Shown: positions 1-64,000 of the stretch, piece after piece | Layout: each line of letters begins with the position of its first letter | Numbering within the stretch: position 1 is the stretch's first letter | Source: an uncultured bacterium | Lineage (GTDB): Bacteria; Acidobacteriota; Aminicenantia; Aminicenantales; CALLJL01 | Assembly (NCBI GenBank): GCA_938092135.1 | Contig: CALLJL010000019.1 | Location: 27,211-91,210 of the forward strand | Reading direction: 5' to 3' | DNA length: 64,000 nt | Translations under genes and position numbers: made by a program | Notes under the pieces: model-generated | Told to the model about the DNA's origin: nothing | Database searches by the model: none | Seen by the model: the letters and a program-made list of their open reading frames with translations, nothing else

Positions 1-1
1 C

Positions 2-2005
2 CACCATTATGCCATCGTCGATGAAGTTGACAGCATTCTCATAGACGAAGCCAGAACCCCGCTCATCATTTCCGGACCGACCGAAGAATCGACAGAACTT
101 TATTATCGGATTGATAATTTTGTCCGCCGGCTGCAGCGTGACCGCCACTTTAAAATAGATGAAAAAACAAGAACTGTGGCTCTTCTCGAAGAGGGGGTAG
201 CTGAGGCCGAAAAATACTTCCGTATCAGTAATCTTTATGAACTCTCCCACATGGATCTTGTTCATCACATTAATCAGGCTCTTAAGGCCCATCATCTCTT
301 TAAACGCGATGTGGACTACATAGTCAAGGATGGCAAAGTTATAATCGTCGATGAATTTACAGGCCGCTTAATGCCAGGTCGCCGCTACAGCGACGGCCTC
401 CATCAAGCTTTGGAAGCCAAGGAAAGGGTCCGCGTTGAGCAGGAATATCAAACTCTAGCTTCAATTACTTTCCAGAACTATTTCCGTATGTATAAAAAAC
501 TTGCTGGCATGACGGGTACAGCAGCGACCGAAGCGGCTGAATTCATGGCTATTTATAATCTCGATGTCGTTGAAATCCCCACCAACAAGCCTCTCATCCG
601 CTATGAATATCCCGATGTAATTTACCGGACAGCGAAAGAGAAATGGGAAGCAGTGGTAGAAGAAATAATTTCTGCCCACAAACAAGGGCGGCCGGTTCTC
701 GTGGGAACAACCTCGATTGAAAAATCAGAGCATTTGAGCTCCCTTCTGCGCAAACGGGGCATAAAACATGTTGTCCTCAATGCCAAATATCATGAGCAGG
801 AAGCCAGGATTATTGCTCAAGCGGGTCGGGTGGGCGCAGTAACAATTGCCACTAATATGGCTGGCCGAGGAGTTGATATCCTTCTTGGTGGTAATCCCGA
901 ATTTCTGGCCAAAGAGAATCTCCGCCGTGCTGGAATTGACCCGGAAAAGGCCACTCCGGAGCAATGGCAAAAGGCCTATGAAGAAGCGAAAAAAATAACA
1001 GAGGAAGAACATAAAATCGTCGTTTCTCTTAATGGTCTTTATGTTATTGGGACGGAACGGCATGAAAGCCGTCGCATTGATAACCAGTTAAGAGGAAGAG
1101 CAGGCCGTCAGGGAGATCCAGGGGCTTCTAAATTCTTCCTTTCTCTTGAAGACGATCTTATGCGCATTTTCGGTAGCGACCGCATTTCAGGCCTCATGGC
1201 CAAAATTGGGATGAAAGAAGGGGTTCCAATAGAACATAAAATGGTAACTAAGGCTATCGAAAGAGCTCAAAAGCAAGTGGAGGCTCATAACTTCTCCATC
1301 CGCAAACATTTACTCGAATATGACGATGTAATGAATAAGCAGCGAGAAACAATTTACCGGATGCGTCGAGAAATCATTGAAGGCAAAGATATGAAAGAAT
1401 ATATTCAGGAATTGATTGCAAGTCTTGTCGATTGGCTCCTGGACACTCATGCCAATAAAGATCGGCATCCAGAAGATTGGGATAGAGATTCCCTTCGCCA
1501 GGCGATTCTCTCCCAATTTGGCCTGGATATTAATTCCCTTGGACTCAACTGGGAAGAAATCAATTATGAGGAATTGAGAGAAAAAATTATTTCAACTTTA
1601 AATGCCATTTATGAATCTAAAGAACGCCTCCTGGGTACTCCCCGCATGCGGGAATTTGAACGAATCATTTTCCTTCAGGTCATCGATTCTCAGTGGAAAG
1701 ATCATCTCCTTGGCATGGATTATTTACGGGAAGGAATTGGGTTGAGGGGCTATGGCCAGCGCGATCCTCTGGTGGAATATAAAAAAGAAAGCTTTGAAAT
1801 GTTCCAGGCCATGCTCGATCGGATTGAAGAAGAAGCTATCCGCTATATCTTCCTCTTTCAGCCTATTATTGTTGAAGAAGAAGCTTTGCCTAGGCGGCCA
1901 GCTCAGACTGTTTTTTATGGCGCCCCAGCCCATGCGGCTGAGAGAGCCCCAGCTTTTAGACGTGAAGCCAGGGCAATGATTCCTAAAAAAAGAAAAAAGA
2001 GATAG
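2..2005 (+). CDS. secA: Preprotein translocase ATPase SecA, C-terminal ~665 aa; the 5' end lies upstream of the window
   Basis: The frame is open from nt 2 and reads [25 protein letters not shown] (SecA DEAD motif). Downstream SecA hallmarks follow: [32 protein letters not shown]. The 176..2005 ORF is the same frame. No C-terminal zinc-finger tail is present. Confidence 0.92.
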
Positions 2006-3493
<1,488 letters not shown>

Positions 3494-3865
3494 TATTTTT
3501 TCCATAAAATTGGCAGCAGAATATTTTGAGAGAAAATATCATCCTCAGAAATTTAAAATTTCTTATCGGGAGACGACAATTTAAATTTCACTCAGATTAG
3601 CCTTGATAAGCTAGATAAACTTCCTTAACTCTCGACCAATTATCCAGAGTTTTCCATGTTTAAAGATCTCGCCTTTGGTTTTATTTTTAAACCCGCCAAA
3701 AAAATAATCATGGAAAAAATATCCTCTTAGTGACTAAAAAAAATTATCATCAGGCCACTTTGCTGGATGCTGTGCACGGGGCCATCTTCAGCCTGAAATC
3801 ATTGAATCTAAAAAAAGATTTTTCAGGCTTACAAGTCAATCCTATTTAAAATAGCCCAAAAGATT

Positions 3866-5614
3866 TTAATGGGAAATCTGCTTTTCCATCAAAAACTGCA
3901 AAATTTCGAGTTCATCGGTTTCAAACCAAATTAAAGAACAATGCAAGCATTTATAAACAGGAAGAAGAAATAGATAACTAAAGGGCTTAATAACCATCTG
4001 CAGGCCACATTGTGGGCAGTAGGCTATTCCTTTTTCTTTGGACCGCTTTTTAAGCCAGTCCGGATGGCTAAGATTTTTTTCAATTTCCAATGCTTTGTTC
4101 TTTAAAAATGGAGAGAAGCCGATTTCATGCCTGGACATTATTCTCTCTAAATAGGAGAAAGGGACCAATTTTCCTTGACAATTCGAACATATTTTAATTT
4201 TTAGTCCTTCATAATAAGCCTCACCCAGTTCAATCTGGCATTGAGGACATTTATTCTGGCTCTGAAGATCAATTGGCTGCTGACGATAAAGACGATAAAA
4301 AGCCTGTCTCAAGGAAGCAAAATCCTTGGCCTTCCCTTCCTGGTTCTCCCTTATATTTTTTACTCTAAGACCAGGGGAAAAAAAAGGAAGAGATAAAAGC
4401 GAATTCGAAGTATAAGGTCCTTCCCACCGGCCTGAGGCTCCCCTAACCATCCAGATTCTCTCCTGAAGATTGGCCGTCTGAATTCTGGAAAGAACAGAAT
4501 AATTGGATACATCATCCAGGCTGCTATCAATTCTTTCTTTATGTCTTTCTTCCTGGGCTTTTACTTCCAGCCTGGCTCTTTCTCGCCTTTTCTGTTGTTC
4601 TTTAATTTGGGCTATTAAATCCCGCCAGGATTTATTAGCCATTGAAGTGAGAAGTTTTAACCTCAAGGTAGCGGGGGGATGGGTATTAAAAAGGCGATCG
4701 AAAAAATGATCCCTTATTTCCCGCGAATCAGGAGGAACAAGGAAAAGGGGGGTGTAGAGGCTGAAATCGCCCAGATAGGAATTTCCGAGCTGAGCCTTAT
4801 AGATAATTCTGGCCAGAGCCATAGGATCGCGACTTAGTTCAACGGCAGTCGCATCAGCCAGAAGTTCCCGCTGACGGCTAATAAGGGTACTAAAAAAATA
4901 CATTAAAATGAAGGAAATAATTCCGGCAAAATAAAGAAGAGGATGCACCGCTTCCTTGTGGGAATGTCTATTCAAAATGTCCAGGGACGGCCTTTCCCTT
5001 TCTTTCTCAAGGAAATTTAACAATTGCTCAAAGAAACTGGCGAGGGTACAGATTAGGGTTAAAAGGTATGTATCACCTCTTAAAATATGGGCAACCTCAT
5101 GGGCCACCACGGCCTGTAGTTCATCGCGGCTGGCTTCAGCGATCAGCCCTTCGGTGATGCCTATAACTGGTTTTCCGTCATGACCGATAAGAGAGAAAGA
5201 ATTGATATTAAGAGAGGGAACAATATAACCCCTGATTTCGGGTAAACCTGAGGCTAGCTTTATTTCCTCCAAGATATTCTGGAAAGCCAAATGATAACGA
5301 TCATCAGGCTGAGGGGGATAAGCCTGTAAGCGATTAAGAATAAAGGTGATCCCAGTTTTCTTAGCCTTCAAAAAATTTAAAGCAGTTAAAATTGAGCTTA
5401 CAGCAATAACTAAAAAAAGGTATTTTAAAAAATGGGGAGACTGCCAAAAATTCAAAACAGGAAGAAAGGAGCCGGCAATTAAAAAAAGGATAGCAGTTAG
5501 AAATCCAAGACAAACAAAATAAAAAAGGAAAAGCAAAAATAAAATAAGAAAAAATAATTTCTTTTGTTTTTGCTGAATTTCCCAAAAAAGGACTCTTTCC
5601 AAGGTCTTCCTCAC
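3866..5614 (-). CDS. M48-family (HtpX/Ste24-like) zinc metallopeptidase fused to a C-terminal coiled coil and two CxxC-x(n)-CxxC zinc ribbons
   Basis: The N-terminus has TM helices, followed by the HEVAHI (HExxH) and NTHPP motifs typical of peptidase M48. A K/E/R-rich coiled-coil segment follows. The tail carries CPQCQ...CSNCQ and CPQCG...CLHCS. Confidence 0.7.
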   Translation of the reverse strand: MRKTLERVLFWEIQQKQKKLFFLILFLLFLFYFVCLGFLTAILFLIAGSFLPVLNFWQSPHFLKYLFLVIAVSSILTALNFLKAKKTGITFILNRLQAYPPQPDDRYHLAFQNILEEIKLASGLPEIRGYIVPSLNINSFSLIGHDGKPVIGITEGLIAEASRDELQAVVAHEVAHILRGDTYLLTLICTLASFFEQLLNFLEKERERPSLDILNRHSHKEAVHPLLYFAGIISFILMYFFSTLISRQRELLADATAVELSRDPMALARIIYKAQLGNSYLGDFSLYTPLFLVPPDSREIRDHFFDRLFNTHPPATLRLKLLTSMANKSWRDLIAQIKEQQKRRERARLEVKAQEERHKERIDSSLDDVSNYSVLSRIQTANLQERIWMVRGASGRWEGPYTSNSLLSLPFFSPGLRVKNIRENQEGKAKDFASLRQAFYRLYRQQPIDLQSQNKCPQCQIELGEAYYEGLKIKICSNCQGKLVPFSYLERIMSRHEIGFSPFLKNKALEIEKNLSHPDWLKKRSKEKGIAYCPQCGLQMVIKPFSYLFLLPVYKCLHCSLIWFETDELEILQFLMEKQISH

Positions 5615-5619
5615 TTTCT

Positions 5620-5976
5620 TCAGCGGATTTCAGCAATTTCGTTATTTCCTTTGATTAGCACAATGCGCGGCGAATAAAACTCAATTTCGTTTTCATCTAA
5701 AAGGGTATAAGCCACGACAATCAATTTGTGACCTATTTTGGCTTTATGGGCGGCCGCTCCATAAACACCACAGTATCTTGAGCCTCTTTCGGCCTTAATT
5801 AAATAGGTAGAGAAGCGATCACCTGTGGTTACATTGAAAACATGGACTTTTTCATAGGGGAAAAGGCCAGCTGCCTCAAGGAAGGCCTCATCCAGGCAGA
5901 GGCTGCCTTCATAATCTAATCGAGTTTCTGTTACGGTCAATCCATGAAGCTTTGACTTTAAAAAAACTCTTTGCAT
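5620..5976 (-). CDS. panD: Aspartate 1-decarboxylase
   Basis: 118 aa, MQRVFLKSKLHGLTVTE...GSLCLDE; this is the PanD pyruvoyl-proenzyme signature (G-S cleavage site). Confidence 0.85.
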   Translation of the reverse strand: MQRVFLKSKLHGLTVTETRLDYEGSLCLDEAFLEAAGLFPYEKVHVFNVTTGDRFSTYLIKAERGSRYCGVYGAAAHKAKIGHKLIVVAYTLLDENEIEFYSPRIVLIKGNNEIAEIR

Positions 5977-5977
5977 C

Positions 5978-6832
5978 TTAGCCTCCTTTCGGGGAAATTC
6001 TTAAATTATCAATTAACCTGGTTTGACCACAATAAACGGCCAGAGCAATTAAAGCCTCGTCGATTATTTTTTCTAAGGGCTGAAGCTCCTCTGGGTCAAC
6101 AATTTCAATATAATCAATTTTTAATCGAGGCTCTGCTTTAATTATTTCTTCCATTCTTTTTTTAATAACTTGACAATCTCTTTCACCCATCTCAATCAAC
6201 CTGGCTGCTTCTTCAAGGCTGCGCGGGATGGTCAGACTTGCCTTTCTCTCCTCAGCTGAAAGATAGGTATTCCTTGAGCTTAAAGCCAGGCCATCTACAT
6301 CCCTGACTATAGGCATTACCTTAATCTCCACATCCAAATTAAGGTCACGGACCATCCGGCGAATAATCACAGCCTGCTGAGCATCTTTCTGGCCAAAATA
6401 GGCAATATCGGGTGAGACGATATTAAAGAGTTTAAGCACAACGGTAGCCACCCCTCGAAAATGACCCGGCCGGCTACGACCGCAAAGACCATCCTGAAGT
6501 TCAGTAACTTCTACATAGGTTTTATAACCAGCTGGATACATCTCCTGAGCTGAAGGATAAAAAAGATAATCAACGCCCTCTCTTTCGAGCATGGCCCGAT
6601 CTCTCTCGAGATCCCGAGGATAACGATCAAAGTCCTCCCCTGGCCCAAATTGAATAGGATTAACAAAAATGCTGACAACAGCTATGTCTGTTTCTTGCCG
6701 GCAGGCCCTCACCAAACTCAGATGTCCCTCATGCAAATAACCCATCGTAGGCACAAAGCCTATTTTTTTCCCCTGACTCTTAAGGTCTTTCACCGTTGCC
6801 TTCATTTGATGAATTGTTTCGATAATTTCCAT
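5978..6832 (-). CDS. panC: Pantoate--beta-alanine ligase
   Basis: 284 aa, [20 protein letters not shown]-type motif; immediately upstream of panD with a 1-nt gap. Confidence 0.9.
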
Positions 6833-6925
6833 GGCTCTTCCTCAATGCTTATAGAAATAAAAATTTCCCTCTAAATATTTGCCCATTTTCTGAACAAGTT
6901 AACTTCTATCATTAATTAATCTCTT

Positions 6926-7819
6926 TTAATTTGTCTTCTTTCCAGCGGTTCGTTTGGTTCTCCCCTTCAAAGGGCGACCAAATTTTAACTTTCCCCATTT
7001 CACATGGTAGGCATGATCTGAATCAGGAAAGATACCTTCCTTTACTTCATTAGCGTAATTTTGCAGGGCTTTTCTTATAATTCCAGCCAAATCAGCATAT
7101 TTTTTGACAAACTTGGGCAGATTTTCCTCGGTCAAACCGATGAGGTCGTGAAAAACAAGAATTTGACCATCGCAAAAGCGGCCAGCGCCAATACCAATGG
7201 TTGGAATCCCCACTTCCTGAGTAATTATTTTACCAAGCTCTTCAGGAACGCATTCGAGGACGATGGAAAAACAACCTCTTTTTTCGAGTTCCCTGGCTCC
7301 TTTAACAATTTTTTTGGCTTCCTCCCAGTCGCTTCCCTGGAGACGATACTGGCCTAGCCGATTGATTGACTGGGGAGTTAAACCCACATGGCCCATAACT
7401 GGAATTTCTGCCTCAACTAGAGCTTCAATGACCGCCAGCCGCCGCGGCGAGGCCCCCTCAATTTTAACTGCTTTAGCACCGGCTTCTTTGATAAAACGGG
7501 CTGCATTCCTGATGGTCTCATCGGAAGAAAGATGAAAAGAGAAATAGGGCATATCAGCCACCACCAATGCCCTTTTTACCGCCCTAACTACAGCTCGAGT
7601 ATGATGGAGCATCTCTTCCATGGTTACAGGCAGCGTATTTTCATAGCCCAGAACTACCATGCCTAAGGAATCGCCTACAAGAATGATATCCATACCAGTT
7701 TCATCGGCTAATCGAGCTGTAGGAAAATCGTAAGCAGTAATGGCCACAATCTTTTCTCCAGCAAGCTTTTTTGCTTTTAGGAGAGGAATGGTTAAAGGGA
7801 AAACTTTTTCTTGAACCAT
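6926..7819 (-). CDS. panB: 3-methyl-2-oxobutanoate hydroxymethyltransferase
   Basis: ITAYDFPTARLADETGMDIILVGDSLGMVVLGYENTLPVTMEEMLHH is the KPHMT signature. A short basic C-terminal tail follows. Confidence 0.9.
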   Translation of the reverse strand: MVQEKVFPLTIPLLKAKKLAGEKIVAITAYDFPTARLADETGMDIILVGDSLGMVVLGYENTLPVTMEEMLHHTRAVVRAVKRALVVADMPYFSFHLSSDETIRNAARFIKEAGAKAVKIEGASPRRLAVIEALVEAEIPVMGHVGLTPQSINRLGQYRLQGSDWEEAKKIVKGARELEKRGCFSIVLECVPEELGKIITQEVGIPTIGIGAGRFCDGQILVFHDLIGLTEENLPKFVKKYADLAGIIRKALQNYANEVKEGIFPDSDHAYHVKWGKLKFGRPLKGRTKRTAGKKTN

Positions 7820-7891
7820 TTTAAATCCTTTCTCCCCATCTCGCCTAAAATATCGAGATTAGGGTAAAGTCTATTTTTTAACCAAAATAAA

Positions 7892-8557
7892 TTATCGGCG
7901 TGACGATTTTTTTTGTCCATAGCTTGAAGGGACAAAATAAAGATGGCCTTTTTTAAGATTTTTAATCTGTTGAACAACATCCATCATTTCAGCGTCATCA
8001 GTTGGATCAAAATCGTCGGATTTAATGACGAGCAAAGGCGTTGTCTTATAATTAAAGAAGAAATAATCAAAGGCCTGTAAAAGATTCTGCAAATATTTCT
8101 CGGAGATCATCTTTTCAAGCTCAGTTCCCTCGCGAGCAATTCTTCTTAGCAAGGTAGGTAAAGAAATCTGAAGATAAATGGTTAAATCAGGTTTAGGAAT
8201 TCTTTCCTCGAGAATAGCATAAATCCTTTCGTAAACAATTAATTCATCGTCAGTTAAAGTCTGATAAGCATAGATTTTATCTTTTTCAAAAAGATAATCA
8301 CAGATTACCCTATCGGCAAAGAGATCCCTCTGAGCTAGCATGACCTGTTGATGATAACGATTGACTAAGAAAACAAGCTGGGCTAGAAAGGCAGCTCCTT
8401 CTTTTTCTTCATAAAAATCCCTTAAATAAGGATTTTCTCGGTTATCTAAAATAACCCGGCCGCCAATCAGTTTGGCTAATGCTTGGGCAAATCGGGTTTT
8501 ATAACTATGGGGAACACCCTCAATGGCAATATGATGAAAGGGTAAATCCTCAATCAT
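7892..8557 (-). CDS. Deoxynucleoside kinase (dAK/dGK/dCK family)
   Basis: 221 aa with an IAIEGVPHSYKT P-loop variant, an ERIP motif region and an acidic lid. It lies 72 nt upstream of panB on the same strand. Confidence 0.65.
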   Translation of the reverse strand: MIEDLPFHHIAIEGVPHSYKTRFAQALAKLIGGRVILDNRENPYLRDFYEEKEGAAFLAQLVFLVNRYHQQVMLAQRDLFADRVICDYLFEKDKIYAYQTLTDDELIVYERIYAILEERIPKPDLTIYLQISLPTLLRRIAREGTELEKMISEKYLQNLLQAFDYFFFNYKTTPLLVIKSDDFDPTDDAEMMDVVQQIKNLKKGHLYFVPSSYGQKKSSRR

Positions 8558-8591
8558 GACTTGTTATATTTTTTAATCAAATCATTCTCCC

Positions 8592-8810
8592 CTATTCTGT
8601 TTTCTGAACCTCAGCTTTTCCGGCTGGAATGACTATCCAGGCAATGAGATAAAAAATAACCATCGGCACAAGGGCAGTTATCAAAGTAATGCCCACAAAA
8701 ATCAGACGCACCAGGGAAACATCAATGTCAAAATAATTGGCCAATCCAGCACAGACTCCACCAATCATCCTGCCTTCTAAAGAGCGAGTTAATTTTTTAG
8801 CCATGGTCAA
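8592..8810 (-). CDS. PspC-domain small membrane protein
   Basis: 72 aa, LEGRMIGGVCAGLANYFDIDVSLVRLIFV followed by a TM helix; classic PspC-domain pattern. Confidence 0.7.
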   Translation of the reverse strand: MTMAKKLTRSLEGRMIGGVCAGLANYFDIDVSLVRLIFVGITLITALVPMVIFYLIAWIVIPAGKAEVQKTE

Positions 8811-9047
8811 GGCTCCTTTTTCAGATAATCCAATTTATTTTAATCCCTTTACTTCTCCTCACTGCCTCCAATTTCTGACAGACCTTTTTGAATTTTATTA
8901 TAGCTAAAACATTTTTTCTCTTCATCAAAATTTTTAATTAAAAACATAAAAAAGAGGCTTTCTCTTCCAAAAATAAAATTTTATCTTTTTTGAATCAAAA
9001 TATAAATTAAAAATTTGAAATTAATTAATAATTGAGGGAAGAAAATA

Positions 9048-9085
9048 CCTGGGTGGGGAAAAAACCCAGGTTTTGACTATTTTTG
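9048..9085 (+). terminator. Terminator/attenuator-like hairpin in the leader of the aldehyde dehydrogenase gene. Arms CCTGGGT / ACCCAGG flank a GGGGAAAAA loop and are followed by TTTTGACTATTTTTG.
   Basis: A perfect 7-bp inverted repeat is read at 9048-9054 and 9064-9070, followed by a T-rich run. An alternative pairing exists between GTGGGGA at 9053-9059 and TCCCCAC at 9088-9094. Confidence 0.3.
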
Positions 9086-9300
9086 TCTCCCCACTTAGCC
9101 TGATTTATAAATCGACCAGAAAGATAAAACTCTTAAGCATTATCAAAGTAACGCGAGCGGTGCCGCCATCGGGGCCAACTGAAAATTCTATTAATTTTTA
9201 TATTGACTTTTATCCAGGCTTAAAATAAACAAGACTATATTTATTATAGCTTTTCTTTAAATTTCTCTGGGGAAAAGAAAGGTAAAGAGGAGACAAAAAA

Positions 9301-10737
9301 ATGAGCAACCAGCAATTTACCCCCGGGCTCAACGTGGATGAAATTCTCAATCGAGCCGAGCAAGCTGCTTCTGTTTTTCGCGATTTTGATCAGGAAGAAA
9401 CGGATAGAATTGTTTATGCTGTATATGAAGCCGCCTTCAAAGCCAGAGTTTATCTCGCCAAATTAGCCTATGAAGAAACCGGAATAGGGCGCTGGGAAGA
9501 TAAAGTGATCAAGAATATTCTGGCTACCAAGATTACCTATGAGGAAATAAAAAATGTTAAAACGGCAGGCGTAATTGCTGTTAACCAAGAAGAAGGGATT
9601 ATTGAGATGGCTGAACCTGTTGGTCCGATTGTCGCCTTAACGCCGATTACCAATCCTACATCGACCGTTCTTTTCAAAATCCTTATCGCCCTTAAGGCTA
9701 GAAATCCCATTATTATCAGACCCCATGGCGGGGCGAAGAGATGTTCCATCGAAGCGGCCCGTATCTGTTATGAAGCTGCCCTTCGGGCTGGCGCACCCGA
9801 AAATTGCATTCAATGGGTAAGAGTTTCCACTAGAGAGGAAACAGCTTCGCTGATGGCTCATCCAAAAACAGCTTTGATCATGGCCACGGGCTCAGTCGAT
9901 GTGGTTCGAGCCGCCCTTAATTCGGGTAAACCTTCAATCGGCATTGGCCCTGGAAATGTTCCTGTTTTTATCGATTCGAGCGCCGATCTACCTTTAGCCT
10001 GTGAAGCCATCATCAGTTCAAAAACCTTTGATTATGGCTCGGTCTGTGCGAGCGAACAGGCGCTTATTGTTCCCAAACAAATAAAGGATCAGGTGAAAAA
10101 TGAACTTGAAAAAAGGGGTGCCTATTTCTTAAACCCAGAAGAGATAAAGAAACTTGAGCCTGTGGCTTATAGTTCTCAAGAAAAAGTCATGAAAGTAGAA
10201 GTTATTGGTCAGGCCGCGCCAAAAATTGCTTCCCTGGCTGGTTTTAAGGTCCCAGAGAACACAACCATTCTTGTTGCCCCTTTAGAAGAAATTGGACCCC
10301 ATTCGCCTTTGTCCATGGAAATATTAGCGCCCATTCTTGCTTTTTATGTGGCTGACAACGAAGACAGAGCTTTTCATCTAGCGAAAGAAATTTTAAAAAA
10401 TGGTGGCCTTGGCCATACAGCCAGCATTTTTTCCTCCCGGCCTGCCCAAATTGCCCGCTTTGCCCGAGAAATGCCGGCCGGCCGAATTCTGATCAACACC
10501 CCGGCCTCTCTTGGAGCTTTAGGCGGCCTTTACAATCGGCTTCAACCTTCTCTTGTTCTTGCCTGTGGCCCGAAAGCTGGCAACATCTTCTTAGATAATA
10601 TTTCTGTCCATCATCTAATTATTCGTAAAAAAATAGCGGAGCCCAGAATAAGCCCTTGGTATCGAAAAGAAATCCGTCAACTTTATCTTGATGAATCCGT
10701 GATGCCTGACAAGCTCAATGAACAGGTAAAATCCTGA
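9301..10737 (+). CDS. CoA-acylating aldehyde dehydrogenase (EutE/PduP/AdhE N-domain-like)
   Basis: 478 aa of ALDH-superfamily acetylating type; the catalytic Cys lies in FDYGSVCASEQALIV. It resembles EutE, but no microcompartment shell genes are nearby. Confidence 0.75.
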   Translation: MSNQQFTPGLNVDEILNRAEQAASVFRDFDQEETDRIVYAVYEAAFKARVYLAKLAYEETGIGRWEDKVIKNILATKITYEEIKNVKTAGVIAVNQEEGIIEMAEPVGPIVALTPITNPTSTVLFKILIALKARNPIIIRPHGGAKRCSIEAARICYEAALRAGAPENCIQWVRVSTREETASLMAHPKTALIMATGSVDVVRAALNSGKPSIGIGPGNVPVFIDSSADLPLACEAIISSKTFDYGSVCASEQALIVPKQIKDQVKNELEKRGAYFLNPEEIKKLEPVAYSSQEKVMKVEVIGQAAPKIASLAGFKVPENTTILVAPLEEIGPHSPLSMEILAPILAFYVADNEDRAFHLAKEILKNGGLGHTASIFSSRPAQIARFAREMPAGRILINTPASLGALGGLYNRLQPSLVLACGPKAGNIFLDNISVHHLIIRKKIAEPRISPWYRKEIRQLYLDESVMPDKLNEQVKS

Positions 10738-10791
10738 ATAAATAGGACTAAATCTTCAGAAGATTTTTCCATCATTGCTTTTATTCTTTTC

Positions 10792-11681
10792 TTGGTTGTG
10801 AGTGATGCTGTCTATATCGTTTCCGAACCCATTCAAGTCATCATTACTCAATTTGGTCAGCCCATTGGCAGGGACATTATCTCGCCCGGCCTTCATCTAA
10901 AGGTCCCTTCATTCAAAAGACTCACTAATTTGAAAAGAGATGGCTCAAGTGGGATGGCGACCCAAACTAGATTCCTACTCGTGATAAAAAAATATATGGG
11001 TAGACTCTTATGCCCGGGGCGGATAGCTAATCCCCTATTTTCTTCAAGCGAGCTAGAGATGGACGGGGAGACCAATTCAAACCTGACGACATTATTATGG
11101 TGAAACCCGAAATACCATTGCCAAATTCAATTTAATCGAGGATGAGCGATCCTCAAATCGAGAGTTTAAAGAAATCGAAGAAAGGGTAAGGTCTGAAGTT
11201 ACTTAAGGTTTGGACAAAATAAAATCTGGATGTAATCGTATCGCCGAAATTATCCTGGAAAGGGCCTCTCGCATAGCTCTTTAATTGGGTGTGGAACTTA
11301 AGGATGGCCGAAGAAAGAGAAGTAATTATATCAATGAAATCCAGCGCAAAGTCTTTGATCGCCTGATTGCCGAAAGAAAAACAATTGCCTCCAAATATCG
11401 CTGGGGGTGTTCGGAGCACGGAAATAAGAGGCAAGAAAGAAAAAGAATAGAAGAGAATTAAATCGGAAGCTTACCAGAAGGTTCAGGAAATTAAAGGGCA
11501 GGCTGATGTTGAAGCAACTAAGATTTATGCTCAAGCTTATAACCTCGCCCCCGACTTTATCAGCTCGTGAAAAACCCATAAAACCTACCTAAAAGGTTTT
11601 GATAGGGAAACTTGGCTCATTCTTCCTCTTGATAGTGAGTTTTTGCGCTTTCTGCGTAGCTTCTCGAAACGCATGTTTTAA
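10792..11681 (+). pseudogene. Decayed HflC/HflK (SPFH/band-7) gene remnant with multiple frameshifts and stops and no N-terminal TM segment
   Basis: The first fragment reads VYIVSEPIQVIITQFGQPIGRDIISPGLHLKVP, matching the HflC VkEGErgVVlRFGK..PGLHFKiP block. A later fragment reads KVFDRLIAERKTIASKYR, matching VYeRMRAERERIAAEYR. Another reads EAYQKVQEIKGQADVEATKIYAQAYNLAPDF, matching AeAyr.aqeIrGeGDAeA.rIYAeAf..dPeFY. The end reads ILPLDSEFLRFL, matching lVLSPdSdFFRYm. These pieces sit in three different frames. Confidence 0.6.
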
Positions 11682-11928
11682 AATAAGCTAAGAAAAAGAT
11701 CTTTTTGATAAGAAATTAATAAAGGCTTTAATAAAGCCTGGCGTGAAGAATAATAGCCTTAATTAAAATTTTCTTTAGGGTCTAGATAGTATCGCTCAAC
11801 AATAAAAATATAATTATAAGACAAGATAATCGTAACGCCAGATAATTGATTGAGTAAAAAGAGAAAGTCATTTATATTAAAAATTCTTCAGAGAAAATAA
11901 GTTAAATGAAGTAGAAGGAACCTAAAAA

Positions 11929-12357
11929 ATGGAAGGGATGGTGGCAACCGTTTTGGAATTTCTTCGAACTCATCAGACTTTATTAAAAATCCTCAGTCTG
12001 AGCTCTCTTTTGGCCTTTCTGGTTACACCTCTTATCGTTATTTTAATCATTATCAAATTACCAGCTGATTATTTTGCTCACCCTGAAGGCCGAAAAAGTC
12101 GCGTTTTGAGTCAATATCCTCTGGCCTATCCGCTTTTTTTGGTGGTTAAAAATTTGATAGGAATTGCTCTTTTATTAGTGGGCTTTATCATGATTTTTAC
12201 CCCTGGGCAGGGTTTTTTAACCATTCTAATTGGCTTGATGCTGATTAATTTCCCAGGAAAATACCGTCTGGAGCGCCTTGTGCTCAGCCGACCAGGGATC
12301 AGAGAAAAAATCAACAAACTTCGTGAGCGCTTCCATCAGCCACCTCTTAAGCTATAA
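11929..12357 (+). CDS. Small polytopic membrane protein, possibly PGPGW-motif family (TIGR02611-like)
   Basis: 142 aa, with two TM pairs and a FTPGQGFLTILIGLMLINFPGKYRL motif. Confidence 0.4.
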   Translation: MEGMVATVLEFLRTHQTLLKILSLSSLLAFLVTPLIVILIIIKLPADYFAHPEGRKSRVLSQYPLAYPLFLVVKNLIGIALLLVGFIMIFTPGQGFLTILIGLMLINFPGKYRLERLVLSRPGIREKINKLRERFHQPPLKL

Positions 12358-12584
12358 ATTTAGCTTTTTAGTGATTTTCTAATACTTAGAGCTTTTATTA
12401 ACAAGAGATAAGGGGATAAATCATTTTTTATTTCCCAAACAAAGGACATCATAAAAAATTTAAACAAAAATAACCAAATTTGGAGAAATTTAAATCAAAT
12501 CCATTAAATTAGACAAACAGAAGAATCAATCTTTTTTCCAAATGATGGTCATCTAAATTTCTTGATTAAAATTAAATAAAATCT

Positions 12585-14252
12585 TTATCTACTAAAAAAT
12601 CGGGAAAGGGTTCGTAGCAGGCTTTTTAGGGGTAGGCCCGATTTAACCTCTTTCAAAGAGGAGGATAAAGAAATAAGGGCTTTGGCTCTTTGAAAATGGC
12701 TAACCCCATGGAGAAGTTGAATTGATCTTTTTAAAATAAGCCATTTATTTAGAGAATAGGGATACCACCAGATTCTTTCCTTCTGATTGGTTAAATCGGC
12801 GGAAATATATTTGATGTTCACAAGTTCAAGTAATCCATAGGGGCCATGGGTGCGACCAAATCCGGTTTGTTTGATTCCACCCCAGATTGCCCTGGGTTCG
12901 GTGGCTGTAAACATATGGTCGTTTATGGTTACTGTCCCGGCCTCAAGTCTTTCGGCAACAGCCTTGGCTTGACGGAAATTTTGTGTCCAAATCGAAGCAG
13001 TCAAGCCATAGGGACTATCATTAGCTAAAACAATGGCTTCCTCCAGGTCAGAAAAGGTCATCACCGGAAGAACAGGACCAAAAGTTTCCTCTTTCATTAC
13101 CTTCATCGAATGATCGACTTGGGTCAAAACCGTGGGCCAATAAAAATAGCCAGGAAGCCCTGTCCATCGCTGACCACCGAAAAGAACCGTAGCCCCTTTC
13201 TTTAAGGCTTCTCCAACATGCTCCTCAACCACCTTGAGCTGATTAGAATTTTCCAATGGTCCGATATCGACCTGGGGATCAAGGGGATTGCCAATTTTCA
13301 GCTTTTCAGTCAAGGTGACAACTCTAGTCAGGAACTTATTGGCTATCTTTGAATCAACATAAACTCTCTCAACAGAAGCACAGCTTTGACCAGAATTCAT
13401 GAATCCAGCCCAAACTGCTCCGCGTGAAGCAGCCTCAATGTCAGCATCCTCAAGAACAATCATCGGGTCTTTACCTCCAAGTTCAAGGACGAGAGAAGTC
13501 AAATTGCGGCTCGCTAGCTCCATCACGCGCTTGCCCACGGCCACACTGCCCGTAAAAATAATTGATTGGATATGGGGATTAAGAATTAATTCCTCAGCTT
13601 GAGCCACCCGGCAGGGAACAACGTTGAGGACACCTGGGGGTAAGCCAGCTTCAAGGAAAATTTCACCAATGGCCAGAGCGCAGAAAGGAGTGGAAGTTGA
13701 AGGTCGTAATACCACCGGATTACCAGCAACAAGGGAGCAAATGACATCGTTAGCTGAAAGCAAAAAGGGAAAATTCCAGGGGGAAATAATGAGAGTTGGT
13801 CCTAAGGGTTCAAAGACAAAAAGATTTTTCTTATGAGCAAAATAGGGGATATGCATAGTTCCTCTCTTTGGCTTGAGAACCTCAGGTTCATGGCGACTAT
13901 AATAATCCAAGGTTTCTAAGATAGCGAAAACTTCTACAGCCAAGGATTCTAAAAGGGGGGATCCCTTTTCCATGGTTATAAGCTTGGCTATTTCTTCAGC
14001 CCTGGCCAATAAAATTTTTTTAGCCTGTCTAAAAATTTTTCTTTTTTCTTGCGGAGGAAAATATCTCCACTCCTTTAAGACCTGTCGAGCTGATTCAACT
14101 GCCTGCCGCCCATCTTCGGATGTTGCCAGAGAGACCTGGCCTAAAGGTTCAAGGGTTGCAGGATTTTCTACTGTTATCCTGTCTTCCCTTTCAATCCTTT
14201 TGCCGGCAATAATCAGTCGACCATCAATGCTTTTCATGGACCTCTCCCCCAA
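12585..14252 (-). CDS. NAD(P)-dependent aldehyde dehydrogenase (ALDH family) with ~70-aa C-terminal extension
   Basis: 555 aa with the ALDH glutamate and cysteine signatures (LELGGKDP; FMNSGQSCASVERVYV). The ALDH fold ends near NIKYISADL; the remaining ~70 aa are Trp/Leu-rich with no homology I can recognise. Confidence 0.8.
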   Translation of the reverse strand: MGERSMKSIDGRLIIAGKRIEREDRITVENPATLEPLGQVSLATSEDGRQAVESARQVLKEWRYFPPQEKRKIFRQAKKILLARAEEIAKLITMEKGSPLLESLAVEVFAILETLDYYSRHEPEVLKPKRGTMHIPYFAHKKNLFVFEPLGPTLIISPWNFPFLLSANDVICSLVAGNPVVLRPSTSTPFCALAIGEIFLEAGLPPGVLNVVPCRVAQAEELILNPHIQSIIFTGSVAVGKRVMELASRNLTSLVLELGGKDPMIVLEDADIEAASRGAVWAGFMNSGQSCASVERVYVDSKIANKFLTRVVTLTEKLKIGNPLDPQVDIGPLENSNQLKVVEEHVGEALKKGATVLFGGQRWTGLPGYFYWPTVLTQVDHSMKVMKEETFGPVLPVMTFSDLEEAIVLANDSPYGLTASIWTQNFRQAKAVAERLEAGTVTINDHMFTATEPRAIWGGIKQTGFGRTHGPYGLLELVNIKYISADLTNQKERIWWYPYSLNKWLILKRSIQLLHGVSHFQRAKALISLSSSLKEVKSGLPLKSLLRTLSRFFSR

Positions 14253-14326
14253 TTAATTTATCCTCAAAATTTTTACAAAGATATTAATTTTGCCCAAAAT
14301 AATTAATTTTCTGATTAAATTTTTTT

Positions 14327-15610
14327 TTATATTCGACCAGTAACAAATCTCTTGATCCAGGAAAGAAAAAGGAAAAAGTAGGCATCAACAATCAAATCCA
14401 AACGAAAAAGAGGATTCCTTATTCCAGTTTTCAAGAAAAGCCACAAAACGAGACCTTTATGAGTCGGCGGACAGCCATCAATACGACGCTTCACCCTGGC
14501 TCGAACCTTACCCTCAATTTTTGTGCATTGACCAAGGAGAAGAAGCCGATCAGCCTCAATATCTCCTTTATAATGGCCAATAACTACGGTCCAATCAGGC
14601 ATTTTTCCCCAGAGATCTGGTTTTCTATCCTTAATCATGTAAAGCCAATCAAGAAAAACACCCTGACAACCTCCATAGCAATAGGGCTCCCCGTTAATAA
14701 CTTTAATTCGGGGATGAGCCTTTTCGAGGCGAATAAAACCAGTGGATAGATGACAGGTTTTCCTTTGAAGTTCCTCAAGGGTAATATCACCGCCAAGCTC
14801 AATCTCTTCGAGATTTAATGATCCGTAGCCTCTTCGTGAGGCCGCCACGAGATGACCGATCTGCTTCGGATCAAGATGGAAAAGATGACTGCAGACAACA
14901 TCATGGGCCAAGGGATTGGAAGCCATGATAATTGCCCCCAGATGATAACCGGGCTGGGTTAATTGATTTCCCCCGCAGGCAATTTCAATAGCGTCAGTGG
15001 CTATAAAGTCAGGATAGCCTACTTCAAGAAGATCAACTATTTTTTCATCGAGGTTATAGTTATGATTCCACATCCTTTCCCGATCACAGAGAAGACCAAT
15101 GTTAAGCTTTAAAGAAGCGGTTAAACCCTGGGAAAGAACATTGGTTTTGAGTTTGGGAGCATAGATGAGACAATCTCTCTCAACTATTTCCCTGGCTGTT
15201 TTTATTTTTTTATGGACTTGGCCTTTTTCAAGCCAGACTGTTTTCTTTTTTGATTCTTCTATGGCTATTAGCTTCAAAAAAGGCTTTTTCTTTAATTGAT
15301 GATAGCCAGCCCGTCGAAACATACGAGTCGTAGGCAGACCAGTGCCGCATTTTTCGGCTATAAAAATTTTAGCCTCGGGGCCGGCCATCCTCTTGATCGC
15401 TTCGATCAACCCCTCAAGAAACTCGACCCTCGTAAAAGCCGATGGTGCCACAAGATAATGGGCCATAACCACATTGGGCTTAATGGTAATCCTACCTTTA
15501 ATTTTGGGACCTACCCCGATTTCTTGAATACCCTCCTCAATTATTGACGAGATGAGGAAAGGATCATATTTTTCGGCTCGTCTTAGAATTACCTTTGGTC
15601 TATTTATCAT
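14327..15610 (-). CDS. DUF362-domain protein
   Basis: 427 aa. The N-terminal PKVILRRAEKYD...ITIKPNVV block is typical of DUF362, and the C-terminal tail is hydrophobic. Confidence 0.55.
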   Translation of the reverse strand: MINRPKVILRRAEKYDPFLISSIIEEGIQEIGVGPKIKGRITIKPNVVMAHYLVAPSAFTRVEFLEGLIEAIKRMAGPEAKIFIAEKCGTGLPTTRMFRRAGYHQLKKKPFLKLIAIEESKKKTVWLEKGQVHKKIKTAREIVERDCLIYAPKLKTNVLSQGLTASLKLNIGLLCDRERMWNHNYNLDEKIVDLLEVGYPDFIATDAIEIACGGNQLTQPGYHLGAIIMASNPLAHDVVCSHLFHLDPKQIGHLVAASRRGYGSLNLEEIELGGDITLEELQRKTCHLSTGFIRLEKAHPRIKVINGEPYCYGGCQGVFLDWLYMIKDRKPDLWGKMPDWTVVIGHYKGDIEADRLLLLGQCTKIEGKVRARVKRRIDGCPPTHKGLVLWLFLKTGIRNPLFRLDLIVDAYFFLFLSWIKRFVTGRI

Positions 15611-15784
15611 TTTTTCTGTTTTATATCACAATAATTTTATTTCAGTCAAAAGAATGGGCTGGCCTAATCGCCTTTTTGAATTTTATGGATTCATTAATTT
15701 CCCGAGAGATGTCCTTGAATGAATCTAGAATCTTAATTAATTTATTTTTATAATTTTAAACTCAGATTAAGGTTTTTTGAAAAC

Positions 15785-15813
15785 TTGACGGTCTTTAAAA
15801 TGAAAATTATCAT
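15785..15813 (+). promoter_or_regulatory. Candidate sigma70-type promoter (TTGACG-N17-TATCAT) overlapped by a Fur-box-like AATGAAAATTATCAT, upstream of the TonB-dependent receptor
   Basis: TTGACG lies at 15785-15790 and TATCAT at 15808-15813. The sequence AATGAAAATTATCAT (15799-15813) matches the 15-nt core AATGATAATCATTAT of the Fur consensus at about 12 of 15 positions. Confidence 0.35.
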
Positions 15814-15867
15814 AAAGATTTTCTTAGAATATTTTAGAACACACTGACTTCGTAATTTTTCGAGACC

Positions 15868-17871
15868 ATGAAGGAATTAAGTTATAAATTTTACAAGTTT
15901 TGGCCTTTTAAAGAGTTTAGAATGATTGAAAAAAATAAAATTAAAATATTTGCCCTTTTCATGGTCCTATTTTTCCCCTGCTTCCTGCTTGGAAGTAATT
16001 TAAATAGATCCAGCGAGCAAACTGAAGTTGAGGCAAAGAAAACAAAGGAGAAAGATCAGAAAAAAGAAATAAAGGCAATTTTAAATGAGGAAATTGTCGT
16101 TATTGGCCAAAAGCCTAAGGAAGCCCCACTCTCTTCCGTCACCCGAATTGAATCTTCCCAAATTCAGCTCAGGCGAACTTTTGATCTGGCCGAAATTATA
16201 AGGGAGGCTCCCGGAGTATCTGTTTCCTTGAACGGAAAAAACGAATTTTCCCTGCGCCTAAGAGGATTGGACTCCCAGCGTCTTACCTTGCTTATCGATG
16301 GTGTCCCCATTTATGAACCTTTTTTTGCCCAATTTGATTTAAAAAGCCTGCCAGCAGTTGGCCTTGAGGCTATTCAGATAACGACTGGGGCAGCTTCGGC
16401 TCTTTATGGTCCCAACGTTTTGGGTGGAGTTGTCAATTTAATAACCCGCAGACCTACCGATCAACTCTACTTTCGTCTGCACGCTTCGGTAGCCGAACTG
16501 AAAACCTCGGCTTTCAATCTAGAAGCAGCCAAACTCATCGGAAGAATTGGGTCAGCCACTTCGGTCAGTTATCAATGTTCCGATGGTTTTTATTACCCTG
16601 AAAACCACAGAAGAACTAAACGAACCTGGAGTGATTATGGGCGCCTCAACTTTAATTTCAAATTGATGGCCTATTTAAACTCAACGAACGAATTTTTTAC
16701 GTCGGTGGGAATTTATCGATCTTCCTTTGGCCTACCCCCAGCACTTTTTTTAGTTCGACCCCGATACTGGCGCTTTCGAAATTGGGACCGCGATTTTTTG
16801 TCCTTGGGTGGCCTTCATTCTTTTGGGCAAAAATTTAATCTATTATGGCGAAGCTTTCTCGTAAAATACAACAATTCCCTTGAACAATACCAAAGTCTCT
16901 CTTCAACTTCACCTCAGGTTGTCAGCCAATATAAAAATGATCTTTATGGTCTTTTTCTCCTCGGCGATTATTTCTCCAAAGAGAAATATAGATTGAGAGG
17001 GAGTTTGTCCTGGCGACAGGAAACAGCCCGAATTCAGGATAATATCAATCTTCCTTTCCGGCCTTTCCGCCATAAAGTCGGCTCCCTTGGTTTCGAAAAC
17101 GAACTTAGCCTTTCTCCTTTGTGGAAACTTGTCTCAGGTTTGAGCCTGGACGAGCTCCAAAAAACTCAAGGCTCTGTTCTTCTTCGTCTAAATCCTCTTG
17201 GGGGAATCATTTTTGCTCCGGACGACTATCTCAGCCTGCGCTTCTCCTTTTCTCTTAAATCTCGCTTTCCCACAATGCACTCTCTCTATGCCAGCCAGAT
17301 CGGCAACCCAGACCTGATAAGCGAAACAGGCCGGGCCATTGAAGCTGGCTTAATCTGGGATCGCTGGATATCTTTTAGGCTCACAGCCTTTACTAATCAC
17401 TTTCGTCACCTGATTGAATCTGTCCGCCTGGCTGATGGCACCCGTCGTTTTCGTAATGTCAGTCAGGCCAAAATTAATGGCCTTGAATTGGAAATTAGAA
17501 AAGAACAAAAATGGTTCATCTTCGCTCTTTCTGGCCAGTTTTTAGATCATCAAAATGAAACTGAATCGAGACCTCTTGATACTCTGCCTTCAAGGCAAAT
17601 TAATTTCCGGTTGAGTCTGAGACCCTGGCCATCTTTTGAGCTTTCTCTCTTCACTTTTGCAGCCTCCCGTTCATTCTGGTATGACCTTTCTTCTCGCCAC
17701 CTCTTGACTATTCCAGCTTATGAAAATATCGATCTTACTCTGGCTTATAGGCAAAGTTTTTTTGAGGCCTTTGTCAGAATAATAAATTTAATGAATAAGT
17801 TTTTCTATACAGAACCAGGCTTTCCTTGGCGAAGCCGGACTTTGGAAGCAGGTTTAATTTTAAATTTTTAA
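15868..17871 (+). CDS. TonB-dependent outer-membrane receptor; a likely true start is the Met at about 15922, preceding the signal peptide
   Basis: The plug domain is recognisable (VVIGQKP...RLRGLDSQRLTLLIDGVPIYEP...ALYGPNVLGGVVNLITRRP). A long beta-barrel follows, and the C-terminus ends in an aromatic residue (...LILNF). Confidence 0.75.
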   Translation: MKELSYKFYKFWPFKEFRMIEKNKIKIFALFMVLFFPCFLLGSNLNRSSEQTEVEAKKTKEKDQKKEIKAILNEEIVVIGQKPKEAPLSSVTRIESSQIQLRRTFDLAEIIREAPGVSVSLNGKNEFSLRLRGLDSQRLTLLIDGVPIYEPFFAQFDLKSLPAVGLEAIQITTGAASALYGPNVLGGVVNLITRRPTDQLYFRLHASVAELKTSAFNLEAAKLIGRIGSATSVSYQCSDGFYYPENHRRTKRTWSDYGRLNFNFKLMAYLNSTNEFFTSVGIYRSSFGLPPALFLVRPRYWRFRNWDRDFLSLGGLHSFGQKFNLLWRSFLVKYNNSLEQYQSLSSTSPQVVSQYKNDLYGLFLLGDYFSKEKYRLRGSLSWRQETARIQDNINLPFRPFRHKVGSLGFENELSLSPLWKLVSGLSLDELQKTQGSVLLRLNPLGGIIFAPDDYLSLRFSFSLKSRFPTMHSLYASQIGNPDLISETGRAIEAGLIWDRWISFRLTAFTNHFRHLIESVRLADGTRRFRNVSQAKINGLELEIRKEQKWFIFALSGQFLDHQNETESRPLDTLPSRQINFRLSLRPWPSFELSLFTFAASRSFWYDLSSRHLLTIPAYENIDLTLAYRQSFFEAFVRIINLMNKFFYTEPGFPWRSRTLEAGLILNF

Positions 17872-18413
17872 AGGCCTAGGTCGGCCGCTATGCCCTGCAT
17901 AGCCTTAAGGCAGAGAAAAATGAATTCATCCAATTCAAGGCCACAATTTCGACACATTTCAATTTCCTCTCGCCGGGCGCCGCGAGCAAAACTTTTCTCT
18001 TTATAACGACGTTTAATGAAATCAAGATCCACATTTGCCAGTTTTTTCGTCGGATGCATTAAAGTCGCCGCCACAATCAGCCCTGTCAAGGGATCAATAG
18101 AAAAAATAGCCCAATCCATAGCGCTTTCACAGGGTACCCGACCAGCATGAGCCTGAATCGCATGAAGCTGAGCCTCGCTCAATCCTTTATCCTTAAGGAT
18201 TCTGACAGTCTCGGTGGTGTGCCTATCGGGATCTTTCTGAGTTAATTCATAATCAAGGTCATGTAAAAGACCGGCTAGGCCCCATTCCTCTTCATCCTGG
18301 CCTAACCTCCGGGCAACTTCCCGCATACAGGCCTCAACTGCCAGACAATGGCGGATAAGATTGCGATTAGAAAGATAACTTTGGATAAGTTCAAGGGCCT
18401 CTTCCCTCTTCAT
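17868..18413 (-). CDS. HD-domain metal-dependent phosphohydrolase
   Basis: 181 aa, with the H...HD motif in RHCLAVEA...GLLHDLDYE. Confidence 0.7.
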   Translation of the reverse strand: MKREEALELIQSYLSNRNLIRHCLAVEACMREVARRLGQDEEEWGLAGLLHDLDYELTQKDPDRHTTETVRILKDKGLSEAQLHAIQAHAGRVPCESAMDWAIFSIDPLTGLIVAATLMHPTKKLANVDLDFIKRRYKEKSFARGARREEIEMCRNCGLELDEFIFLCLKAMQGIAADLGL

Positions 18414-18443
18414 TCTTGACTCCTTAAATTTATTTGCCTAAGT

Positions 18444-19817
18444 TCATGGTTTATCTTTAATTATTTGAAAACTTATTGTGCGTTCCCGAATTTTCTTTTT
18501 ATCCTTTACCCTTACACCTATAACATAATCACCAGGAGAAAGGGGAAGCCAGGTCCAGGTTGGTCGGGCTGACTCTTTCTGGACGATCTTTCGGCGATCT
18601 CCACTCTGAAGAAAGAATTCATAACTGGGCTTTTCAAAGCCTATAGCTTCAGCGGAGAAAATGATTTCTGTTCCCATTTTCTGGGGCGAGGGCATAGATG
18701 AAGAAAGAATTACCCTTATATCTGGCTCAAGGAAGAGAAGGAAGCCCTGGTCAGATTGGGGCTCATATATAGGAAGAATCAACCTATTGGAATCCACAAG
18801 AGGGGAAAAGCAAATTTCACCTTCGGGTTTGAATTCACCCTTTATTTGGCCATTAGTAAGATCAAAGGCTAGAATGGGGGGATTAATGGTGGCCACAATA
18901 AGATAAGGGCCAGCTGAAACAAGGCGATAGGTTTGGCGAGAGGGAATGGATCGCCACCATTGTATCTCTCCGCTTTTCTGATTAAGGCAATAAATGACAG
19001 CGTTAGAGGTAGCAACATAAAGATTTTTCCCAACGGTTAAAGGAAAATTGACAAGCCAGCCGCCGAGTTTTATTGACCAGGCCTTTTTTTTCTTTTTGAG
19101 ATGCCAACAAATCATCGCCTTATCTTGACTTCCCAAAAAAAGATAATCGCCAGAAACTAAACCATAAGGCAAAATTTTTTCTTTAAGTAAGCCTAGCTCC
19201 AGAAGCTGACCATCAGGTGAGATCAGATAGATTCGACCGCCCTGACTGACAGCCATCGCCCCCTTTTCAGAAGGAATTAAAGCTTCAATCTTCTGCCCAA
19301 TCATTGTTGACCAGATTGTTTCAGCTGTTTGGGGATTAAGGGCAACTAGAAAGCCATCTTCTTGAGAAATAATCACCCTTTCTTTGAAATTAAGAATAGG
19401 ACTGTGGCTAAGCTCAAAGGCTTTCCGCCATAAAAATTTACCCTCCTTAGAAAAGGCCAAAACATTATTCCCTTCATCCTGAATTAAGAGGATATCTCCA
19501 ACTATCAAAGGGTGGCCAATGGGTGGTGAAAAAAGGTCAAAATGCCAGGTGACTTTTCTCTCTTTCAAATTATAGCCAGTAACTTTACCGGATTCATTTA
19601 TCCAAATAAGTTGGTGCTCAGCCCCCTTGATCAGATTGACGATTCTTCCTTCAACGGGCAGGCGGTCGGCAATCCCCAAAGGAAAGCTGAGTTCAAAAAC
19701 CTCTTCTTCTGAGAGCTGAGTTTTAAAATGCAATGATTTCTCTCTGATCTCAGCGGGCTCGCCAAGAATAAGAATTAAACTAAATATTAAAATTAATTGA
19801 TTCATTTGTTTTATCAT
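18444..19817 (-). CDS. Secreted PQQ-like beta-propeller repeat protein (BamB-like) with C-terminal Ig-like extension
   Basis: A signal peptide is followed by repeated PQQ-type W-containing blades (...GKVTWHFDL..., ...GKFLWRK..., ...GEIQWWRSI...). An extra C-terminal domain of about 90 aa follows. Confidence 0.6.
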   Translation of the reverse strand: MIKQMNQLILIFSLILILGEPAEIREKSLHFKTQLSEEEVFELSFPLGIADRLPVEGRIVNLIKGAEHQLIWINESGKVTGYNLKERKVTWHFDLFSPPIGHPLIVGDILLIQDEGNNVLAFSKEGKFLWRKAFELSHSPILNFKERVIISQEDGFLVALNPQTAETIWSTMIGQKIEALIPSEKGAMAVSQGGRIYLISPDGQLLELGLLKEKILPYGLVSGDYLFLGSQDKAMICWHLKKKKKAWSIKLGGWLVNFPLTVGKNLYVATSNAVIYCLNQKSGEIQWWRSIPSRQTYRLVSAGPYLIVATINPPILAFDLTNGQIKGEFKPEGEICFSPLVDSNRLILPIYEPQSDQGFLLFLEPDIRVILSSSMPSPQKMGTEIIFSAEAIGFEKPSYEFFLQSGDRRKIVQKESARPTWTWLPLSPGDYVIGVRVKDKKKIRERTISFQIIKDKP

Positions 19818-19914
19818 AACATTAATTGACCAAGGCGCCTATAGATCTTTTCATCTCCCCACATCAGATTTTAGAGCCAGGGCCAAATTTCTTATTCAAA
19901 GCTCGTTTCCTCCT

Positions 19915-19966
19915 TAGCCAAAAAGAGGCCAATTAATTTTTTCATAAGATTGGCCTTTTTCTTTTT
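19915..19966 (-). terminator. Rho-independent terminator, bidirectional, downstream of rarA
   Basis: An 8-bp stem AGGCCAAT (19926-33) pairs with ATTGGCCT (19948-55). It is flanked by CTTTTT in the minus-strand reading and by TTTTTCTTTTT in the plus-strand reading. Confidence 0.5.
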
Positions 19967-20186
19967 CCTTTACAGAAAAAGATGAAGCTGATATCATGAT
20001 TAAAAAATGATTAATTACATTCTTTTATACAAAATCAGAAAAAGGGTCAAAAAAATAATTCAGGAAAAAATTGAAGACGGAGAATTGGCCACAACACAGA
20101 AATCATGCCTTGGCTGTCTGGCTGATGACATCAGCTGGGAAATCTATTATCTTTTAAAAGAAAAAGAAAAAGAGGAAAAATAGCTG

Positions 20187-21548
20187 TTATCCTTTTTCAT
20201 TTTCCTCATTTTTCTCGGCTTCGGTTGATTGAGTTTCCTTCATCATTTTTTCTTTAATTTTTGTCCACCATTCAAGGCGTCTCTTAATCTCTTTTTCCAT
20301 ACCCATCTCTCCAGGCTGATAATATTTTCGGCCCTTGAGACTAGGGGGCATGGTTTCCATAATTGTTGTTTTTTCCTGATAATCGTGGGCATATTGATAA
20401 CCGTGGCCATACCCTAAAGATTTCATGAGGGAAGTCACCGGATTCCGCAGATGAAAAGGGACAGGCTCATAGGGACCTTTTTGGGCATCCTCCATGGCAG
20501 CTTCAAAGGCCAAATAGACCCGATTACTTTTGGGAGCTGAAGCTAAATAAATCACGGCTTCGGCCAGAGCAAGCTCGCCTTCTGGAGTGCCTAGGAAATC
20601 ATAAACTTCCTTGGCCGCCAAGGCGATATTAAGGGCCATGGGATCAGCCAAACCGATATCTTCAGCCGCGAATCTGACCAAACGTCGAGCAATAACCAGG
20701 GGATCTTCCCCAGCGGCTAACATTCTGGCCAGCCAATAAAGAGAGGCATCAACATCGCTGTTCCGGAGACTTTTATGGAGGGCAGAAAGAAGATTGTAAT
20801 GTTCTTCGCCATTTTTATCATAAAGAAGAGTCTTTTTCTGTAGAGCCTCCTCAACTTCTTCAAGTCCAATTTGAGAACCCTGGGCTAGACTGGCCGCCAG
20901 TTCTAAGGTATTAAGAACCCGGCGGGCATCTCCATCTGATTGATCGATTATTAAGCGCCTGGCCTCAGGAGTTAAGGTCAATTTCATTCGACCAAGTCCA
21001 TTTTCTTCATCTTGAAGGGCATCATCGATTACCCGATTAAGGGCAGCTTCATCCAGAGGTTTAAGAACAAGAACCTTGGTTCTTGAAAGGAGGGGAGCAA
21101 TAATTTCAAAAGAAGGATTCTCTGTAGTTGAGCCAAAAAGAATAATATCTCCTCTTTCAACGTAAGGGAGAAAAGCCCCTTGCTGGGCTTTATTAAATCG
21201 GTGAATTTCATCGATAAAAAGAATACTTGGCTGACCATACAATTTCCTATGATTTTCAGCCTGGGCCATGACCTCTTTAACTTCTTTAATACCAGCCAAG
21301 ACTGCGCTGAAAAAAAGACAGGGAAGATTAAAATGACGAGCCAGAAGATAGCCCAGGGTAGTCTTCCCTGAGCCTGGCGGTCCCCAGAAAATTAAAGAAA
21401 CAAGGCGACCAGATTCAAGCAGCTCGGTGATAATCCTCCCCTTACCCAAAAGATGTTCCTGGCCATAGAAACGGTCGAAAGAGCGTGGTCGCATCCTTTC
21501 GGCCAGAGGAGTGTGATTCCGAGCTTCTTTTCTATTTCCCGCCATCAT
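20187..21548 (-). CDS. rarA: Replication-associated recombination protein A (AAA+ ATPase MgsA/RarA)
   Basis: 453 aa with a Walker [10 protein letters not shown] and a Walker [13 protein letters not shown]. The typical RarA C-terminal helical domain is present. Confidence 0.85.
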
Positions 21549-21688
21549 TTTTATTATATTCTTTTTCCGCTTAAAGGGTCTAATTGCCTTGAACTTAAGT
21601 CAACAAAAAATTTATTAAGAGGCCTCCTTTAATTAAACTACTAATACTTCTTTAGCTTTCAGATCAAGATTTTTTCACCAGTCTTGCC

Positions 21689-21718
21689 TTGACGTCAGAC
21701 CAGAGGAAATGATAATTT
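21689..21718 (+). promoter_or_regulatory. Candidate promoter TTGACG-N18-TAATTT, containing the palindrome TTGACGTCA, upstream of the MerR-like gene
   Basis: The -35 is at 21689-94 and the -10 at 21713-18, with 18-nt spacing. The palindrome TGACGTCA overlaps the -35. Confidence 0.35.
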
Positions 21719-21741
21719 AAGCCTGAAATTTAGAAAAAAAG

Positions 21742-22107
21742 ATGATAGCCACCAGGCGAAGGGAAAAGATGGTTTATAAAATTGAAGAAGTTTGTCGCCT
21801 GGTTCAACTGCCCCCGGAAACAATCAATCGCTGGGCCGAGGAATTTCCTTTTCTTCATGTCGGTTTAACCTCGAAGGGCCATAAAGTTTTGCGGCGGCAG
21901 GATGTGGAAATTATTAAAAGATTAAAAGAACTTCTGCTTAAAGAAAGGCTTACCCTAGCCGGGGCCAAAAGGAAAATCGAAGAGGAATTTGGTCTTAAGA
22001 GTCAAAGAGAGGTTCATCCCGATAAATTGAGAAAAATCCTCATTGAAGTTAAAGATAGGCTTGAAGAAATAAAAGAAAGCCTTGAAAAAATTCCCAGGAA
22101 AAGATAA
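21742..22107 (+). CDS. MerR-family (HTH_17/excisionase-like) small DNA-binding protein; the true start may be the Met at 21769
   Basis: YKIEEVCRLVQLPPETINRWAEE...HKVLRRQDVEIIKRLKELL fits the MerR N-terminal wing-HTH pattern. The protein is only about 110 aa, so no effector domain is present. Confidence 0.55.
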   Translation: MIATRRREKMVYKIEEVCRLVQLPPETINRWAEEFPFLHVGLTSKGHKVLRRQDVEIIKRLKELLLKERLTLAGAKRKIEEEFGLKSQREVHPDKLRKILIEVKDRLEEIKESLEKIPRKR

Positions 22108-22120
22108 ATTTATAAAAAGA

Positions 22121-22194
22121 CGGGACGTGGCGCAGCCTGGTAGCGCACATGCTTGGGGTGCATGGGGTCGGCGGTTCAAATCCGCCCGTCCCGA
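22121..22194 (+). tRNA. proL: tRNA-Pro (anticodon GGG)
   Basis: Manual cloverleaf: the acceptor CGGGACG pairs with CGTCCCG. The D-stem is GCGC/GCGC. The anticodon stem CATGC/GCATG carries the loop TTGGGGT, and the T-arm is GGCGG-TTCAAAT-CCGCC. The discriminator is A, and no CCA is encoded. Confidence 0.85.
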
Positions 22195-22301
22195 CATTTT
22201 TTTATGAGAAAAAATTAGATTTTTTTAATAAAGGATAATTAACGATTTAATTAGCCCGCGATTAGAACAAAATAAACGCCGTTATCTAATACAAAAGAAG
22301 T

Positions 22302-23060
22302 ATGAATTATCTTTTCCTTTTAACCAATGACGATGGTTTTCATTCTCTTGGTCTTGAAGCTCTTAGGTCTTCTCTTCAGAATTTAGCTGAAATTTATGTT
22401 GTAGCTCCAGATAGAGAAAAGAGTGCCATTTCCCTAAGTCTCAGCCTCCATCGACCTCTAAGAATTCAAACTATCCATTCCCACCTTTATGTCGTTGATG
22501 GAACTCCCGCCGATTGTATTTATCTCGCTTTAAAAATAATTTTGCCCCGTCCTCCCGATCTCGTCATTTCCGGGATCAATCATGGTCCTAATCTAGGACG
22601 CCAGGACGTGGCTTACTCCGGGACGGTCGCCGCTGCTCTTCAGGCTGCCTTTCTCGGTCTTAAGAGTTTAGCTATCTCTCTTCTTCCCGATGGCCATAAT
22701 CATTTTTCTTTTATGGAAGCAGCAGCCGTTATGAAAAAGATCATTGCTTATCTCCTTGACCACCCCTTTCCAGCCGGTATAGCTCTGAATTTTAATCTCC
22801 CCCCTCCCCCCTTCAGGGGAATTAAAATTGTTCCTCTGGGAGAGAAAAAATATAATCCAGAAATCATTGAAAGCATTGATCCCCGAGGTCGTAAATATTA
22901 TTGGATTGGCTCAGGCAATCCAGAAATGGGGCCGGTAGAGGGAACTGATATTGAAGCTGTTAAGGAGGGGTTTATTGCTTTAACCCCTCTTAGGGTCAAT
23001 TTTACGGCCTCAGAATATCTTCAGCCTTCTTTTTGGCAGGGCTTGCTTAATCTCTTTTAA
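22302..23060 (+). CDS. surE: 5'/3'-nucleotidase SurE
   Basis: 252 aa, ILLTNDDGFHSLGL N-terminal motif. Confidence 0.85.
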   Translation: MNYLFLLTNDDGFHSLGLEALRSSLQNLAEIYVVAPDREKSAISLSLSLHRPLRIQTIHSHLYVVDGTPADCIYLALKIILPRPPDLVISGINHGPNLGRQDVAYSGTVAAALQAAFLGLKSLAISLLPDGHNHFSFMEAAAVMKKIIAYLLDHPFPAGIALNFNLPPPPFRGIKIVPLGEKKYNPEIIESIDPRGRKYYWIGSGNPEMGPVEGTDIEAVKEGFIALTPLRVNFTASEYLQPSFWQGLLNLF

Positions 23061-23090
23061 AATAAATTACCAATCCCATTAACGAAGTTC

Positions 23091-23753
23091 TTAATTTTTC
23101 TCTTGAAGTACGAATTTCTTCTTTCTTTTTTGTCGCCAGAATTCCTGAAGAGCAGGTATTAAGGAAATCAGAATTATAACAATTATTACCAAGCTGAAAT
23201 TTCTTTTAATAAAGGGAATATTACCGAAAAAATAGCCCCCAAATACGAACAAAGCAACCCAAAGAATACCTCCAATTACGTTGTAACTTAAAAAACGACT
23301 GTAACTCATCCGGCCGATTCCAGCCACGAAAGGAGCAAATGTCCTGATGATGGGCACAAAGCGAGCAATAATTATGGTTTCGGCCCCATATTTTTCGTAG
23401 AATTCATGGGTTCGGTCAAGATATTCCCGCCGAAAAAAACGACTTTTTTCTTTCCTAAAAACTTTTGGACCGATAAAATGGCCGATCCAGTAATTAGCGG
23501 TATCACCAAGTATAGCCGCAGCACTTAAAAGGGCAAAAAGAGCTAAAGGATTTAGGGCCCCTATAGAGGCCATAGCCCCGGCCGCAAAAAGTAAAGAATC
23601 GCCAGGTAGAAAGGGGGTGACAACAAATCCAGTTTCAAAGAAAATGATTAAAAAGAGGATAAAATAAGTCCAAAGGCCAAAATTTTGAATGACTGTACCG
23701 AGGTGCCGATCGAGATGAAGAATAAAATCAATTAAATGGCCAATAATTTCCAT
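23091..23753 (-). CDS. DedA/SNARE-associated (TVP38/TMEM64) family membrane protein
   Basis: 220 aa. The ETGFVVTPFLPGDSLLFAAGA motif is typical of DedA proteins. Confidence 0.8.
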   Translation of the reverse strand: MEIIGHLIDFILHLDRHLGTVIQNFGLWTYFILFLIIFFETGFVVTPFLPGDSLLFAAGAMASIGALNPLALFALLSAAAILGDTANYWIGHFIGPKVFRKEKSRFFRREYLDRTHEFYEKYGAETIIIARFVPIIRTFAPFVAGIGRMSYSRFLSYNVIGGILWVALFVFGGYFFGNIPFIKRNFSLVIIVIILISLIPALQEFWRQKRKKKFVLQEKN

Positions 23754-23818
23754 TTTTTCAAAACAAAGTCTTTACTTTAAATTAAAATGGTCTAGTTGTC
23801 AAAAAATATGGCTTTTTT

Positions 23819-24634
23819 TTATTTCGAAGAGGTTTTAGCTTGATAATAAAAAGGCTGGGGCAACCGATATTCAGGCACATCCAATAATAAAGCTATTTCC
23901 CTGAGCTTGATTTGGATAGCGGCTACATTATCCGGACCCATTCTGAGTAAATGCTTCTGAGCCTCGCTCAGCTCTTCAAGAAAGGGATCAACCATATAAT
24001 AATTAAAAACCCCTCTTTCGACGACTATTTCATTCTCCACAATGGGGGTCCGGAGAAGTTCTAAAATGGCCCGAATCAGGGTGGCTTCAAAATCGGCCGC
24101 CGGGTAACCTAATTCTCGATAGGCTTCCTGAAATAGAGGTTTGAGACTGCGAAATAAATTAACACAGCCCTTGGAATCGAGAGAAATGAAAACGTCCACC
24201 AAAGGATCGTAGCGTCGGTAACTAGCCTGATCAATTACCAGGCGGTCGCCCCTTTTAACCACACTGAAAGGGCCCTTAGGATAAAAGAAATCCACCTGCC
24301 TTCTGGGGCTTTGACCATTAGCAATATTATCGACAGCCGCAGTAAATTTACGAATTATGTTTTTTGTTTTAAGCCAAGTAGCGAGGCGAGGATGAGTAGA
24401 GATTTCTCTCGCAATTGTTCGGATATAATCATCGCTTTCGGCCATATTTACCGGAGCCACCTCTTCCTTTTTCTCCTCTATTACAGGCAAAGTGACTTCT
24501 TCTTTTGGCTTAACCTGAATCTTTTCTTGAGGTTCTTTTTTCTTGACCAACCAGAAATAACTGGCCAAGATAACGACAAAAAGGATAAGCAAAAGAACAA
24601 GAGCATTGCGCCAGACTTTCATTGTCTCTTCCAT
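23819..24634 (-). CDS. Membrane-anchored hypothetical protein, possibly DUF3014-like
   Basis: 271 aa with an N-terminal TM helix, a K/E-rich linker and a conserved-looking globular domain. Its start overlaps the DUF4097 gene end by 16 nt, so it looks co-transcribed with the pst operon. Confidence 0.45.
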   Translation of the reverse strand: MEETMKVWRNALVLLLILFVVILASYFWLVKKKEPQEKIQVKPKEEVTLPVIEEKKEEVAPVNMAESDDYIRTIAREISTHPRLATWLKTKNIIRKFTAAVDNIANGQSPRRQVDFFYPKGPFSVVKRGDRLVIDQASYRRYDPLVDVFISLDSKGCVNLFRSLKPLFQEAYRELGYPAADFEATLIRAILELLRTPIVENEIVVERGVFNYYMVDPFLEELSEAQKHLLRMGPDNVAAIQIKLREIALLLDVPEYRLPQPFYYQAKTSSK

Positions 24635-25518
24635 TTTACCCCCTCTTTAACTTTTTTTACCCTAATATCCCCTTTCATCGATCTTAAAACTATTCTTGCC
24701 TTTCCTTCATTTAGAGTAGTAACCACAAAATTACTCGAAGTATCTTCGATGGGAAAATCAAAAGTGAGGCGACCATTTATGGCCTCAGCTTCTATGCTGG
24801 CTGCAGCCTCCGGCTCCAAGAAAAGGGTAATATCGCCTTCTTTGGTTATAAGAGTGATTTCATCATTCTCTCTCAAATCAAGGACTTCAACCTCAATATC
24901 TCCAACCGCCACCGAAGCTTCAAGAGAACCTGAAAAATTATTAATTTCCAGGTTGCCTTTTTCCAGATTTATTTTGGCTGAACCATATAAATCCCGAATA
25001 GAAAGGTTTCCTTCTTTCAAATTGATAAATCCAAGGTTAATATTTCTGGGAACATTCATCTCGATCTTTACCGGAAATAGAGTCTGCTTTCGGCCTTCAA
25101 TTTTAATCTTTAAGTCCGATTTAAGAATCTCCGTCTTGACCTGAGGGATTGATTGGCGCCAGTTGGTGACCGTTATCCCCCGTCGATAAAAAGGCAAACT
25201 TTGAGAAGCCACCAGCCTGACTTCTTCTTTCTTTTGTCCAATTATTTCCAACTCGACTTCAATGTCTTCAACCTCCAAGTCAATTCTTCCGCCTGAGGAA
25301 AGGGGATAACGATGATCAAAAAAGACTTGACCGGGCCAGTGGGAGCCTGCAGAGTAATAGGGAACGTAAATTAAAGCGCAGGAGGTAAAAAAAATAAAAG
25401 AAAAAATAATAATTGTAACCCGCATGATCAAGATCTTTTTCTTATCTTTATTTATTTTATTTAATTTTGCCCTTTTTGAACAGTCTTTTATAGGAAAAAA
25501 ATGGAGGAATTTAACCAT
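24619..25518 (-). CDS. DUF4097-family beta-strand repeat protein (LiaF/YvqF C-domain-like putative adhesin)
   Basis: 299 aa with an N-terminal TM helix. The repeats [39 protein letters not shown] and GDIRVKKV are characteristic of DUF4097. Its start at 25518 overlaps the pstB stop at 25511. Confidence 0.6.
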
Positions 25519-26263
25519 ATCGGCCGGTTATATATTCTTCAGTTCGCCTATCAGCCGGAGCTGTAAAAATTTGTTCAGTTTCACCAAACTCAATCAATTC
25601 TCCCAAAAGAAAATAACCAGTAAAGTCCGACACCCTAGCTGCCTGCTGCATATTATGGGTAACAATGACAATAGTATATTGCTTTTTCAAATCAAACATC
25701 AATTCTTCAATTCGAGCGGTGGCGATTGGATCAAGGGCTGAACAGGGTTCATCCATCAGCAGAATCTCTGGTTCCACAGCCAAAACACGGGCCAGGCAGA
25801 GTCGCTGCTGCTGTTCCAAGGAAAGAGAAAGGGCATTTTTCCTTAAATGATCCTTAAGTTCATCCCAGAGTTGAACGGCTTCAAGGCTTCTCACCAGTCT
25901 TTCCTCCATGAGTTTTCGATCATTTATTCCATGAACCTTAAGTCCATAGAGAATATTGGCTTCAATGCTCAACGGAAAAGGATTGGGGCGCTGAAAGACC
26001 ATGCCAACGCGGCGTCTGAGTTCCAGTAGATCAATATCTTCTCGATAGATATCAACACCATCTATAATTACCTCCCCTACAATTCGAGCCTCATCGATAA
26101 GATCGTTCATTCGATTCAAACAACGAAGAAATGTGGTCTTGCCACAACCGGAAGGTCCGATAAGAGCTGTTATTTTCTGCTTATTTATTTTCATACTGAC
26201 ATCTTTTAGGGCCTGAAATTGTCCATAAAATACTGAAAGTTTATTAACTTCAATGGCAATCAT
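25511..26263 (-). CDS. pstB: Phosphate ABC transporter ATP-binding protein PstB (copy 2)
   Basis: 250 aa with a [20 protein letters not shown] Walker A, LSGGQQQRL-type signature [13 protein letters not shown] and a PstB-specific C-terminus. Confidence 0.9.
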
Positions 26264-26266
26264 GAT

Positions 26267-27031
26267 TTATCCAAATCGTCCTGAAATATAATCATTTGTT
26301 CGCCTGTCTCGCGGCGCAGTAAAAAGCCTATCTGTTCGGTCGATTTCGATGAGTTCTCCCGAAAGAAAGAAGGCAGTCCGATCAGATACCCGAGCGGCCT
26401 GCTTGGTATTATTGGTCACAAGAATAATCGTATAGTTATTTTTCAGCTCCATGAGAGATTCTTCAATTTTCATCGTAGAAACTGGATCAAGACCGGAGCA
26501 AGGTTCATCAAGAAGAATGAATTCTGGCCGCATAGCCAAGACGCGGGCTATACAAAGGCGCTGTTGTTGACCTCCGGAAAGTTTGAGGGCACTTGAATGA
26601 AGCCGGTCTTTGACTTCATTCCAGAGAGCAACTTTCTGCAGGGAATCGATCACTCGGCTTTCAATTAATTTTTTATCCTTCACTCCAGCCATTCTCAAAC
26701 CAAAGGCAACATTTTCGAAAATAGATCTAGGCAGCGGCACAGGTAAAGCAAAAACCATTCCCACCTTTCGTCTGAGCTCAGTAATATTAACTTCGGGGAA
26801 ATAAATATTCTGGCCATTTATTTCAATGGTACCTTCAATCTTTGTTTCCGCCCTAATTTCATTCATCCGGTTTAGACAACGAAGAAAACTTGATTTGCCA
26901 CTTCCAGCCGGACCAATGATGCTGAGAATTTCATTTTTAAAGACTTCAAAATTAAGATTTTTAAGAATTTGAGAAGAGCCGACATAGTAACTGAAATCTT
27001 TAACTTTAATGACTACTTCTTTTCCCATCAT
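26267..27031 (-). CDS. pstB: Phosphate ABC transporter ATP-binding protein PstB (copy 1)
   Basis: 254 aa with [20 protein letters not shown] and LSGGQQQRLCIARVLA motifs. Confidence 0.9.
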   Translation of the reverse strand: MMGKEVVIKVKDFSYYVGSSQILKNLNFEVFKNEILSIIGPAGSGKSSFLRCLNRMNEIRAETKIEGTIEINGQNIYFPEVNITELRRKVGMVFALPVPLPRSIFENVAFGLRMAGVKDKKLIESRVIDSLQKVALWNEVKDRLHSSALKLSGGQQQRLCIARVLAMRPEFILLDEPCSGLDPVSTMKIEESLMELKNNYTIILVTNNTKQAARVSDRTAFFLSGELIEIDRTDRLFTAPRDRRTNDYISGRFG

Positions 27032-27870
27032 GTATATTTCCTCAAGAACCGGTTCATCAAATAGTAGGTAATTACATTTATCAGAAGAATGGAGATGATT
27101 AAAACAGCAGCTGTGCCATAGGCTTTGGATAAAGAAATACCTTCCCGGGCTAGAATATAAAAATGGACCGACATTGTTCGAGTAGAAGAGAAAAGAGAGG
27201 TGGGCAGACGGAGGGCAGAGCCAGCGGTAAAAATTACTGCCGCTGTCTCACCAATACTTCGGCCTATACTTAAAATCACTCCAGTAGATATGCCTGGCAA
27301 AGCCGAGGGCAGGACAACGCGACTCACAGTCTGCCATTTAGTGCCACCTAAGGAGAAACTTACTTCGCGGTAGGCCTGAGGCACAAACTTAATGGCTTCT
27401 TCACTTGTCCGAATTATCGTAGGAAGGACCATAAAGGCTAAAGTTAAACTGCCACTTAAAATTGACCACCCGAATTTTAATTTGGTCACAAAAAGAATAA
27501 AACCAAAAAGGCCAAAAATGATCGAAGGAATGCCAGCCAGACATTCAGAGCCAAAGCGAATGATTCTCGTCAGGGATCCTTCAACAGTGTATTCAGTTAA
27601 AAAAATAGCTGTCCCCACACCAAGCGGTGTCGCAATCACCAGAGCCAAAATAATTAAAACGATGGTTCCAATGATGGTGGAAAAAATTCCGCCTTCTTTT
27701 CCCGTTTCAATGGGATTTTGGGTTAGAAATTTCCAGCTAATTACAGGCAAGCCATGCCTTAGGATAAAAAAGATAATAAAAGCAAGGATAAAAAGACTTA
27801 AAGCCGTCAAGCCAAAAAGTAACCGGCGAACAATAGCCTGTTCTTTCCGCGGTGAAAGACGCAAACTCAT
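27028..27870 (-). CDS. pstA: Phosphate ABC transporter permease PstA
   Basis: 280 aa, 6-TM permease with an EAA-like loop; start/stop overlaps with the neighbouring genes. Confidence 0.85.
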   Translation of the reverse strand: MSLRLSPRKEQAIVRRLLFGLTALSLFILAFIIFFILRHGLPVISWKFLTQNPIETGKEGGIFSTIIGTIVLIILALVIATPLGVGTAIFLTEYTVEGSLTRIIRFGSECLAGIPSIIFGLFGFILFVTKLKFGWSILSGSLTLAFMVLPTIIRTSEEAIKFVPQAYREVSFSLGGTKWQTVSRVVLPSALPGISTGVILSIGRSIGETAAVIFTAGSALRLPTSLFSSTRTMSVHFYILAREGISLSKAYGTAAVLIISILLINVITYYLMNRFLRKYT

Positions 27871-28742
27871 CGGGACATCTTTCTTGAGGTCAAGTTGGCT
27901 ACTGTATTTAAAACCATAATGATTATAAAGAGGATAACCCCGGTAGCGAAAAGAGCTTGGCGATGCTCGCCACTGGCATAACCCATTTCAAGAGCAATAT
28001 TAGAGGTAAGAGTTCTAACTGGATCCAGAATCGTGCGAGGTAAAGAAGTGGCATTACCGGCAATCATGATGACCGCCATCGTCTCCCCTACCGCCCGGCC
28101 CATTCCTAAAATAATACTAGCAATAATGCCTGACCTGGCCGCAGGAAGCAGGACCATCCGGGTTGTTTGCCATTCGGTAGCACCAAGGGCAATGGAACCT
28201 TCTCGATAAGCTGGAGGCAGAGCCATAAGGGAATCAATGGAAATACTTAAAATAGTGGGCAAAATCATTATTCCCAAAATAATAGAGGCAGTCAGAACAG
28301 AGAAGCCCGGGCCGCCAAAGTTTTCGCGAACAAAAGGAACAAGAATCACAACTCCAATAAAGCCATAAACAACTGAAGGAATACCAGCCAAAAGCTCAAT
28401 CATCGGCTTGACTACCATCCTGACTTTTTTGGAGCTGAATTGAGTTAGATAGATGGCGCCAGCCAGACCAAGGGGAACACCAATAATCATTGCGCCGACG
28501 GTAACCATAAGGGAACCAATTATCATGGGAAGGAGACCGAAATGGCCTTCAGTGGGATACCAGTCAAGACTAAAAAGAAATTTCTTAAAACCATGGCGAA
28601 ACATAATGGGCAGGCCTTCAGTAAAAATAAAGACCGAAATTAAAGCCAGAATAGAAATAGCTGAGAGAGCTGTGGCTAAAAGAAAGAGTCGGATCAATTT
28701 CTCTTTACTTTCAGTACCCTTCATCGTAGTTCTATTGCCCAA
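27867..28742 (-). CDS. pstC: Phosphate ABC transporter permease PstC
   Basis: 291 aa permease, ordered between pstS and pstA. Confidence 0.85.
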   Translation of the reverse strand: MGNRTTMKGTESKEKLIRLFLLATALSAISILALISVFIFTEGLPIMFRHGFKKFLFSLDWYPTEGHFGLLPMIIGSLMVTVGAMIIGVPLGLAGAIYLTQFSSKKVRMVVKPMIELLAGIPSVVYGFIGVVILVPFVRENFGGPGFSVLTASIILGIMILPTILSISIDSLMALPPAYREGSIALGATEWQTTRMVLLPAARSGIIASIILGMGRAVGETMAVIMIAGNATSLPRTILDPVRTLTSNIALEMGYASGEHRQALFATGVILFIIIMVLNTVANLTSRKMSR

Positions 28743-29610
28743 CTTTTGCCTCGGTCATTACTAAATTCGCCGGGATTAATCCCTGTCGCTTAATTAATTC
28801 CTGCCCTTCTGAGGAAAGAATAAATTGAATAAAATCATGGGTCTCATCTGTTGGGGGTCCATTGGTAACAAGAATAAAAGGCCGAACAAGCCGGTAACGA
28901 CGGCTCATTATATTCTCTAGAGAAGGTTCAATTCCGTCAAGCTTTATCGCTTTAACCCTTTTCTCGACCAAACCAAGGGAAATATAACCAATAGCGTAGG
29001 GATTACCAGCTACCACTTCCCTCACGGTGCCATTGGAATCTTGAACGATTGACTTTTTCGTAATTCGCTCCTTTCCCATGACCATTTCTTGAAAAGCACC
29101 TCTCGTTCCTGAACCTTCTTCTCGGGTAACTACATGGATATTATGGTCTGGTCCACCAACCTCCTTCCAAGAAACAATCTGGCCAGCAAAAATTTTTCTC
29201 ACTTCTTCTAGGGACAGATCTTCAATTGGATTTGAAGGATGAATAATAATTGCCAAACCATCCCAAGCCACAATAAATTCCTGAAGGACCTTTTCCTGGG
29301 GCTTTAGCTCTCGAGAACTCATGCCAATTTGAGCTGCCCCGGTCATTGCCGCCTGAATACCAGCACTTGATCCCCCTCCCTGAACATTGATTAATCTACC
29401 TGGATACTTGGCCATAAAAACTTCAGCCCATTGATCAGCAAAGGGCTGAATACTCGTTGAACCGGCGATAGTTATGCCTTTTTGAGCAGGCTTAAGAGAA
29501 CAGGAAGAAAAAATAAACAGAGTGAAAAAAAAGAGGGGAAAAAAGGAAAAAATATTAAAGCTGGAAAAGAATTCAGCCTTTTCTTTAAAAGTTCGGCCCT
29601 TACTTTTCAT
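28732..29610 (-). CDS. pstS: Phosphate-binding lipoprotein PstS
   Basis: 292 aa, with a lipoprotein signal (FSSCS) and a PBP fold including the GSGT and GAGSSAG phosphate-binding signatures. Confidence 0.85.
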   Translation of the reverse strand: MKSKGRTFKEKAEFFSSFNIFSFFPLFFFTLFIFSSCSLKPAQKGITIAGSTSIQPFADQWAEVFMAKYPGRLINVQGGGSSAGIQAAMTGAAQIGMSSRELKPQEKVLQEFIVAWDGLAIIIHPSNPIEDLSLEEVRKIFAGQIVSWKEVGGPDHNIHVVTREEGSGTRGAFQEMVMGKERITKKSIVQDSNGTVREVVAGNPYAIGYISLGLVEKRVKAIKLDGIEPSLENIMSRRYRLVRPFILVTNGPPTDETHDFIQFILSSEGQELIKRQGLIPANLVMTEAKVGQ

Positions 29611-29666
29611 CCAAAAATTAACCTTTCTTAGATATCGCTATTTAGTCCAGACAGCTCAATCATTTA

Positions 29667-29696
29667 GATATATCCTAGCCTAGATTAACGTGTCAA
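29667..29696 (-). promoter_or_regulatory. Sigma70-like promoter for the pst operon, TTGACA-N18-TATATC read on the minus strand
   Basis: The reverse complement of 29691-96 is TTGACA and that of 29667-72 is TATATC. The promoter sits about 55 nt upstream of the pstS ATG, and its -35 overlaps the stop codon of the upstream ABC-F gene. Confidence 0.45.
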
Positions 29697-31606
29697 TCAG
29701 ATGAAATCGATGAAGAAGATGATGATGTTTTTGTCTTGACTGTCGTCTCCAGGGAAAGATCGAGTTCCCTTAATTTGTTTTCAAATTCAGCTTTTTTGGC
29801 TTCATAGATTTTTAGCCACTTATCCATTTCCTCCCACAGCGAATCAATCTCCTTTTTTAGGGATCTCCATTTTTTAGTTAGCTCGCCGATTTCCTGTCCC
29901 TTTCCTTGTCTTGAGGCCTCAATAATCGCCTCCTTCAGACTCTGAATTTCGGCCTCACCTTTCTCGATTCTTTTCTCAAGCTCACTAATCTTTTCTTCTA
30001 TCGGTTTGAGGGCGACTGATTTAGCGACAATAATTTCCGAACGAAGCCGTCGCCATAGTTTGCGGGATAGAATAGGTTTCTCCACCCTTTCTTCCTGTTT
30101 TAAGGAAGCCTTAAGCTCCTTTTCCTCTTCCCACCCAACTTTTTCCAGAAAATGATTATAATCCATTTCATAGACTGTAATCCGGCCACCTTGAAAAACC
30201 ACAAGCCTTTCCGCCAGAGCCCGAAGAATCATCTCATTATGGGTCACCATTACTACGGCACCCTCAAAATTATCCAGCGCGGTCAGAAGAGCATCGCAGG
30301 ATTCAAGGTCAAGATGATTGGTGGGCTCATCGAGGATTAATAAATTAACTGGCCTAGCAAGTATTTTAGCTAATAAGACCCGACTTTTTTCACCCCCTGA
30401 AAGTACAGCAATCTTTTTAAGAGCTTTATCGCCCTCAAACATCATGGTTCCACATATTTGCCTGGCTCGCTGGGGATCGCCCTGGGGATCAGCGGCCATA
30501 ACCTCCTCAAGAACAGTTCTCTCCTCATTCAAAGTGGCCAAACCCGATTGTTCATAAAGGCCAAGGCTGACCTTTGGAGGAATATTTACTTCCCCCTTTT
30601 GAGGCTTGATTAATCCAGCCATTAACTTGACGAGAGTAGTTTTCCCATAGCCATTAGGTCCGATAATAAAAACCCGATCCCGAGGGCCGACGGTCAGAGA
30701 AAAATTCTGGATTAATGGTTTCCCTGGCTCATAGCCAAACGTAACCTCATTCAAACTAAGAACATATTTGCCAAAATAAGGCTCATAACGAAAGGAAAAA
30801 TCAAGGGTTTCCAGCTTCTCCAGTTTCTCCTTCTTTTCCATTTTAGCTAAGGTTTTAATCCTCGATTGAACGAGATTGGCCAGCCTGGCCTTAGCCCGGA
30901 AGCGATTGATAAAAATTTCCATTTCCTTGCGTTTGCGCTCATCGTTAATTCTTGTTTTTTCATAGGTTTCTTCTTCCAAAGCAATTTGCTGATAATATTT
31001 TTCAGTATTCCCCTTTATTTTTTTTACTTTGCGCCGATGAATTCCGAGGATGTCAGTAACCACCGTATCCATAAAATGCCGGTCATGGGTAATGAGCATG
31101 AGTTCTCCTGGCCATTCAAGAAGATAACGGGCTAGCCAGCGAAGGGAGGTAATATCAAGATAATTATTGGGTTCATCAAGGAGAAGTAAATCATAGGGCG
31201 CTAATAATGCCCTGGCCAGATTCAATCTGACCTGAAAACCTCCAGACAAAGCAGAAGGAGGAAGGGCGAAATCTTTTGTTTTAAAGCCTAGCCCAGCTAA
31301 AACCTTTTCCACTTGCCAAGTTTCATCTGCCTCTTCAGGTCGCCTAAAACGAGCCGCTTCTTCAAAAACTGTGGCCGCTTCAAAGCGCGGTTCCTGTTCG
31401 ACATAGCCGATTAAATATTTTTTGGGCCGGATAATCTGGCCCCGATCAGGTTCTTCAAGACCGGCAATTAAGCGGAAAAGAGTTGTCTTACCATGACCGT
31501 TTCGACCAACAACTCCTATTCTTTCCCGGCGATTTATCTTGAAAGAAATGCCTTCAAAAAGAACCTGGCGGCCATAGCTTTTCCAAACATCTTCAACGAC
31601 AATCAT
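29693..31606 (-). CDS. ABC-F family ATPase (Uup/EttA-like; two ABC domains, C-terminal coiled coil and poly-Ser tail)
   Basis: 637 aa with two Walker A sites (GRNGHGKTT; GPNGYGKTT), two LSGG signatures and no TM domain. The C-terminal 100 aa form a coiled coil ending in SSSSSSISSD. Confidence 0.85.
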   Translation of the reverse strand: MIVVEDVWKSYGRQVLFEGISFKINRRERIGVVGRNGHGKTTLFRLIAGLEEPDRGQIIRPKKYLIGYVEQEPRFEAATVFEEAARFRRPEEADETWQVEKVLAGLGFKTKDFALPPSALSGGFQVRLNLARALLAPYDLLLLDEPNNYLDITSLRWLARYLLEWPGELMLITHDRHFMDTVVTDILGIHRRKVKKIKGNTEKYYQQIALEEETYEKTRINDERKRKEMEIFINRFRAKARLANLVQSRIKTLAKMEKKEKLEKLETLDFSFRYEPYFGKYVLSLNEVTFGYEPGKPLIQNFSLTVGPRDRVFIIGPNGYGKTTLVKLMAGLIKPQKGEVNIPPKVSLGLYEQSGLATLNEERTVLEEVMAADPQGDPQRARQICGTMMFEGDKALKKIAVLSGGEKSRVLLAKILARPVNLLILDEPTNHLDLESCDALLTALDNFEGAVVMVTHNEMILRALAERLVVFQGGRITVYEMDYNHFLEKVGWEEEKELKASLKQEERVEKPILSRKLWRRLRSEIIVAKSVALKPIEEKISELEKRIEKGEAEIQSLKEAIIEASRQGKGQEIGELTKKWRSLKKEIDSLWEEMDKWLKIYEAKKAEFENKLRELDLSLETTVKTKTSSSSSSISSD

Positions 31607-31869
31607 CGGCTCTTTTGTTTACTCTGTAAAATTAATTAGAAAGAAATTATAGCAAATCTAACACTTAAGCTTAACCAACAAAATCTAAGTAGATTTAGAG
31701 AAAAATTCAGCAAAAAAGATTATTCTTCTGAAAAAACTTTGATTCAGACAAGGTTCGGTTTAGTTAATTTACTTCAAGTTGAGTCTTATCAATTTGCTCT
31801 AAAAATGATTATCGTTTATAATAAAAATAATTTCCTTTAAGAGGGGTCAATAGAATTAAGGTCTCAACC

Positions 31870-33138
31870 ATGAAAATAAGAAGAAAAAAAAGAAATCTTT
31901 TATTTTATTTAAATTCGCTTCTGGCCTGTTTGTTCTTCCTGGCCTTTGAGGTTAAAACCGATTCTAAGGATATAAAAACAGGAAAGGAGCAGGAATTTAA
32001 GCCTCGGCAGGAGACAACCAGGCTTATTCCCTTGGCGGTTAGGGTTTTTGAAGGAAACCATTTTGTCGATGATCTCGGTCTAGATGATTTTGAAATCTCC
32101 GTTGGTCATCGATTGGAAAAACCAGTAAGTTTGTTTCTCATAGATCGGAAGCAAATTCTAAGACAGGAAGGAGAATCAATTTCCTCGCCGGATTTAACCC
32201 GACACATCATTATCATGATGAAAATGATTGATTATCATCCCCAGCTCGCCCAAGCTATTGAGGATCTTTTTATTAACGAAATTTTAGTTGGCGATACTTT
32301 GCAAATCCAGACGCCGATGAAAAATTATATGATGGCTGCCGGTGCTCTGGAAAAAGTTCCTAGACCTGTCTTGATAAAAAATGCTCTGGAATTAGTCCGC
32401 AAAGATATCCTTCAGGGCAATATGCTATATAACAGTTTGCTTAATGAACTTAAAAGATTTGTCCGGAGAATTAGCGGCGTTAGCGCTTTCGAAACTGAGG
32501 AACTTGGCGGTATAAGTGAAGATCTTGGCTTGCCCTTTCTTTTCCAAAATTATCGAGTGAATATGCAGAAACTTGAGGCTTTGCGTCGGATTGATGAAAA
32601 TCAACTCATTCAATTTGCCAGCCAAATGCAGAAGATACCTGGTCAGAAATTCATTTTCTATTTTTATCAGCGGGAATTTCTTCCTGAAATAAACCCAGCC
32701 AAAATGAATGAATTGCTAAGTATGTATCAGGATGAGCCAAATATTATCGGTGAACTCCAGGACCTCTTTCAGCAATTCCATCGACCTCTAACCTTCAATA
32801 CTCCCAGGCTTGAGGAAGCTTTTGCTTGTTCTGAAGCTCAATTGAATTTTCTTTTCCTCAACAAAGACGCTCCTAAGATAGCCGGCTTAGTGATGAGAGA
32901 AAGGTCTGAAGATATTTTCAAATTGATGAGTAATATCGCTAGGGCTACCGGCGGAATCACCGAAGCTTCCCAAAATCCTGAAGCTGCCTTGAAAAAAGCC
33001 TTTGCCTTAGCCTCAAAATATTATCTTCTCTATCTTGAACCTAAGGAAGAATTATGGGCCTCAATCTTTAACCCGGTGACGGTCAAAGTTAAAAGAGAAA
33101 ACATTGCCATTATGACCAGGCTCGGCTTCTCCCTCTAA
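31870..33138 (+). CDS. Secreted hypothetical protein with VWFA-related N-terminal region (degenerate MIDAS)
   Basis: 422 aa. A signal peptide is followed by IPLAVRVFEGNHFVDDLGLDDFEISVGHRLEKPVSLFL, resembling the N-terminus of VWFA-related proteins of the Acidobacteria type. The DxSxS metal site is not conserved (IIIMMKMIDYH). Confidence 0.4.
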   Translation: MKIRRKKRNLLFYLNSLLACLFFLAFEVKTDSKDIKTGKEQEFKPRQETTRLIPLAVRVFEGNHFVDDLGLDDFEISVGHRLEKPVSLFLIDRKQILRQEGESISSPDLTRHIIIMMKMIDYHPQLAQAIEDLFINEILVGDTLQIQTPMKNYMMAAGALEKVPRPVLIKNALELVRKDILQGNMLYNSLLNELKRFVRRISGVSAFETEELGGISEDLGLPFLFQNYRVNMQKLEALRRIDENQLIQFASQMQKIPGQKFIFYFYQREFLPEINPAKMNELLSMYQDEPNIIGELQDLFQQFHRPLTFNTPRLEEAFACSEAQLNFLFLNKDAPKIAGLVMRERSEDIFKLMSNIARATGGITEASQNPEAALKKAFALASKYYLLYLEPKEELWASIFNPVTVKVKRENIAIMTRLGFSL

Positions 33139-33485
33139 AATGGGGACACAAACATTTTTTCTAATTAGACATTTAGATATATAAATTACCTGAATTAAAG
33201 AAATCACCCAATCAAAGAGAAAGCTTTTTCTATTATTCAATTTAAATTAAGGCTCTAAAAATAAAAGGTCTATAGAAAAAAATGGAAATACAAAAATCAA
33301 ATTATAACGATTTTCTAGCTATATTGTAAAAAGCTCAGACCTAAGATAAAAATATTTTAAGCTTATTAGGGTTAAGAATGGGAATATATAAATAAGATTT
33401 TCTATCATGGCTGGCTCTACTCGATGCAGGCCCAAATAAAGTTAATTGAGTTGAAGAGTTGATTAAGCTATAATTTTTATCTTCC

Positions 33486-33560
33486 CGGGGAGTAGCGCAG
33501 CCTGGTTAGCGCACAGCGTTCGGGACGCTGGGGTCATGGGTTCGAATCCCATCTCCCCGA
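33486..33560 (+). tRNA. proK: tRNA-Pro (anticodon CGG)
   Basis: Manual cloverleaf: the acceptor CGGGGAG pairs with CTCCCCG, the D-stem is GCGC/GCGC, the anticodon stem CAGCG/CGCTG carries the loop TTCGGGA, and the T-arm is ATGGG-TTCGAAT-CCCAT. The discriminator is A. Confidence 0.85.
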
Positions 33561-33789
33561 TTTAAAATTTCTCGCCTAAATGCTCTTATCAACCACATTT
33601 CATAGGCAATAATTTAAATTTTTAAAAACAAAAAATTCTTTTTTAAGAATATCAAGCTGCTCGCCAAAAAAGGAAGAGGTAGCGAAATAGGTTGAAGAAT
33701 TTTTTATAAAAAATAAAAATTGCCTCAATTTATAGCCTGAAGAAAGCTGCCTGGCCTAATTTTTTCAGGCGATTAATTTCAGGTGATAA

Positions 33790-34914
33790 TTAAAACTTTA
33801 TCTCGACCAATTTAAGTTCATAGCTTCTGAAGCCAAGACCGATTTCTTCTCCGTATTTCAATTGAACCGACCAGTCAAGGTCATAACCTTCTTTCAGCAC
33901 ATCCCGTCGAGCTTCCTTTAAAACCAAGTCAACTGAAGCTTGGTCCAAGGCCACTGGATCATAGGAAGCCAGCATGCCTATATCCTCAACAATGGAGGGC
34001 TGATTTTTGGCCAAGCAATCGCAATCTTTAGTAATTTGCAAGAGGAAATTCAAAAAAACAATTTTTGGACCAAAATAATTCCTCAAAGCTAGGGCATATT
34101 CGACCATTTTCTCCTGAATCCGACGGCTGTCCTCATCCCAGCGCATCCTAATGGCCCCAACTTTGCAAATAACCAAACACTCCCCGCAACCAAGGCAGCG
34201 TTCATCAATAATTTTAGCCACTCCACTTTCCTGGATAATGGCTTGAGCTGGACAGTTAGTCAAGCAAAGGCCGCAATTGGTACAGTATTTAGGATTAACC
34301 CTCGGGTGGACCTCTGAGTGCTGTTCCAATTTGCCAGCCCTCGAAGCACAGCCCATACCTAAATTCTTAATGGCACAGCCGAAACCAGTCTGGACATGAC
34401 CGGTAAAATGACTCAGCACTATCAGAGCGTCGGCCAGAATAATTGATTTAGCAATCTTGGCTGATTTAATTCTCCGCCCATTTATTTTTATTTCCCCATC
34501 CTCAGCTCCAAGAAGACCGTCGGCAATGATCACTGGCAAGCCAGTGCCCTCATAGGTAAAACCATGTTCAGCTGCTTGCCGCAGATGATTGACTGCATTA
34601 GATCTTTCCCCCACATAAAGCGTATTAGAATCAGTAAAAAAGGCTCTGGAAGTCTTTTCTTTTATCCGCTCAATAATTCCTCTGAGCCAGGCCGGTTTGA
34701 TATAGCCTGTATTACCCTTCTCGCCAAAATGGATTTTCAGGCCGACAAAATCATTCTGGCTGATTCGGTCCTGAAAACCAGTCATGGAGTAAATCTTTTC
34801 AGCCTTAGCGGCAATAATTTCTGTTCCTTCTTCTCTTTTGGCCGGAATAAAATAAACCTGACTCTTCATTTCAGGAAGGTTTTTTCCCCTCAAGATATAG
34901 TTTTGCAGCTTCAA
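33790..34914 (-). CDS. DUF362-domain protein with C-terminal 2x[4Fe-4S] ferredoxin domain; a likely true start is Met16 at 34869
   Basis: A DUF362 N-domain is followed by CTNCGLCLTNCP and CLGCGECLVICK ferredoxin motifs. Starting at 34869 removes the 44-nt overlap with the aminotransferase gene. Confidence 0.65.
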   Translation of the reverse strand: MKLQNYILRGKNLPEMKSQVYFIPAKREEGTEIIAAKAEKIYSMTGFQDRISQNDFVGLKIHFGEKGNTGYIKPAWLRGIIERIKEKTSRAFFTDSNTLYVGERSNAVNHLRQAAEHGFTYEGTGLPVIIADGLLGAEDGEIKINGRRIKSAKIAKSIILADALIVLSHFTGHVQTGFGCAIKNLGMGCASRAGKLEQHSEVHPRVNPKYCTNCGLCLTNCPAQAIIQESGVAKIIDERCLGCGECLVICKVGAIRMRWDEDSRRIQEKMVEYALALRNYFGPKIVFLNFLLQITKDCDCLAKNQPSIVEDIGMLASYDPVALDQASVDLVLKEARRDVLKEGYDLDWSVQLKYGEEIGLGFRSYELKLVEIKF

Positions 34915-36025
34915 CTGCAGCGCCAGCTTTTAAAGGAAAATTCATAGAAATCATAGTCTTTTCGATGGCTTCGAGAGCAAAAATAACTTGTTCTTGAGAT
35001 AAATTACCCATGTGGCCCATCCTGAAAACCAGGCCAGCCGTCGGTCCAAGACCGCCGGCCACCACAATTCCCTTTTCATAGAGACTTTCCCTGAACCGCT
35101 TATCATTCATTCCTTCTTGATAGCGAACAACGGAGAGAGTGGGGGCAAGAAAAGCCTCATGGGTAAAAAAGGAAAAGCCCATTTCCCTAAGGGCAGCCCG
35201 AATAGCTCTGGCTATCAGCCGATGCCGCTCAAATCGTTTTTCCAGGCCCTCTTCCAAAACAATCTGCGTGGCCTCATAAAAGGCCCTAATTTCATTTACA
35301 CAGGGAGTAGAAAAATATTTTGACGGATCTTTCATGATGGGTAACCAGCGGAGCAAATCAGAATAATAGGCGGGTATTGACTTCATCGCTTTTCTTTTTT
35401 CCATGGCTCTTGGAGAAAGAACTAAGATGGAAAGACCAGGGGGAGCTCCAAAACACTTCTGGGCAGCCGTTAAAATAACATCAATCCCCCAAGAATCCAT
35501 GAATTCTTCCATTCCGCCGGTAGCGCAAACTCCGTCAACAATGAAAAGCTCTTCCCTGTTACGAAGCAAAGCGGCATATTGGTCAATGGGCGCACAAGTT
35601 CCGGTGGCCGTATCCACATGAGTTGCAATAACGGCTGCGTAAGAAGTTAGTTTTAACTTTTTCTCTAAATCTTCAGGGTAAATTCCCTGCCCCCATGGAG
35701 AGGCTAATATCTCGGCCTCAAGATCAAAGGCCCTAAAGATTTCGGCCATTCTTTCTCCGAAATAGCCGTGGGAAATAATCAGGGCCTTCTCGCCTCTGGC
35801 CACAGTATTTAGAACCGCCATCTCCATGGCTAAGGTTCCTGCCCCAGCGATGATAAAGGCTTCACCATTAGCGCAATCAACAATTTTCTTTAGATTTTCC
35901 ACAGCCCCCTTTAGTTCAGCCACCATCTCTGGCCCAACATGAGAAACTGTGGGCAAGGACAAGCGATTGATAATTCGGGGATGAACCGGACTCGGTCCGG
36001 GAATCAATAGCAACTTCTCTTTCAT
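34871..36025 (-). CDS. Class-V aminotransferase (serine-pyruvate / alanine-glyoxylate aminotransferase family)
   Basis: 384 aa, with LLIPGPSPV at the N-terminus and a PLP-lysine region (ILTAAQKCFGAPPG). Confidence 0.8.
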   Translation of the reverse strand: MKEKLLLIPGPSPVHPRIINRLSLPTVSHVGPEMVAELKGAVENLKKIVDCANGEAFIIAGAGTLAMEMAVLNTVARGEKALIISHGYFGERMAEIFRAFDLEAEILASPWGQGIYPEDLEKKLKLTSYAAVIATHVDTATGTCAPIDQYAALLRNREELFIVDGVCATGGMEEFMDSWGIDVILTAAQKCFGAPPGLSILVLSPRAMEKRKAMKSIPAYYSDLLRWLPIMKDPSKYFSTPCVNEIRAFYEATQIVLEEGLEKRFERHRLIARAIRAALREMGFSFFTHEAFLAPTLSVVRYQEGMNDKRFRESLYEKGIVVAGGLGPTAGLVFRMGHMGNLSQEQVIFALEAIEKTMISMNFPLKAGAAVEAAKLYLEGKKPS

Positions 36026-36130
36026 TGTGGGCCTTCCTTATTGATTTAAATGAAAAAACATTTTGGCTCAACCTCATTCATAAATCAAGATGAAATTATT
36101 ATAATTGGCTCAAGGTAAAGGGAGGTAAGC

Positions 36131-37459
36131 ATGAAAAAATCTATATATCTATCCTGGGTTCCGTTAATTTTGGTTTTATTAATCTTAATCTCTTTTTATT
36201 CAACCTTTTCCTATCCCCAAGCCTATGTCCCTACTGAAAGTAATCTTAAAGCTCGGGAATGGTTCCAGAAGGCTAAATTCGGACTTTTCATTCACTGGGG
36301 CCTATATTCTATTCTGGGAGATGGTGAATGGGTCATGTTTAATCGCCGAATTCCAGCTGCCGATTACGAAAAACTCACTCAATTTTTTAATCCCATAGCC
36401 TTTGATCCCAAGGAATGGGTTTCTTTAGCCAAGGAAGCTGGAATGCGCTACATTGTCATTACTTCAAGACATCACGATGGCTTTAGTCTTTTTGCGACAA
36501 AAGCTACAAATTACAATGTGGTTAAAGCTACACCCTATGGTCGTGATGTTCTTAAAATGCTGGCTGAGGAGTGCCAACGTCAGGGAATAAAACTCGGCTT
36601 CTATTACTCCCTCCTTGATTGGCATCATCCCGATTATGTTCCAAGAACACCTTCCGGCGAGCTCTTAAAGCGGACAGGTAAAGGCGATTGGTCCCGTTAC
36701 CTTGATTTTATGAAGACTCAGCTGAAGGAATTGCTGACCAATTATGGGGAAATTCTGTGCATCTGGCTTGATGGCCACTGGGACAGTCCCCAAGCCGACT
36801 GGAGCTATAACGAACTTTATAATCTTATCCATTCTCTCCAACCTCAGGTTCTAATCGGTAATAACCACCATACCTCTCCTTTTCCTGGCGAAGATTTTCA
36901 AATGTTTGAGAAAGATTTGCCAGGTGGTCGAACCCAGATATTTAATGTGGATCAGCCCGTAAGCTCTCTTCCCTTAGAGATGTGCGAAACCATTAACAAT
37001 TCCTGGGGTTTTAATATTAATGACCGCCATTATAAAAGCCCAAAAGAACTTATTCATCTTCTGGTTAAAGCGGCTGGCCACGATGCCAATCTTCTCCTTA
37101 ATGTAGGCCCAATGCCCAATGGTCGGATTCAACCTGAATTTATCGATCGATTGCTTGAAGTTGGACGGTGGCTCCGGGTCTATGGGGAATCTATTTATGG
37201 CACAAGAGGTGGACCTCTGCGGCCGCAGCCCTGGGGAGTCACGACGAGGAAAGAACGATTTGTCTTTGTCCATCTCCTTAATTATGAAGAACAGGCTCTC
37301 CTTCTTCCCGGATTTAATCTTCCCCTAAAGCAAGCCACTCTTCTGAAAAATGGCCAGAAAGTAAGCTTTCGCCTTCTGCCTGAAGGCCTGATTTTGAATC
37401 TACGGGGCCTTGAAAAAGACCCTATTGACACTGTCATTCGCCTCGAAATATCGCTTTGA
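36131..37459 (+). CDS. Alpha-L-fucosidase (GH29)
   Basis: 442 aa with a signal peptide and FGLFIHWGLYS...YIVITSRHHDGFSLF...GFYYSLLDWHHPDY, the GH29 catalytic-domain signature. Confidence 0.85.
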   Translation: MKKSIYLSWVPLILVLLILISFYSTFSYPQAYVPTESNLKAREWFQKAKFGLFIHWGLYSILGDGEWVMFNRRIPAADYEKLTQFFNPIAFDPKEWVSLAKEAGMRYIVITSRHHDGFSLFATKATNYNVVKATPYGRDVLKMLAEECQRQGIKLGFYYSLLDWHHPDYVPRTPSGELLKRTGKGDWSRYLDFMKTQLKELLTNYGEILCIWLDGHWDSPQADWSYNELYNLIHSLQPQVLIGNNHHTSPFPGEDFQMFEKDLPGGRTQIFNVDQPVSSLPLEMCETINNSWGFNINDRHYKSPKELIHLLVKAAGHDANLLLNVGPMPNGRIQPEFIDRLLEVGRWLRVYGESIYGTRGGPLRPQPWGVTTRKERFVFVHLLNYEEQALLLPGFNLPLKQATLLKNGQKVSFRLLPEGLILNLRGLEKDPIDTVIRLEISL

Positions 37460-37499
37460 AATAAAAAAAATTAGGTTATGAAAGGATTTAGAAAAAACC

Positions 37500-39851
37500 A
37501 TGAAATTTAAAAAGTTATTTTTCCCTTTCCGAAAATTAATTTTTAATCTTTCTAGCCACCTCTTCCTTTTTCTTTTGGCGGCAAACCTATTACTCCTATC
37601 TTTCCTTGCCGCTGAATCATTCCGCCTGAATCAAATCAACCTTATTCCTCAGCCTTTCTCGATACAAAGGGGGAAAGGTACTTTAAATCTTAGCGAAAGA
37701 AGCAAAATTATTATCAGCCAAAGACATCACGAAGTCTTAGAGATAGCTAACGAATTTCAATCGAGGCTCCGTCAAGCTACTAGCTGGCCCTGGGAAATTA
37801 AAGATACGACGCAGATCAATTCACTTCGGGGGCATATCTTCCTCCGTTTACTGCCGACCAAAAAAACCTTGGCGCCGAAGGCTATGAATTAAGAATAAAT
37901 TCAAGCAATATCCTTATTGATGCTTCTACACCAGCCGGCCTTTTTTATGGTCTTCAAACTCTCTGGCAAGTATTCCCTGCTTCTTTTGAAAGCTTTCTCG
38001 CTCCATCTTCTAATCAACAGCTTGAAGGACAAAATAGACCTTTTTCTGCTTCCTTATCGCTTCCTTTGATCCATATCATCGATAAACCCCGCTTTCGCTG
38101 GCGGGGAGTTCATCTTGACTGTTCTCGTCACTTTTTCCCAAAGAGTGGATAATGAAATTGCTGGATGTGGCTTCAAGCTATAAGCTTAACACTTTTCATT
38201 GGCATCTTACCGATGATCAGGGCTGGAGAATTGAAATCAAAAAGTATCCTCGGCTCACCGAAATTGGCGCCTGGCGCCGGGAAACAATGGAAGATGGCCA
38301 GCCCTATGGTGGTTTCTATACTCAGGAAGAAATAAAGGAACTTATTGCTTATGCTCGCCGTCGCTTTATAACGATTGTCCCTGAAATTGAAATGCCTGGC
38401 CATTGTCTGGCTGCTCTCGCTGCTTATCCTGAATTGAGCTGCTCTGGCGGACCCTTTAAAGTTAGTGCCGAATGGGGAGTAATGAACGATGTTTTCTGCG
38501 CCGGCTCTGAAGAAACCTTTACCTTTCTGGAAAATGTCCTCAGTGAGGTTATAGAACTTTTCCCCGTGAATACATTCACATTGGTGGCGATGAGGTACCA
38601 AAGGTTCGCTGGCGAAACTGCGTTCGTTGTCAGGCCAGAATGAAAGCCGAGGGACTTAAAGATGAAAGCGAACTTCAGAGCTATTTCATTAGGCGAATTG
38701 AAACTTTTCTTAACAGCCAAGGAAGACGCTTAATTGGCTGGGATGAAATTCTTGAAGGAGGCCTGGCACCCCGCGCCACAGTTATGAGCTGGCGAGGTTT
38801 TTTCGGAGGAATTGCTGCGGCTCGAGCAGGTCATGATGTGATTATGAGTCCAACTTCCCATTGTTATTTTGATTATTATCAGGGCCAAGTGGATGAACCC
38901 AAAGCCATTGGGGGTTTTTTGCCGCTGGAAAAAGTCTATTCCTTTGAACCCATCCCACCTGAACTTAAGCCCGAAGAAGCTGCTCACGTTCTTGGAGCTC
39001 AAGCTAATCTCTGGACTGAATATATTAAAACCCCTGAACATGCTGAATACATGCTTTTTCCCCGCCTTCTTGCTTTAGCTGAGGTTATTTGGAGTCCGAA
39101 GAAGAAAGATTGGGCTGATTTTCAAAAGCGCCTTGTGGCCCATTATGACCGCCTGGCCTTTAAAGGGATTAGCTTCAGGGTCCCTCCGCCTGAGGGTATA
39201 GGTGGCCGAAAATGGTCAAAAGAAAAAATAAATTTAGTCCTCGTTACCCCTGTACCCGGAGCCAAAATTGTTTATACCTTAGATGGAGGATTTCCCAATG
39301 AAAATTCTTTAGTCTATACTTCTCCTTTAGAAATTTCGGGCAATGTAATTCTCCGCTCAGCCACCCTTCTTCCCAATGGTCGGATGAGTCATCCAGTCTC
39401 AATGTATTTTTTCCAGGTAGACGAAAATCTTAACGGTCTTGATTATGATTATTTCGAAGGCAAATGGGAAAAGTTACCCGATCTCGATAAAGAAAAGCCT
39501 CTCTTTTCAGGTGTAACCTATGATTTGACTTTGGATGGCCTTAAGACAGCTGAGGATTATTTTGCTCTTCGCTTTCGGAGCACACTTTATCTTGATCAGG
39601 AAGGAGAATATATTTTTTATACTCGCGCTGATGACGGCGTAAGATTGAAAATAAATGATTTGATTGTAGTTGATAATTGGGGTCTTTTCGGACAACGGGA
39701 ACTTAAGGGCCGCATCTATCTCAAGGCAGGTGGGCATCGCCTTCAGGTTGATTATTTTGAAAAAAGAGGCGGGCAGTATCTTGAAATCTTTATTGAGGGG
39801 CCAAGACTTCCCTATCAACCCATTCCTCCGGCCCGCCTTTTTAGGAATTAA
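37500..39851 (+). pseudogene. Beta-N-acetylhexosaminidase (GH20) with C-terminal PA14 domain, split into four ORF pieces by three -1 frameshifts at homopolymers
   Basis: The 37500..37892 ORF has a signal peptide and the GH20 N-domain (LIPQPFSIQRGKG). The next piece reads GAEGYELRINSS...RFRWRGVHLDCSRHFFP in frame 2 and ends at a stop at 38150. The 38152..38643 ORF reads KEWIMKLLDV...FHWHLTDDQGWRIEI...MPGHCLAALAAYP. The 38640..39851 piece reads PREYIHIGGDEV...NLWTEY and then the PA14 domain (GDDGVRLKINDLIVVDNWG...HRLQVDYFEKRGG). The frame changes fall at the A7 run 37860-66, at TTTTTCCCAAAG 38132-43 and at TTTTCCCC 38559-66. Confidence 0.7.
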
Positions 39852-40101
39852 TAAAAGGCCAGTTTTTCAAAGAAAAAGAATTCAAGGGTAAAAATTGAAA
39901 AGAAGAAATCAACAATTTTAATCAATAATTTTATCAGGAATACTGACCGGAAAATTTTCTGGTTAGACTTATTAAAAAAAGATTTTTAAAATAAAAGGCC
40001 CAGATGCAAGAAAAAATTAAAATTTTTAACTCCCTTAAGGACAAATTTTATTGAGCCGAAGGCGATAGTCTTTTTTCAAATTTTATTAAGAGGCAGGCCC
40101 A

Positions 40102-41571
40102 ATGAAACTATTGGTTATAATAATTAACCTTGAGATGATTTTGCAAAACAGGATGAATGAGAGTCGTGTTAAAAATATTTTAATAACTAAAATTCCAAAG
40201 AGGATTGGAGACACTCGTTTCATCGCCATGACCTTTGCTTTTCTTCTTTTGCCTCTTTTTAGCCCCCTTCTTTTACCAGCTCAATCTTCCCTTGAAGAAA
40301 TATCTTCCAAGGCGGCTGATTATTTTCGAATTCAAAATGAGCTTGGCCGTTTCTCAGGGGCTGTTCTTATTGGCTCCAAGGGAAAAATAATTTTTGAAAG
40401 AGGCTATGGGTTAGCCAATTATGAACTTCAGGTACCGATTACTCCACGGACCAAATTCCGTCTGGGCTCACTCACCAAGGCTTTTACTGCCGCCGCTATT
40501 TTACAGTTAGCTGAAAAGGGGAAGCTCAGTCTTGATGATCAGGTGGCCCGATACTTATCTAATTATCCCCAGGCTGAAAAAATAACTATTCATCATCTGC
40601 TTACCCATACCTCAGGTATTCCCAATTTTACTGCCTTGCCTGAATATCAGAAATTCAAGCTCAATCCGACGACTCTGGACCGAACAATCAATCTCTTTCG
40701 ACAATTGCCCCTTGAATTTGAGCCAGGAACAAAATTTAGTTACAGCAACTCTAATTACATTCTTCTTACAGATATTATTGAAAAGGTTTCAGGCAAAAGT
40801 TATGCCGACTATTTGCGGGAAAATATCTTTCTTCCTCTAAATATGTTAGATACCTGCTACGACGATCCAAATAGGATTATAAAGTACCGTTCCCGAGGTT
40901 ATAGCCTTCGAAATGGTGATTTGATCAATGCCCCCCACATTGACATGTCTGTACCAGCTGGGGCTGGAGGTCTTCTTTCAACCGTAGAGGACCTCTTTGC
41001 CTGGGATCAGGGCCTTAGAAGTGAGCGGATTTTGACCGCCGCCTCCTTAGAAAAAATGTTCACTCCTTTTCTGAATGGCTATGCCTATGGCTGGGAGATA
41101 AAAAAAATTAATGGTCGCCTGATCGCCCAACACGGGGGGAGAATTGAAGGCTTTTTAAGTCAAATGGTCCGTTTCCTTGATGATGACCTTTGCTTAATTA
41201 TCCTAAGCAATTTTGATTTTGCCCCTCTTTCCCAATTCATAGAAGACATGCTTTCCCTCTTTTTAGGAAAACCGGTCACCTGGCCAAAAGAAAGAAAGGC
41301 TATTTCACTTCCGCCCGAAATTTTTAATCTCTATTGTGGTGAATATGAGTTCGCACCGAATTTATTAATTAAGATTTTTAGGGAAGGGAATCGTTACTGG
41401 GCTCAGGTCATCGGACAACCAAAGCTGGAAATTCTGCCTGAAAGTAAGACCAGTTTTTTTGTCCGTCTCATTGATGCCCAAATAAATTTTATCCTTGATT
41501 CAGAAGGAAAGCCTAATGCTCTTCTTCTTATTCAAGGAGGAAAAACTCACGAGGCCAAGAAGATTCGTTAG
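40102..41571 (+). CDS. Beta-lactamase-fold serine hydrolase (class C / AmpH / esterase-like); a likely start is Met43 at about 40228, preceding the signal peptide
   Basis: The SxxK motif is in RLGSLTKAF, the YxN motif in YSNSNY, and a D/H-x-GG motif is present (AQHGGR). A signal peptide reads MTFAFLLLPLFSPLLLPAQS. Confidence 0.75.
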   Translation: MKLLVIIINLEMILQNRMNESRVKNILITKIPKRIGDTRFIAMTFAFLLLPLFSPLLLPAQSSLEEISSKAADYFRIQNELGRFSGAVLIGSKGKIIFERGYGLANYELQVPITPRTKFRLGSLTKAFTAAAILQLAEKGKLSLDDQVARYLSNYPQAEKITIHHLLTHTSGIPNFTALPEYQKFKLNPTTLDRTINLFRQLPLEFEPGTKFSYSNSNYILLTDIIEKVSGKSYADYLRENIFLPLNMLDTCYDDPNRIIKYRSRGYSLRNGDLINAPHIDMSVPAGAGGLLSTVEDLFAWDQGLRSERILTAASLEKMFTPFLNGYAYGWEIKKINGRLIAQHGGRIEGFLSQMVRFLDDDLCLIILSNFDFAPLSQFIEDMLSLFLGKPVTWPKERKAISLPPEIFNLYCGEYEFAPNLLIKIFREGNRYWAQVIGQPKLEILPESKTSFFVRLIDAQINFILDSEGKPNALLLIQGGKTHEAKKIR

Positions 41572-41573
41572 GA

Positions 41574-42701
41574 TCAACGAAGAATCTTGAGGAGACAATT
41601 AATAACAGTCTGCATTTGCCTTTGCTGTTTCTCCATTGAATGGAGAAGCTTAAACTGGGTTCTGGCCCGGACAAGATTGTGCTCAGGATATTTTGTTTTA
41701 AAATAAATATCACCTTCAAGGTAATCGGTTAAAAAACGCAGTCCGATAGTAAAAGTGATGAGCGGGCCAGCCATAAAGAGCAATTCTCTTTCGGGCTCGA
41801 CCAGGAGATCAGCAGTTTCAGAAAGATAACCCTCGGCTACGGCCTCAAAGAGATCCATGTCCATAGCCACAGCGTCGAGATCGGTTTCATCTTCAGCCGC
41901 CGCACAGGTCCCTGTTCGAACTAAGTCACCAAAATCATAAAGGGGTGAACCGGGCATGGTCGTATCCAAATCAATGACACATATGCCTTTGCCAGTTTCA
42001 TCATCAAAAAGAACGTTGTTGATTTTAGTGTCATTGTGACTGACCCTTACAGGCAACCTCCCTGAACTTAAGCCATCGGTCACTAGAGAAACAAGGGATT
42101 GCCTGCTTAAAGCAAAGGAAATAGTATCAGCTGCCCTGGCCTTTCTTTCCGGAGAAGCCTGCTCGATGGCCAGTAGAAAACGTTCAAAACGGCGGGGGGT
42201 GTGATGGAAATAGGGAATGGTTTCATGCAATTCCTGAGGCGAAAGATCAGCAATGAGTTTTTGAAAAAAACCAAAGGCTCGGCCAGCCTCAAAGGCCTGC
42301 TCAGGAGTAGTCGCAGTTTCAATGGTGTGACAGCCGTCAACATAATGATAAAGTCGCCAGTATTCTCCCTGGGGGGTCCGGTAATAACTTTGACCACTTT
42401 GGGTTAAAACTGGCCTGATACTTTTTTTTGATGTTTTTTCTCCTTCAAGCTCAATCAATTTCCTGTTAACATGTTGAGCGACCTTTTCCCAGTTGGCCAT
42501 CATCAATTCGGGCTCCTGAAATACGCGGGTATTAATCCGTTGCAGAGTATATTTTTTTATTTTTTCATCAGTTTTAATTTCGACAAGAAAGGTATCGTGG
42601 ATATGGCCTTGGCCAAGAGGGGAAAAACAAATAAGTGAACCCTCAACAATAAAGTTGGCCATAACTAATTCTATTTCCTTTTTCGTCAATTTCTTAACCA
42701 T
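41574..42701 (-). CDS. N-acetylhexosamine 1-kinase-like anomeric sugar kinase (NahK/AmgK, APH phosphotransferase fold)
   Basis: 375 aa. From memory of B. longum NahK, several blocks align closely. [12 protein letters not shown] matches [28 protein letters not shown] matches [34 protein letters not shown] matches [46 protein letters not shown] matches [28 protein letters not shown]. Confidence 0.7.
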   Translation of the reverse strand: [375 protein letters not shown]

Positions 42702-42722
42702 ATTTTTTGTTTTTGTTTTTAT

Positions 42723-43685
42723 TTATTTCTTATTTCTCATTTCCAAATTCAACCTTAAATTTTCAGGGTAATAACCTTGAGCCACGAGATCACCAATTCC
42801 CTTCCTCACTACCGGCAAATCTTCCGCATAGGTTATGCCAAGCCATTTTTCATCAGTGGGTAGGCAAAAAACTTTAACTTTTCTTTGACGGAGTAATTCA
42901 CCAATAAATTCTGGAATGAGAAATTCAGCCTTAGGATCATGGCCATATTTATTAAGGAAATCGAAAAAACCAACTTGCAGCCAATTGAAAATGGAGGGAT
43001 CAAAACCCCAGAAATTCATTGAGACCACTTCCTCACCATCAAGATCAAGCCAGCCTCCGTCTTCGAGACGAGCTCTGGCTCCCCCTTCAGTTTTTTCAAT
43101 ATGCTTCATTTCCTGGATATCGCTTATTTCATCACCTTGAAGTTGACATAGGCCTCGGGAAACAGGACCAAAATCGGAAAGAGTTTGTTTTAAACGATAC
43201 CCAACTAAGGCATATTCCGGCTTTAAATCTTTTTCCCCAGCTTTAGTACTCGACCGCACCAGAAATTCAACCATTACCTCAAAGGCCCTCCGACCATAAA
43301 AATCATCAGCATTGATTACCGCGAAAGGTTCCTGCACCCTGTCTCTGGCCACCAGGAGAGCATGGCCTGTTCCCCAGGGTTTGCTCCGCTGTAAATTCTC
43401 AGGCCAGCCCATAGGTAAAAGCGAATCGAGTTCCTGATAAATATAATCGACCTCAAAAAAACCTTCCCAGAAATGACCGATAATTGCCCTAAAATCAGCT
43501 TCAATTTCGCGGCGAATAACAAAGATTATTTTTTTGAAACCAGCTTGAAAGGCGTCATACAGAGAATAATCAATAATGGTTTCGCCCTTTGGACCAACAT
43601 GACTAAGTTGTTTTATACCACCAAAGCGACTACCAATGCCGGCAGCAAGAACAATTAAGGAAATTTTAGCCTTTTCTTTCACCAT
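42723..43685 (-). CDS. Sugar-1-phosphate nucleotidyltransferase (NTP_transferase fold; UDP-HexNAc pyrophosphorylase candidate)
   Basis: 320 aa. The N-terminal LIVLAAGIGSRFGGIKQL is a G-x-G-x-R nucleotide-binding motif. The gene lies immediately upstream of the NahK-like kinase on the same strand, with a 21-nt gap. Confidence 0.65.
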   Translation of the reverse strand: MVKEKAKISLIVLAAGIGSRFGGIKQLSHVGPKGETIIDYSLYDAFQAGFKKIIFVIRREIEADFRAIIGHFWEGFFEVDYIYQELDSLLPMGWPENLQRSKPWGTGHALLVARDRVQEPFAVINADDFYGRRAFEVMVEFLVRSSTKAGEKDLKPEYALVGYRLKQTLSDFGPVSRGLCQLQGDEISDIQEMKHIEKTEGGARARLEDGGWLDLDGEEVVSMNFWGFDPSIFNWLQVGFFDFLNKYGHDPKAEFLIPEFIGELLRQRKVKVFCLPTDEKWLGITYAEDLPVVRKGIGDLVAQGYYPENLRLNLEMRNKK

Positions 43686-43897
43686 TTTTAAAAATGCCTG
43701 TTAAAAATGCCCTGGCTAAAAATTATTTTTTCCAAATAAGTCTTCCCAAGGCAACAATTGTCGCCTAAAAGGCAAGCGACTCTTTAATCGATTTTTCTTT
43801 ATAACATAGCATGAAAAAAAGAGTCAAAAAATTAAAATTGCTGAAGATAAAGATTTTTGTTATAATTGCCAATCAAAAAATAAAGGGAGGTAAGAAT

Positions 43898-44137
43898 ATG
43901 GGAAAATATTTGGCCATTATCTTGGGTATTGTGGCTATGGCCGCAGGGATTTTTCTGGTTATTTTTGTCTGGTGGCGAGAATTTTATGAACTCGTCTTCG
44001 GCTGTATTCCGCCGCTTTTATTTTTTGGTGGCCTCATTGCGGTTATTGCCGGAATTAGCAGCATCAAGGATGCCATCCGCACCAAGAAGCTTGAGGAGGA
44101 GGCTAAAAAAGAAGCTGAAAAAAAAGAAGCTAACTGA
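43898..44137 (+). CDS. Small two-TM membrane protein with K/E-rich C-terminal tail
   Basis: An RBS AGGGAGG lies 6 nt upstream of the ATG at 43898. Two hydrophobic helices are followed by KKLEEEAKKEAEKKEAN. The listed ORF 43811.. is the same frame with an upstream start that is unlikely to be used. Confidence 0.4.
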   Translation: MGKYLAIILGIVAMAAGIFLVIFVWWREFYELVFGCIPPLLFFGGLIAVIAGISSIKDAIRTKKLEEEAKKEAEKKEAN

Positions 44138-44356
44138 TCAAAATAGAAATATTCTTTTTTTCTAACCACCTCCCTTTAAAATTTAAGATATCATCAGAAA
44201 CCTATTTAAATTTAATCTAATTTTTTTGTTTGAGGTTTGGCTTTTAGAAAAATTTCAAAATAAAGCTTTCTAGTCTTTAAGTTTTTTTCTTTCTTGAAAT
44301 TTACAGTAAAAAGAAAGGATTTTTTTCTATTGACAGGACCTTAGAAATTTAGTAGT

Positions 44357-44379
44357 TTGTAATCAGCTTACAAATTACA
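44357..44379. promoter_or_regulatory. Operator-like cluster of TGTAA half-sites, TTGTAAT-cagc-TTACAA-ATTACA, between a TTGACA -35 (44330-35) and the RBS of the RHH gene
   Basis: TGTAA occurs at 44358-62, and its reverse complement TTACA occurs at 44368-72 and 44375-79. The ATG of the RHH ORF is at 44391, preceded by AGGAGG. Confidence 0.4.
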
Positions 44380-44390
44380 GGAGGCCAGCG

Positions 44391-44753
44391 ATGGATGGCG
44401 AGAAAGAAAAGGACCAGATAGCGGCTAAAATTGATGAATTTGAGTCCCAGGTAGAAAAATTAACAATAAAGCCTACCTCTTCGATTAAAAAAGTTATCGA
44501 TCAGGCTCTGGCCAATCGAAATATAGTCCTGACCATCCGGGTTAACGAAGAAAGCAACAAAAAACTCAACATGCTGGTTGATGCCGGCCTGTTTAAAAGT
44601 CGCTCTGAAAGCGCTGCCTTCTTGATTGAAGAGGGTATTCGTAGCCAAGCTCCGCTATTTAAAAAAATTACAGAACGACTTGAAAAAATCGATCGTATCC
44701 GCGAAGAACTCAAAAATATTGTCACTGAGGAAATGGAAAAGGCCAAAGATTAA
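44391..44753 (+). CDS. Ribbon-helix-helix (Arc/MetJ/CopG-like) putative transcriptional regulator
   Basis: 120 aa. The segment VLTIRVNEESNKKLNMLVDAGLFKSRSESAAFLIEEGI fits the RHH beta-strand plus two-helix pattern, with the typical (S/T)RSE cap. A strong RBS is present. Confidence 0.5.
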   Translation: MDGEKEKDQIAAKIDEFESQVEKLTIKPTSSIKKVIDQALANRNIVLTIRVNEESNKKLNMLVDAGLFKSRSESAAFLIEEGIRSQAPLFKKITERLEKIDRIREELKNIVTEEMEKAKD

Positions 44754-44793
44754 AAAGATTTTCATCGGCCTGGGTTCGGAGAGAAAGTCAACC

Positions 44794-45225
44794 TTGGTTC
44801 GATTAATCAATTTCATTTTTCCCCTTTCTTTAACCCTTCTTACCTTTACTTCAAGAAATATTGAAAAGGCTTTTCTCCAGAACAATGCCTCCATCCTGGC
44901 CGCTATCTGTCAACCTAATTCTATTATCCAGGTTTCCCTCCCCGAGCCTATCGGTTTCTCTGATGTCCTTACTCCCGGCCAAATAAAAGTTTTTTTTGAA
45001 AGAATTTTTGCCCAATTTCCCACCTTTGAATTCTTTATTGAATCTCCCTTTCCTTTGTTTTTATCAAGCGACCGCTGGTTCATTCGAGCCCGTTGGTCTT
45101 TCCTGGAAAAAAAGAGTCTCGAGCAACATGTTCTCAGAATTTATTTCCAGGTTCAAGCAACAGGAAAACTTCAGAAAAGAGGAGGCGAATGGAAAATAAT
45201 CGAGATTCGGGCCGAAAAGATTTAA
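44794..45225 (+). CDS. Hypothetical NTF2-like (DUF4783/SnoaL-like) protein. The start is uncertain: TTG at 44794, or an earlier ATT/ATC codon.
   Basis: This is the same frame as the listed 44626..45225 ORF. The C-terminal half (FERIFAQFPTFEFFIESPF...RWFIRARWSF...GEWKIIEIR) looks like an NTF2-fold cone. It overlaps the kinase start by 37 nt. Confidence 0.3.
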   Translation: MVRLINFIFPLSLTLLTFTSRNIEKAFLQNNASILAAICQPNSIIQVSLPEPIGFSDVLTPGQIKVFFERIFAQFPTFEFFIESPFPLFLSSDRWFIRARWSFLEKKSLEQHVLRIYFQVQATGKLQKRGGEWKIIEIRAEKI

Positions 45226-48200
45226 GGCCGGAATTTTCCATCAAGACGGTCAGACCTCTCTTGTGGCTTTCCCTGGCCTTGGCTTTCATCAGCGGTCTCT
45301 GTTTTTTGGGATCAGCCTTAATTCCCAACGGGCATTTAAAATATCAAACTTCAGCTAGCTTAGAGGCCCTTAAAAAACAGGAACGGTCCATTAAGAATCA
45401 ATTTGAAAGCCTTATTTCCAACCTCAAATATAAGGGTCATTCCCTAGCCACGACTTTGCCCCAGGAAATACCAGAAATTCATCAGGCGCTTTTCTCTCTA
45501 CATCTTAATCCTGAAATCGAGGGGGTAGCTTATTTAATTGAAGACTCAATTATTCTTTGGCGCGGCCAGATGATTCCTGCATCTTTGCTTCCGCCCGCTG
45601 ATAAAATTACTCATGTTATTCGTTATAAGGCCAGCATTTATCTCGTCGCTTCTTTTCCGGTGAGGGAAAAAGAAAAGTTAGTAATCCTACATCTTCTTTC
45701 TTTTCAACCTCCCCTAACCACTTCCCTACTCAGCTCCTATTCTTTTATTAAAGCAAAGGATCTGACTAATGCCCTTATTGAATTTTATAGTGAGGAAGAT
45801 GATGTCTCTGGCTTTGAAAAAATCTTTTTTCGCCATCACGACGAATATATCAGCCAGCCGAGATCGAGAACCGATATATTGACCATCTTTTTCCCCCTCC
45901 GCAATGAGGCTCGAAGAATTGTGGCCACAGTCAATCTTCGTTCAGTTAACCCAGCTTTTAGCCTCAGTGAGCAAAGAAGCCGTTGGCTGCTGGCTGCCTG
46001 GATCAATCTTTTTCTATCTTTTTCTTTTTTCACCTTAATGGGATTATTTGCTTGGAAAAAGTCTAAATATCAATCGACTGGCAATCTCATTATTTTTCTT
46101 TTTGGGCTTATTTCCCTCCGACTGGTTTTTCTACCCCTTAAAACTTATTTTGATATTAAAACCTCCCTGTTTTCGCCCGGAAAAGCGTCTATTCCTGCTC
46201 TTAACCACCTTTTAGCCTCACCCCTTGATATTTTTTTGACCTCGGCATTGATTTTCGCCTGTCTCTTTTTTCTTATTTACAATTGGCGTCATATCTTTCC
46301 TCTCGACACGCCAAGCCCATCTAGGGGAAGTAAAAAAGGCTTGGCTCTTATCCTCGTTATTACCTCGTCCCTTCCTCTTTATCTTTTTTATAAAATCGCG
46401 CTCGCTTTCATCCTTAATAGCAATCTAAACCTAATCAAAATCTCTCCTTTCTCGTCCTCCCTCTTACTTCTTTTAGCCCTTAGCTTCATTTTTCTGACCG
46501 CAATTTTAATAAGCGGAATTTTTTTAATTGTGGCCAGAAAGCTCTGGTTTCACCCTTTTCCCCTCTGGCTTATTTTTATTCCTCTACTTTTGCTTTTTAT
46601 CCTCTTTTATGGTAAAGCCCAATTATCTCTGGTCAAAGGCTTAGTCCTTTCTCTCATTTTCTTTGGAATTTATTTAGGGCTCTTTAAACCCCCTTTTCGC
46701 TTCCGATCAGGTTATCGGCTAACCCTTCTGGCGTTATCCTCAATCTTTTTCTATATAATTCTTGCCTCTGGCACCTCAATAAAAGAAACAATCTTGACAG
46801 AAAGCTATCTCCGGAATTCAATTATTTCCCTTGAAAATTGGGCTCAGTACTTGCTCCAGGAATCACTTCCATCCATTGACAATGAAAAAGAAGCCATTCT
46901 GGATTGCCTGCTCAAGGGAGATCAAAACGATCTGGCCGCTTATCTCTGGAGGAAAACCTCTCTAGCCCGTTGGAACTGGTATTCAAGCCTTGAAATAAGC
47001 CGACCTAACGGCGAGGTATTATCCCGTTATTCCCTGAATCTACCCTTTTTTTTCCGGACTCCTTTTTCCTTTGAGCCGAGTCAGGATTGGTCACTTTTGA
47101 GGGTGAGTCTTCCTTTGCCGGGAAAGGTAGCAGATTTTCTTATTGCCTATCGGGATTTTGAGCATGGAGGAAATAAGGTCGGGCGGCTATCTCTTTATGT
47201 CCTTTTAAACGAAGAAATCCTTCCTTTCCTTTATTCAGCTATTCCTTATTTTGACCTCCTGCGCTTTCCCTCTGTTCCATCTTTAAAGGAGTTTAATTTC
47301 AGCTTGGCTATTTTTAAAACCGATGGAGAAATTATTTTTAATCCGGCCCGGCTAACCACCGGAATACCGGTGGAAATTCTAAAAAGATTGAAGGATCATC
47401 CTGGAAATCCCTTTTGGTCTATCCTGTCTGACCGCCGTAGGAAATTTCGGGTCTTTTATTTTGGCCATGGCGAAAAGATTGTGGCTCTACTCTGGCCTTT
47501 ACCTGGATTCATCTCGGTGGCTGTGGGCTATCTAAAAATCCTGTTGATACTGACAATTTTGATTTATTTACCTTTATTTATTAGCGATATGATCACCGGA
47601 AGGCGCCGTCTGGCCTCCCTTTTCTGGGCTTTTTCAAGCCGTATTTATGCTTCCTTTATAGCCATAATTCTTATTATGCTCATCCCCTTTATTTTTCTTA
47701 TTAATAGCTTTTTCAACCGCCTGGCCACAGAGAGGTTTAGGGAAAAGGCGGAGATTCAGGCTCAGGTTGCCCGAAACATCATCGAAGACTTTCTCGTCCT
47801 GCAGGAGGAGGAAACTCCCTTTGTTCCTGTTCAGGACCTTGTTCATTGGATAAGTACAGCGATTAATAATGATGTCAATATTTATCAAGGCGGGGTTCTT
47901 GTCGCTTCCAGCCGCCAGGAGTTTTTTGACCTGGGCCTTTTGCCTGATTACCTTGAAGGCGAAATTGCCTATCGTCTTAACTATGAACGGCAACCCTATG
48001 TTGTTTGGAGAAAAAAAATCGGCAATTACTCGTTTCAAACTCTGACCCTTCCTTTATATCTAAACAATTCGAATTTCTTTATTACTCTCTTTTTCCCTTT
48101 TGAACGTGAAGAGATAGGCCGAGCTCGGGAGCAGTTACTTGAATTTCTGGCTTTTATCTCTGCCTTTTCTCTAATTCTTATTTCTCTCTTCGCCCGCAGT

Positions 48201-49046
48201 ATAGGCTCCCTTGTTATAAATCCCATCCGAAAGCTCCTTCTGGCCACAAAAGAAGTAAGCTCAGGCAATCTCGATATTCGCATTGACCATCATGGTCACG
48301 ATGAGATGCAAACCCTCATCGATGGTTTTAACCGCATGGTTCAGAGTCTCAAGCAGCACGAAAAAGAACTTGCAGAAATGAGCAAAAAGGCAGCCTGGGC
48401 CGAAATGGCTCGAAAAGTTGCCCATGAGGTCAAAAATCCCTTGACTCCCATAAGACTTTCCGCTGAACACCTTTTGCATGTCTATGAAGAAAGACCTCAA
48501 GAAATCGGGCCAGCTTTAAAGGAAGCGGTCGCCTATATAATTAAAGAAGTAGAAAACCTGCGACGTTTGGCCCAAGACTTTCTGACCTTTTCCCGGGAAG
48601 GCCCCCTCCATAAAACTTACTTTGAGCTTAATCAATTATTGAAAGAAATAACTTCTCCCTACGAAAGAATTCTGGCCGATCGTATCAACTTTGAATTTAA
48701 TTTAGCCTGTCCCTTAACTTTAATGGGTGATCAGGAGAAACTTAAAATCGCTTTCCGCAATCTTATTGTCAATGCTATTGAAGCAATTAAAGGCAAAGGA
48801 ATAATTAAAATTCAAGCTACCCGTGAAGGCTCCTTCTTTAATATTGAAATAATCGATAATGGTGAAGGCATGGATGAAACCACTTTAAGACTTATCTTTG
48901 AACCCCATTTTTCCACCAAAGATCTGGGGACAGGGCTTGGCTTACCGATCTCGAAAAAAATAATTGAAGATCATGGTGGTCAAATAATCATTAGAAGCTC
49001 TCCAGGCCAGGGAACTTGCGTTAAAATTGTCTTACCTGCGGGCTAA
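45189..49046 (+). CDS. Large multi-TM sensor histidine kinase (NtrY-like H-box; a ~1000-aa polytopic sensor region, then HAMP, HisKA and HATPase_c domains), orphan
   Basis: The true start is probably ATG 45189, with AGAGGAGG 4 nt upstream; the listed 45093 is an upstream in-frame Met. At least 12 predicted TM helices fall into two blocks separated by soluble loops. The HAMP region reads KLLLATKEVSSGNLDIRID, the H-box reads MARKVAHEVKNPLTPIRLS, and the N/G1/G2 boxes read NLIVNAIEA...IDNGEGM...GTGLGLPISKKIIEDHGG. Confidence 0.85.
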   Translation: MENNRDSGRKDLRPEFSIKTVRPLLWLSLALAFISGLCFLGSALIPNGHLKYQTSASLEALKKQERSIKNQFESLISNLKYKGHSLATTLPQEIPEIHQALFSLHLNPEIEGVAYLIEDSIILWRGQMIPASLLPPADKITHVIRYKASIYLVASFPVREKEKLVILHLLSFQPPLTTSLLSSYSFIKAKDLTNALIEFYSEEDDVSGFEKIFFRHHDEYISQPRSRTDILTIFFPLRNEARRIVATVNLRSVNPAFSLSEQRSRWLLAAWINLFLSFSFFTLMGLFAWKKSKYQSTGNLIIFLFGLISLRLVFLPLKTYFDIKTSLFSPGKASIPALNHLLASPLDIFLTSALIFACLFFLIYNWRHIFPLDTPSPSRGSKKGLALILVITSSLPLYLFYKIALAFILNSNLNLIKISPFSSSLLLLLALSFIFLTAILISGIFLIVARKLWFHPFPLWLIFIPLLLLFILFYGKAQLSLVKGLVLSLIFFGIYLGLFKPPFRFRSGYRLTLLALSSIFFYIILASGTSIKETILTESYLRNSIISLENWAQYLLQESLPSIDNEKEAILDCLLKGDQNDLAAYLWRKTSLARWNWYSSLEISRPNGEVLSRYSLNLPFFFRTPFSFEPSQDWSLLRVSLPLPGKVADFLIAYRDFEHGGNKVGRLSLYVLLNEEILPFLYSAIPYFDLLRFPSVPSLKEFNFSLAIFKTDGEIIFNPARLTTGIPVEILKRLKDHPGNPFWSILSDRRRKFRVFYFGHGEKIVALLWPLPGFISVAVGYLKILLILTILIYLPLFISDMITGRRRLASLFWAFSSRIYASFIAIILIMLIPFIFLINSFFNRLATERFREKAEIQAQVARNIIEDFLVLQEEETPFVPVQDLVHWISTAINNDVNIYQGGVLVASSRQEFFDLGLLPDYLEGEIAYRLNYERQPYVVWRKKIGNYSFQTLTLPLYLNNSNFFITLFFPFEREEIGRAREQLLEFLAFISAFSLILISLFARSIGSLVINPIRKLLLATKEVSSGNLDIRIDHHGHDEMQTLIDGFNRMVQSLKQHEKELAEMSKKAAWAEMARKVAHEVKNPLTPIRLSAEHLLHVYEERPQEIGPALKEAVAYIIKEVENLRRLAQDFLTFSREGPLHKTYFELNQLLKEITSPYERILADRINFEFNLACPLTLMGDQEKLKIAFRNLIVNAIEAIKGKGIIKIQATREGSFFNIEIIDNGEGMDETTLRLIFEPHFSTKDLGTGLGLPISKKIIEDHGGQIIIRSSPGQGTCVKIVLPAG

Positions 49047-49186
49047 ATCTGTTGAAATAAGAATTCAAAGCCGATTTATTATAAAGAAAAATTTCTTTAA
49101 ATTTTTTTGAATGGGCTAAAAGAGCTCTGGAAAAGCCAAAGAAAATGTTGTAAAAAAGGGAAAAAATATTTTTAGGAAAGAAAACG

Positions 49187-49687
49187 ATGGCCAAAATTCT
49201 GGTAACTTACTTTAGTCTGACTGGTAACACCAAAAAGGTGGCTGAAGCTATTTTTGAAGCTTTACCCGAGGAGAAGCAAATTTTACCCCTTGAGGAAGTT
49301 AAAAATGTCGATGATTATGATCTCCTCTTTATTGGTTTTCCTGTCCACAGCCACTCGGTCCCCTATAAAGTGGAAAGTTTTTTAAAAAAGTTGCCTCCTG
49401 GAAAAAAAGTCGCTTTCTTTTCCACCCATGGTTCCTTGACCGGCAGTGAACTTTCAAGACAGGCTATTGAATACGCAATATCCATCACTTCTCAGGCTAA
49501 AATTGTCGGAACCTTTTCCTGTCGGGGACGCCTCTCCCAAGCCGCTCTTGAAATTTTACGGCGCTCACCAGAGCACGAAGCCTGGGTAGATATGGCGGCT
49601 TCAGCCTTTCATCACCCCGATGAGAATGATCTTGAGGATGCCCGAGCCTTTGCTCGTTGGGTGATGACTCTTTACCCTTTAAAATAG
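49187..49687 (+). CDS. Flavodoxin-family protein
   Basis: 166 aa, MAKILVTYFSLTGNTKKVAEAI is the flavodoxin FMN-binding N-terminal motif. Confidence 0.75.
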   Translation: MAKILVTYFSLTGNTKKVAEAIFEALPEEKQILPLEEVKNVDDYDLLFIGFPVHSHSVPYKVESFLKKLPPGKKVAFFSTHGSLTGSELSRQAIEYAISITSQAKIVGTFSCRGRLSQAALEILRRSPEHEAWVDMAASAFHHPDENDLEDARAFARWVMTLYPLK

Positions 49688-49741
49688 ATAGGAGCGATAA
49701 ATTCAGCTTTAAGAAAAACCAAAGGTTTCATAATTTTTAAT

Positions 49742-49966
49742 TCAGCGACCAAGAAATTTAAAAATTAACCAGAGCAGAAAACTTAGTCCCAAGCTCAATA
49801 AAAGACACGTAGTTAGGGGAAAAATAAAGGTAAAATTTTCTCTTTTAATGATTATGTCGCCGGGAAGATGACCAAGCCATCTTATTTTCCCAGCCAGATT
49901 GAAAATTAAACCCAAAAAAAGGAAGAAGAAGCCGATCAGAAAGAAGAAATAGCTTAAAGGTTTCAT
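49742..49966 (-). CDS. DUF2905-family small membrane protein
   Basis: 74 aa with two TM helices and the HLPGDIIIKRENFTF motif characteristic of DUF2905. Confidence 0.6.
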   Translation of the reverse strand: MKPLSYFFFLIGFFFLFLGLIFNLAGKIRWLGHLPGDIIIKRENFTFIFPLTTCLLLSLGLSFLLWLIFKFLGR

Positions 49967-49990
49967 TCTCCCTTTATTCCTCCTTGAACA

Positions 49991-50425
49991 CTAAGTTTCT
50001 TCTCCTTTTTCTTCCTCTTCCTTCTTTTCTTTAAGCTCAATCAAAACCCCGTTTAAAACTTTGGGATGGACAAAAACGATTTGACTCCCACCAGCTCCGG
50101 GGAGAGGACAATCGGTAAGAAAAGAAAGGCCTTGCTCTTTCAATTCGACCATAGCCTTCTTTAAATCTTTCACTTGAAAACAAAGATGATGGATGCCCTC
50201 CCCTCGATTCGCGAGGAATTTTCTTACGGGACTATCCTCTCCAAAAGGACTGATAAGTTCGATGGCTGGACCTTCTTCGGGGAAAAGATAGGCTACCCTT
50301 ACTCCCCGACTGGGCAGAATTTCAATTTCGCTGAAATTAAAATTAAAGACCTTGGCCCATTTTTTTAGGCTTAATTCGAGTTCTTCCACTGCAATCCCTA
50401 TATGGTCAAATTTTTTTATGGTCAT
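49991..50425 (-). CDS. mce: Methylmalonyl-CoA epimerase (VOC/glyoxalase-fold)
   Basis: 144 aa: FDHIGIAVEELELSLKKW...GEGIHHLCFQVKDL. The VOC metal ligands H, E, H and E are present. Confidence 0.75.
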   Translation of the reverse strand: MTIKKFDHIGIAVEELELSLKKWAKVFNFNFSEIEILPSRGVRVAYLFPEEGPAIELISPFGEDSPVRKFLANRGEGIHHLCFQVKDLKKAMVELKEQGLSFLTDCPLPGAGGSQIVFVHPKVLNGVLIELKEKKEEEEKGEET

Positions 50426-50437
50426 TCGTCTTTCCTT

Positions 50438-51433
50438 TTATTTTTCTTTTTTTCCAATAATTTTTTTACACATAAGATCAGCAGCTGTATAAGGATCGAT
50501 TTCACCGGCCATAATTTTTTCTACCTGGGAATCAAATTCTTTGGGCGGAAAAGCTTCCCAGAGCAGGGAAGCAAGTTTTTCCCGGATTACTTCCCGTAAA
50601 AGCCAGCCAGTGAGTTTCTTCCTGCGCCGGATAATAGATTCCTGATCTCTTTGCTGAATAAGAGCTTTTATCGTAGCCTGAAGGGTTTCAATTCCCTCAC
50701 CTTTGGTGGCGACAGTCTTCACGATGGGCGGCAAGGAATCGCCTGAACCAGCCAGCTCCAACATACTCCTTAATTGTCTTTCCGCGCGCTCGGCTTCAGG
50801 CAAATCGGCTTTGTTAAGGACAAAAAGATCACCTATTTCCATCACTCCGGCTTTAAAAGCCTGAATTTCGTCTCCAGCCTGAGGAGTTAAAATTACAGCG
50901 ACGAGGTCAGAATACCGGACGATATCAACCTCGTCCTGACCAACCCCAACAGTTTCTACAAAAATATATTTCTTGCCTGCAGCTTCAAGAATAGCGATGG
51001 CCTCGCCTGTAGCCTTGGCCAAACCTCCGAGATAACCCCTGGTGGCCATGCTTCGGATAAAAACACCCTCATCACAGCTATGGCGCATCATCCTTATTCG
51101 ATCGCCCAAGATGGCCCCGCCAGTGAAGGGACTTGAGGGATCTACCGCAATGACGCCCAATGGAATCTTCTCCTCTCTGAATTTTTCTATAAGCTGATCA
51201 ACTAAGGTGCTCTTGCCCGTTCCAGGAGCACCTGTAATTCCAATAACCACACCTTCTTTCCGCATAAGATAAATTCTCTTCATTAATTCGTCGGCCCCTG
51301 GTTCATTGTTTTCGACCAGAGAAATGGCCTGACCAATTGCTCTGGGCTCGCCCCGGCAAATGCCCGCAATAAGACCATCAAGATTCTTAGAAAAATTCTG
51401 TTCGCCTATTTTCTGGCTTAATCTTTTCGTCAT
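50438..51433 (-). CDS. meaB: Methylmalonyl-CoA mutase-associated G-protein chaperone MeaB/ArgK
   Basis: 331 aa with a GITGAPGTGKST P-loop, a DPSSPFTGGAILGDRIRM switch region and an NKAD motif. Confidence 0.85.
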   Translation of the reverse strand: MTKRLSQKIGEQNFSKNLDGLIAGICRGEPRAIGQAISLVENNEPGADELMKRIYLMRKEGVVIGITGAPGTGKSTLVDQLIEKFREEKIPLGVIAVDPSSPFTGGAILGDRIRMMRHSCDEGVFIRSMATRGYLGGLAKATGEAIAILEAAGKKYIFVETVGVGQDEVDIVRYSDLVAVILTPQAGDEIQAFKAGVMEIGDLFVLNKADLPEAERAERQLRSMLELAGSGDSLPPIVKTVATKGEGIETLQATIKALIQQRDQESIIRRRKKLTGWLLREVIREKLASLLWEAFPPKEFDSQVEKIMAGEIDPYTAADLMCKKIIGKKEK

Positions 51434-51448
51434 CTTTTTTCCTAGAAA

Positions 51449-52594
51449 TTAATATTCAGCAAGGATTTTTTGAGCAATTATCCAACGCTGAATTTCTGAG
51501 GTGCCCTCACCGATTGTGGCCAGCTTTGCATCTCGATAAAATTTTTCTACGGGATAATCTTTGGTAAAACCATAGCCGCCGAAAATTTGAACCGCCATGG
51601 ACGAGGCTCTGACAGCCAGCTCACTCGAAAAAAGTTTAGCCATGGCCGATTCCTTAGGTATCTTCTGTCCAAGATCTTCGAGATAGGCCGCCTTAAGAGT
51701 TAGTAATCGGGCAGCCTCTAGCTCGGTAAAACCATCAGCTAGCATCCATTGAATAGCCTGAAAATTAATAATTGGTTGATTAAACTGAACTCGTTGACGG
51801 GCGTAGGCTAAACTGGCCTCAAGGGCGCCAGCAGCGATACCTAAAGAAAAAGCGGCAATACTTACTCTGCCCCCGTCCAGGACAGACATAGCGGCTCGAT
51901 AACCTGTTCCCTCCGGGCCAAGAAGATTTTCAGCAGGCACCTCCACATCTTCAAAAATTAATTCGGCTGTATCGGCAGCTCTAATACCCAGCTTATTTTC
52001 TTTTTTCCCCACTTTGAACCCCTTCATCCCTTTCTCCAAGATAAAAGCTGAAATGCCATTACGGCCCTTTTCTGGCTCAGTTACGGCCATAACGACTACA
52101 ATTTGGGCAAGGGAACCATTGGTGATAAACATCTTTGAGCCATTGAGAATCCAGTAATCTCCCTTTTTTATCGCCCTTGTTTTTATGGCCGCAGCATCGG
52201 AGCCTGCTTCAGCTTCAGTTAAAGCCCAGGCACCGAGGGTCTCTCCCGAAACCAGCCGGGGTAAATATTTTCTTTTCTGGGCTTCATTACCAAATAAATT
52301 AATATGATTGCAACAAAGGGAATTATGAGCGGCCACTACCAGGCCAACGGCGGGATCAACCTTGGATATTTCTTCAAGAATAAGCACATAATCAACATTG
52401 GATAAGCCGGCTCCATTGTATTCAGAAGGAATAATAATACCGAGAAGTCCCATTTCACCAAGCTTTTGGGTTAAATTAGCCGGCCATTCGCCTTTCTCGT
52501 CACTTTCTTTAATGAGTGGCCTGATTTCCTTTTCAGCAAAATGACGGATCGTTTCTTTCAGAGCCTTTTGGTCTTCAGTTAATCTAAAATCCAT
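51449..52594 (-). CDS. Acyl-CoA dehydrogenase (short/branched-chain type)
   Basis: 381 aa with the ACAD N, M and C domains and a catalytic Glu near the C-terminus ([10 protein letters not shown]). Confidence 0.85.
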
Positions 52595-52774
52595 CTTTTC
52601 TCCTTTGCCGAAAATTTCTTTCCTTTTTCATCTTACTCAACCTCTTTCCATCCTTCAAGGCCATAAAAAAGTCATTTTAGACAATTTATAGCTCTTCTTT
52701 AAAGTCAAAAATAAGCCAGATAAAAAATGAACCGAGTTGACAGAGGAAAGTTCTTCGGTTAAAGTCTGAAAGAA

Positions 52775-53041
52775 ATGATTAGGTTTCTTTTTCTCGCTGC
52801 GCTTTTTTATCTGGCTGTTCAAATCTTCCGTTTTTTCAACAATATCAAACGTTATTCGGCTTCTTCCCCACCGCCTCGCCTCTCTGGCGTAATGGTGAAG
52901 GATGAAGTTTGTAACACCTATCTTCCCCAAGAAGAAGCGCTCAAGGAAAAGATTGATGGGAAAATTTACTATTTTTGTTCGCCCGAATGCCGCCGGCGTT
53001 TTCTAGAGGAAAGGAAGAATCGACGGATCAATCAAAAGTAA
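52775..53041 (+). CDS. YHS/TRASH-domain small membrane protein
   Basis: 88 aa with an N-terminal TM helix, then C-N-T-Y...GKIYYFCSPECRRRF (YHS metal-binding motif). The antisense ORF 52655..52930 is judged spurious. Confidence 0.55.
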   Translation: MIRFLFLAALFYLAVQIFRFFNNIKRYSASSPPPRLSGVMVKDEVCNTYLPQEEALKEKIDGKIYYFCSPECRRRFLEERKNRRINQK

Positions 53042-53312
53042 ATTTGATTTTAAAATTATCAAACTCCGCTTTATACTCTTCCCAGGTTACATCAACTTTG
53101 TCCACTCGCGCAAGAGGCGGCCCTTGCTTAAGTTTTTCCAGGAGGAGATGAAGCTTTTCCTCCTCGCCTTCGGCCACGACTTCAACGCGGCCATCAAAGA
53201 CATTTCTCACCCAGCCAGTTAGACCAAGTGATTCAGCCCACTGGCGGGTAAAATCCCTAAAAAAAACCCCCTGAACCCGACCTGATATAAAAGCATGAAA
53301 TCGACTTTTCAT
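53028..53312 (-). CDS. acyP: Acylphosphatase
   Basis: 94 aa, with the VxGxVQGVxFR signature (ISGRVQGVFFRDFTRQ). Confidence 0.8.
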   Translation of the reverse strand: MKSRFHAFISGRVQGVFFRDFTRQWAESLGLTGWVRNVFDGRVEVVAEGEEEKLHLLLEKLKQGPPLARVDKVDVTWEEYKAEFDNFKIKFTFD

Positions 53313-53355
53313 GGTCCTTTTAAATTCGGCAAATTTATATTAGCATAATTTAAAA

Positions 53356-54129
53356 ATGAAAAAAATGCTTTTAACTGTAGCTGGTTTTGATCCCTCCGGC
53401 GGAGCAGGGCTAATTCTTGACCTTCAGGTTTTCCGCTCCTTAGGCTTTCAGGGCACAGCCGTTATTACTTCTTTAACCAGCCAAAATATCCAGAAGGTGT
53501 TTGATTTTAAGCCTCTATCAGCCTCTTTTGTCCTTTCTCAATACAAAATCCTTAAAAAAGATTTTTCCTGGGAAGGAATGAAAATTGGTTTATTGGGAAG
53601 CAAATTTCTTTTTCCTGCCATTAGAGAAATTCTTGAGGACCAGGCTGGTCGTCCAAGGGTAATTGACCCTGTTTTTCGTTCAAGTTCAGGCACCTGGTTT
53701 CTAGAACCATCTTTAATTCCTTCTTTTTTAAAAACGATTTCAGGAAGAGCAACCATTATTACCCCTAATTTGCCTGAAGCTTCTTTGATGACAGGCCTGA
53801 AAATAAAATCCCTGGAAGATATGGAAAGAGCAGCCCGGATTATCTATGAAAAGACCGGAGTTCCTTCTTTGATTAAAGGAGGACATAGGCCTGGCCGAAT
53901 TTTTGATTTTCTCTATACAGGGAAAAAGGGCCGGTTTTTTGAAAGCCAGCGTCTACCCATAAGGGTTCATGGGACAGGTTGTCTTCTCTCGGCTGCCCTT
54001 GTCGCCTATCTTGTCCGCTATAAAGATCTTGAAAAAGCCTGTGCCTTGGCCCTTCGCTTTACCCGACGAGCAATTAAAAAGGCCTTTATACCAAGAAAAG
54101 GAAGAGCCATTTTTAGTTTAATTAAATAA
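53356..54129 (+). CDS. thiD: Hydroxymethylpyrimidine/phosphomethylpyrimidine kinase-like (ThiD/PdxK ribokinase fold)
   Basis: 257 aa, with LTVAGFDPSGGAGLILDLQVF, the Phos_pyr_kin N-terminal motif. Confidence 0.7.
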   Translation: MKKMLLTVAGFDPSGGAGLILDLQVFRSLGFQGTAVITSLTSQNIQKVFDFKPLSASFVLSQYKILKKDFSWEGMKIGLLGSKFLFPAIREILEDQAGRPRVIDPVFRSSSGTWFLEPSLIPSFLKTISGRATIITPNLPEASLMTGLKIKSLEDMERAARIIYEKTGVPSLIKGGHRPGRIFDFLYTGKKGRFFESQRLPIRVHGTGCLLSAALVAYLVRYKDLEKACALALRFTRRAIKKAFIPRKGRAIFSLIK

Positions 54130-54177
54130 TTCAATTTATCCTTTTATAAAATTAATCCTTTCTTTTTTCTGACTATT

Positions 54178-55233
54178 TTAATTTTTTTCTTCATTGGTAA
54201 TAATTTCATCGGCCCTGTTTAAAATATCGGCTGGAAAGGAGATGCCTTGCTTCTTTGCCGCAACCAAATTCAGATATAACTTTACTTCTTGAGGATAAAT
54301 GAAGGGGATTTTAGCCGGATCTTCTCCTCTTTTTATCCGGTCAACAAGCTGACCAGCTTCATAGCCCATGGAAAAAAAATCAAAGCCTAAGGCTGCACAA
54401 GCTCCAGCTCGGGCAGCAAGCAGAAAGCTGCCAAAAAGCGGAAGGGCATTTTCCTCGGCCACGCGGGCAATTAAAGAAAAAGCAGGATTAATGGTGTTAT
54501 CGGAAATGGGAAAAAAACAATCAATTTTTTTGGAAACCAAAATTTGGGCACCCACCAGAACATCTTGAGAGGAACTGACAGGAACAGCGAAAATCTCAAG
54601 ACCGAGCTCTTGAGCTGCCTCTTTAGCTAATTGTAAATAATATTCAGAATTTAATTCGGAAGGTGTCCAGAGAGTGCCAACTCTTTTCGCCAGGGGTAGC
54701 ACTTTTTTAATGAAAGCCAAGGTTTGGGCAATGGGTCCGGTGGAAGCCACGCCAGTCACATTGGGCAAATGATCCTCGGGAGTTCGACCAGCATTGACCA
54801 GAAAAGGATTCGCCACGGCCATAAAGACAATTGGAATTTTGCGGGTAGCAATAATGGCCGCCTGAAGACAGGGAGTCGAATGAGCGACAATTAAATCCTT
54901 TTTCTTACGGACAAAATCCTCGGCAATTTCCTGGACTTTGGGGATTTCGCCCAAGGCATTTCTCACTTCAATCTCCACTTCTTCGCTGGGCCACAGCCCC
55001 CTATCTTGAAGCGCCTGAAAGAAGCCCCTCCTGGCTTCGCTGGCCGTGATGGAATCCACAACCTGAAAATACCCAATGCGATAAATTTTCCTTTCCGATG
55101 AAGACTGACAACTAAAAAATATAAAAAAAGCAAGGTATAACAAAAGCAAGCCCAAGAATAACCGACCAAGAATAACCGATAATAACCGATTTAAATTCTT
55201 GAAGAATAGCAATTTTAACCAACAGCAATTCAT
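54178..55233 (-). CDS. ABC-transporter substrate-binding protein (PF04392 ABC_sub_bind-like), membrane-anchored, with no cognate permease or ATPase in the window
   Basis: 351 aa with an N-terminal TM or signal sequence. A periplasmic-binding-protein type-I fold follows, with IGYFQVVDSITASEARRGF and SGPIAQTLAF blocks. Confidence 0.55.
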   Translation of the reverse strand: MNCCWLKLLFFKNLNRLLSVILGRLFLGLLLLYLAFFIFFSCQSSSERKIYRIGYFQVVDSITASEARRGFFQALQDRGLWPSEEVEIEVRNALGEIPKVQEIAEDFVRKKKDLIVAHSTPCLQAAIIATRKIPIVFMAVANPFLVNAGRTPEDHLPNVTGVASTGPIAQTLAFIKKVLPLAKRVGTLWTPSELNSEYYLQLAKEAAQELGLEIFAVPVSSSQDVLVGAQILVSKKIDCFFPISDNTINPAFSLIARVAEENALPLFGSFLLAARAGACAALGFDFFSMGYEAGQLVDRIKRGEDPAKIPFIYPQEVKLYLNLVAAKKQGISFPADILNRADEIITNEEKN

Positions 55234-55319
55234 TTTTTCCTCTCAAATTTTCCATTTTTCCTCAAATAATATTTGATTGGAAAAAGTTAAATACCTCCCT
55301 CTGGCTTTAAGAGCATAAA

Positions 55320-56288
55320 TCATGGCTTTTTTTCCAAATGATTGAAAAGCCTGGGCGAAACATTACCGCCACTGACAATTAGAGCCACCTTATGACCTGC
55401 AAATTCATTTCTCCAGCTGATTAGTCCAGCCAGGGCTAAAGCTCCGGCGCCTTCCACCATACGGTTGTGTTCAAGATATATAAGATCCATTGCCTGGCGA
55501 ATAAGCTCTTCTTTGACGGTAATCACAGCCTCTACATATTGGCGACAGAGATCAAAGGTTATTGACCCAGGTTCAATTCCACCTGCTACCGCGTCAGCTA
55601 AAGTCTCCTTTTCTTCAATTCTGATTATCTGGCCAGCCTTCAAAGATGCAGCCATAAAAGCTGAGTTTTCGGGCTCCACTCCAAAAACTCGAACTGAGGG
55701 CTTGACCGATTTTATCAGCCCGGCAATTCCTGAAATAAGACCACCTCCGCCAATAGGCACTAAAATGTCTTCAACTTCAGGCCAATCCTCGAGAAGCTCA
55801 AGGCCAATTGTTCCCTGGCCATGAATAATTTCTGGATCATTGTAAGGGGAAATAAAAACTTTCCCTAACTCAGAAGCCAACTTTCGCCCATAAATCTCCG
55901 CCTCATCACAACTGCCTTGATAGGAAACGACCTGAGCCCCGGCTTCATTTAAACGCTGCCACTTATTAGCCGAGGCAGATTGAGGAAAAAGAAGTAAAAA
56001 AGGAACATCCTCCAGTTGGCAGGCTAAGCTCAGGGCTAGGCCATGATTACCTGTGGAAGCGGAGATAACTCCTTTCTTTCTTTCTTCAGGAGTTAAAGTG
56101 CGCAGCCGATTCAAAGCCCCCCTAAATTTAAAGGATCCCGTAACCTGTTTGTTTTCCCATTTAAAACGAATTTCAGCCCCTAAGGAGCGGCTCAGTTCCC
56201 TCGAAAAAGAAAGAGGCGTATGGAAGGCTTCTTTTCTGATCCTCTCCCTAGCTTCCAAAACACCTTCGGGAAAGCGGGTACCTTCCAT
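55320..56288 (-). CDS. PLP-dependent threonine/serine dehydratase (tryptophan-synthase-beta superfamily)
   Basis: 322 aa with the PLP-lysine motif TGSFKFRGALN and a G-rich loop (GGGGLISG). Confidence 0.75.
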   Translation of the reverse strand: MEGTRFPEGVLEARERIRKEAFHTPLSFSRELSRSLGAEIRFKWENKQVTGSFKFRGALNRLRTLTPEERKKGVISASTGNHGLALSLACQLEDVPFLLLFPQSASANKWQRLNEAGAQVVSYQGSCDEAEIYGRKLASELGKVFISPYNDPEIIHGQGTIGLELLEDWPEVEDILVPIGGGGLISGIAGLIKSVKPSVRVFGVEPENSAFMAASLKAGQIIRIEEKETLADAVAGGIEPGSITFDLCRQYVEAVITVKEELIRQAMDLIYLEHNRMVEGAGALALAGLISWRNEFAGHKVALIVSGGNVSPRLFNHLEKKP

Positions 56289-56390
56289 CTTTCCTCCTAA
56301 ATGGAGATTTAAAAATCATGATACGTCCTTTAAAAAGAAAAGTTAAGTTTTTAATTTGTTTTCCCCGGAAGCTTGCCTTAAAATAACTAC

Positions 56391-57329
56391 ATGCCCCAAT
56401 TTTATATCGGTCCAGCTGGTTGGAGTTATGAAGACTGGGAAGGGATTGTTTATCCCTTGCGCAAAGGGGCCGGTTTCCATCCCCTAAGCTATTTGGCCAC
56501 TTATGTCAATTTCATTGAAATCAACAGCACCTTTTATCGACAGCCAACGGTCAGCCTGTCGCTGGCTTGGTTGCGCCGGATTGCCCATGTTCCCGATTTT
56601 CTGCTGGCCGTCAAACTTTATCAGATTTTTACCCACGAAAGAAAGGATTTTACCCAAAAAGATGTAGATGAATTTAAACTGGGAATAGAGCCGCTTCGAG
56701 CGAAAGAAAGATTAGCGGCCATTCTCATTCAATTCCCCTGGTCTTTTTATCTTAATAGCGCTAACCTGGATTATCTCGTTAATCTGTTTCGGCTATTTTC
56801 AGGTTATCCTCTGGCCGTAGAGGTGCGCCATGCTTCCTGGAACCGGGAAGAATTCTTTGCCCTCCTTCGAGAATATGAAGTTGCTTTTTGTAACATCGAT
56901 CAGCCGGTAATTGATCGCTCCCTAAAACCAACAGCTATTGCCACCAGACCTGATTTTGCCTATGTTCGCCTTCATGGACGCAACTATCGCGACTGGTTTA
57001 GGGAAGATGCCGGTCGAGATGAACGCTATAACTACCTTTACTCTCAGGAAGAACTTGAGGAATGGGTAGGTCGAATAAAAAAGCTGGCCATAGCGACTGA
57101 AAAGGTTTACATCATAACCAATAATCATTTCCGAGGTCAGGCTCTGGCCAATGCTTTACAACTCCGCAATCTTTTGACAGGGGAAAAGCTTAAAATTCCT
57201 CCCCTTCTTTTAGAAAAATATCCCTTTTTAGCCGAAATTTCTCAAGAGGCGATAGGTCAAGCTTCTCTCTTTGATGAAGCTGAAAAAAGCGAAAAGGAGC
57301 AAGCCGAAAAGGAAAGGTATAAAAAATGA
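56391..57329 (+). CDS. DUF72 (UPF0759) family protein
   Basis: 312 aa, with YIGPAGWSYEDW, the canonical DUF72 N-terminal motif. Its stop overlaps the next gene's start (ATGA). Confidence 0.7.
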   Translation: MPQFYIGPAGWSYEDWEGIVYPLRKGAGFHPLSYLATYVNFIEINSTFYRQPTVSLSLAWLRRIAHVPDFLLAVKLYQIFTHERKDFTQKDVDEFKLGIEPLRAKERLAAILIQFPWSFYLNSANLDYLVNLFRLFSGYPLAVEVRHASWNREEFFALLREYEVAFCNIDQPVIDRSLKPTAIATRPDFAYVRLHGRNYRDWFREDAGRDERYNYLYSQEELEEWVGRIKKLAIATEKVYIITNNHFRGQALANALQLRNLLTGEKLKIPPLLLEKYPFLAEISQEAIGQASLFDEAEKSEKEQAEKERYKK

Positions 57330-58573
57330 AAAGAAAATGGTGGACAAATAAGTTTTTAAACTGGAAACAGGGACGTCTCTATCTCCAGACGACACCGGCC
57401 ACAGAGCTGGCAGATAAATATGGGACCCCTCTTTTTATTTATAGCCTGGAACAAATAAAAGAAAATCTTGAGAAAATCAAAGCCGCTTTTTCCCCAGCCG
57501 ATGGCTTGGAACTTAAGGTCGCCTATGCTCTTAAAGCAAATCCCCATCCAGAAATTCTGCGTTTTCTCCTTGCTCAGGGAACATGGATTGATGCTGTTTC
57601 GCCGGGCGAGGTAAAAGCTGCCTTGCAGGCCGGTTTTTCAGCCGAAAAAATAATTTATACCGGCACCTCTGTTTCTTTGGAGGACCTTAAAGAGATAATG
57701 GCTTATCCTGAAATCATAATCAATATTGATGCCCTTGAGCAGCTCAAATTAATGAAAAAAGTGCGGGCTGAATTTTATCCCGATAGAAAATATCGAGTTG
57801 CGGTTCGCTGGAATCCTGGTATCGGTCGAGGTTTTAACGCCAAAGTTACGACGGCGGGCATAAGATCACCCAATGGTTTGCCCATTAAATTTGGAATCGA
57901 GGCTAATCTGGTTGCGACCGTATATAAGGAAGCTCAACAATCTGGATTCATTCCAGTGGGTTTTCATCAACATCTTGGCTCAGGCTGGATTGGCCGCGAT
58001 TGGCCGATAGTCAGGGAAGCTGTCGAAAGGATGATCAATAAGGCAGCTGAATTAGTTCAGCTTGGCTTTAATCTTGAATTTCTCGATTTCGGGGGTGGCA
58101 TTGCTCCTCAATATGAAGAGAAGCAAAAGCCCTTTCCCATTGATAAATATGCCCGCTTCATCCAGAAAAAAATTAAAGAAAAAAAATTACCCATAAAAAA
58201 AATAGTTCTGGAGCCGGGAAAATTTTTGGTTGCCGATGCCGGTGTCCTTTTAATGAAAGTAGTTTACCTTAAAAAAAGTTATGGTAATTATTTTGTCTGC
58301 GTTAATGCTGGCACCTTTAACACTGTACCGCGACCGGCTATTTATCCTGAAGCCTATCACCACATTGTGAACTGTGTCGAAAGAAAAGGAGAAAAGAAAA
58401 GAGTGACTATAGCTGGACATCTCTGTGAAAGTGGCGACGTTTTCGCCTATGATCGGCCCATGGCCTTGCCCAAAGAAGGCGACCTGCTGGCTGTTCTTCA
58501 TGCTGGGGCCTATGGCCATTCAATGGCCTCTCGATTTAATCTAAGAGAGATTCCGCCGGAAATAATTTTATAA
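57326..58573 (+). CDS. Fold-type III PLP-dependent decarboxylase (diaminopimelate/ornithine/carboxynorspermidine decarboxylase family)
   Basis: 415 aa with a PLP-lysine block AYALKANPHPEILR, and HLGSG and CESGD motifs. Confidence 0.75.
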   Translation: MKRKWWTNKFLNWKQGRLYLQTTPATELADKYGTPLFIYSLEQIKENLEKIKAAFSPADGLELKVAYALKANPHPEILRFLLAQGTWIDAVSPGEVKAALQAGFSAEKIIYTGTSVSLEDLKEIMAYPEIIINIDALEQLKLMKKVRAEFYPDRKYRVAVRWNPGIGRGFNAKVTTAGIRSPNGLPIKFGIEANLVATVYKEAQQSGFIPVGFHQHLGSGWIGRDWPIVREAVERMINKAAELVQLGFNLEFLDFGGGIAPQYEEKQKPFPIDKYARFIQKKIKEKKLPIKKIVLEPGKFLVADAGVLLMKVVYLKKSYGNYFVCVNAGTFNTVPRPAIYPEAYHHIVNCVERKGEKKRVTIAGHLCESGDVFAYDRPMALPKEGDLLAVLHAGAYGHSMASRFNLREIPPEIIL

Positions 58574-58651
58574 AAATAATTTTATAGATTTTTGTTGGGG
58601 ATAAAAATATTTTAAAAAATCCCTAAAATACCAATTATTTAATTTAAATTA

Positions 58652-59212
58652 TCACCTCGGCTCAAAACGATCGATAAAAACAAATTTCTCTAAGGGAAGG
58701 CGTTCCGGTCTTTCCTTCTCCCAGGCGATTTGTTTCTCCGAAAGCAAGGGGCTTATTGATTCTGATTTTCGGCCAAGAATAATTAAAGTATGAACCCAGT
58801 AGTCATCTGAAAGGCCAATAACTTGCCGGACTTTCCTGGGACTGTAGCCAGCAATTGGATGGGCCACAAAACCGAGTTCGGTGGCTCTAAGAATGATAAA
58901 AGCCGTGGCCAGCCCACAATCAAAATGATGATATTCTCTAGGGCCAATAATACAGTCATCTTCCTTCCGGCTTGCCACCACAATAACTAAAGAAGCGGCG
59001 TAAGCCCATTCATTCCCTGGGGAAAGAGATGTTTTCATTTGCTCAAGCATTTGCGGGGAGCGAACAAAAATCAATCGCCAGGGCTGGTTATTAAAACAAG
59101 ATGGAGCTAATTGGGCGGCTCGAGCTAACTCCTGAATTAAAGACTCATTTATTTCGGCTAGTTCGAGCGAACGATAAGCTCTTCTTTTTTGGATAGCTTC
59201 AATTACATCCAT
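58652..59212 (-). CDS. Nitroreductase-family protein
   Basis: 186 aa. RRAYRSL is the FMN-binding N-terminal motif, and a nitroreductase fold follows. Confidence 0.7.
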   Translation of the reverse strand: MDVIEAIQKRRAYRSLELAEINESLIQELARAAQLAPSCFNNQPWRLIFVRSPQMLEQMKTSLSPGNEWAYAASLVIVVASRKEDDCIIGPREYHHFDCGLATAFIILRATELGFVAHPIAGYSPRKVRQVIGLSDDYWVHTLIILGRKSESISPLLSEKQIAWEKERPERLPLEKFVFIDRFEPR

Positions 59213-59356
59213 AATGGACCTCTCAACTTAAAATGGAAAAATTTAAATAAATTAACCTTGCTTTATTTATTCCAATGAAATTGGGTAATAATATTTGGGC
59301 AAAGATATCAAGGATAACTTCGGCCATCCCTTAATTTTTTCTTTGGCTTTCTCCCT

Positions 59357-62300
59357 TCAGGCCGTGTTTGATTGTCGAAAAATTTTTTGTTTAAGAAAAT
59401 GAAGATAGGGTCTGATCTGTTCATTGGGATTATGGATTCCATCATAATAAAGATTAATGACCGGAATTTTCCATTTTTCTTCCACCCATTGGGCTAAGGG
59501 AACGGTGACCACTCCAGGACAACAATAGATAGGATTGATATGCAGGAAAGCATCAGGCCTTACTTCGCTTAAAGAATGATTAATTTTCGCCAAATTAATG
59601 GCCGTTTCGCCATCGAGTTCCTCAGGTAGACCTAATTGTCTGATTTTTCTCAAGGAAGAAAAATTGAGGGGCTTCGATTTATAGCCTATTACATTTTCAA
59701 TCATCCCACGCCAGCGACGATCATTAATTCGAAGAAAAAGCTGAAGAGCAGCCGTTCGGGCAAATTCAAGCCAATGCTGATTTTTCCAGGCTCGGGCAAG
59801 CCGATTCAGATGACTGAAATGAGTGATATCCACGAGACTGGCTGGAATAACCTCCCCTCCGGCTGATTCAATTTCTTTCTCCACCTTCAGGTTAAATTCT
59901 GGATTGGCAATTACATATAAATCCCCGATGATGGCTACTTTAGGCCTCGACTCTTCTTTCTCTATCGGAATTGAAGCGAAATCTCTGACTACCTGACGAA
60001 AAGCCTCATTTAAATTTAGTCGCCTGCGAATGGCCGAGGAAAGCTCTCTTAGAGCTTTCTGCCAGATTTCTTCTGTTTCTCCTTTATTTTTCTCATAGGG
60101 CCTTATCTTGGTTAGAAGAAGCCTCAAATTGTCTGCCAAGCAGTAGGCATGAAAAAGCATCAAGGAAAGCTCGGCGGGTTCATGTTGATTAACTAGGGCG
60201 GTTGTAAAGATTTCGACATCGCCCAGTCCTATTTTATCAAGAAGCAATTTTATTAGAACAGGAATCTGGGGAAAATTACAGCTATAAAAAGAGGTGGGAA
60301 TTGCCAGGCCAACCTTCGAAGGTTGAATTTTTTCCTTTTCTAAGGTCTCGATAAAACTGCCCAAAAGAGCTGCTGTGGGTAAGCATTCGCCACCATTGAC
60401 CAACCTTAGGCCGCGATAAATCGTCTCCTGATTTTCCCGAGCCAATAAAGCCTCATAGCCAAAACGTTCAAGACAGGCCACGGCTAAAGCTGAGGCTGTA
60501 TCGTCCACATGAGGCACAATCCAAAGGCGATCTTTTTTTAAATTGGAGAAACTGAAAAGGGGAGCTTTTTCTTTCATTTTTGGCTTCCATTGCCGAAAAC
60601 TCTCAATCGCTGCCTCAATTCTCGTTCGATAACCAATGTCAGAGGTGAGGCCATCGAGCTGAAGGATTAGATAAGGTTTATGAGCTCTTTCCATTAGATT
60701 TCGAAAGTAAGTCAGAAGAAAGGAATCAGGGCTACAACGAAAATTGGTAACGAAAATAGGAAACAAACGATCATCCTCAGCTGCTCGATGGGCCGCCTGC
60801 ATGATGATCTGTCCATAGTGCCAGTGAATAAAATAATTCTCCCCTTCGTTTCCATTTTGATTAGCAAGCATCTCCGGCTTTAAAACAATCAGCCCATAGT
60901 CGGCCATAATTTCGGGCAAATTTTGATTCAGGAGAGAAATATTTAAATTATAGGGTCGCCCTAAAAGAATAACAGCCCACTCGCTTTCTTTAAGAGAATC
61001 CAGAATTTTTTGGCCCTCATTAATCTGCCTTTCCCTTTCGAGTTTCCAAGCTTCTTTAGCCTTTTTCCAGGCCAGGAAAACCTCTTTTTCCCCTATTCTG
61101 TCTATCTTTTTCAGCGCTTCCGAAAGGGAAGAAATATTTCTTTTATCGGACCAGCGCCAGTTAATCAGGGGGGAAAGAAGCTCCCCTTTTTTCATCTCAA
61201 GGGAATGGCGAAGAACGAGCGGCAAATAAGCGGTAAAGTAACAATAAAAACGAGGCAAGGGGGACTTTTGACCAGAATCTGGCCCCTCTAAAAATATAGG
61301 AAAAAAAACGACTTCACACCCGGAATCAAAGAGGCTTTTCACTTGACCATGGCTCAAATAGATAGGAGCACAAAACTCAGCCCTGGCTAGACTCTGGCCA
61401 TGGCCAAGTAAATCTTCGTTGTTTTTGGGCGTGACGATTTCAAAGCCAAGAGAGGTAAAGAAAACTCTCCAGAAATACTCGGTTTCACTTAAGGGAAGAA
61501 TAATAGGTAAACCAATTTTTTTCTCTCTCTTTATAGTAGCTGTTGATTCTTTTGCTCGAATAGAAGAGGGCAAGATCTCAGATCTGGGGAGAATCGAGCG
61601 ACGGGACAGGCGCTTTCTTTTGGCCTCATCTTCCCGACCACATTGAAAGCCCCAGGCAGCTAATGATTGACCAACGCGCACAACGGTAATTCGACAATTG
61701 TTAGGACAGAGATCACAGATCTCAATTTTTTGCTCGATAGGTTGATGGCCAAAGTTCAGGCCTGAAAACTTGGTCGTTTCAATTTTATTTAGTCTAGCGA
61801 GAAGGGCAGCGCCATAAGCTCCGGCTAAATGGGGAAAGGGATGAACATAAATCGGCTTATTTAGGGCCACTTCAAAGGCAGCAACAAGGCCGCGGTTACG
61901 AGCTGTCGCCCCTTGGAAACAGATTTTATTCCCGATTTTGGCTTGACCGACCACCCGGATTAAATAGTTATCCCTAACTGAGTGTAAAGCTGAGGCTAAA
62001 AGTTCCCTCTTGGACCAACCCTCAGCCAGCAGACGACTCAAATCCCTCTCCATATAAACGGTACACCGATCAGATATGGCTGGGCCGCAAGTTTCCGTGA
62101 TCAAGTCATCATAGGCTGAAAGGGGCACCCCTAATTTCTGGGCCTGTTCCTCTAAAAAGGACCCAGTGCCAGCGGCGCAGATCGTATTCATCAATGATTG
62201 AACAACAGCCCCGTCCTGCAAACGAATGAATTTTGAATCTTGGCCACCAATTTCAATAACCGTATCCACTTCGGGTAAATAATTAACAGCCGAAAAGGCA

Positions 62301-63499
62301 TGGGCTGTAACTTCATTGATGACCAGGTCGGCTCCAATAAGCTGACCAATAAGGGCCCGGCCAGAGCCAGTTGTGGCTACCCCAAGCCATCTCCAGTTTA
62401 TCCTTTTCTTCTGGCTATAGAAATCAAGCCAGCGAAAAAGTCGCTGAGTGGCAGCTATAGGTGCTGCAGCTGTTCGGGTATATAGACCAAGGATGATTGA
62501 ACCTGATTCATCGACCAGGGCCATCTTAGTGCTGGTTGAACCAATATCCAGTCCCAAAAAAGACCTGATAGCTGAATCAGACTCAGGAGCTTTAAAAAGA
62601 CTAATTTCTATGCCCTCTTCCTCCCAAATTTCCCCTTTCTTCGAGTCCGAAAGAGGCGACTTTTCAATTTTAAGCGGCGGATTTAAAGGTCTCTTTATTG
62701 AATCCTTTTTAAATTTTGAGGATAATAGATCATCAACATAAGCTTCCCTCGAAGCAAGAAGGGCCGCACCGATAGCAACTACAATTTCGCCCTGGGGAAC
62801 GGGTTTAACTTCAATCCCTAAAAGCTCCTGGAGCGATAATAAAAGGCGTCGATGAAGGGAGGCACCACCGGCCACATAAAGGGGAGATTCAATTTTTCTC
62901 CCCTTAATAAGGGAATCAGCAATAGCCCTGGCAACTCCTTGGCTTATACCTGCCGCAATACTAGCCACAGAGTAACCTTCTTGTTGGCGATGAATAAGAT
63001 CGGTTCGAGCAAAGACTGCACAGCGAGTAGCAATTGAGGGGATTTCACCTTTATAGTCGTGGGCAAGCCTTTCCATTTCCTCCAGACTGAGTCTCAGGCG
63101 CGCGGCTTGCTGCTCAAGAAAAGAACCAGTTCCGGAAGCGCAATCGCTATTGCTAATGTGACGCCGATAATTTCCTTCCTCATCGAGCTCAATAAGACGT
63201 ATTTTTTCGCCGCCAATGATAAGAAGAGAGCGGAAATTATGACCAATAGCCCATTTGGTCCCTTCAATAGCGGCCACAATTTCATCTATCTGAAATTCCG
63301 CTGGAAAAACCCTGGCTCCACTTCCAGTTAAAGCTATTTTTGTCTTGAGATGAGACCAGGCCGAAAGGATTAACTGTAGACATCCTGAAATATCGCCATA
63401 GTGGAAGCGATAAGCGGTAGCTTCAAGTTGACCAGATTTAAAGAAAGCGACTTTAATGGCTGCGGAGCCGATATCAATTCCCAGATAACATTCAGTCAT
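59357..63499 (-). CDS. Giant fusion protein: two BadF/BadG/BcrA/BcrD-type ATPase (CoA-substrate-specific enzyme activase, HgdC-like) domains plus 2-hydroxyacyl-CoA-dehydratase-like (DUF2229/HgdB-like) domains
   Basis: 1380 aa. The N-terminal part carries two actin-fold ATPase modules (LGIDIGSAAIKVAFF...; LGLDIGSTSTKMALV...), each with the CAAGTGSFLE motif. A Cys cluster CDLCPNNCRITVV...GFQCGRE follows, and then the dehydratase-like halves. Confidence 0.7.
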   Translation of the reverse strand: MTECYLGIDIGSAAIKVAFFKSGQLEATAYRFHYGDISGCLQLILSAWSHLKTKIALTGSGARVFPAEFQIDEIVAAIEGTKWAIGHNFRSLLIIGGEKIRLIELDEEGNYRRHISNSDCASGTGSFLEQQAARLRLSLEEMERLAHDYKGEIPSIATRCAVFARTDLIHRQQEGYSVASIAAGISQGVARAIADSLIKGRKIESPLYVAGGASLHRRLLLSLQELLGIEVKPVPQGEIVVAIGAALLASREAYVDDLLSSKFKKDSIKRPLNPPLKIEKSPLSDSKKGEIWEEEGIEISLFKAPESDSAIRSFLGLDIGSTSTKMALVDESGSIILGLYTRTAAAPIAATQRLFRWLDFYSQKKRINWRWLGVATTGSGRALIGQLIGADLVINEVTAHAFSAVNYLPEVDTVIEIGGQDSKFIRLQDGAVVQSLMNTICAAGTGSFLEEQAQKLGVPLSAYDDLITETCGPAISDRCTVYMERDLSRLLAEGWSKRELLASALHSVRDNYLIRVVGQAKIGNKICFQGATARNRGLVAAFEVALNKPIYVHPFPHLAGAYGAALLARLNKIETTKFSGLNFGHQPIEQKIEICDLCPNNCRITVVRVGQSLAAWGFQCGREDEAKRKRLSRRSILPRSEILPSSIRAKESTATIKREKKIGLPIILPLSETEYFWRVFFTSLGFEIVTPKNNEDLLGHGQSLARAEFCAPIYLSHGQVKSLFDSGCEVVFFPIFLEGPDSGQKSPLPRFYCYFTAYLPLVLRHSLEMKKGELLSPLINWRWSDKRNISSLSEALKKIDRIGEKEVFLAWKKAKEAWKLERERQINEGQKILDSLKESEWAVILLGRPYNLNISLLNQNLPEIMADYGLIVLKPEMLANQNGNEGENYFIHWHYGQIIMQAAHRAAEDDRLFPIFVTNFRCSPDSFLLTYFRNLMERAHKPYLILQLDGLTSDIGYRTRIEAAIESFRQWKPKMKEKAPLFSFSNLKKDRLWIVPHVDDTASALAVACLERFGYEALLARENQETIYRGLRLVNGGECLPTAALLGSFIETLEKEKIQPSKVGLAIPTSFYSCNFPQIPVLIKLLLDKIGLGDVEIFTTALVNQHEPAELSLMLFHAYCLADNLRLLLTKIRPYEKNKGETEEIWQKALRELSSAIRRRLNLNEAFRQVVRDFASIPIEKEESRPKVAIIGDLYVIANPEFNLKVEKEIESAGGEVIPASLVDITHFSHLNRLARAWKNQHWLEFARTAALQLFLRINDRRWRGMIENVIGYKSKPLNFSSLRKIRQLGLPEELDGETAINLAKINHSLSEVRPDAFLHINPIYCCPGVVTVPLAQWVEEKWKIPVINLYYDGIHNPNEQIRPYLHFLKQKIFRQSNTA

Positions 63500-63676
63500 G
63501 GGCCTTCCAGAATAAAGGAATTTAACCGGCTTCTTTTCACTTCTTAGAAGAAGAAAGATAATTTTATCATTTTTGTCAATATCATCAAAAAACTTAAATT
63601 ACAAGGCGAAACCTTTAATCAAATTTTATATAAATTTTCTTTTATATCTGGTTTTATATTAGGGGTGGCTTCTGGA

Positions 63677-64000
63677 TTAAAGAGAAGAAAGGAAGGTGCA
63701 ATTCATGGCTCGCAAGCAACCTTGGCCGTCGCGCCTGATTTCAGCCCGGAGATAACAGAGGGGTGGCTCACCAAAACTCAAACAGGGTCTTTGACCCACC
63801 CCTTCAAGCAAACCAGTTTCATCCTCAAAAAGAAAGAAATAATGAGGCCGACCCTTCGTCTCCTTTAACCTGGCATCAACCACTCGGACGAGAAGAACCA
63901 CCTCCTGCCCAACAAATTTCTCAAGATCAGCAATGCGCGCCTTTGGTCTTGGGCCATCAAAGAGAAGTAAGGGGTTGGCGTTTGGACTGAAGCCGAGAAC
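63677..64000 (-). CDS. dnaE: DNA polymerase III alpha subunit, C-terminal OB-fold end; partial, the rest lies beyond the window
   Basis: The minus-strand frame is open to the window edge. It reads ...FVGQEVVLLVRVVDARLKETKGRPHYFFLFEDETGLLEGV..., the DnaE C-terminal OB (tRNA_anti-like) signature v.vaG.v..vr...TkkG..maf.tLEDetG.iE. The listed 74-aa ORF is only the part after an internal Met. Confidence 0.5.
   Translation of the reverse strand, partial: VLGFSPNANPLLLFDGPRPKARIADLEKFVGQEVVLLVRVVDARLKETKGRPHYFFLFEDETGLLEGVGQRPCLSFGEPPLCYLRAEIRRDGQGCLRAMNCTFLSSL

Follow-up and report, generated by a model that had tools for sequence, protein, structure and literature searches.

A conserved nucleotidyltransferase–kinase gene pair, probably converting free N-acetylhexosamines to UDP-sugars, lies tail to tail with a separate hydrolase block

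Analysis of the window, i.e. the whole 64,000-nucleotide stretch of DNA presented above, reveals two separate units arranged tail to tail: a nucleotidyltransferase (NTase)–kinase pair, which is a conserved two-gene operon on the reverse strand (unit A, 43685 to 41574), and a block of three secreted hydrolases on the forward strand (unit B, 36131 to 41571), i.e. a GH29 fucosidase, a GH20-PA14 hexosaminidase and a beta-lactamase-fold serine hydrolase. The two groups are convergent, with the stop codons of the serine hydrolase and the kinase 2 bp apart. A first-pass annotation had presented the five genes as a single compact island; its five domain calls are all borne out by Pfam, with unchanged coordinates, but the arrangement on two strands in convergent groups does not agree with such an island. 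The conserved unit at the locus is the NTase–kinase pair. With moderate confidence, we favour a reading in which the two units are separate and the pair takes HexNAc to HexNAc-1-P and on to UDP-HexNAc; as a widespread two-gene unit it probably converts free N-acetylhexosamines to UDP-sugars.

The kinase gene (41574..42701, reverse strand; 375 aa; Pfam APH, E 2.6e-17) starts 21 nt 3' of the NTase stop codon and, by sequence, clearly encodes a full-length homologue of the N-acetylhexosamine 1-kinase NahK with its catalytic motifs kept. A PDB search returns NahK (4OCU, 4WH1 and 4OCJ; E 1.9e-84 to 7.5e-82) over residues 13-371 with 44% identity, and the kinase family profile matches NahK at 1e-115, compared with E 0.01-0.02 for the best aminoglycoside phosphotransferases. 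No variation is seen across the family alignment in the HNDTKxNN and IDLDTxMPGS motifs. The kinase thus groups with NahK, as proposed at first pass, rather than with aminoglycoside or homoserine kinases.

The NTase, encoded by the first gene of the pair (42723..43685, reverse strand; 320 aa; Pfam NTP_transferase, E 1.2e-6), is a sugar-1-phosphate nucleotidyltransferase of the same family as PDB 3PNN, a Porphyromonas gingivalis W83 'conserved domain protein' deposited as a 'glycosyltransferase', on which our literature search found no paper. 3PNN is matched at E 6.1e-81 by the single sequence and at 1.1e-123 by the family profile; the PDB matches that follow, with GalU-type enzymes, reach just 1e-6 to 1e-7 and are confined to the N-terminal ~120 residues. 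Foldseek comparison of an AlphaFold2 model (pLDDT 94.2) likewise places 3PNN first (TM 0.86/0.91, 45% identity), followed by RmlA and GalU (TM ~0.6). As modelled, the fold is that of an RmlA/GalU-like sugar-1-phosphate nucleotidyltransferase rather than one resembling MurU or GlmU. A PDB search with the NTase profile detects GlmU at no better than E 0.1 and yields no MurU at E <= 1, and MurU is absent from the top 50 structural neighbours. The nearest characterised relatives, GalU and RmlA, use glucose-1-P. We predict the NTase to be a HexNAc-1-P uridylyltransferase, possibly acting on Gal-1-P too. NahK-linked and non-linked copies are interspersed in the NTase tree, a distribution that one broad-specificity enzyme fits better than two specificities. 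The intergenic interval between the NTase start and a divergent MamI-like small gene (43686..43897) is the presumed promoter region of unit A; promoter-like matches within it are no more than at chance level.

The pairing of a NahK-like kinase with an NTP_transferase-fold enzyme, noted at first pass for this locus, is conserved across phyla. Of 82 loci, 80 from species-representative genomes and two belonging to the window's own lineage, 35 have the NTase gene directly before a NahK-like gene. A kinase gene immediately follows that of the NTase in 26 of the 64 metagenome loci having room downstream, with the order kinase-GalE-NTase in two further metagenome loci. Taxa with the pair comprise Verrucomicrobiota, including Akkermansia, Acidobacteriota, Clostridia, Lentisphaerae, Planctomycetota, Chloroflexota and Raymondbacteria. 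Counted from either gene, adjacency amounts to ~40% of loci, the partner gene not being adjacent for ~60% of NTase homologues and ~57% of NahK homologues. The first-pass remark that this is not a textbook arrangement is fair with respect to experiments, but the pair is very common in genomes and the NTase family has probably already been predicted as 'GalY' (PMC5583593).

The genes up to 4 kb away were surveyed at 59 pair loci, including one (L089) of the window's own lineage. An SDR epimerase, GalE or a relative of it, is present in 21 of these loci (the GalE representative scores 470 bits; cutoff 394), NagB in 10 (373 bits; cutoff 326), a NagP-like MFS transporter and a ROK-like protein in six each, a PIG-L-type deacetylase in four and GH112 in only one. 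The GalE, NagB and NagP-like neighbours point to HexNAc and UDP-sugar chemistry, and, since GalE acts on UDP-sugars, its presence argues for UTP as the NTase substrate. Among the window genes examined, no GalE, NagB, NagA, sugar transporter or regulator lies beside the pair.

In the mechanism that we propose, the kinase would phosphorylate cytoplasmic GlcNAc or GalNAc at C1 using ATP and Mg2+, and the NTase would combine the HexNAc-alpha-1-P with UTP, giving UDP-GlcNAc or UDP-GalNAc and PPi. The likely direction of flux is into envelope glycan synthesis, which the UDP-sugar would enter directly, without GlmS/GlmM/GlmU; in lineages with GalE, NagB and NagP beside the pair, epimerisation could instead send it back into catabolism. 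The logic would be that of the bifidobacterial NahK/GalT/GalE route, except that a pyrophosphorylase using UTP takes the place of the GalT-type transferase, the nucleotide step being 'Isselbacher-type' rather than 'Leloir-type'. Eukaryotic HexNAc salvage likewise joins an anomeric kinase, the GalNAc 1-kinase GALK2, to a UTP-dependent enzyme, the UDP-HexNAc pyrophosphorylase UAP1/AGX1, and the Isselbacher route for galactose has the same two steps. The protein families are, however, unrelated: the eukaryotic kinase is of the GHMP type and its partner pyrophosphorylase of the UAP1 type, in contrast to the APH-fold kinase and RmlA/GalU-like NTase here.

Comparison with the LNB/GNB pathway of Bifidobacterium longum, encoded by lnpABCD (GH112 phosphorylase, NahK, GalT-type uridylyltransferase and GalE), reveals similarities with respect to the kinase (a full-length NahK homologue at the 44% identity given above), to the predicted chemistry, in which a kinase first phosphorylates C1 of HexNAc and the sugar is next attached to UDP, and to the presence of GalE with the pair in about one third of loci elsewhere. 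The window differs in its nucleotide-transferring enzyme, which is of the 3PNN family, NTP_transferase-fold and predicted to be UTP-dependent, whereas that of B. longum is GalT-type, and in having no GH112 phosphorylase, LNB transporter or GalE.

We consider it unlikely that all five genes constitute one glycan-scavenging and HexNAc-salvage island, in which GH29 and GH20 would free fucose and HexNAc, the serine hydrolase would trim the peptide part, and the kinase and NTase would recycle the amino sugar, possibly as a host-glycan/peptidoglycan recycling hybrid. The biochemical order is coherent, and the five genes occur together in five relatives (L001, L003, L086, L087 and L089), down to ~64% kinase identity. 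The same relatives, however, also keep a histidine kinase, flavodoxin, MeaB and an acyl-CoA dehydrogenase as flanking genes, and because these unrelated genes are conserved too, the synteny of hydrolases and pair is a matter of lineage-wide gene order rather than a mobile module. In the related contig L088 the backbone is orthologous (aminotransferase 61%, DUF362 60% and a 120-aa protein 70%) and the pair is present, but GH29, GH20 and the serine hydrolase are all lacking, and its kinase and aminotransferase genes are only 89 bp apart. GH29 and the serine hydrolase are never next to the pair in ~140 other loci and adjoin it only within the window's own lineage. The hydrolase block may have been gained between the pair and the class-V aminotransferase gene in an ancestor of this Aminicenantes-like lineage, or lost by L088.

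The case of GH20 is different, in that it is also next to a NahK module in L010 (GH20-NahK-GalE; its GH20 is 52% identical to that of the window) and in L144, from two unrelated lineages, which favours the one-island model to the extent that some functional coupling of hexosaminidase and pair may exist. Against an integrated island stand the convergent transcription of the two groups, the absence of a transporter within the window and the lack of any recognised MurNAc-related gene among those examined; the NTase not being MurU-like also argues against the hybrid recycling system suggested at first pass.

A further point against the one-island model is that the GH20 beta-N-acetylhexosaminidase gene (37500..39851, forward strand) is a pseudogene, the hexosaminidase step being genetically dead in this genome. 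The GH20-PA14 call stands with respect to its domains (Pfam Glyco_hydro_20b, Glyco_hydro_20, CHB_HEX_C and PA14), but there is no single ORF: three 1-nt deletions, near 37863, 38133 and 38565, appear as single-base gaps against both L003 and L001, and leave called ORFs of 130, 163 and 403 aa. In a tblastn search the 790-aa L003 orthologue aligns with the window gene in four segments, in frames 3/2/1/3, and among the ORFs examined the HIGGDE catalytic motif is in none behind a standard start codon. The orthologues of relatives are intact (786, 790, 839 and 763 aa), each of 14 other genes shared with L003 gives one intact alignment, and long ORFs cover the remainder of the window. The Logan assembly of run ERR9287632, which is independent, shows 7 mismatches and no indels against window positions 35574-48701, and again splits GH20 as 403/163/130. 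The inactivation is recent, since the amino-acid divergence of GH20 is not accelerated. Thus the removal of beta-HexNAc from glycans ascribed to this locus at first pass is not sustained here.

The other two hydrolase genes have uninterrupted ORFs. The first gene of the block (36131..37459, forward strand; 442 aa) encodes a GH29 alpha-L-fucosidase (Pfam Alpha_L_fucos, E 2.7e-102, profile positions 11-345 of 345) with a hydrophobic, signal-like N terminus, MKKSIYLSWVPLILVLLILISF..., and gives one intact alignment with its L003 orthologue, at 84.8% identity by tblastn and 83.2% by pairwise alignment. The last, a 489-aa ORF (40102..41571, forward strand) whose true start is likely near 40228, at MTFAFLLLPLF, encodes a beta-lactamase-fold serine hydrolase with a C-terminal DUF3471 (Pfam Beta-lactamase, E 2.8e-68; DUF3471, E 5e-8), which is predicted to be secreted. 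SxxK (SLTK) and YSN motifs are present in its translation. Its NCBIfam scores for D-aminopeptidase (118 bits, cutoff 443), AmpH (101, cutoff 266) and class C beta-lactamase (73, cutoff 415) are all far under the cutoffs.

We think it quite doubtful that the NTase is a galactose-1-phosphate uridylyltransferase, 'GalY', acting as a non-orthologous GalT replacement, with the pair channelling galactose, or hexoses generally, into UDP-sugars instead of salvaging HexNAc. The GalY prediction is that of Ravcheev & Thiele 2017, made for Amuc_0031 of Akkermansia muciniphila (PF00483, 291 aa) and based on phyletic patterns and galE clustering in 15 genomes (PMC5583593). The likenesses to the window NTase extend to the NTP_transferase family, the clustering with galE and an occurrence in Akkermansia and Bacteroidales (PMC5583593). 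The length also fits, the NTase ORF of the Akkermansia locus L041 having 304 aa, or 291 aa when translated from Met14. The pair has GalE as its most frequent neighbour, and the nearest characterised homologues, GalU and RmlA, are Glc-1-P enzymes. Nonetheless, it is by description that we compare Amuc_0031, which likely belongs to the window NTase family, and its prediction concerns galactose-1-P and does not note a NahK partner (PMC5583593), whereas the window-type NTase is directly upstream of a NahK-like gene in Akkermansia loci L039, L041, L043, L083 and L084. The kinase of the pair is thus of the NahK type and no GHMP galactokinase; characterised NahK uses GlcNAc and GalNAc, whereas galactokinase is galactose-specific (PMC8106489). 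The NagB, NagP-like and PIG-L-type deacetylase neighbours point to amino sugars, and the interspersed NTase copies favour one broad-specificity enzyme.

A role in AmgK-MurU-type peptidoglycan recycling, with the pair making UDP-MurNAc and the beta-lactamase-fold neighbour acting on muropeptides, is very improbable. The first-pass analogy with AmgK-MurU of Pseudomonas putida holds at the level of fold and layout, i.e. an APH-fold anomeric amino-sugar kinase encoded beside an NTP_transferase-fold sugar-1-P uridylyltransferase, which bypass de novo UDP-amino-sugar synthesis, and AmgK also phosphorylates GlcNAc (PMC5371407); the serine hydrolase, moreover, has weak similarity to AmpH and D-aminopeptidase. 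The analogy fails for the enzymes themselves, as NahK structures are the only strong PDB relatives of the kinase, and the 320-aa NTase has RmlA/GalU neighbours, whereas MurU is described as resembling the GlmU transferase domain (PMC5371407); as noted above, the NTase profile reaches GlmU only at E 0.1, and MurU appears neither among its PDB matches at E <= 1 nor among the top 50 structural neighbours. The neighbours of the pair elsewhere are GalE, NagB and NagP, with no MurNAc-recycling gene among those recognised, and the serine hydrolase, under every NCBIfam cutoff, is unlinked to the pair outside this lineage.

Finally, we give almost no credence to an antibiotic-resistance cluster of kinase, NTase and beta-lactamase-fold protein, which the Pfam names APH, NTP_transferase and Beta-lactamase suggest on the surface and the source annotation of homologues as 'aminoglycoside phosphotransferase family protein' echoes, given the kinase profile and class C beta-lactamase scores above, the sugar-1-phosphate nucleotidyltransferase fold of the NTase, and surroundings of the pair that are those of a housekeeping chromosome, not a mobile element.

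The ORF listing and Pfam scans bore out all five domain calls of the first-pass annotation, which had read the genes as one glycan-scavenging and HexNAc-salvage island; the single unit and the intact hexosaminidase in that reading did not survive analysis. Three hydrolase genes lie on the plus strand: a GH29 alpha-L-fucosidase (36131-37459; PF01120, E 2.7e-102, 343 bits, profile positions 11-345 of 345), the ORF of which is intact and gives a single unbroken alignment to its orthologue; a GH20 region (37500-39851), with Glyco_hydro_20b, Glyco_hydro_20, CHB_HEX_C / Fn3_assoc and PA14 domains in Pfam; and a serine hydrolase (40102-41571) of the Beta-lactamase fold (PF00144, E 2.8e-68, 231 bits) with a DUF3471 domain. 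The kinase (41574-42701; APH family in Pfam) and the nucleotidyltransferase, or NTase (42723-43685; NTP_transferase in Pfam), are adjacent and co-oriented on the minus strand, with a 21-nt spacer. All three hydrolases have hydrophobic, signal-like N-termini, which neither the kinase nor the NTase has. The two strands converge, with 2 bp between the stop codons of the serine hydrolase and the kinase, so the five genes cannot share one transcription unit; promoter and terminator scans of 35900-44400 returned matches at chance level, and operon boundaries were not obtained. The general Beta-lactamase fold is the sole family level reached by the serine hydrolase, which scored under every curated family cutoff (class C beta-lactamase, 73 bits against 415; AmpH, 101 against 266; D-aminopeptidase, 118 against 443).

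To judge from its sequence, the GH20 gene in the window is a pseudogene. ORF calling divides the region into three (130, 163 and 403 aa), and in six-frame view the protein runs on across frames; the 790-aa orthologue in L003, one of the homologous loci (L-numbers) recovered from genome and metagenome databases, aligns to it as four segments (frames 3, 2, 1 and 3). In nucleotide alignment with two intact orthologues, the window lacks exactly three single bases, around 37863, 38133 and 38565. These are three separate frameshift sites, and the intermediate frames each end at a stop codon, which makes programmed frameshifting an unlikely explanation. Pfam detects the GH20 domain pieces, but these frameshifts split them, and the catalytic (beta/alpha)8 domain has no continuous reading frame. 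The HIGGDE catalytic motif follows closely on the third deletion and precedes the first start codon available to the 403-aa ORF, and in the ORF calls and six-frame view of the region the GGDE acid/base pair falls within no ORF having a standard start codon. An old pseudogene is ruled out: the reconstructed protein is 79%, 76%, 72% and 70% identical to its relatives, and intact orthologues are no more alike among themselves, which points to recent inactivation. Sequencing or assembly error is ruled out as the source of the frameshifts because an independent assembly from Logan (L085, run ERR9287632), which differs from window positions 35574-48701 by 7 mismatches and no indels, repeats the 403/163/130 split with all three deletions, because each of the 14 other genes common to the window and L003 aligns as one intact segment, and because long ORFs, the largest of 1380 aa, cover the remainder of the 64 kb.

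All five genes are kept in close relatives of the window, several of them Aminicenantales, at kinase identities of 81% (L001) and 73% (L003/L004), as well as at 65% (L086), 65% (L087) and 64% (L089). These relatives also keep the flanks, namely the class-V aminotransferase, the DUF362 Fe-S protein, the MamI-like small protein, the 120-aa and 143-aa proteins, a 1290-aa histidine kinase, flavodoxin, MeaB and acyl-CoA dehydrogenase; because these unrelated genes are retained as well, the five-gene synteny reflects lineage-wide gene order. The more distant locus L088 retains the window backbone and the NTase-kinase pair (identities of 52% for the kinase, 61% for the aminotransferase, 60% for DUF362 and 70% for the 120-aa protein), with only 89 bp from the kinase to the aminotransferase gene, and tblastn found no GH29, GH20 or serine hydrolase in it; the hydrolase trio accordingly behaves like a single insertion or deletion unit, separate from the pair. 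With two convergent units, and with the pair standing in L088 without the hydrolases, one integrated five-gene island is not supported. Among genome and metagenome loci outside the lineage of the window, GH29 and the serine hydrolase adjoin the pair in none. GH20 adjoins the module outside the lineage only in two loci, from unrelated lineages: in a Phycisphaerales MAG (L010, 2-4004) a GH20 gene, the product of which is 52% identical to that of the window, is followed by NahK and then GalE, and on a 651-kb metagenome contig (L144, 3348-7979) a 753-aa GH20 protein (42% identical) is encoded divergently from NTase-NahK. There may be a recurrent hexosaminidase-salvage link here, two cases being too few for significance.

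In PDB and profile searches the kinase groups with NahK (N-acetylhexosamine 1-kinase, EC 2.7.1.162) and not with aminoglycoside phosphotransferases, a distinction that the first-pass annotation had set as its own refutation test. Its closest structural matches, which cover nearly the whole protein, are 4OCU (E 1.9e-84, residues 13-367), 4WH1 and 4OCJ (both about 7e-82), with 44% identity to NahK across 341 aligned residues; with a family profile searched against the PDB, NahK is recovered at 8e-115, while true aminoglycoside phosphotransferases reach no better than E 0.01-0.02. The motifs HNDTKxNN, IDLDTxMPGS and DFGD (catalytic loop, Mg-binding) are identical or near-identical to those of NahK, and are invariant in 16 homologues. 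The strong matches are all NahK, in a comparison set that did not include AmgK, and NCBIfam gave no hits for the kinase.

The NTase is, on the evidence of sequence and predicted structure, a full-size sugar-1-phosphate nucleotidyltransferase in a subfamily of its own. Its best match in the PDB is 3PNN, a Porphyromonas gingivalis 'conserved domain protein' (E 6.1e-81; 1.1e-123 with a profile); the next matches, GalU-type UTP-glucose-1-P uridylyltransferases (1e-6 to 1e-7), are confined to the N-terminal ~120 residues, and in the profile search GlmU appeared only at E 0.1, and MurU was absent at E <= 1. The AlphaFold2 model (pLDDT 94.2, pTM 0.92) superposes on 3PNN (TM 0.86/0.91), with RmlA and GalU enzymes next (TM ~0.6, 14-20% identity), and these three make up the top 50 Foldseek matches. 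The motifs LAAGxGSRxGGxKQ (the N-terminal G-rich NTP loop), KPWGTGHA and NADDFYG are invariant or nearly so in homologue alignments. An insertion in the alignment around KPWGTGHA leaves two candidates, Q84 or R100, for the residue that matches the glutamine specifying U/T in RmlA and GalU, and we read no nucleotide specificity from it. Literature searches found no functionally characterised 3PNN-family member, and the database names of homologues are generic. The 3PNN entry itself is titled 'glycosyltransferase', though the family fold is that of an RmlA/GalU-like sugar-1-phosphate nucleotidyltransferase. In a tree of the NTase, NahK-linked and unlinked copies are interspersed; a division into two such subfamilies was rejected, as the nearest-neighbour label concordance (0.75, against 0.57 +/- 0.06 when shuffled) fits relatedness and not two clean clades.

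The association of NTase with kinase extends well beyond this lineage. Among 80 species-representative genome loci recovered with a NahK profile, about 33 have the NTase gene immediately 5' of the kinase gene, or 35 of 82 when two loci of the window's lineage are included, the paired loci coming from Verrucomicrobiota (five Akkermansia included), Acidobacteriota, Clostridia, Lentisphaerae, Planctomycetota, Chloroflexota and Raymondbacteria. Starting from the NTase profile, 80 metagenome loci were collected, 64 of which had at least 600 bp of room; the kinase is directly downstream in 26 of these 64, and two more have the order kinase-GalE-NTase. ORFs lying up to 4 kb from 59 pair loci, of which only L089 belongs to the lineage, were clustered; we checked cluster representatives with NCBIfam and counted members by tblastn. 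GalE or a related SDR epimerase is found near the pair in 21/59 loci (GalE representative 470 bits, cutoff 394), the glucosamine-6-P deaminase NagB in 10 (373 bits, cutoff 326), a NagP-like MFS transporter in six (over the gluP subfamily cutoff, under the NagP equivalog cutoff), a ROK-like protein in six, a PIG-L/LmbE-type deacetylase in four and a GH112-like protein in one (a 723-aa representative in L062, assigned to GH112 by eye). Such neighbours suggest a role in the metabolism of amino sugars and UDP-sugars. Since the only substrates of GalE are UDP-sugars, its company with the pair argues for the use of UTP by the NTase. By tblastn, the 64-kb window contains none of the six kinds of representative, and no window ORF scanned against Pfam matched a GalT family.

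Cross-phylum pairing and neighbouring genes thus favour the salvage half of the first-pass proposal, in which NahK and the NTase act together. We think it slightly more probable than the converse that the pair, often with GalE, constitutes a widespread pathway from free HexNAc to UDP-GlcNAc or UDP-GalNAc by way of a dedicated 3PNN-family pyrophosphorylase that is neither GlmU nor GalT. Homology suggests that the kinase would phosphorylate cytoplasmic GlcNAc or GalNAc at C1 with ATP; the NTase, from its fold, its pairing and its association with GalE, would then join HexNAc-1-P and UTP to give UDP-GlcNAc or UDP-GalNAc, and the UDP-HexNAc would feed envelope glycan synthesis, bypassing GlmS/GlmM/GlmU. 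With GalE, NagB and NagP present, the pathway might also run catabolically, from GalNAc through UDP-GalNAc and UDP-GlcNAc to GlcNAc-1-P, the last step being reverse pyrophosphorolysis, and then onward. The hydrolase block would free fucose and HexNAc extracellularly; in this genome the HexNAc-releasing enzyme, GH20, is dead, a transporter is absent nearby, and any link between hydrolase block and pair is at most opportunistic.

The template for this route is the bifidobacterial NahK/GalT/GalE scheme (PMC8106489), of which the pair would be a pyrophosphorylase variant, common in genomes and represented in the window by an ordinary copy. Where the LNB/GNB operon (lnpABCD) employs a GalT-type UDP-glucose:hexose-1-P uridylyltransferase, the window has an enzyme of the NTP_transferase fold; that operon also has a GH112 lacto-N-biose phosphorylase and an ABC transporter beside NahK, whereas a GH112-like match is absent from the window, and an adjacent GalE, which the window lacks but which 21/59 pair loci elsewhere have within 4 kb (SDR relatives counted). 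The idea of a hybrid with peptidoglycan recycling fares less well: the only recognised feature common to AmgK-MurU and the pair is a kinase gene beside an NTase gene. MurU, a minimal, GlmU-transferase-like NTase, was identified because it resembles the transferase domain of GlmU (PMC5371407); the window NTase has no such similarity to MurU or the GlmU domain, and the hybrid reading is not supported.

A related prediction concerns Akkermansia muciniphila, for which Amuc_0031 ('GalY'; PF00483, 291 aa, galE-clustered in 15 genomes) was proposed, by comparative genomics, to take the place of GalT for galactose as a non-orthologous substitute (PMC5583593). In Akkermansia loci a window-type NTase gene stands immediately 5' of a NahK-like gene. 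The Akkermansia NTase ORF (L041, 9069-9983) encodes 304 aa, and the published length of Amuc_0031 (291 aa, 'hypothetical protein'; PMC5583593) is that of this ORF when started at Met14, within it. Such a start would remove the first part of the G-rich NTP loop, and for that reason the annotated start of Amuc_0031 is probably wrong. The gene order of L041 differs from the published Amuc_0031-0037 list, ProS being absent, and it is no more than probable that GalY and the window NTase are of one family. Our literature searches found no experimental study of the pair, 3PNN or Amuc_0030/0031.

If the proposed pathway is correct, a family with a solved structure but no function, and with at least 8000 database matches, would gain one, and many phyla would possess a GlmU-independent route to UDP-HexNAc, a bacterial counterpart of eukaryotic HexNAc salvage. 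Such a route would bear on metabolic models of glycan-degrading bacteria and on the reading of amino-sugar auxotrophy; more speculatively, it might help explain the amino-sugar dependence of mucin and glycan specialists such as Akkermansia. It would also be relevant to chemoenzymatic and metabolic-labelling work, in which NahK has already been combined with foreign pyrophosphorylases. The window locus is itself modest, an ordinary pair beside a lineage-specific hydrolase block with a dead hexosaminidase gene, and it illustrates that plausible functional neighbours need not form one system; the interest lies in the testable function of the 3PNN family more than in this locus.

Much of the remaining window is housekeeping, encoding SecA, IMPDH, PanB/PanC, a phosphate-type ABC transporter, MgsA, SurE, MeaB and acyl-CoA dehydrogenase. 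Just beyond the NTase gene, the plus strand encodes a small MamI-like protein with two TM segments (43898-44137; ORF listed as 43811-44137), which matches the NCBIfam model of the magnetosome protein MamI (NF040963) at E 6.6e-14 (51.5 bits, under the cutoff of 80). The gene is at the same position in every relative, L088 included, and the orthologues (78-84 aa) have a precomputed PF26391 MamI match, weak in L087 and L088. ORF scans found no other magnetosome family in the window; a magnetosome context was therefore rejected, and the probable reading is a MamI-like membrane protein encoded by an Aminicenantes-like genome that is not magnetotactic. The following 120-aa protein (44391-44753, plus strand), encoded between the MamI-like gene and genes for a 143-aa protein and a 1317-aa HAMP/HisKA sensor kinase, has no Pfam or NCBIfam match; it is 98% identical to its L003 orthologue, where neighbouring genes are at 67-87%, and 70% identical to that of the distant L088. 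One source names a member of its cluster an Arc/MetJ-type ribbon-helix-helix regulator.

Two DUF362 proteins are encoded on the minus strand, at 14327-15610 and at 33790-34914, the latter also with 4Fe-4S domains. The gene for the latter overlaps that of the class-V aminotransferase (34871-36025) by 44 nt, and this duo, kept in all relatives, may constitute an uncharacterised aminotransferase/Fe-S unit. A 1380-aa fusion of the 'CoA enzyme activase' type (59357-63499, minus strand; BcrAD_BadFG ATPase and DUF2229) is unrelated to the pair. In a 1.5-kb stretch between two aldehyde dehydrogenase genes (10792-12357) all ORFs are short, at 103, 93 and 142 aa, and the 142-aa ORF carries a PGPGW motif.

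Follow-up and report, generated by a model that had tools for sequence, protein, structure and literature searches.

Two adjoining genes of an uncultured bacterium, one encoding a nucleotidyltransferase (NTase) and the other a kinase resembling the N-acetylhexosamine 1-kinase NahK, raise the question of whether their products together activate free N-acetylhexosamine (HexNAc) to a nucleotide sugar, and whether such an activation would serve salvage or catabolism. Both genes lie in a 64,000-nt stretch of DNA (the window), for which a sequence-only reading had proposed that a kinase and then an NTase lead to UDP-HexNAc.

The gene pair and its neighborhood

The pair is organized as follows:

42723..43685, reverse strand: NTase gene, first of the pair (320 aa, ATG start, TAA stop; member of the 3PNN family)
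42702..42722, reverse strand: spacer between NTase stop and kinase start (exactly 21 nt, A-rich)
41574..42701, reverse strand: NahK-like N-acetylhexosamine 1-kinase gene, second of the pair (375 aa, ATG start)

The open reading frames and the sequence bore out both the coordinates and the spacing that had been claimed, namely a kinase gene located on the same strand 21 nt 3′ of a gene for a 320-aa NTase. The spacer contains no obvious Shine-Dalgarno sequence. Since no terminator-like site was found between the two genes, they are presumably co-transcribed. Around the pair, promoter- and terminator-like sites did not occur at a frequency above that in shuffled sequence, and an Rfam scan of positions 40000-45200 yielded nothing relevant. 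In the closest relative, the syntenic locus L081, the NTase and kinase genes overlap by 4 nt.

On the 3′ side of the pair, three genes were identified on the opposite strand:

36131..37459, forward strand: GH29 alpha-L-fucosidase (Pfam Alpha_L_fucos, 2.7e-102; synteny kept in L081, 80% identity)
37500..39851, forward strand: GH20 beta-N-acetylhexosaminidase with signal-peptide-like N-terminus and PA14 domain (Pfam Glyco_hydro_20, Glyco_hydro_20b, CHB_HEX_C_1 and PA14 on pieces)
40102..41571, forward strand: beta-lactamase-family serine hydrolase with DUF3471 (Pfam Beta-lactamase, 2.8e-68; NCBIfam matches all far below cut-off)

The GH29 and GH20 genes form one small glycan-degrading island. 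In the window, the GH20 gene is split into several open reading frames by three 1-nt frameshifts (near 37856-37871, 38140 and 38565), all of which are located at homopolymer runs; its intact ortholog in L081 comprises 839 aa. The serine hydrolase gene is convergent with the kinase gene, with only 2 bases (41572-41573) between both stop codons, and its synteny is conserved in L081 only. Genes for GalE, a mutase, NagA/B, a transporter or a regulator were not found beside the pair in the window. Likewise, no GH112, GalT or GalE was present among the window open reading frames scanned, and there is no LNB ABC transporter.

The kinase is a full-length homolog of NahK

Comparison of the kinase with the solved NahK structures (4OCU, 4WH1 and 4OCJ) gave E-values of 2e-84 to 7e-82 for a full-length match (query residues 13-371), and the Pfam domain APH (PF01636) was recognized with 63.8 bits. 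Two sites stand out:

42024..42038, reverse strand: catalytic loop HNDTK (residues 222-226; same letters in NahK)
41964..41972, reverse strand: DLD, Mg-binding aspartate position (residues 244-246; IDLDT identical in NahK)

In an alignment of 14 kinases, H222, D224, K226 and N229 of the first site as well as D244, L245 and T247 of the second are invariant, and HNDTK, IDLD and DFGD are all kept between the window kinase and NahK. The earlier statement that the kinase shares near-identical blocks with NahK, including HNDTK and DLD, is true of these blocks; the whole protein shows 44% identity across 341 aligned residues. Full-length homology, the APH domain, the H-N-D-T-K-x-N-N motif and the IDLD aspartate thus place the enzyme among the NahK homologs. 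By analogy in sequence, it is predicted to be an ATP-dependent kinase (EC 2.7.1.162) with the anomeric O1 of GlcNAc and/or GalNAc as its target, an activity established for B. longum NahK and for BT4240 of Bacteroides thetaiotaomicron.

The nucleotidyltransferase belongs to a separate family

The NTase exceeds the cut-off of Pfam NTP_transferase (PF00483; 28.7 bits, cut-off 21.2) with its N-terminal part only, and reaches the cut-off of no NCBIfam model. A G-x-G-x-R-x(n)-K loop, an acidic motif and a GT-A-like alpha/beta fold assign it to the sugar-1-phosphate nucleotidyltransferase superfamily. Its only full-length counterpart of known structure is PDB 3PNN (E 6e-81 with the single sequence, 44% identity; E 4e-123 with the NTase family profile against PDB sequences), a structural-genomics entry from Porphyromonas gingivalis W83 that is described as "conserved domain protein / glycosyltransferase" and has no assigned function. 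Searching with an AF2 model of the NTase (pLDDT 91.8) in Foldseek recovered 3PNN along the whole chain (TM 0.87/0.92), and RmlA and GalU at TM ~0.6 and E ~1e-14 over ~320 columns. Three segments characterize the protein:

43608..43649, reverse strand: N-terminal signature LAAGIGSRFGGIKQ (G-x-G-x-R ... K), nucleotide/phosphate-binding loop, aligns with the GalU loop
43359..43382, reverse strand: KPWGTGHA loop (residues 102-109), counterpart of the GalU G-L-G-H-A loop, aligned to GalU
43293..43316, reverse strand: INADDFYG motif (residues 124-131), acidic metal/ribose-binding position of the fold, aligns with the GalU "LPD" segment

In the NTase family alignment, A14, A15, G16, G18, R20, G23, K25 and Q26 are invariant in the first segment, K102, P103, G105, T106, H108 and A109 in the second, and all eight residues of the third (I124, N125, A126, D127, D128, F129, Y130 and G131), which served as search pattern for further family members. 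The NTase carries the full set of 3PNN-family invariants (LAAG-G-R..K-Q, Q-E, R-K-P-G-T-H-A, INADDFYG, S-M-N, E..P and W-G-T-Y). Compared with NTases of the GalU/RmlA/GlmU type, the family has a specific insertion of ~15 residues ahead of the GTGHA loop. The NTase is therefore a member of a separate, unnamed family, of which 3PNN is the sole solved member. This family is very large and widespread, with clustering at 50% identity giving about 1,800 groups that are annotated only as "nucleotidyltransferase", and appears to be uncharacterized. Literature searches retrieved no biochemical data on any 3PNN-family member and, for 3PNN itself, unrelated papers only; searches on GalNAc-1-phosphate, on anomeric kinases with uridylyltransferases and on bifunctional kinases found nothing on the NTase-kinase pair.

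Since the sequence-only reading had called for a comparison with MurU, GlmU, RmlA and GalU, in which clustering with RmlA or GalU would speak against the proposed route, these enzymes were considered individually. The NTase shares the fold and the N-terminal signature with GalU, RmlA, the GlmU N-domain and archaeal ST0452-type NTases, but clusters with neither RmlA nor GalU; it groups with 3PNN in a family of its own. The nearest characterized relative is GalU (profile E 1e-8 over the N-terminal ~125 residues, PDB sequences; hhalign probability of the NTase family 91%), with matches that span about 115-130 N-terminal residues only. GalU identity was rejected, as the NTase scores 21.2 bits against TIGR01099 (GalU; cut-off 326.8) and its matches to GalU do not extend over the sugar-binding half. 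The best, though weak, NCBIfam match was TIGR03992 (Arch_glmU) with 27.4 bits at a cut-off of 292.1, and hhalign gave probabilities of 10% for E. coli GlmU and 14% for RfbA. This score below cut-off, the low hhalign probability for GlmU and the lack of a beta-helix acetyltransferase domain in the model led to the rejection of an identity as GlmU or as the archaeal bifunctional, ST0452-like enzyme. With the family profile, neither RmlA nor GlmU nor MurU had a PDB sequence match at E<=10. The single sequence matched MurU neither in NCBIfam at E<=1e-3 nor among PDB chains at E<=1, on the assumption that MurU (PDB 4Y7T-4Y7V) is present in these libraries. MurU of P. putida has 223 aa. MurU identity was rejected on the missing sequence match and on length (320 aa vs ~220-230 aa). 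The excess of ~100 aa over MurU that had been noted from the sequence is thus real, but it is not anomalous, since such a length is usual among enzymes of the RmlA/GalU type, of which chains with 271-302 residues match the NTase model from end to end.

Linkage of the two genes across phyla and alternative explanations

Among the 67 GTDB species loci of the NTase with enough flank, 21 (~31%) contain an adjoining kinase gene, which in every case shares the strand of the NTase gene and in most cases follows directly downstream. The 21 loci belong to at least seven phyla (Verrucomicrobiota, Lentisphaerota, Bacteroidota, Acidobacteriota, Chloroflexota, Spirochaetota and Firmicutes). Searching metagenomes from the kinase side revealed an NTase nearby in 20/49 loci (~41%); the strand is shared in all 20, and 19 of them have the NTase immediately upstream of the kinase at a distance of 0-51 nt. 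Moreover, natural NTase-kinase fusions of 646-679 aa exist in at least 110 protein clusters (90% identity), with an NTase half 43% identical and a kinase half 41% identical to its counterpart in the window. Because the adjacency recurs across many phyla and exists as gene fusions, it goes far beyond chance.

In about 60-70% of the NTase loci, no kinase gene is located within 6 kb, and the NTase copies of Bacteroidales adjoin genes for aldose-1-epimerase, GalE, MFS or PMI and show 80-88% conservation between families, as expected of a core enzyme. The majority of loci lacking the kinase, together with these Bacteroidales neighbors, suggests that the primary substrate may be broader or different, e.g., Gal-1-P. 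The NTase might be a hexose-1-phosphate uridylyltransferase, either a GalU-like enzyme or a UDP-sugar pyrophosphorylase of broad specificity, with Glc-1-P or Gal-1-P as its main substrate. In that case, the kinase linkage would reflect a common sugar-nucleotide regulon and not strictly successive steps, and HexNAc-1-P would be a side substrate at best. This would agree with GalU as the closest characterized relative and with a report according to which at least one genome of the Bacteroidota possesses GalK and GalE but lacks GalT (PMC5507952). However, the similarity to GalU is confined to the N-terminal nucleotide-binding part (21 bits vs a cut-off of 327), and GH20, GH109, PIG-L and NagB neighbors point to HexNAc. 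Furthermore, more than 100 clusters consist of fusions between the NTase and an NahK-type kinase, which are hard to explain unless the product of the kinase is a substrate of the NTase. We therefore regard a primary role in hexose-1-phosphate activation as unlikely.

The genes that recur near the pair in relatives are GH20, GH109, PIG-L, ROK, MFS and SSS, with GH20 orthologs 3′ of the pair in L018, L019 and L042. In 15/80 kinase loci, and in 11 of the 25 that also contain the NTase, a gene for a GalE-type epimerase is located 3′ of the pair or fusion. In addition, an NagB-like gene follows the fusions in L166-L168, and a PGM/PMM mutase gene is located between NTase and kinase in L023, L039 and L063. 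These contexts bear on two further explanations. According to the first, the pair would be a peptidoglycan-recycling bypass of the AmgK/MurU type, phosphorylating MurNAc (and GlcNAc) at O1 and then forming UDP-MurNAc. It shares the two-enzyme logic with AmgK/MurU, and the convergent neighbor in the window encodes a beta-lactamase-family/D-aminopeptidase-like hydrolase. Yet this neighbor is kept in the closest relative only, the kinase is 44% identical to NahK over its full length, the NTase is ~100 aa longer than MurU and does not match it (NCBIfam; PDB at E<=10), and related operons contain GalE, GH109, GH20 and NagB rather than MurQ, AnmK or NagZ-type genes. A function in MurNAc recycling is thus very improbable, and on sequence and genomic context the AmgK/MurU reading of the pair was rejected. 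According to the second, the NTase would use HexNAc-1-P with dTTP, CTP, GTP or ATP and deliver a non-UDP HexNAc donor for a specialized glycan, in line with the observation that its model matches the dTTP-using RmlA structurally as well as GalU. GalE-type epimerases have UDP-sugars as substrates in all characterized cases. Their genes 3′ of the pair, the sequence profile similarity to the UTP-using GalU and not to RmlA, and the lack of a linked glycosyltransferase cluster all argue against a nucleotide other than UTP, which we consider highly unlikely. That the adjacency is fortuitous and the two enzymes belong to unrelated pathways is barely conceivable despite the lack of an adjoining regulator or transporter in the window, since order and strand are kept in 45 independent loci and the relative shows a 4-nt gene overlap, and since the widespread fusions effectively refute it.

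Proposed pathway and its implications

With a probability of roughly 0.7, homology and gene context suggest that the pair is an operon for the two-step activation of free HexNAc, leading via HexNAc-1-P to UDP-HexNAc. The order of kinase and NTase proposed from the sequence gains support from the homology to NahK, the conserved pair, the 4-nt overlap, more than 100 fusion clusters and the frequent presence of GalE. Within the window, the lack of an adjoining gene for GalE, a mutase, NagA/B, a transporter or a regulator and the three frameshifts of the GH20 gene weigh against this reading. Adjacency, overlap and fusions couple the two genes in the manner of a kinase-plus-NTase salvage module, in which the kinase product would serve as NTase substrate. 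Free HexNAc would probably be released by the neighboring secreted GH20, together with GH29, from fucosylated HexNAc-containing glycans. In the cytoplasm, the NahK-like kinase would transfer phosphate from ATP to the anomeric O1 of GlcNAc and/or GalNAc, whereupon the NTase would convert the HexNAc-1-phosphate and UTP to UDP-GlcNAc or UDP-GalNAc and pyrophosphate. The sugar specificity of both enzymes and the physiological direction of the pathway in the source organism are what we infer here, and UTP is the presumed nucleotide on two grounds, the similarity to GalU and the epimerase neighbor. UDP-HexNAc might directly enter cell-envelope synthesis, which would constitute a salvage route skipping GlmS/GlmM/GlmU. 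Alternatively, with a GalE-type epimerase, a phosphohexomutase and NagB, it might be converted to GlcNAc-6-P and enter glycolysis, a catabolic route that would represent a pyrophosphorylase-type analog of the Leloir or LNB/GNB pathway. Related operons with GalE, NagB and phosphohexomutase point to such a catabolic, Leloir-like use at least as much as to a bypass.

Among the amino sugars in mucins, N-glycans, chitin and cell walls, GlcNAc and GalNAc predominate, and the processing of HexNAc-1-phosphate in bacteria outside bifidobacteria constitutes an annotation gap. A large conserved NTase family genetically tied to an NahK-type kinase is a concrete candidate for the step after BT4240, the HexNAc kinase of Bacteroides thetaiotaomicron. 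There is about an even chance that the 3PNN family is the missing bacterial UDP-HexNAc pyrophosphorylase which, with NahK-type kinases as neighbors or fusion partners and with GalE, forms a widespread Leloir-like pathway of GalNAc/GlcNAc salvage or catabolism in at least seven phyla, would supply this step and may replace the absent GalT in the galactose metabolism of Bacteroidota. The pathway also bears on predictions of GlcNAc auxotrophy from missing glmS, glmM or glmU, and natural single-chain kinase–pyrophosphorylases would suit the one-pot synthesis of UDP-GlcNAc and UDP-GalNAc. For the window alone the significance is modest, as it amounts to predicting, with good support, the function of two genes of ordinary appearance in an uncultured bacterium whose nearest relatives are Aminicenantes.

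Comparison with known systems

The activity proposed for the window NTase is exactly the one described for the monofunctional GlcNAc-1-P uridyltransferase GlmUCc (Ccan_15070, UniProt F9YR13) from Capnocytophaga canimorsus; the corresponding paper names no kinase for the conversion of GlcNAc to GlcNAc-1-P (PMC4358021). BT4240, an NahK homolog outside bifidobacteria that is given as 39% identical, was set beside the window kinase by description. In a 2025 study it was shown to phosphorylate O1 of GlcNAc and, with strong preference, of GalNAc, and to be indispensable when GalNAc is the growth substrate; its gene belongs to a mucin PUL in which no NTase gene adjoins it, and the enzyme acting next on GalNAc-1-P is not named (PMC11992087).

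Within Bifidobacterium longum's LNB/GNB pathway, NahK (LnpB) acts together with LnpC (GalT) and LnpD (GalE). The window kinase is a full-length homolog of NahK, and the GalE-type epimerase gene after the pair in relatives resembles the lnpBCD arrangement. Common to both is the logic of converting HexNAc-1-P to UDP-HexNAc, followed by 4-epimerization. The window locus is nevertheless no lnpABCD cluster, as it has the NahK homolog only, without GH112, an HIT-family GalT or GalE.

AmgK/MurU of Pseudomonas and Tannerella follows the same design, an APH-family anomeric kinase and then a uridylyltransferase, which together bypass de novo UDP-sugar synthesis. The window pair differs from it in the NahK-like kinase subfamily, in an NTase that has no MurU match and is ~100 aa longer, and in its context of glycan foraging as opposed to muropeptide recycling. 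Finally, Fkp of Bacteroides fragilis is a bifunctional L-fucokinase/GDP-fucose pyrophosphorylase, and engineered NahK-GlmU fusions exist as well. Like the natural NTase-kinase fusions, both unite a kinase and a pyrophosphorylase on a single chain for the one-pot salvage of sugar nucleotides; they differ from them in domain families and order, and the window encodes the two activities as separate proteins.

Gene Pair and Its Surroundings

The genes under study are two consecutive minus-strand ORFs encoding a nucleotidyltransferase (NTase) and a kinase, which are convergent with three plus-strand genes:

42723..43685, minus strand, NTase ORF, 320 aa, first of the two
41574..42701, minus strand, kinase ORF, 375 aa, second of the two
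plus strand, GH29 alpha-L-fucosidase, convergent with the pair
37500-39851, plus strand, GH20 hexosaminidase with hydrophobic N-terminus and PA14 domain
40102-41571, plus strand, beta-lactamase-family serine hydrolase with DUF3471

The positions assigned to both ORFs by the sequence-only reading proved exact, as did the 21-nt gap, an A-rich spacer leading from the NTase stop codon to the kinase ATG. A site search of the region revealed no terminator-like hairpin between the two genes and promoter-like matches around them at a frequency not above that of shuffled sequence. The G+C content of the pair region is that of the remaining window, and the translations, read directly, lack a signal-peptide-like N-terminus in both proteins. 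The convergent stop codons of kinase and serine hydrolase lie 2 bases apart; the best NCBIfam similarity of the latter is to D-aminopeptidase and AmpH, far under cut-off. Three frameshifts of one base each interrupt the GH20 gene (near 37856-37871, 38140, and 38565), all located at homopolymer runs. Its pieces show mostly 76-86% identity (~50% at the N-terminal end) to an intact 839-aa orthologue on L081, a syntenic metagenome contig and the closest relative. These frameshifts represent either assembly indel errors or a very recent pseudogene.

Upstream of the pair, two small divergent ORFs (44391-44753 and 43811-44137, both plus strand) are kept in L081 with 89% and 82% identity. The 120-aa product has no Pfam match and by eye resembles a ribbon-helix-helix DNA-binding protein, the 108-aa product is a small membrane protein, and one of the two may be a local regulator. 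Next to them lies the gene of a 1317-aa sensor histidine kinase (45093-49046, plus strand), in which Pfam domains (HAMP, HisKA, HATPase) are confined to the last ~280 residues and the N-terminal ~1000 residues are polytopic and without Pfam match. Since a 199-aa ORF (44626-45225) overlaps its start, the true start may lie elsewhere, or there may be a further frameshift. Two DUF362 proteins, one with 4Fe-4S ferredoxin motifs, are encoded at 14327-15610 and 33790-34914 (both minus strand), the second gene sharing 44 nt with the end of a class-V aminotransferase gene (34871-36025). The other ORFs scanned have housekeeping or unrelated functions (SecA, IMPDH, pantothenate synthesis, Pst phosphate transporter, a large sensor kinase, acyl-CoA metabolism, and others), and none of the window ORFs scanned is glmS, glmM, glmU, nagA, or nagB. 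The nearest relatives of the organism are Candidatus Aminicenantes MAGs.

Assignment of the Kinase

Pfam places the kinase in the general APH phosphotransferase family only, and NCBIfam contains no model for it. Just three sequences of solved structures match, all of them bifidobacterial NahK (E 2e-84 to 7e-82), across residues 13-371 and with 44% identity over 341 aligned positions. The NahK-like blocks noticed earlier were confirmed: HNDTK (222-226), IDLDT (243-247), DFGD (256-259), and a long C-terminal block of 28 residues are nearly identical to NahK, and the same positions are invariant across 14 aligned homologues from different phyla. BT4240 of Bacteroides thetaiotaomicron, a NahK homologue that diverges further from the bifidobacterial enzyme (39% identity), was demonstrated by experiment to be an O1 kinase of GalNAc and GlcNAc that is required for growth on GalNAc, with the fate of GalNAc-1-P left open in that study (PMC11992087). 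The NahK match, the invariant motifs, and the activity of BT4240 make it very likely that the kinase is a HexNAc anomeric kinase, possibly preferring either GlcNAc or GalNAc.

A Separate Nucleotidyltransferase Family

For the NTase, the Pfam NTP_transferase domain covers the N-terminal 140 residues only (28.7 bits), and all NCBIfam scores are far under their cut-offs (archaeal GlmU 27 vs 292, GalU 21 vs 327). PDB 3PNN is a close solved relative; this structural-genomics entry, a "conserved domain protein" of Porphyromonas gingivalis, matches over the full length (E 6e-81, and 4e-123 with a family profile of 13 sequences). The sequence-only reading had proposed a candidate two-enzyme UDP-HexNAc bypass, against which robust clustering of the NTase with glucose-1-phosphate thymidylyl- or uridylyltransferases, along with a kinase inactive on HexNAc, would speak. 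The profile searches gave no such clustering: GalU enzymes came next after 3PNN at ~1e-8 and over the first ~125 residues only, and no RmlA, GlmU, or MurU chain appeared in the PDB search even at E<=10. Similarly, profile-to-sequence comparison with the genuine Escherichia coli enzymes gave 91% probability for GalU, restricted to the N-terminal 115 columns, 14% for RfbA, and 10% for GlmU. The confident AlphaFold2 model (pLDDT 91.8) superimposes on 3PNN with TM 0.87/0.92; for RmlA and GalU chains, TM is ~0.6 over ~320 columns. Taken together, the 3PNN, profile, and model comparisons indicate that the NTase has the predicted fold of an ordinary full-length sugar-1-phosphate nucleotidyltransferase and forms a family of its own, to which UTP-using GalU is nearest. 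The excess of about 100 aa over MurU pointed out earlier is real, the protein having 320 aa, but not unusual, as this size is normal for the fold.

Invariant in the family alignment are the G-x-G-x-R...K loop (A14, A15, G16, G18, R20, K25), K-P-W-G-T-G-H-A (102-109), I-N-A-D-D-F-Y-G (124-131), and Q84. The latter directly follows a beta-strand and aligns, in the 14%-probability alignment, with RfbA Q83, the glutamine that reads thymine/uracil in RmlA. When 1.84 billion cluster representatives were searched exhaustively with HMMER, 1,819 clusters fell into the family at E<=1e-30. Their labels range from "nucleotidyltransferase", "NDP-sugar pyrophosphorylase family protein", "dTDP-glucose pyrophosphorylase", and "UTP-glucose-1-phosphate uridylyltransferase" to "hypothetical", and these conflicting names imply that the function of the family is not settled. 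Other architectures of the family (P0159, P0122, P0237, and P0169) comprise a divergent NTase domain duplicated in tandem (537 aa), a fusion to a C-terminal ParB-like region (625 aa), an NTase preceded by a flavodoxin/4Fe-4S region (555 aa), and a coiled-coil-like extension at the N-terminus (448 aa). Errors in gene calling may account for some of these.

Linkage and Natural Fusion

Scanning one genome per GTDB species for the NTase gave 80 loci. A strong NahK-like match was present in 21 of the 67 loci flanked by at least 1.2 kb on each side, always co-stranded and mostly immediately downstream of the NTase, in a few loci immediately upstream. The linked loci belong to Verrucomicrobiota, Lentisphaerota, Bacteroidota, Acidobacteriota, Chloroflexota, Spirochaetota, and Firmicutes. 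In three Bacteroidota loci (L023, L039, and L063; Labilibaculum, Draconibacterium) a PGM/PMM-type phosphohexomutase separates the two genes; it could interconvert GlcNAc-1-P and GlcNAc-6-P and thereby join a UDP-HexNAc route to NagA/NagB catabolism. The reverse scan, for the kinase in metagenomes, also returned 80 loci, and 20 of the 49 that had flanks of 1 kb or more on each side also contained the NTase, co-stranded in all 20 and immediately upstream (0-51 nt away) in 19. L081 shares with the window (34.9-47 kb) the succession of fucosidase, hexosaminidase, serine hydrolase, kinase (64% identity), NTase (60%), and sensor kinase; here NTase and kinase genes (5039-7128) overlap by 4 nt, compared with the 21-nt spacer in the window.

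Among the top NTase matches were also single-chain proteins of 671 and 675 aa with an N-terminal NTase and a C-terminal kinase. The two fusion halves have 43% and 41% identity to the respective window proteins. Beyond P0200, P0211, P0278, and P0337, a search with one fusion yielded at least 110 fusion clusters at 90% identity (646-679 aa), which contain both Pfam domains at 97-98% coverage and identity down to 50%, some with hundreds to thousands of member sequences. Such a fusion is a classical kind of evidence that two enzymes catalyze consecutive steps.

Judged by neighboring genes, four fusion loci (L166-L169) appear to come from Firmicutes. In three of them the fusion gene overlaps by 4 nt with the next gene, which encodes a GalE-type NAD-dependent epimerase and precedes a Glucosamine_iso (NagB-like) gene; in the fourth (L169) the epimerase alone follows. 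The GalE-type epimerase cluster was found in 15 of the 80 metagenome kinase loci, 11 of these being among the 25 loci with NTase. Other repeated neighbors are GH20 hexosaminidase, GH109 (alpha-N-acetylgalactosaminidase family), PIG-L deacetylase, ROK, LacI, and AraC regulators, and MFS and SSS transporters. Together with the epimerase and NagB-like genes, these neighbors fit HexNAc uptake and conversion via a UDP-sugar intermediate. Within the 64-kb window, no homologues of the recurrent GalE, mutase, PIG-L, GH109, ROK, MFS, or SSS neighbors are present.

Substrate of the Nucleotidyltransferase

The most serious alternative is that the NTase is a hexose-1-phosphate enzyme. The kinase is missing from about two thirds of the NTase loci. 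The Bacteroidales NTase is 80-88% conserved between families and, without adjoining kinase, lies beside aldose-1-epimerase, GalE, PMI, or MFS (L055, L070, L075, L078), which suggests a core role, perhaps that of the Gal-1-P uridylyltransferase missing from Bacteroidota. Absence of GalT was reported for at least one genome of this phylum that has GalK and GalE (PMC5507952). A broad UDP-sugar pyrophosphorylase accepting both Gal-1-P and HexNAc-1-P would reconcile all observations. Use of a nucleotide other than UTP is possible but disfavored by the linkage to GalE and the similarity to GalU. MurNAc recycling of the AmgK/MurU type has its design in common with the pair but is rejected, as the kinase resembles NahK, the NTase had no MurU match in the PDB search at E<=10, and the conserved neighbors are glycan-foraging rather than muropeptide genes.

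In this organism, on the most parsimonious view, HexNAc would be set free by the GH20 enzyme, imported, phosphorylated at O1, and uridylylated to UDP-HexNAc, which may be destined for envelope synthesis or catabolism.

Comparison With Known Systems

Our literature search found no paper on 3PNN or the 3PNN-type NTase family and none on a natural NahK-NTase pair or fusion. GlmUCc (Ccan_15070) of Capnocytophaga canimorsus is a characterized monofunctional GlcNAc-1-P uridyltransferase, for which no kinase was named for the preceding step (PMC4358021). It may or may not be the first characterized member of the 3PNN family, and this membership is the chief uncertainty over novelty. The novelty lies in which NTase family is involved and in the wide extent of its coupling to NahK; AmgK/MurU, Fkp, and chemoenzymatic NahK+GlmU cascades are familiar precedents for combining an anomeric kinase with a nucleotidyltransferase. 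Among described pathways, the bifidobacterial LNB/GNB route (NahK, GalT, GalE) comes closest; it uses a HIT-family GalT, whereas the system described here has a pyrophosphorylase-type NTase in its place. By analogy, this exchange would parallel the Isselbacher variant of galactose metabolism.
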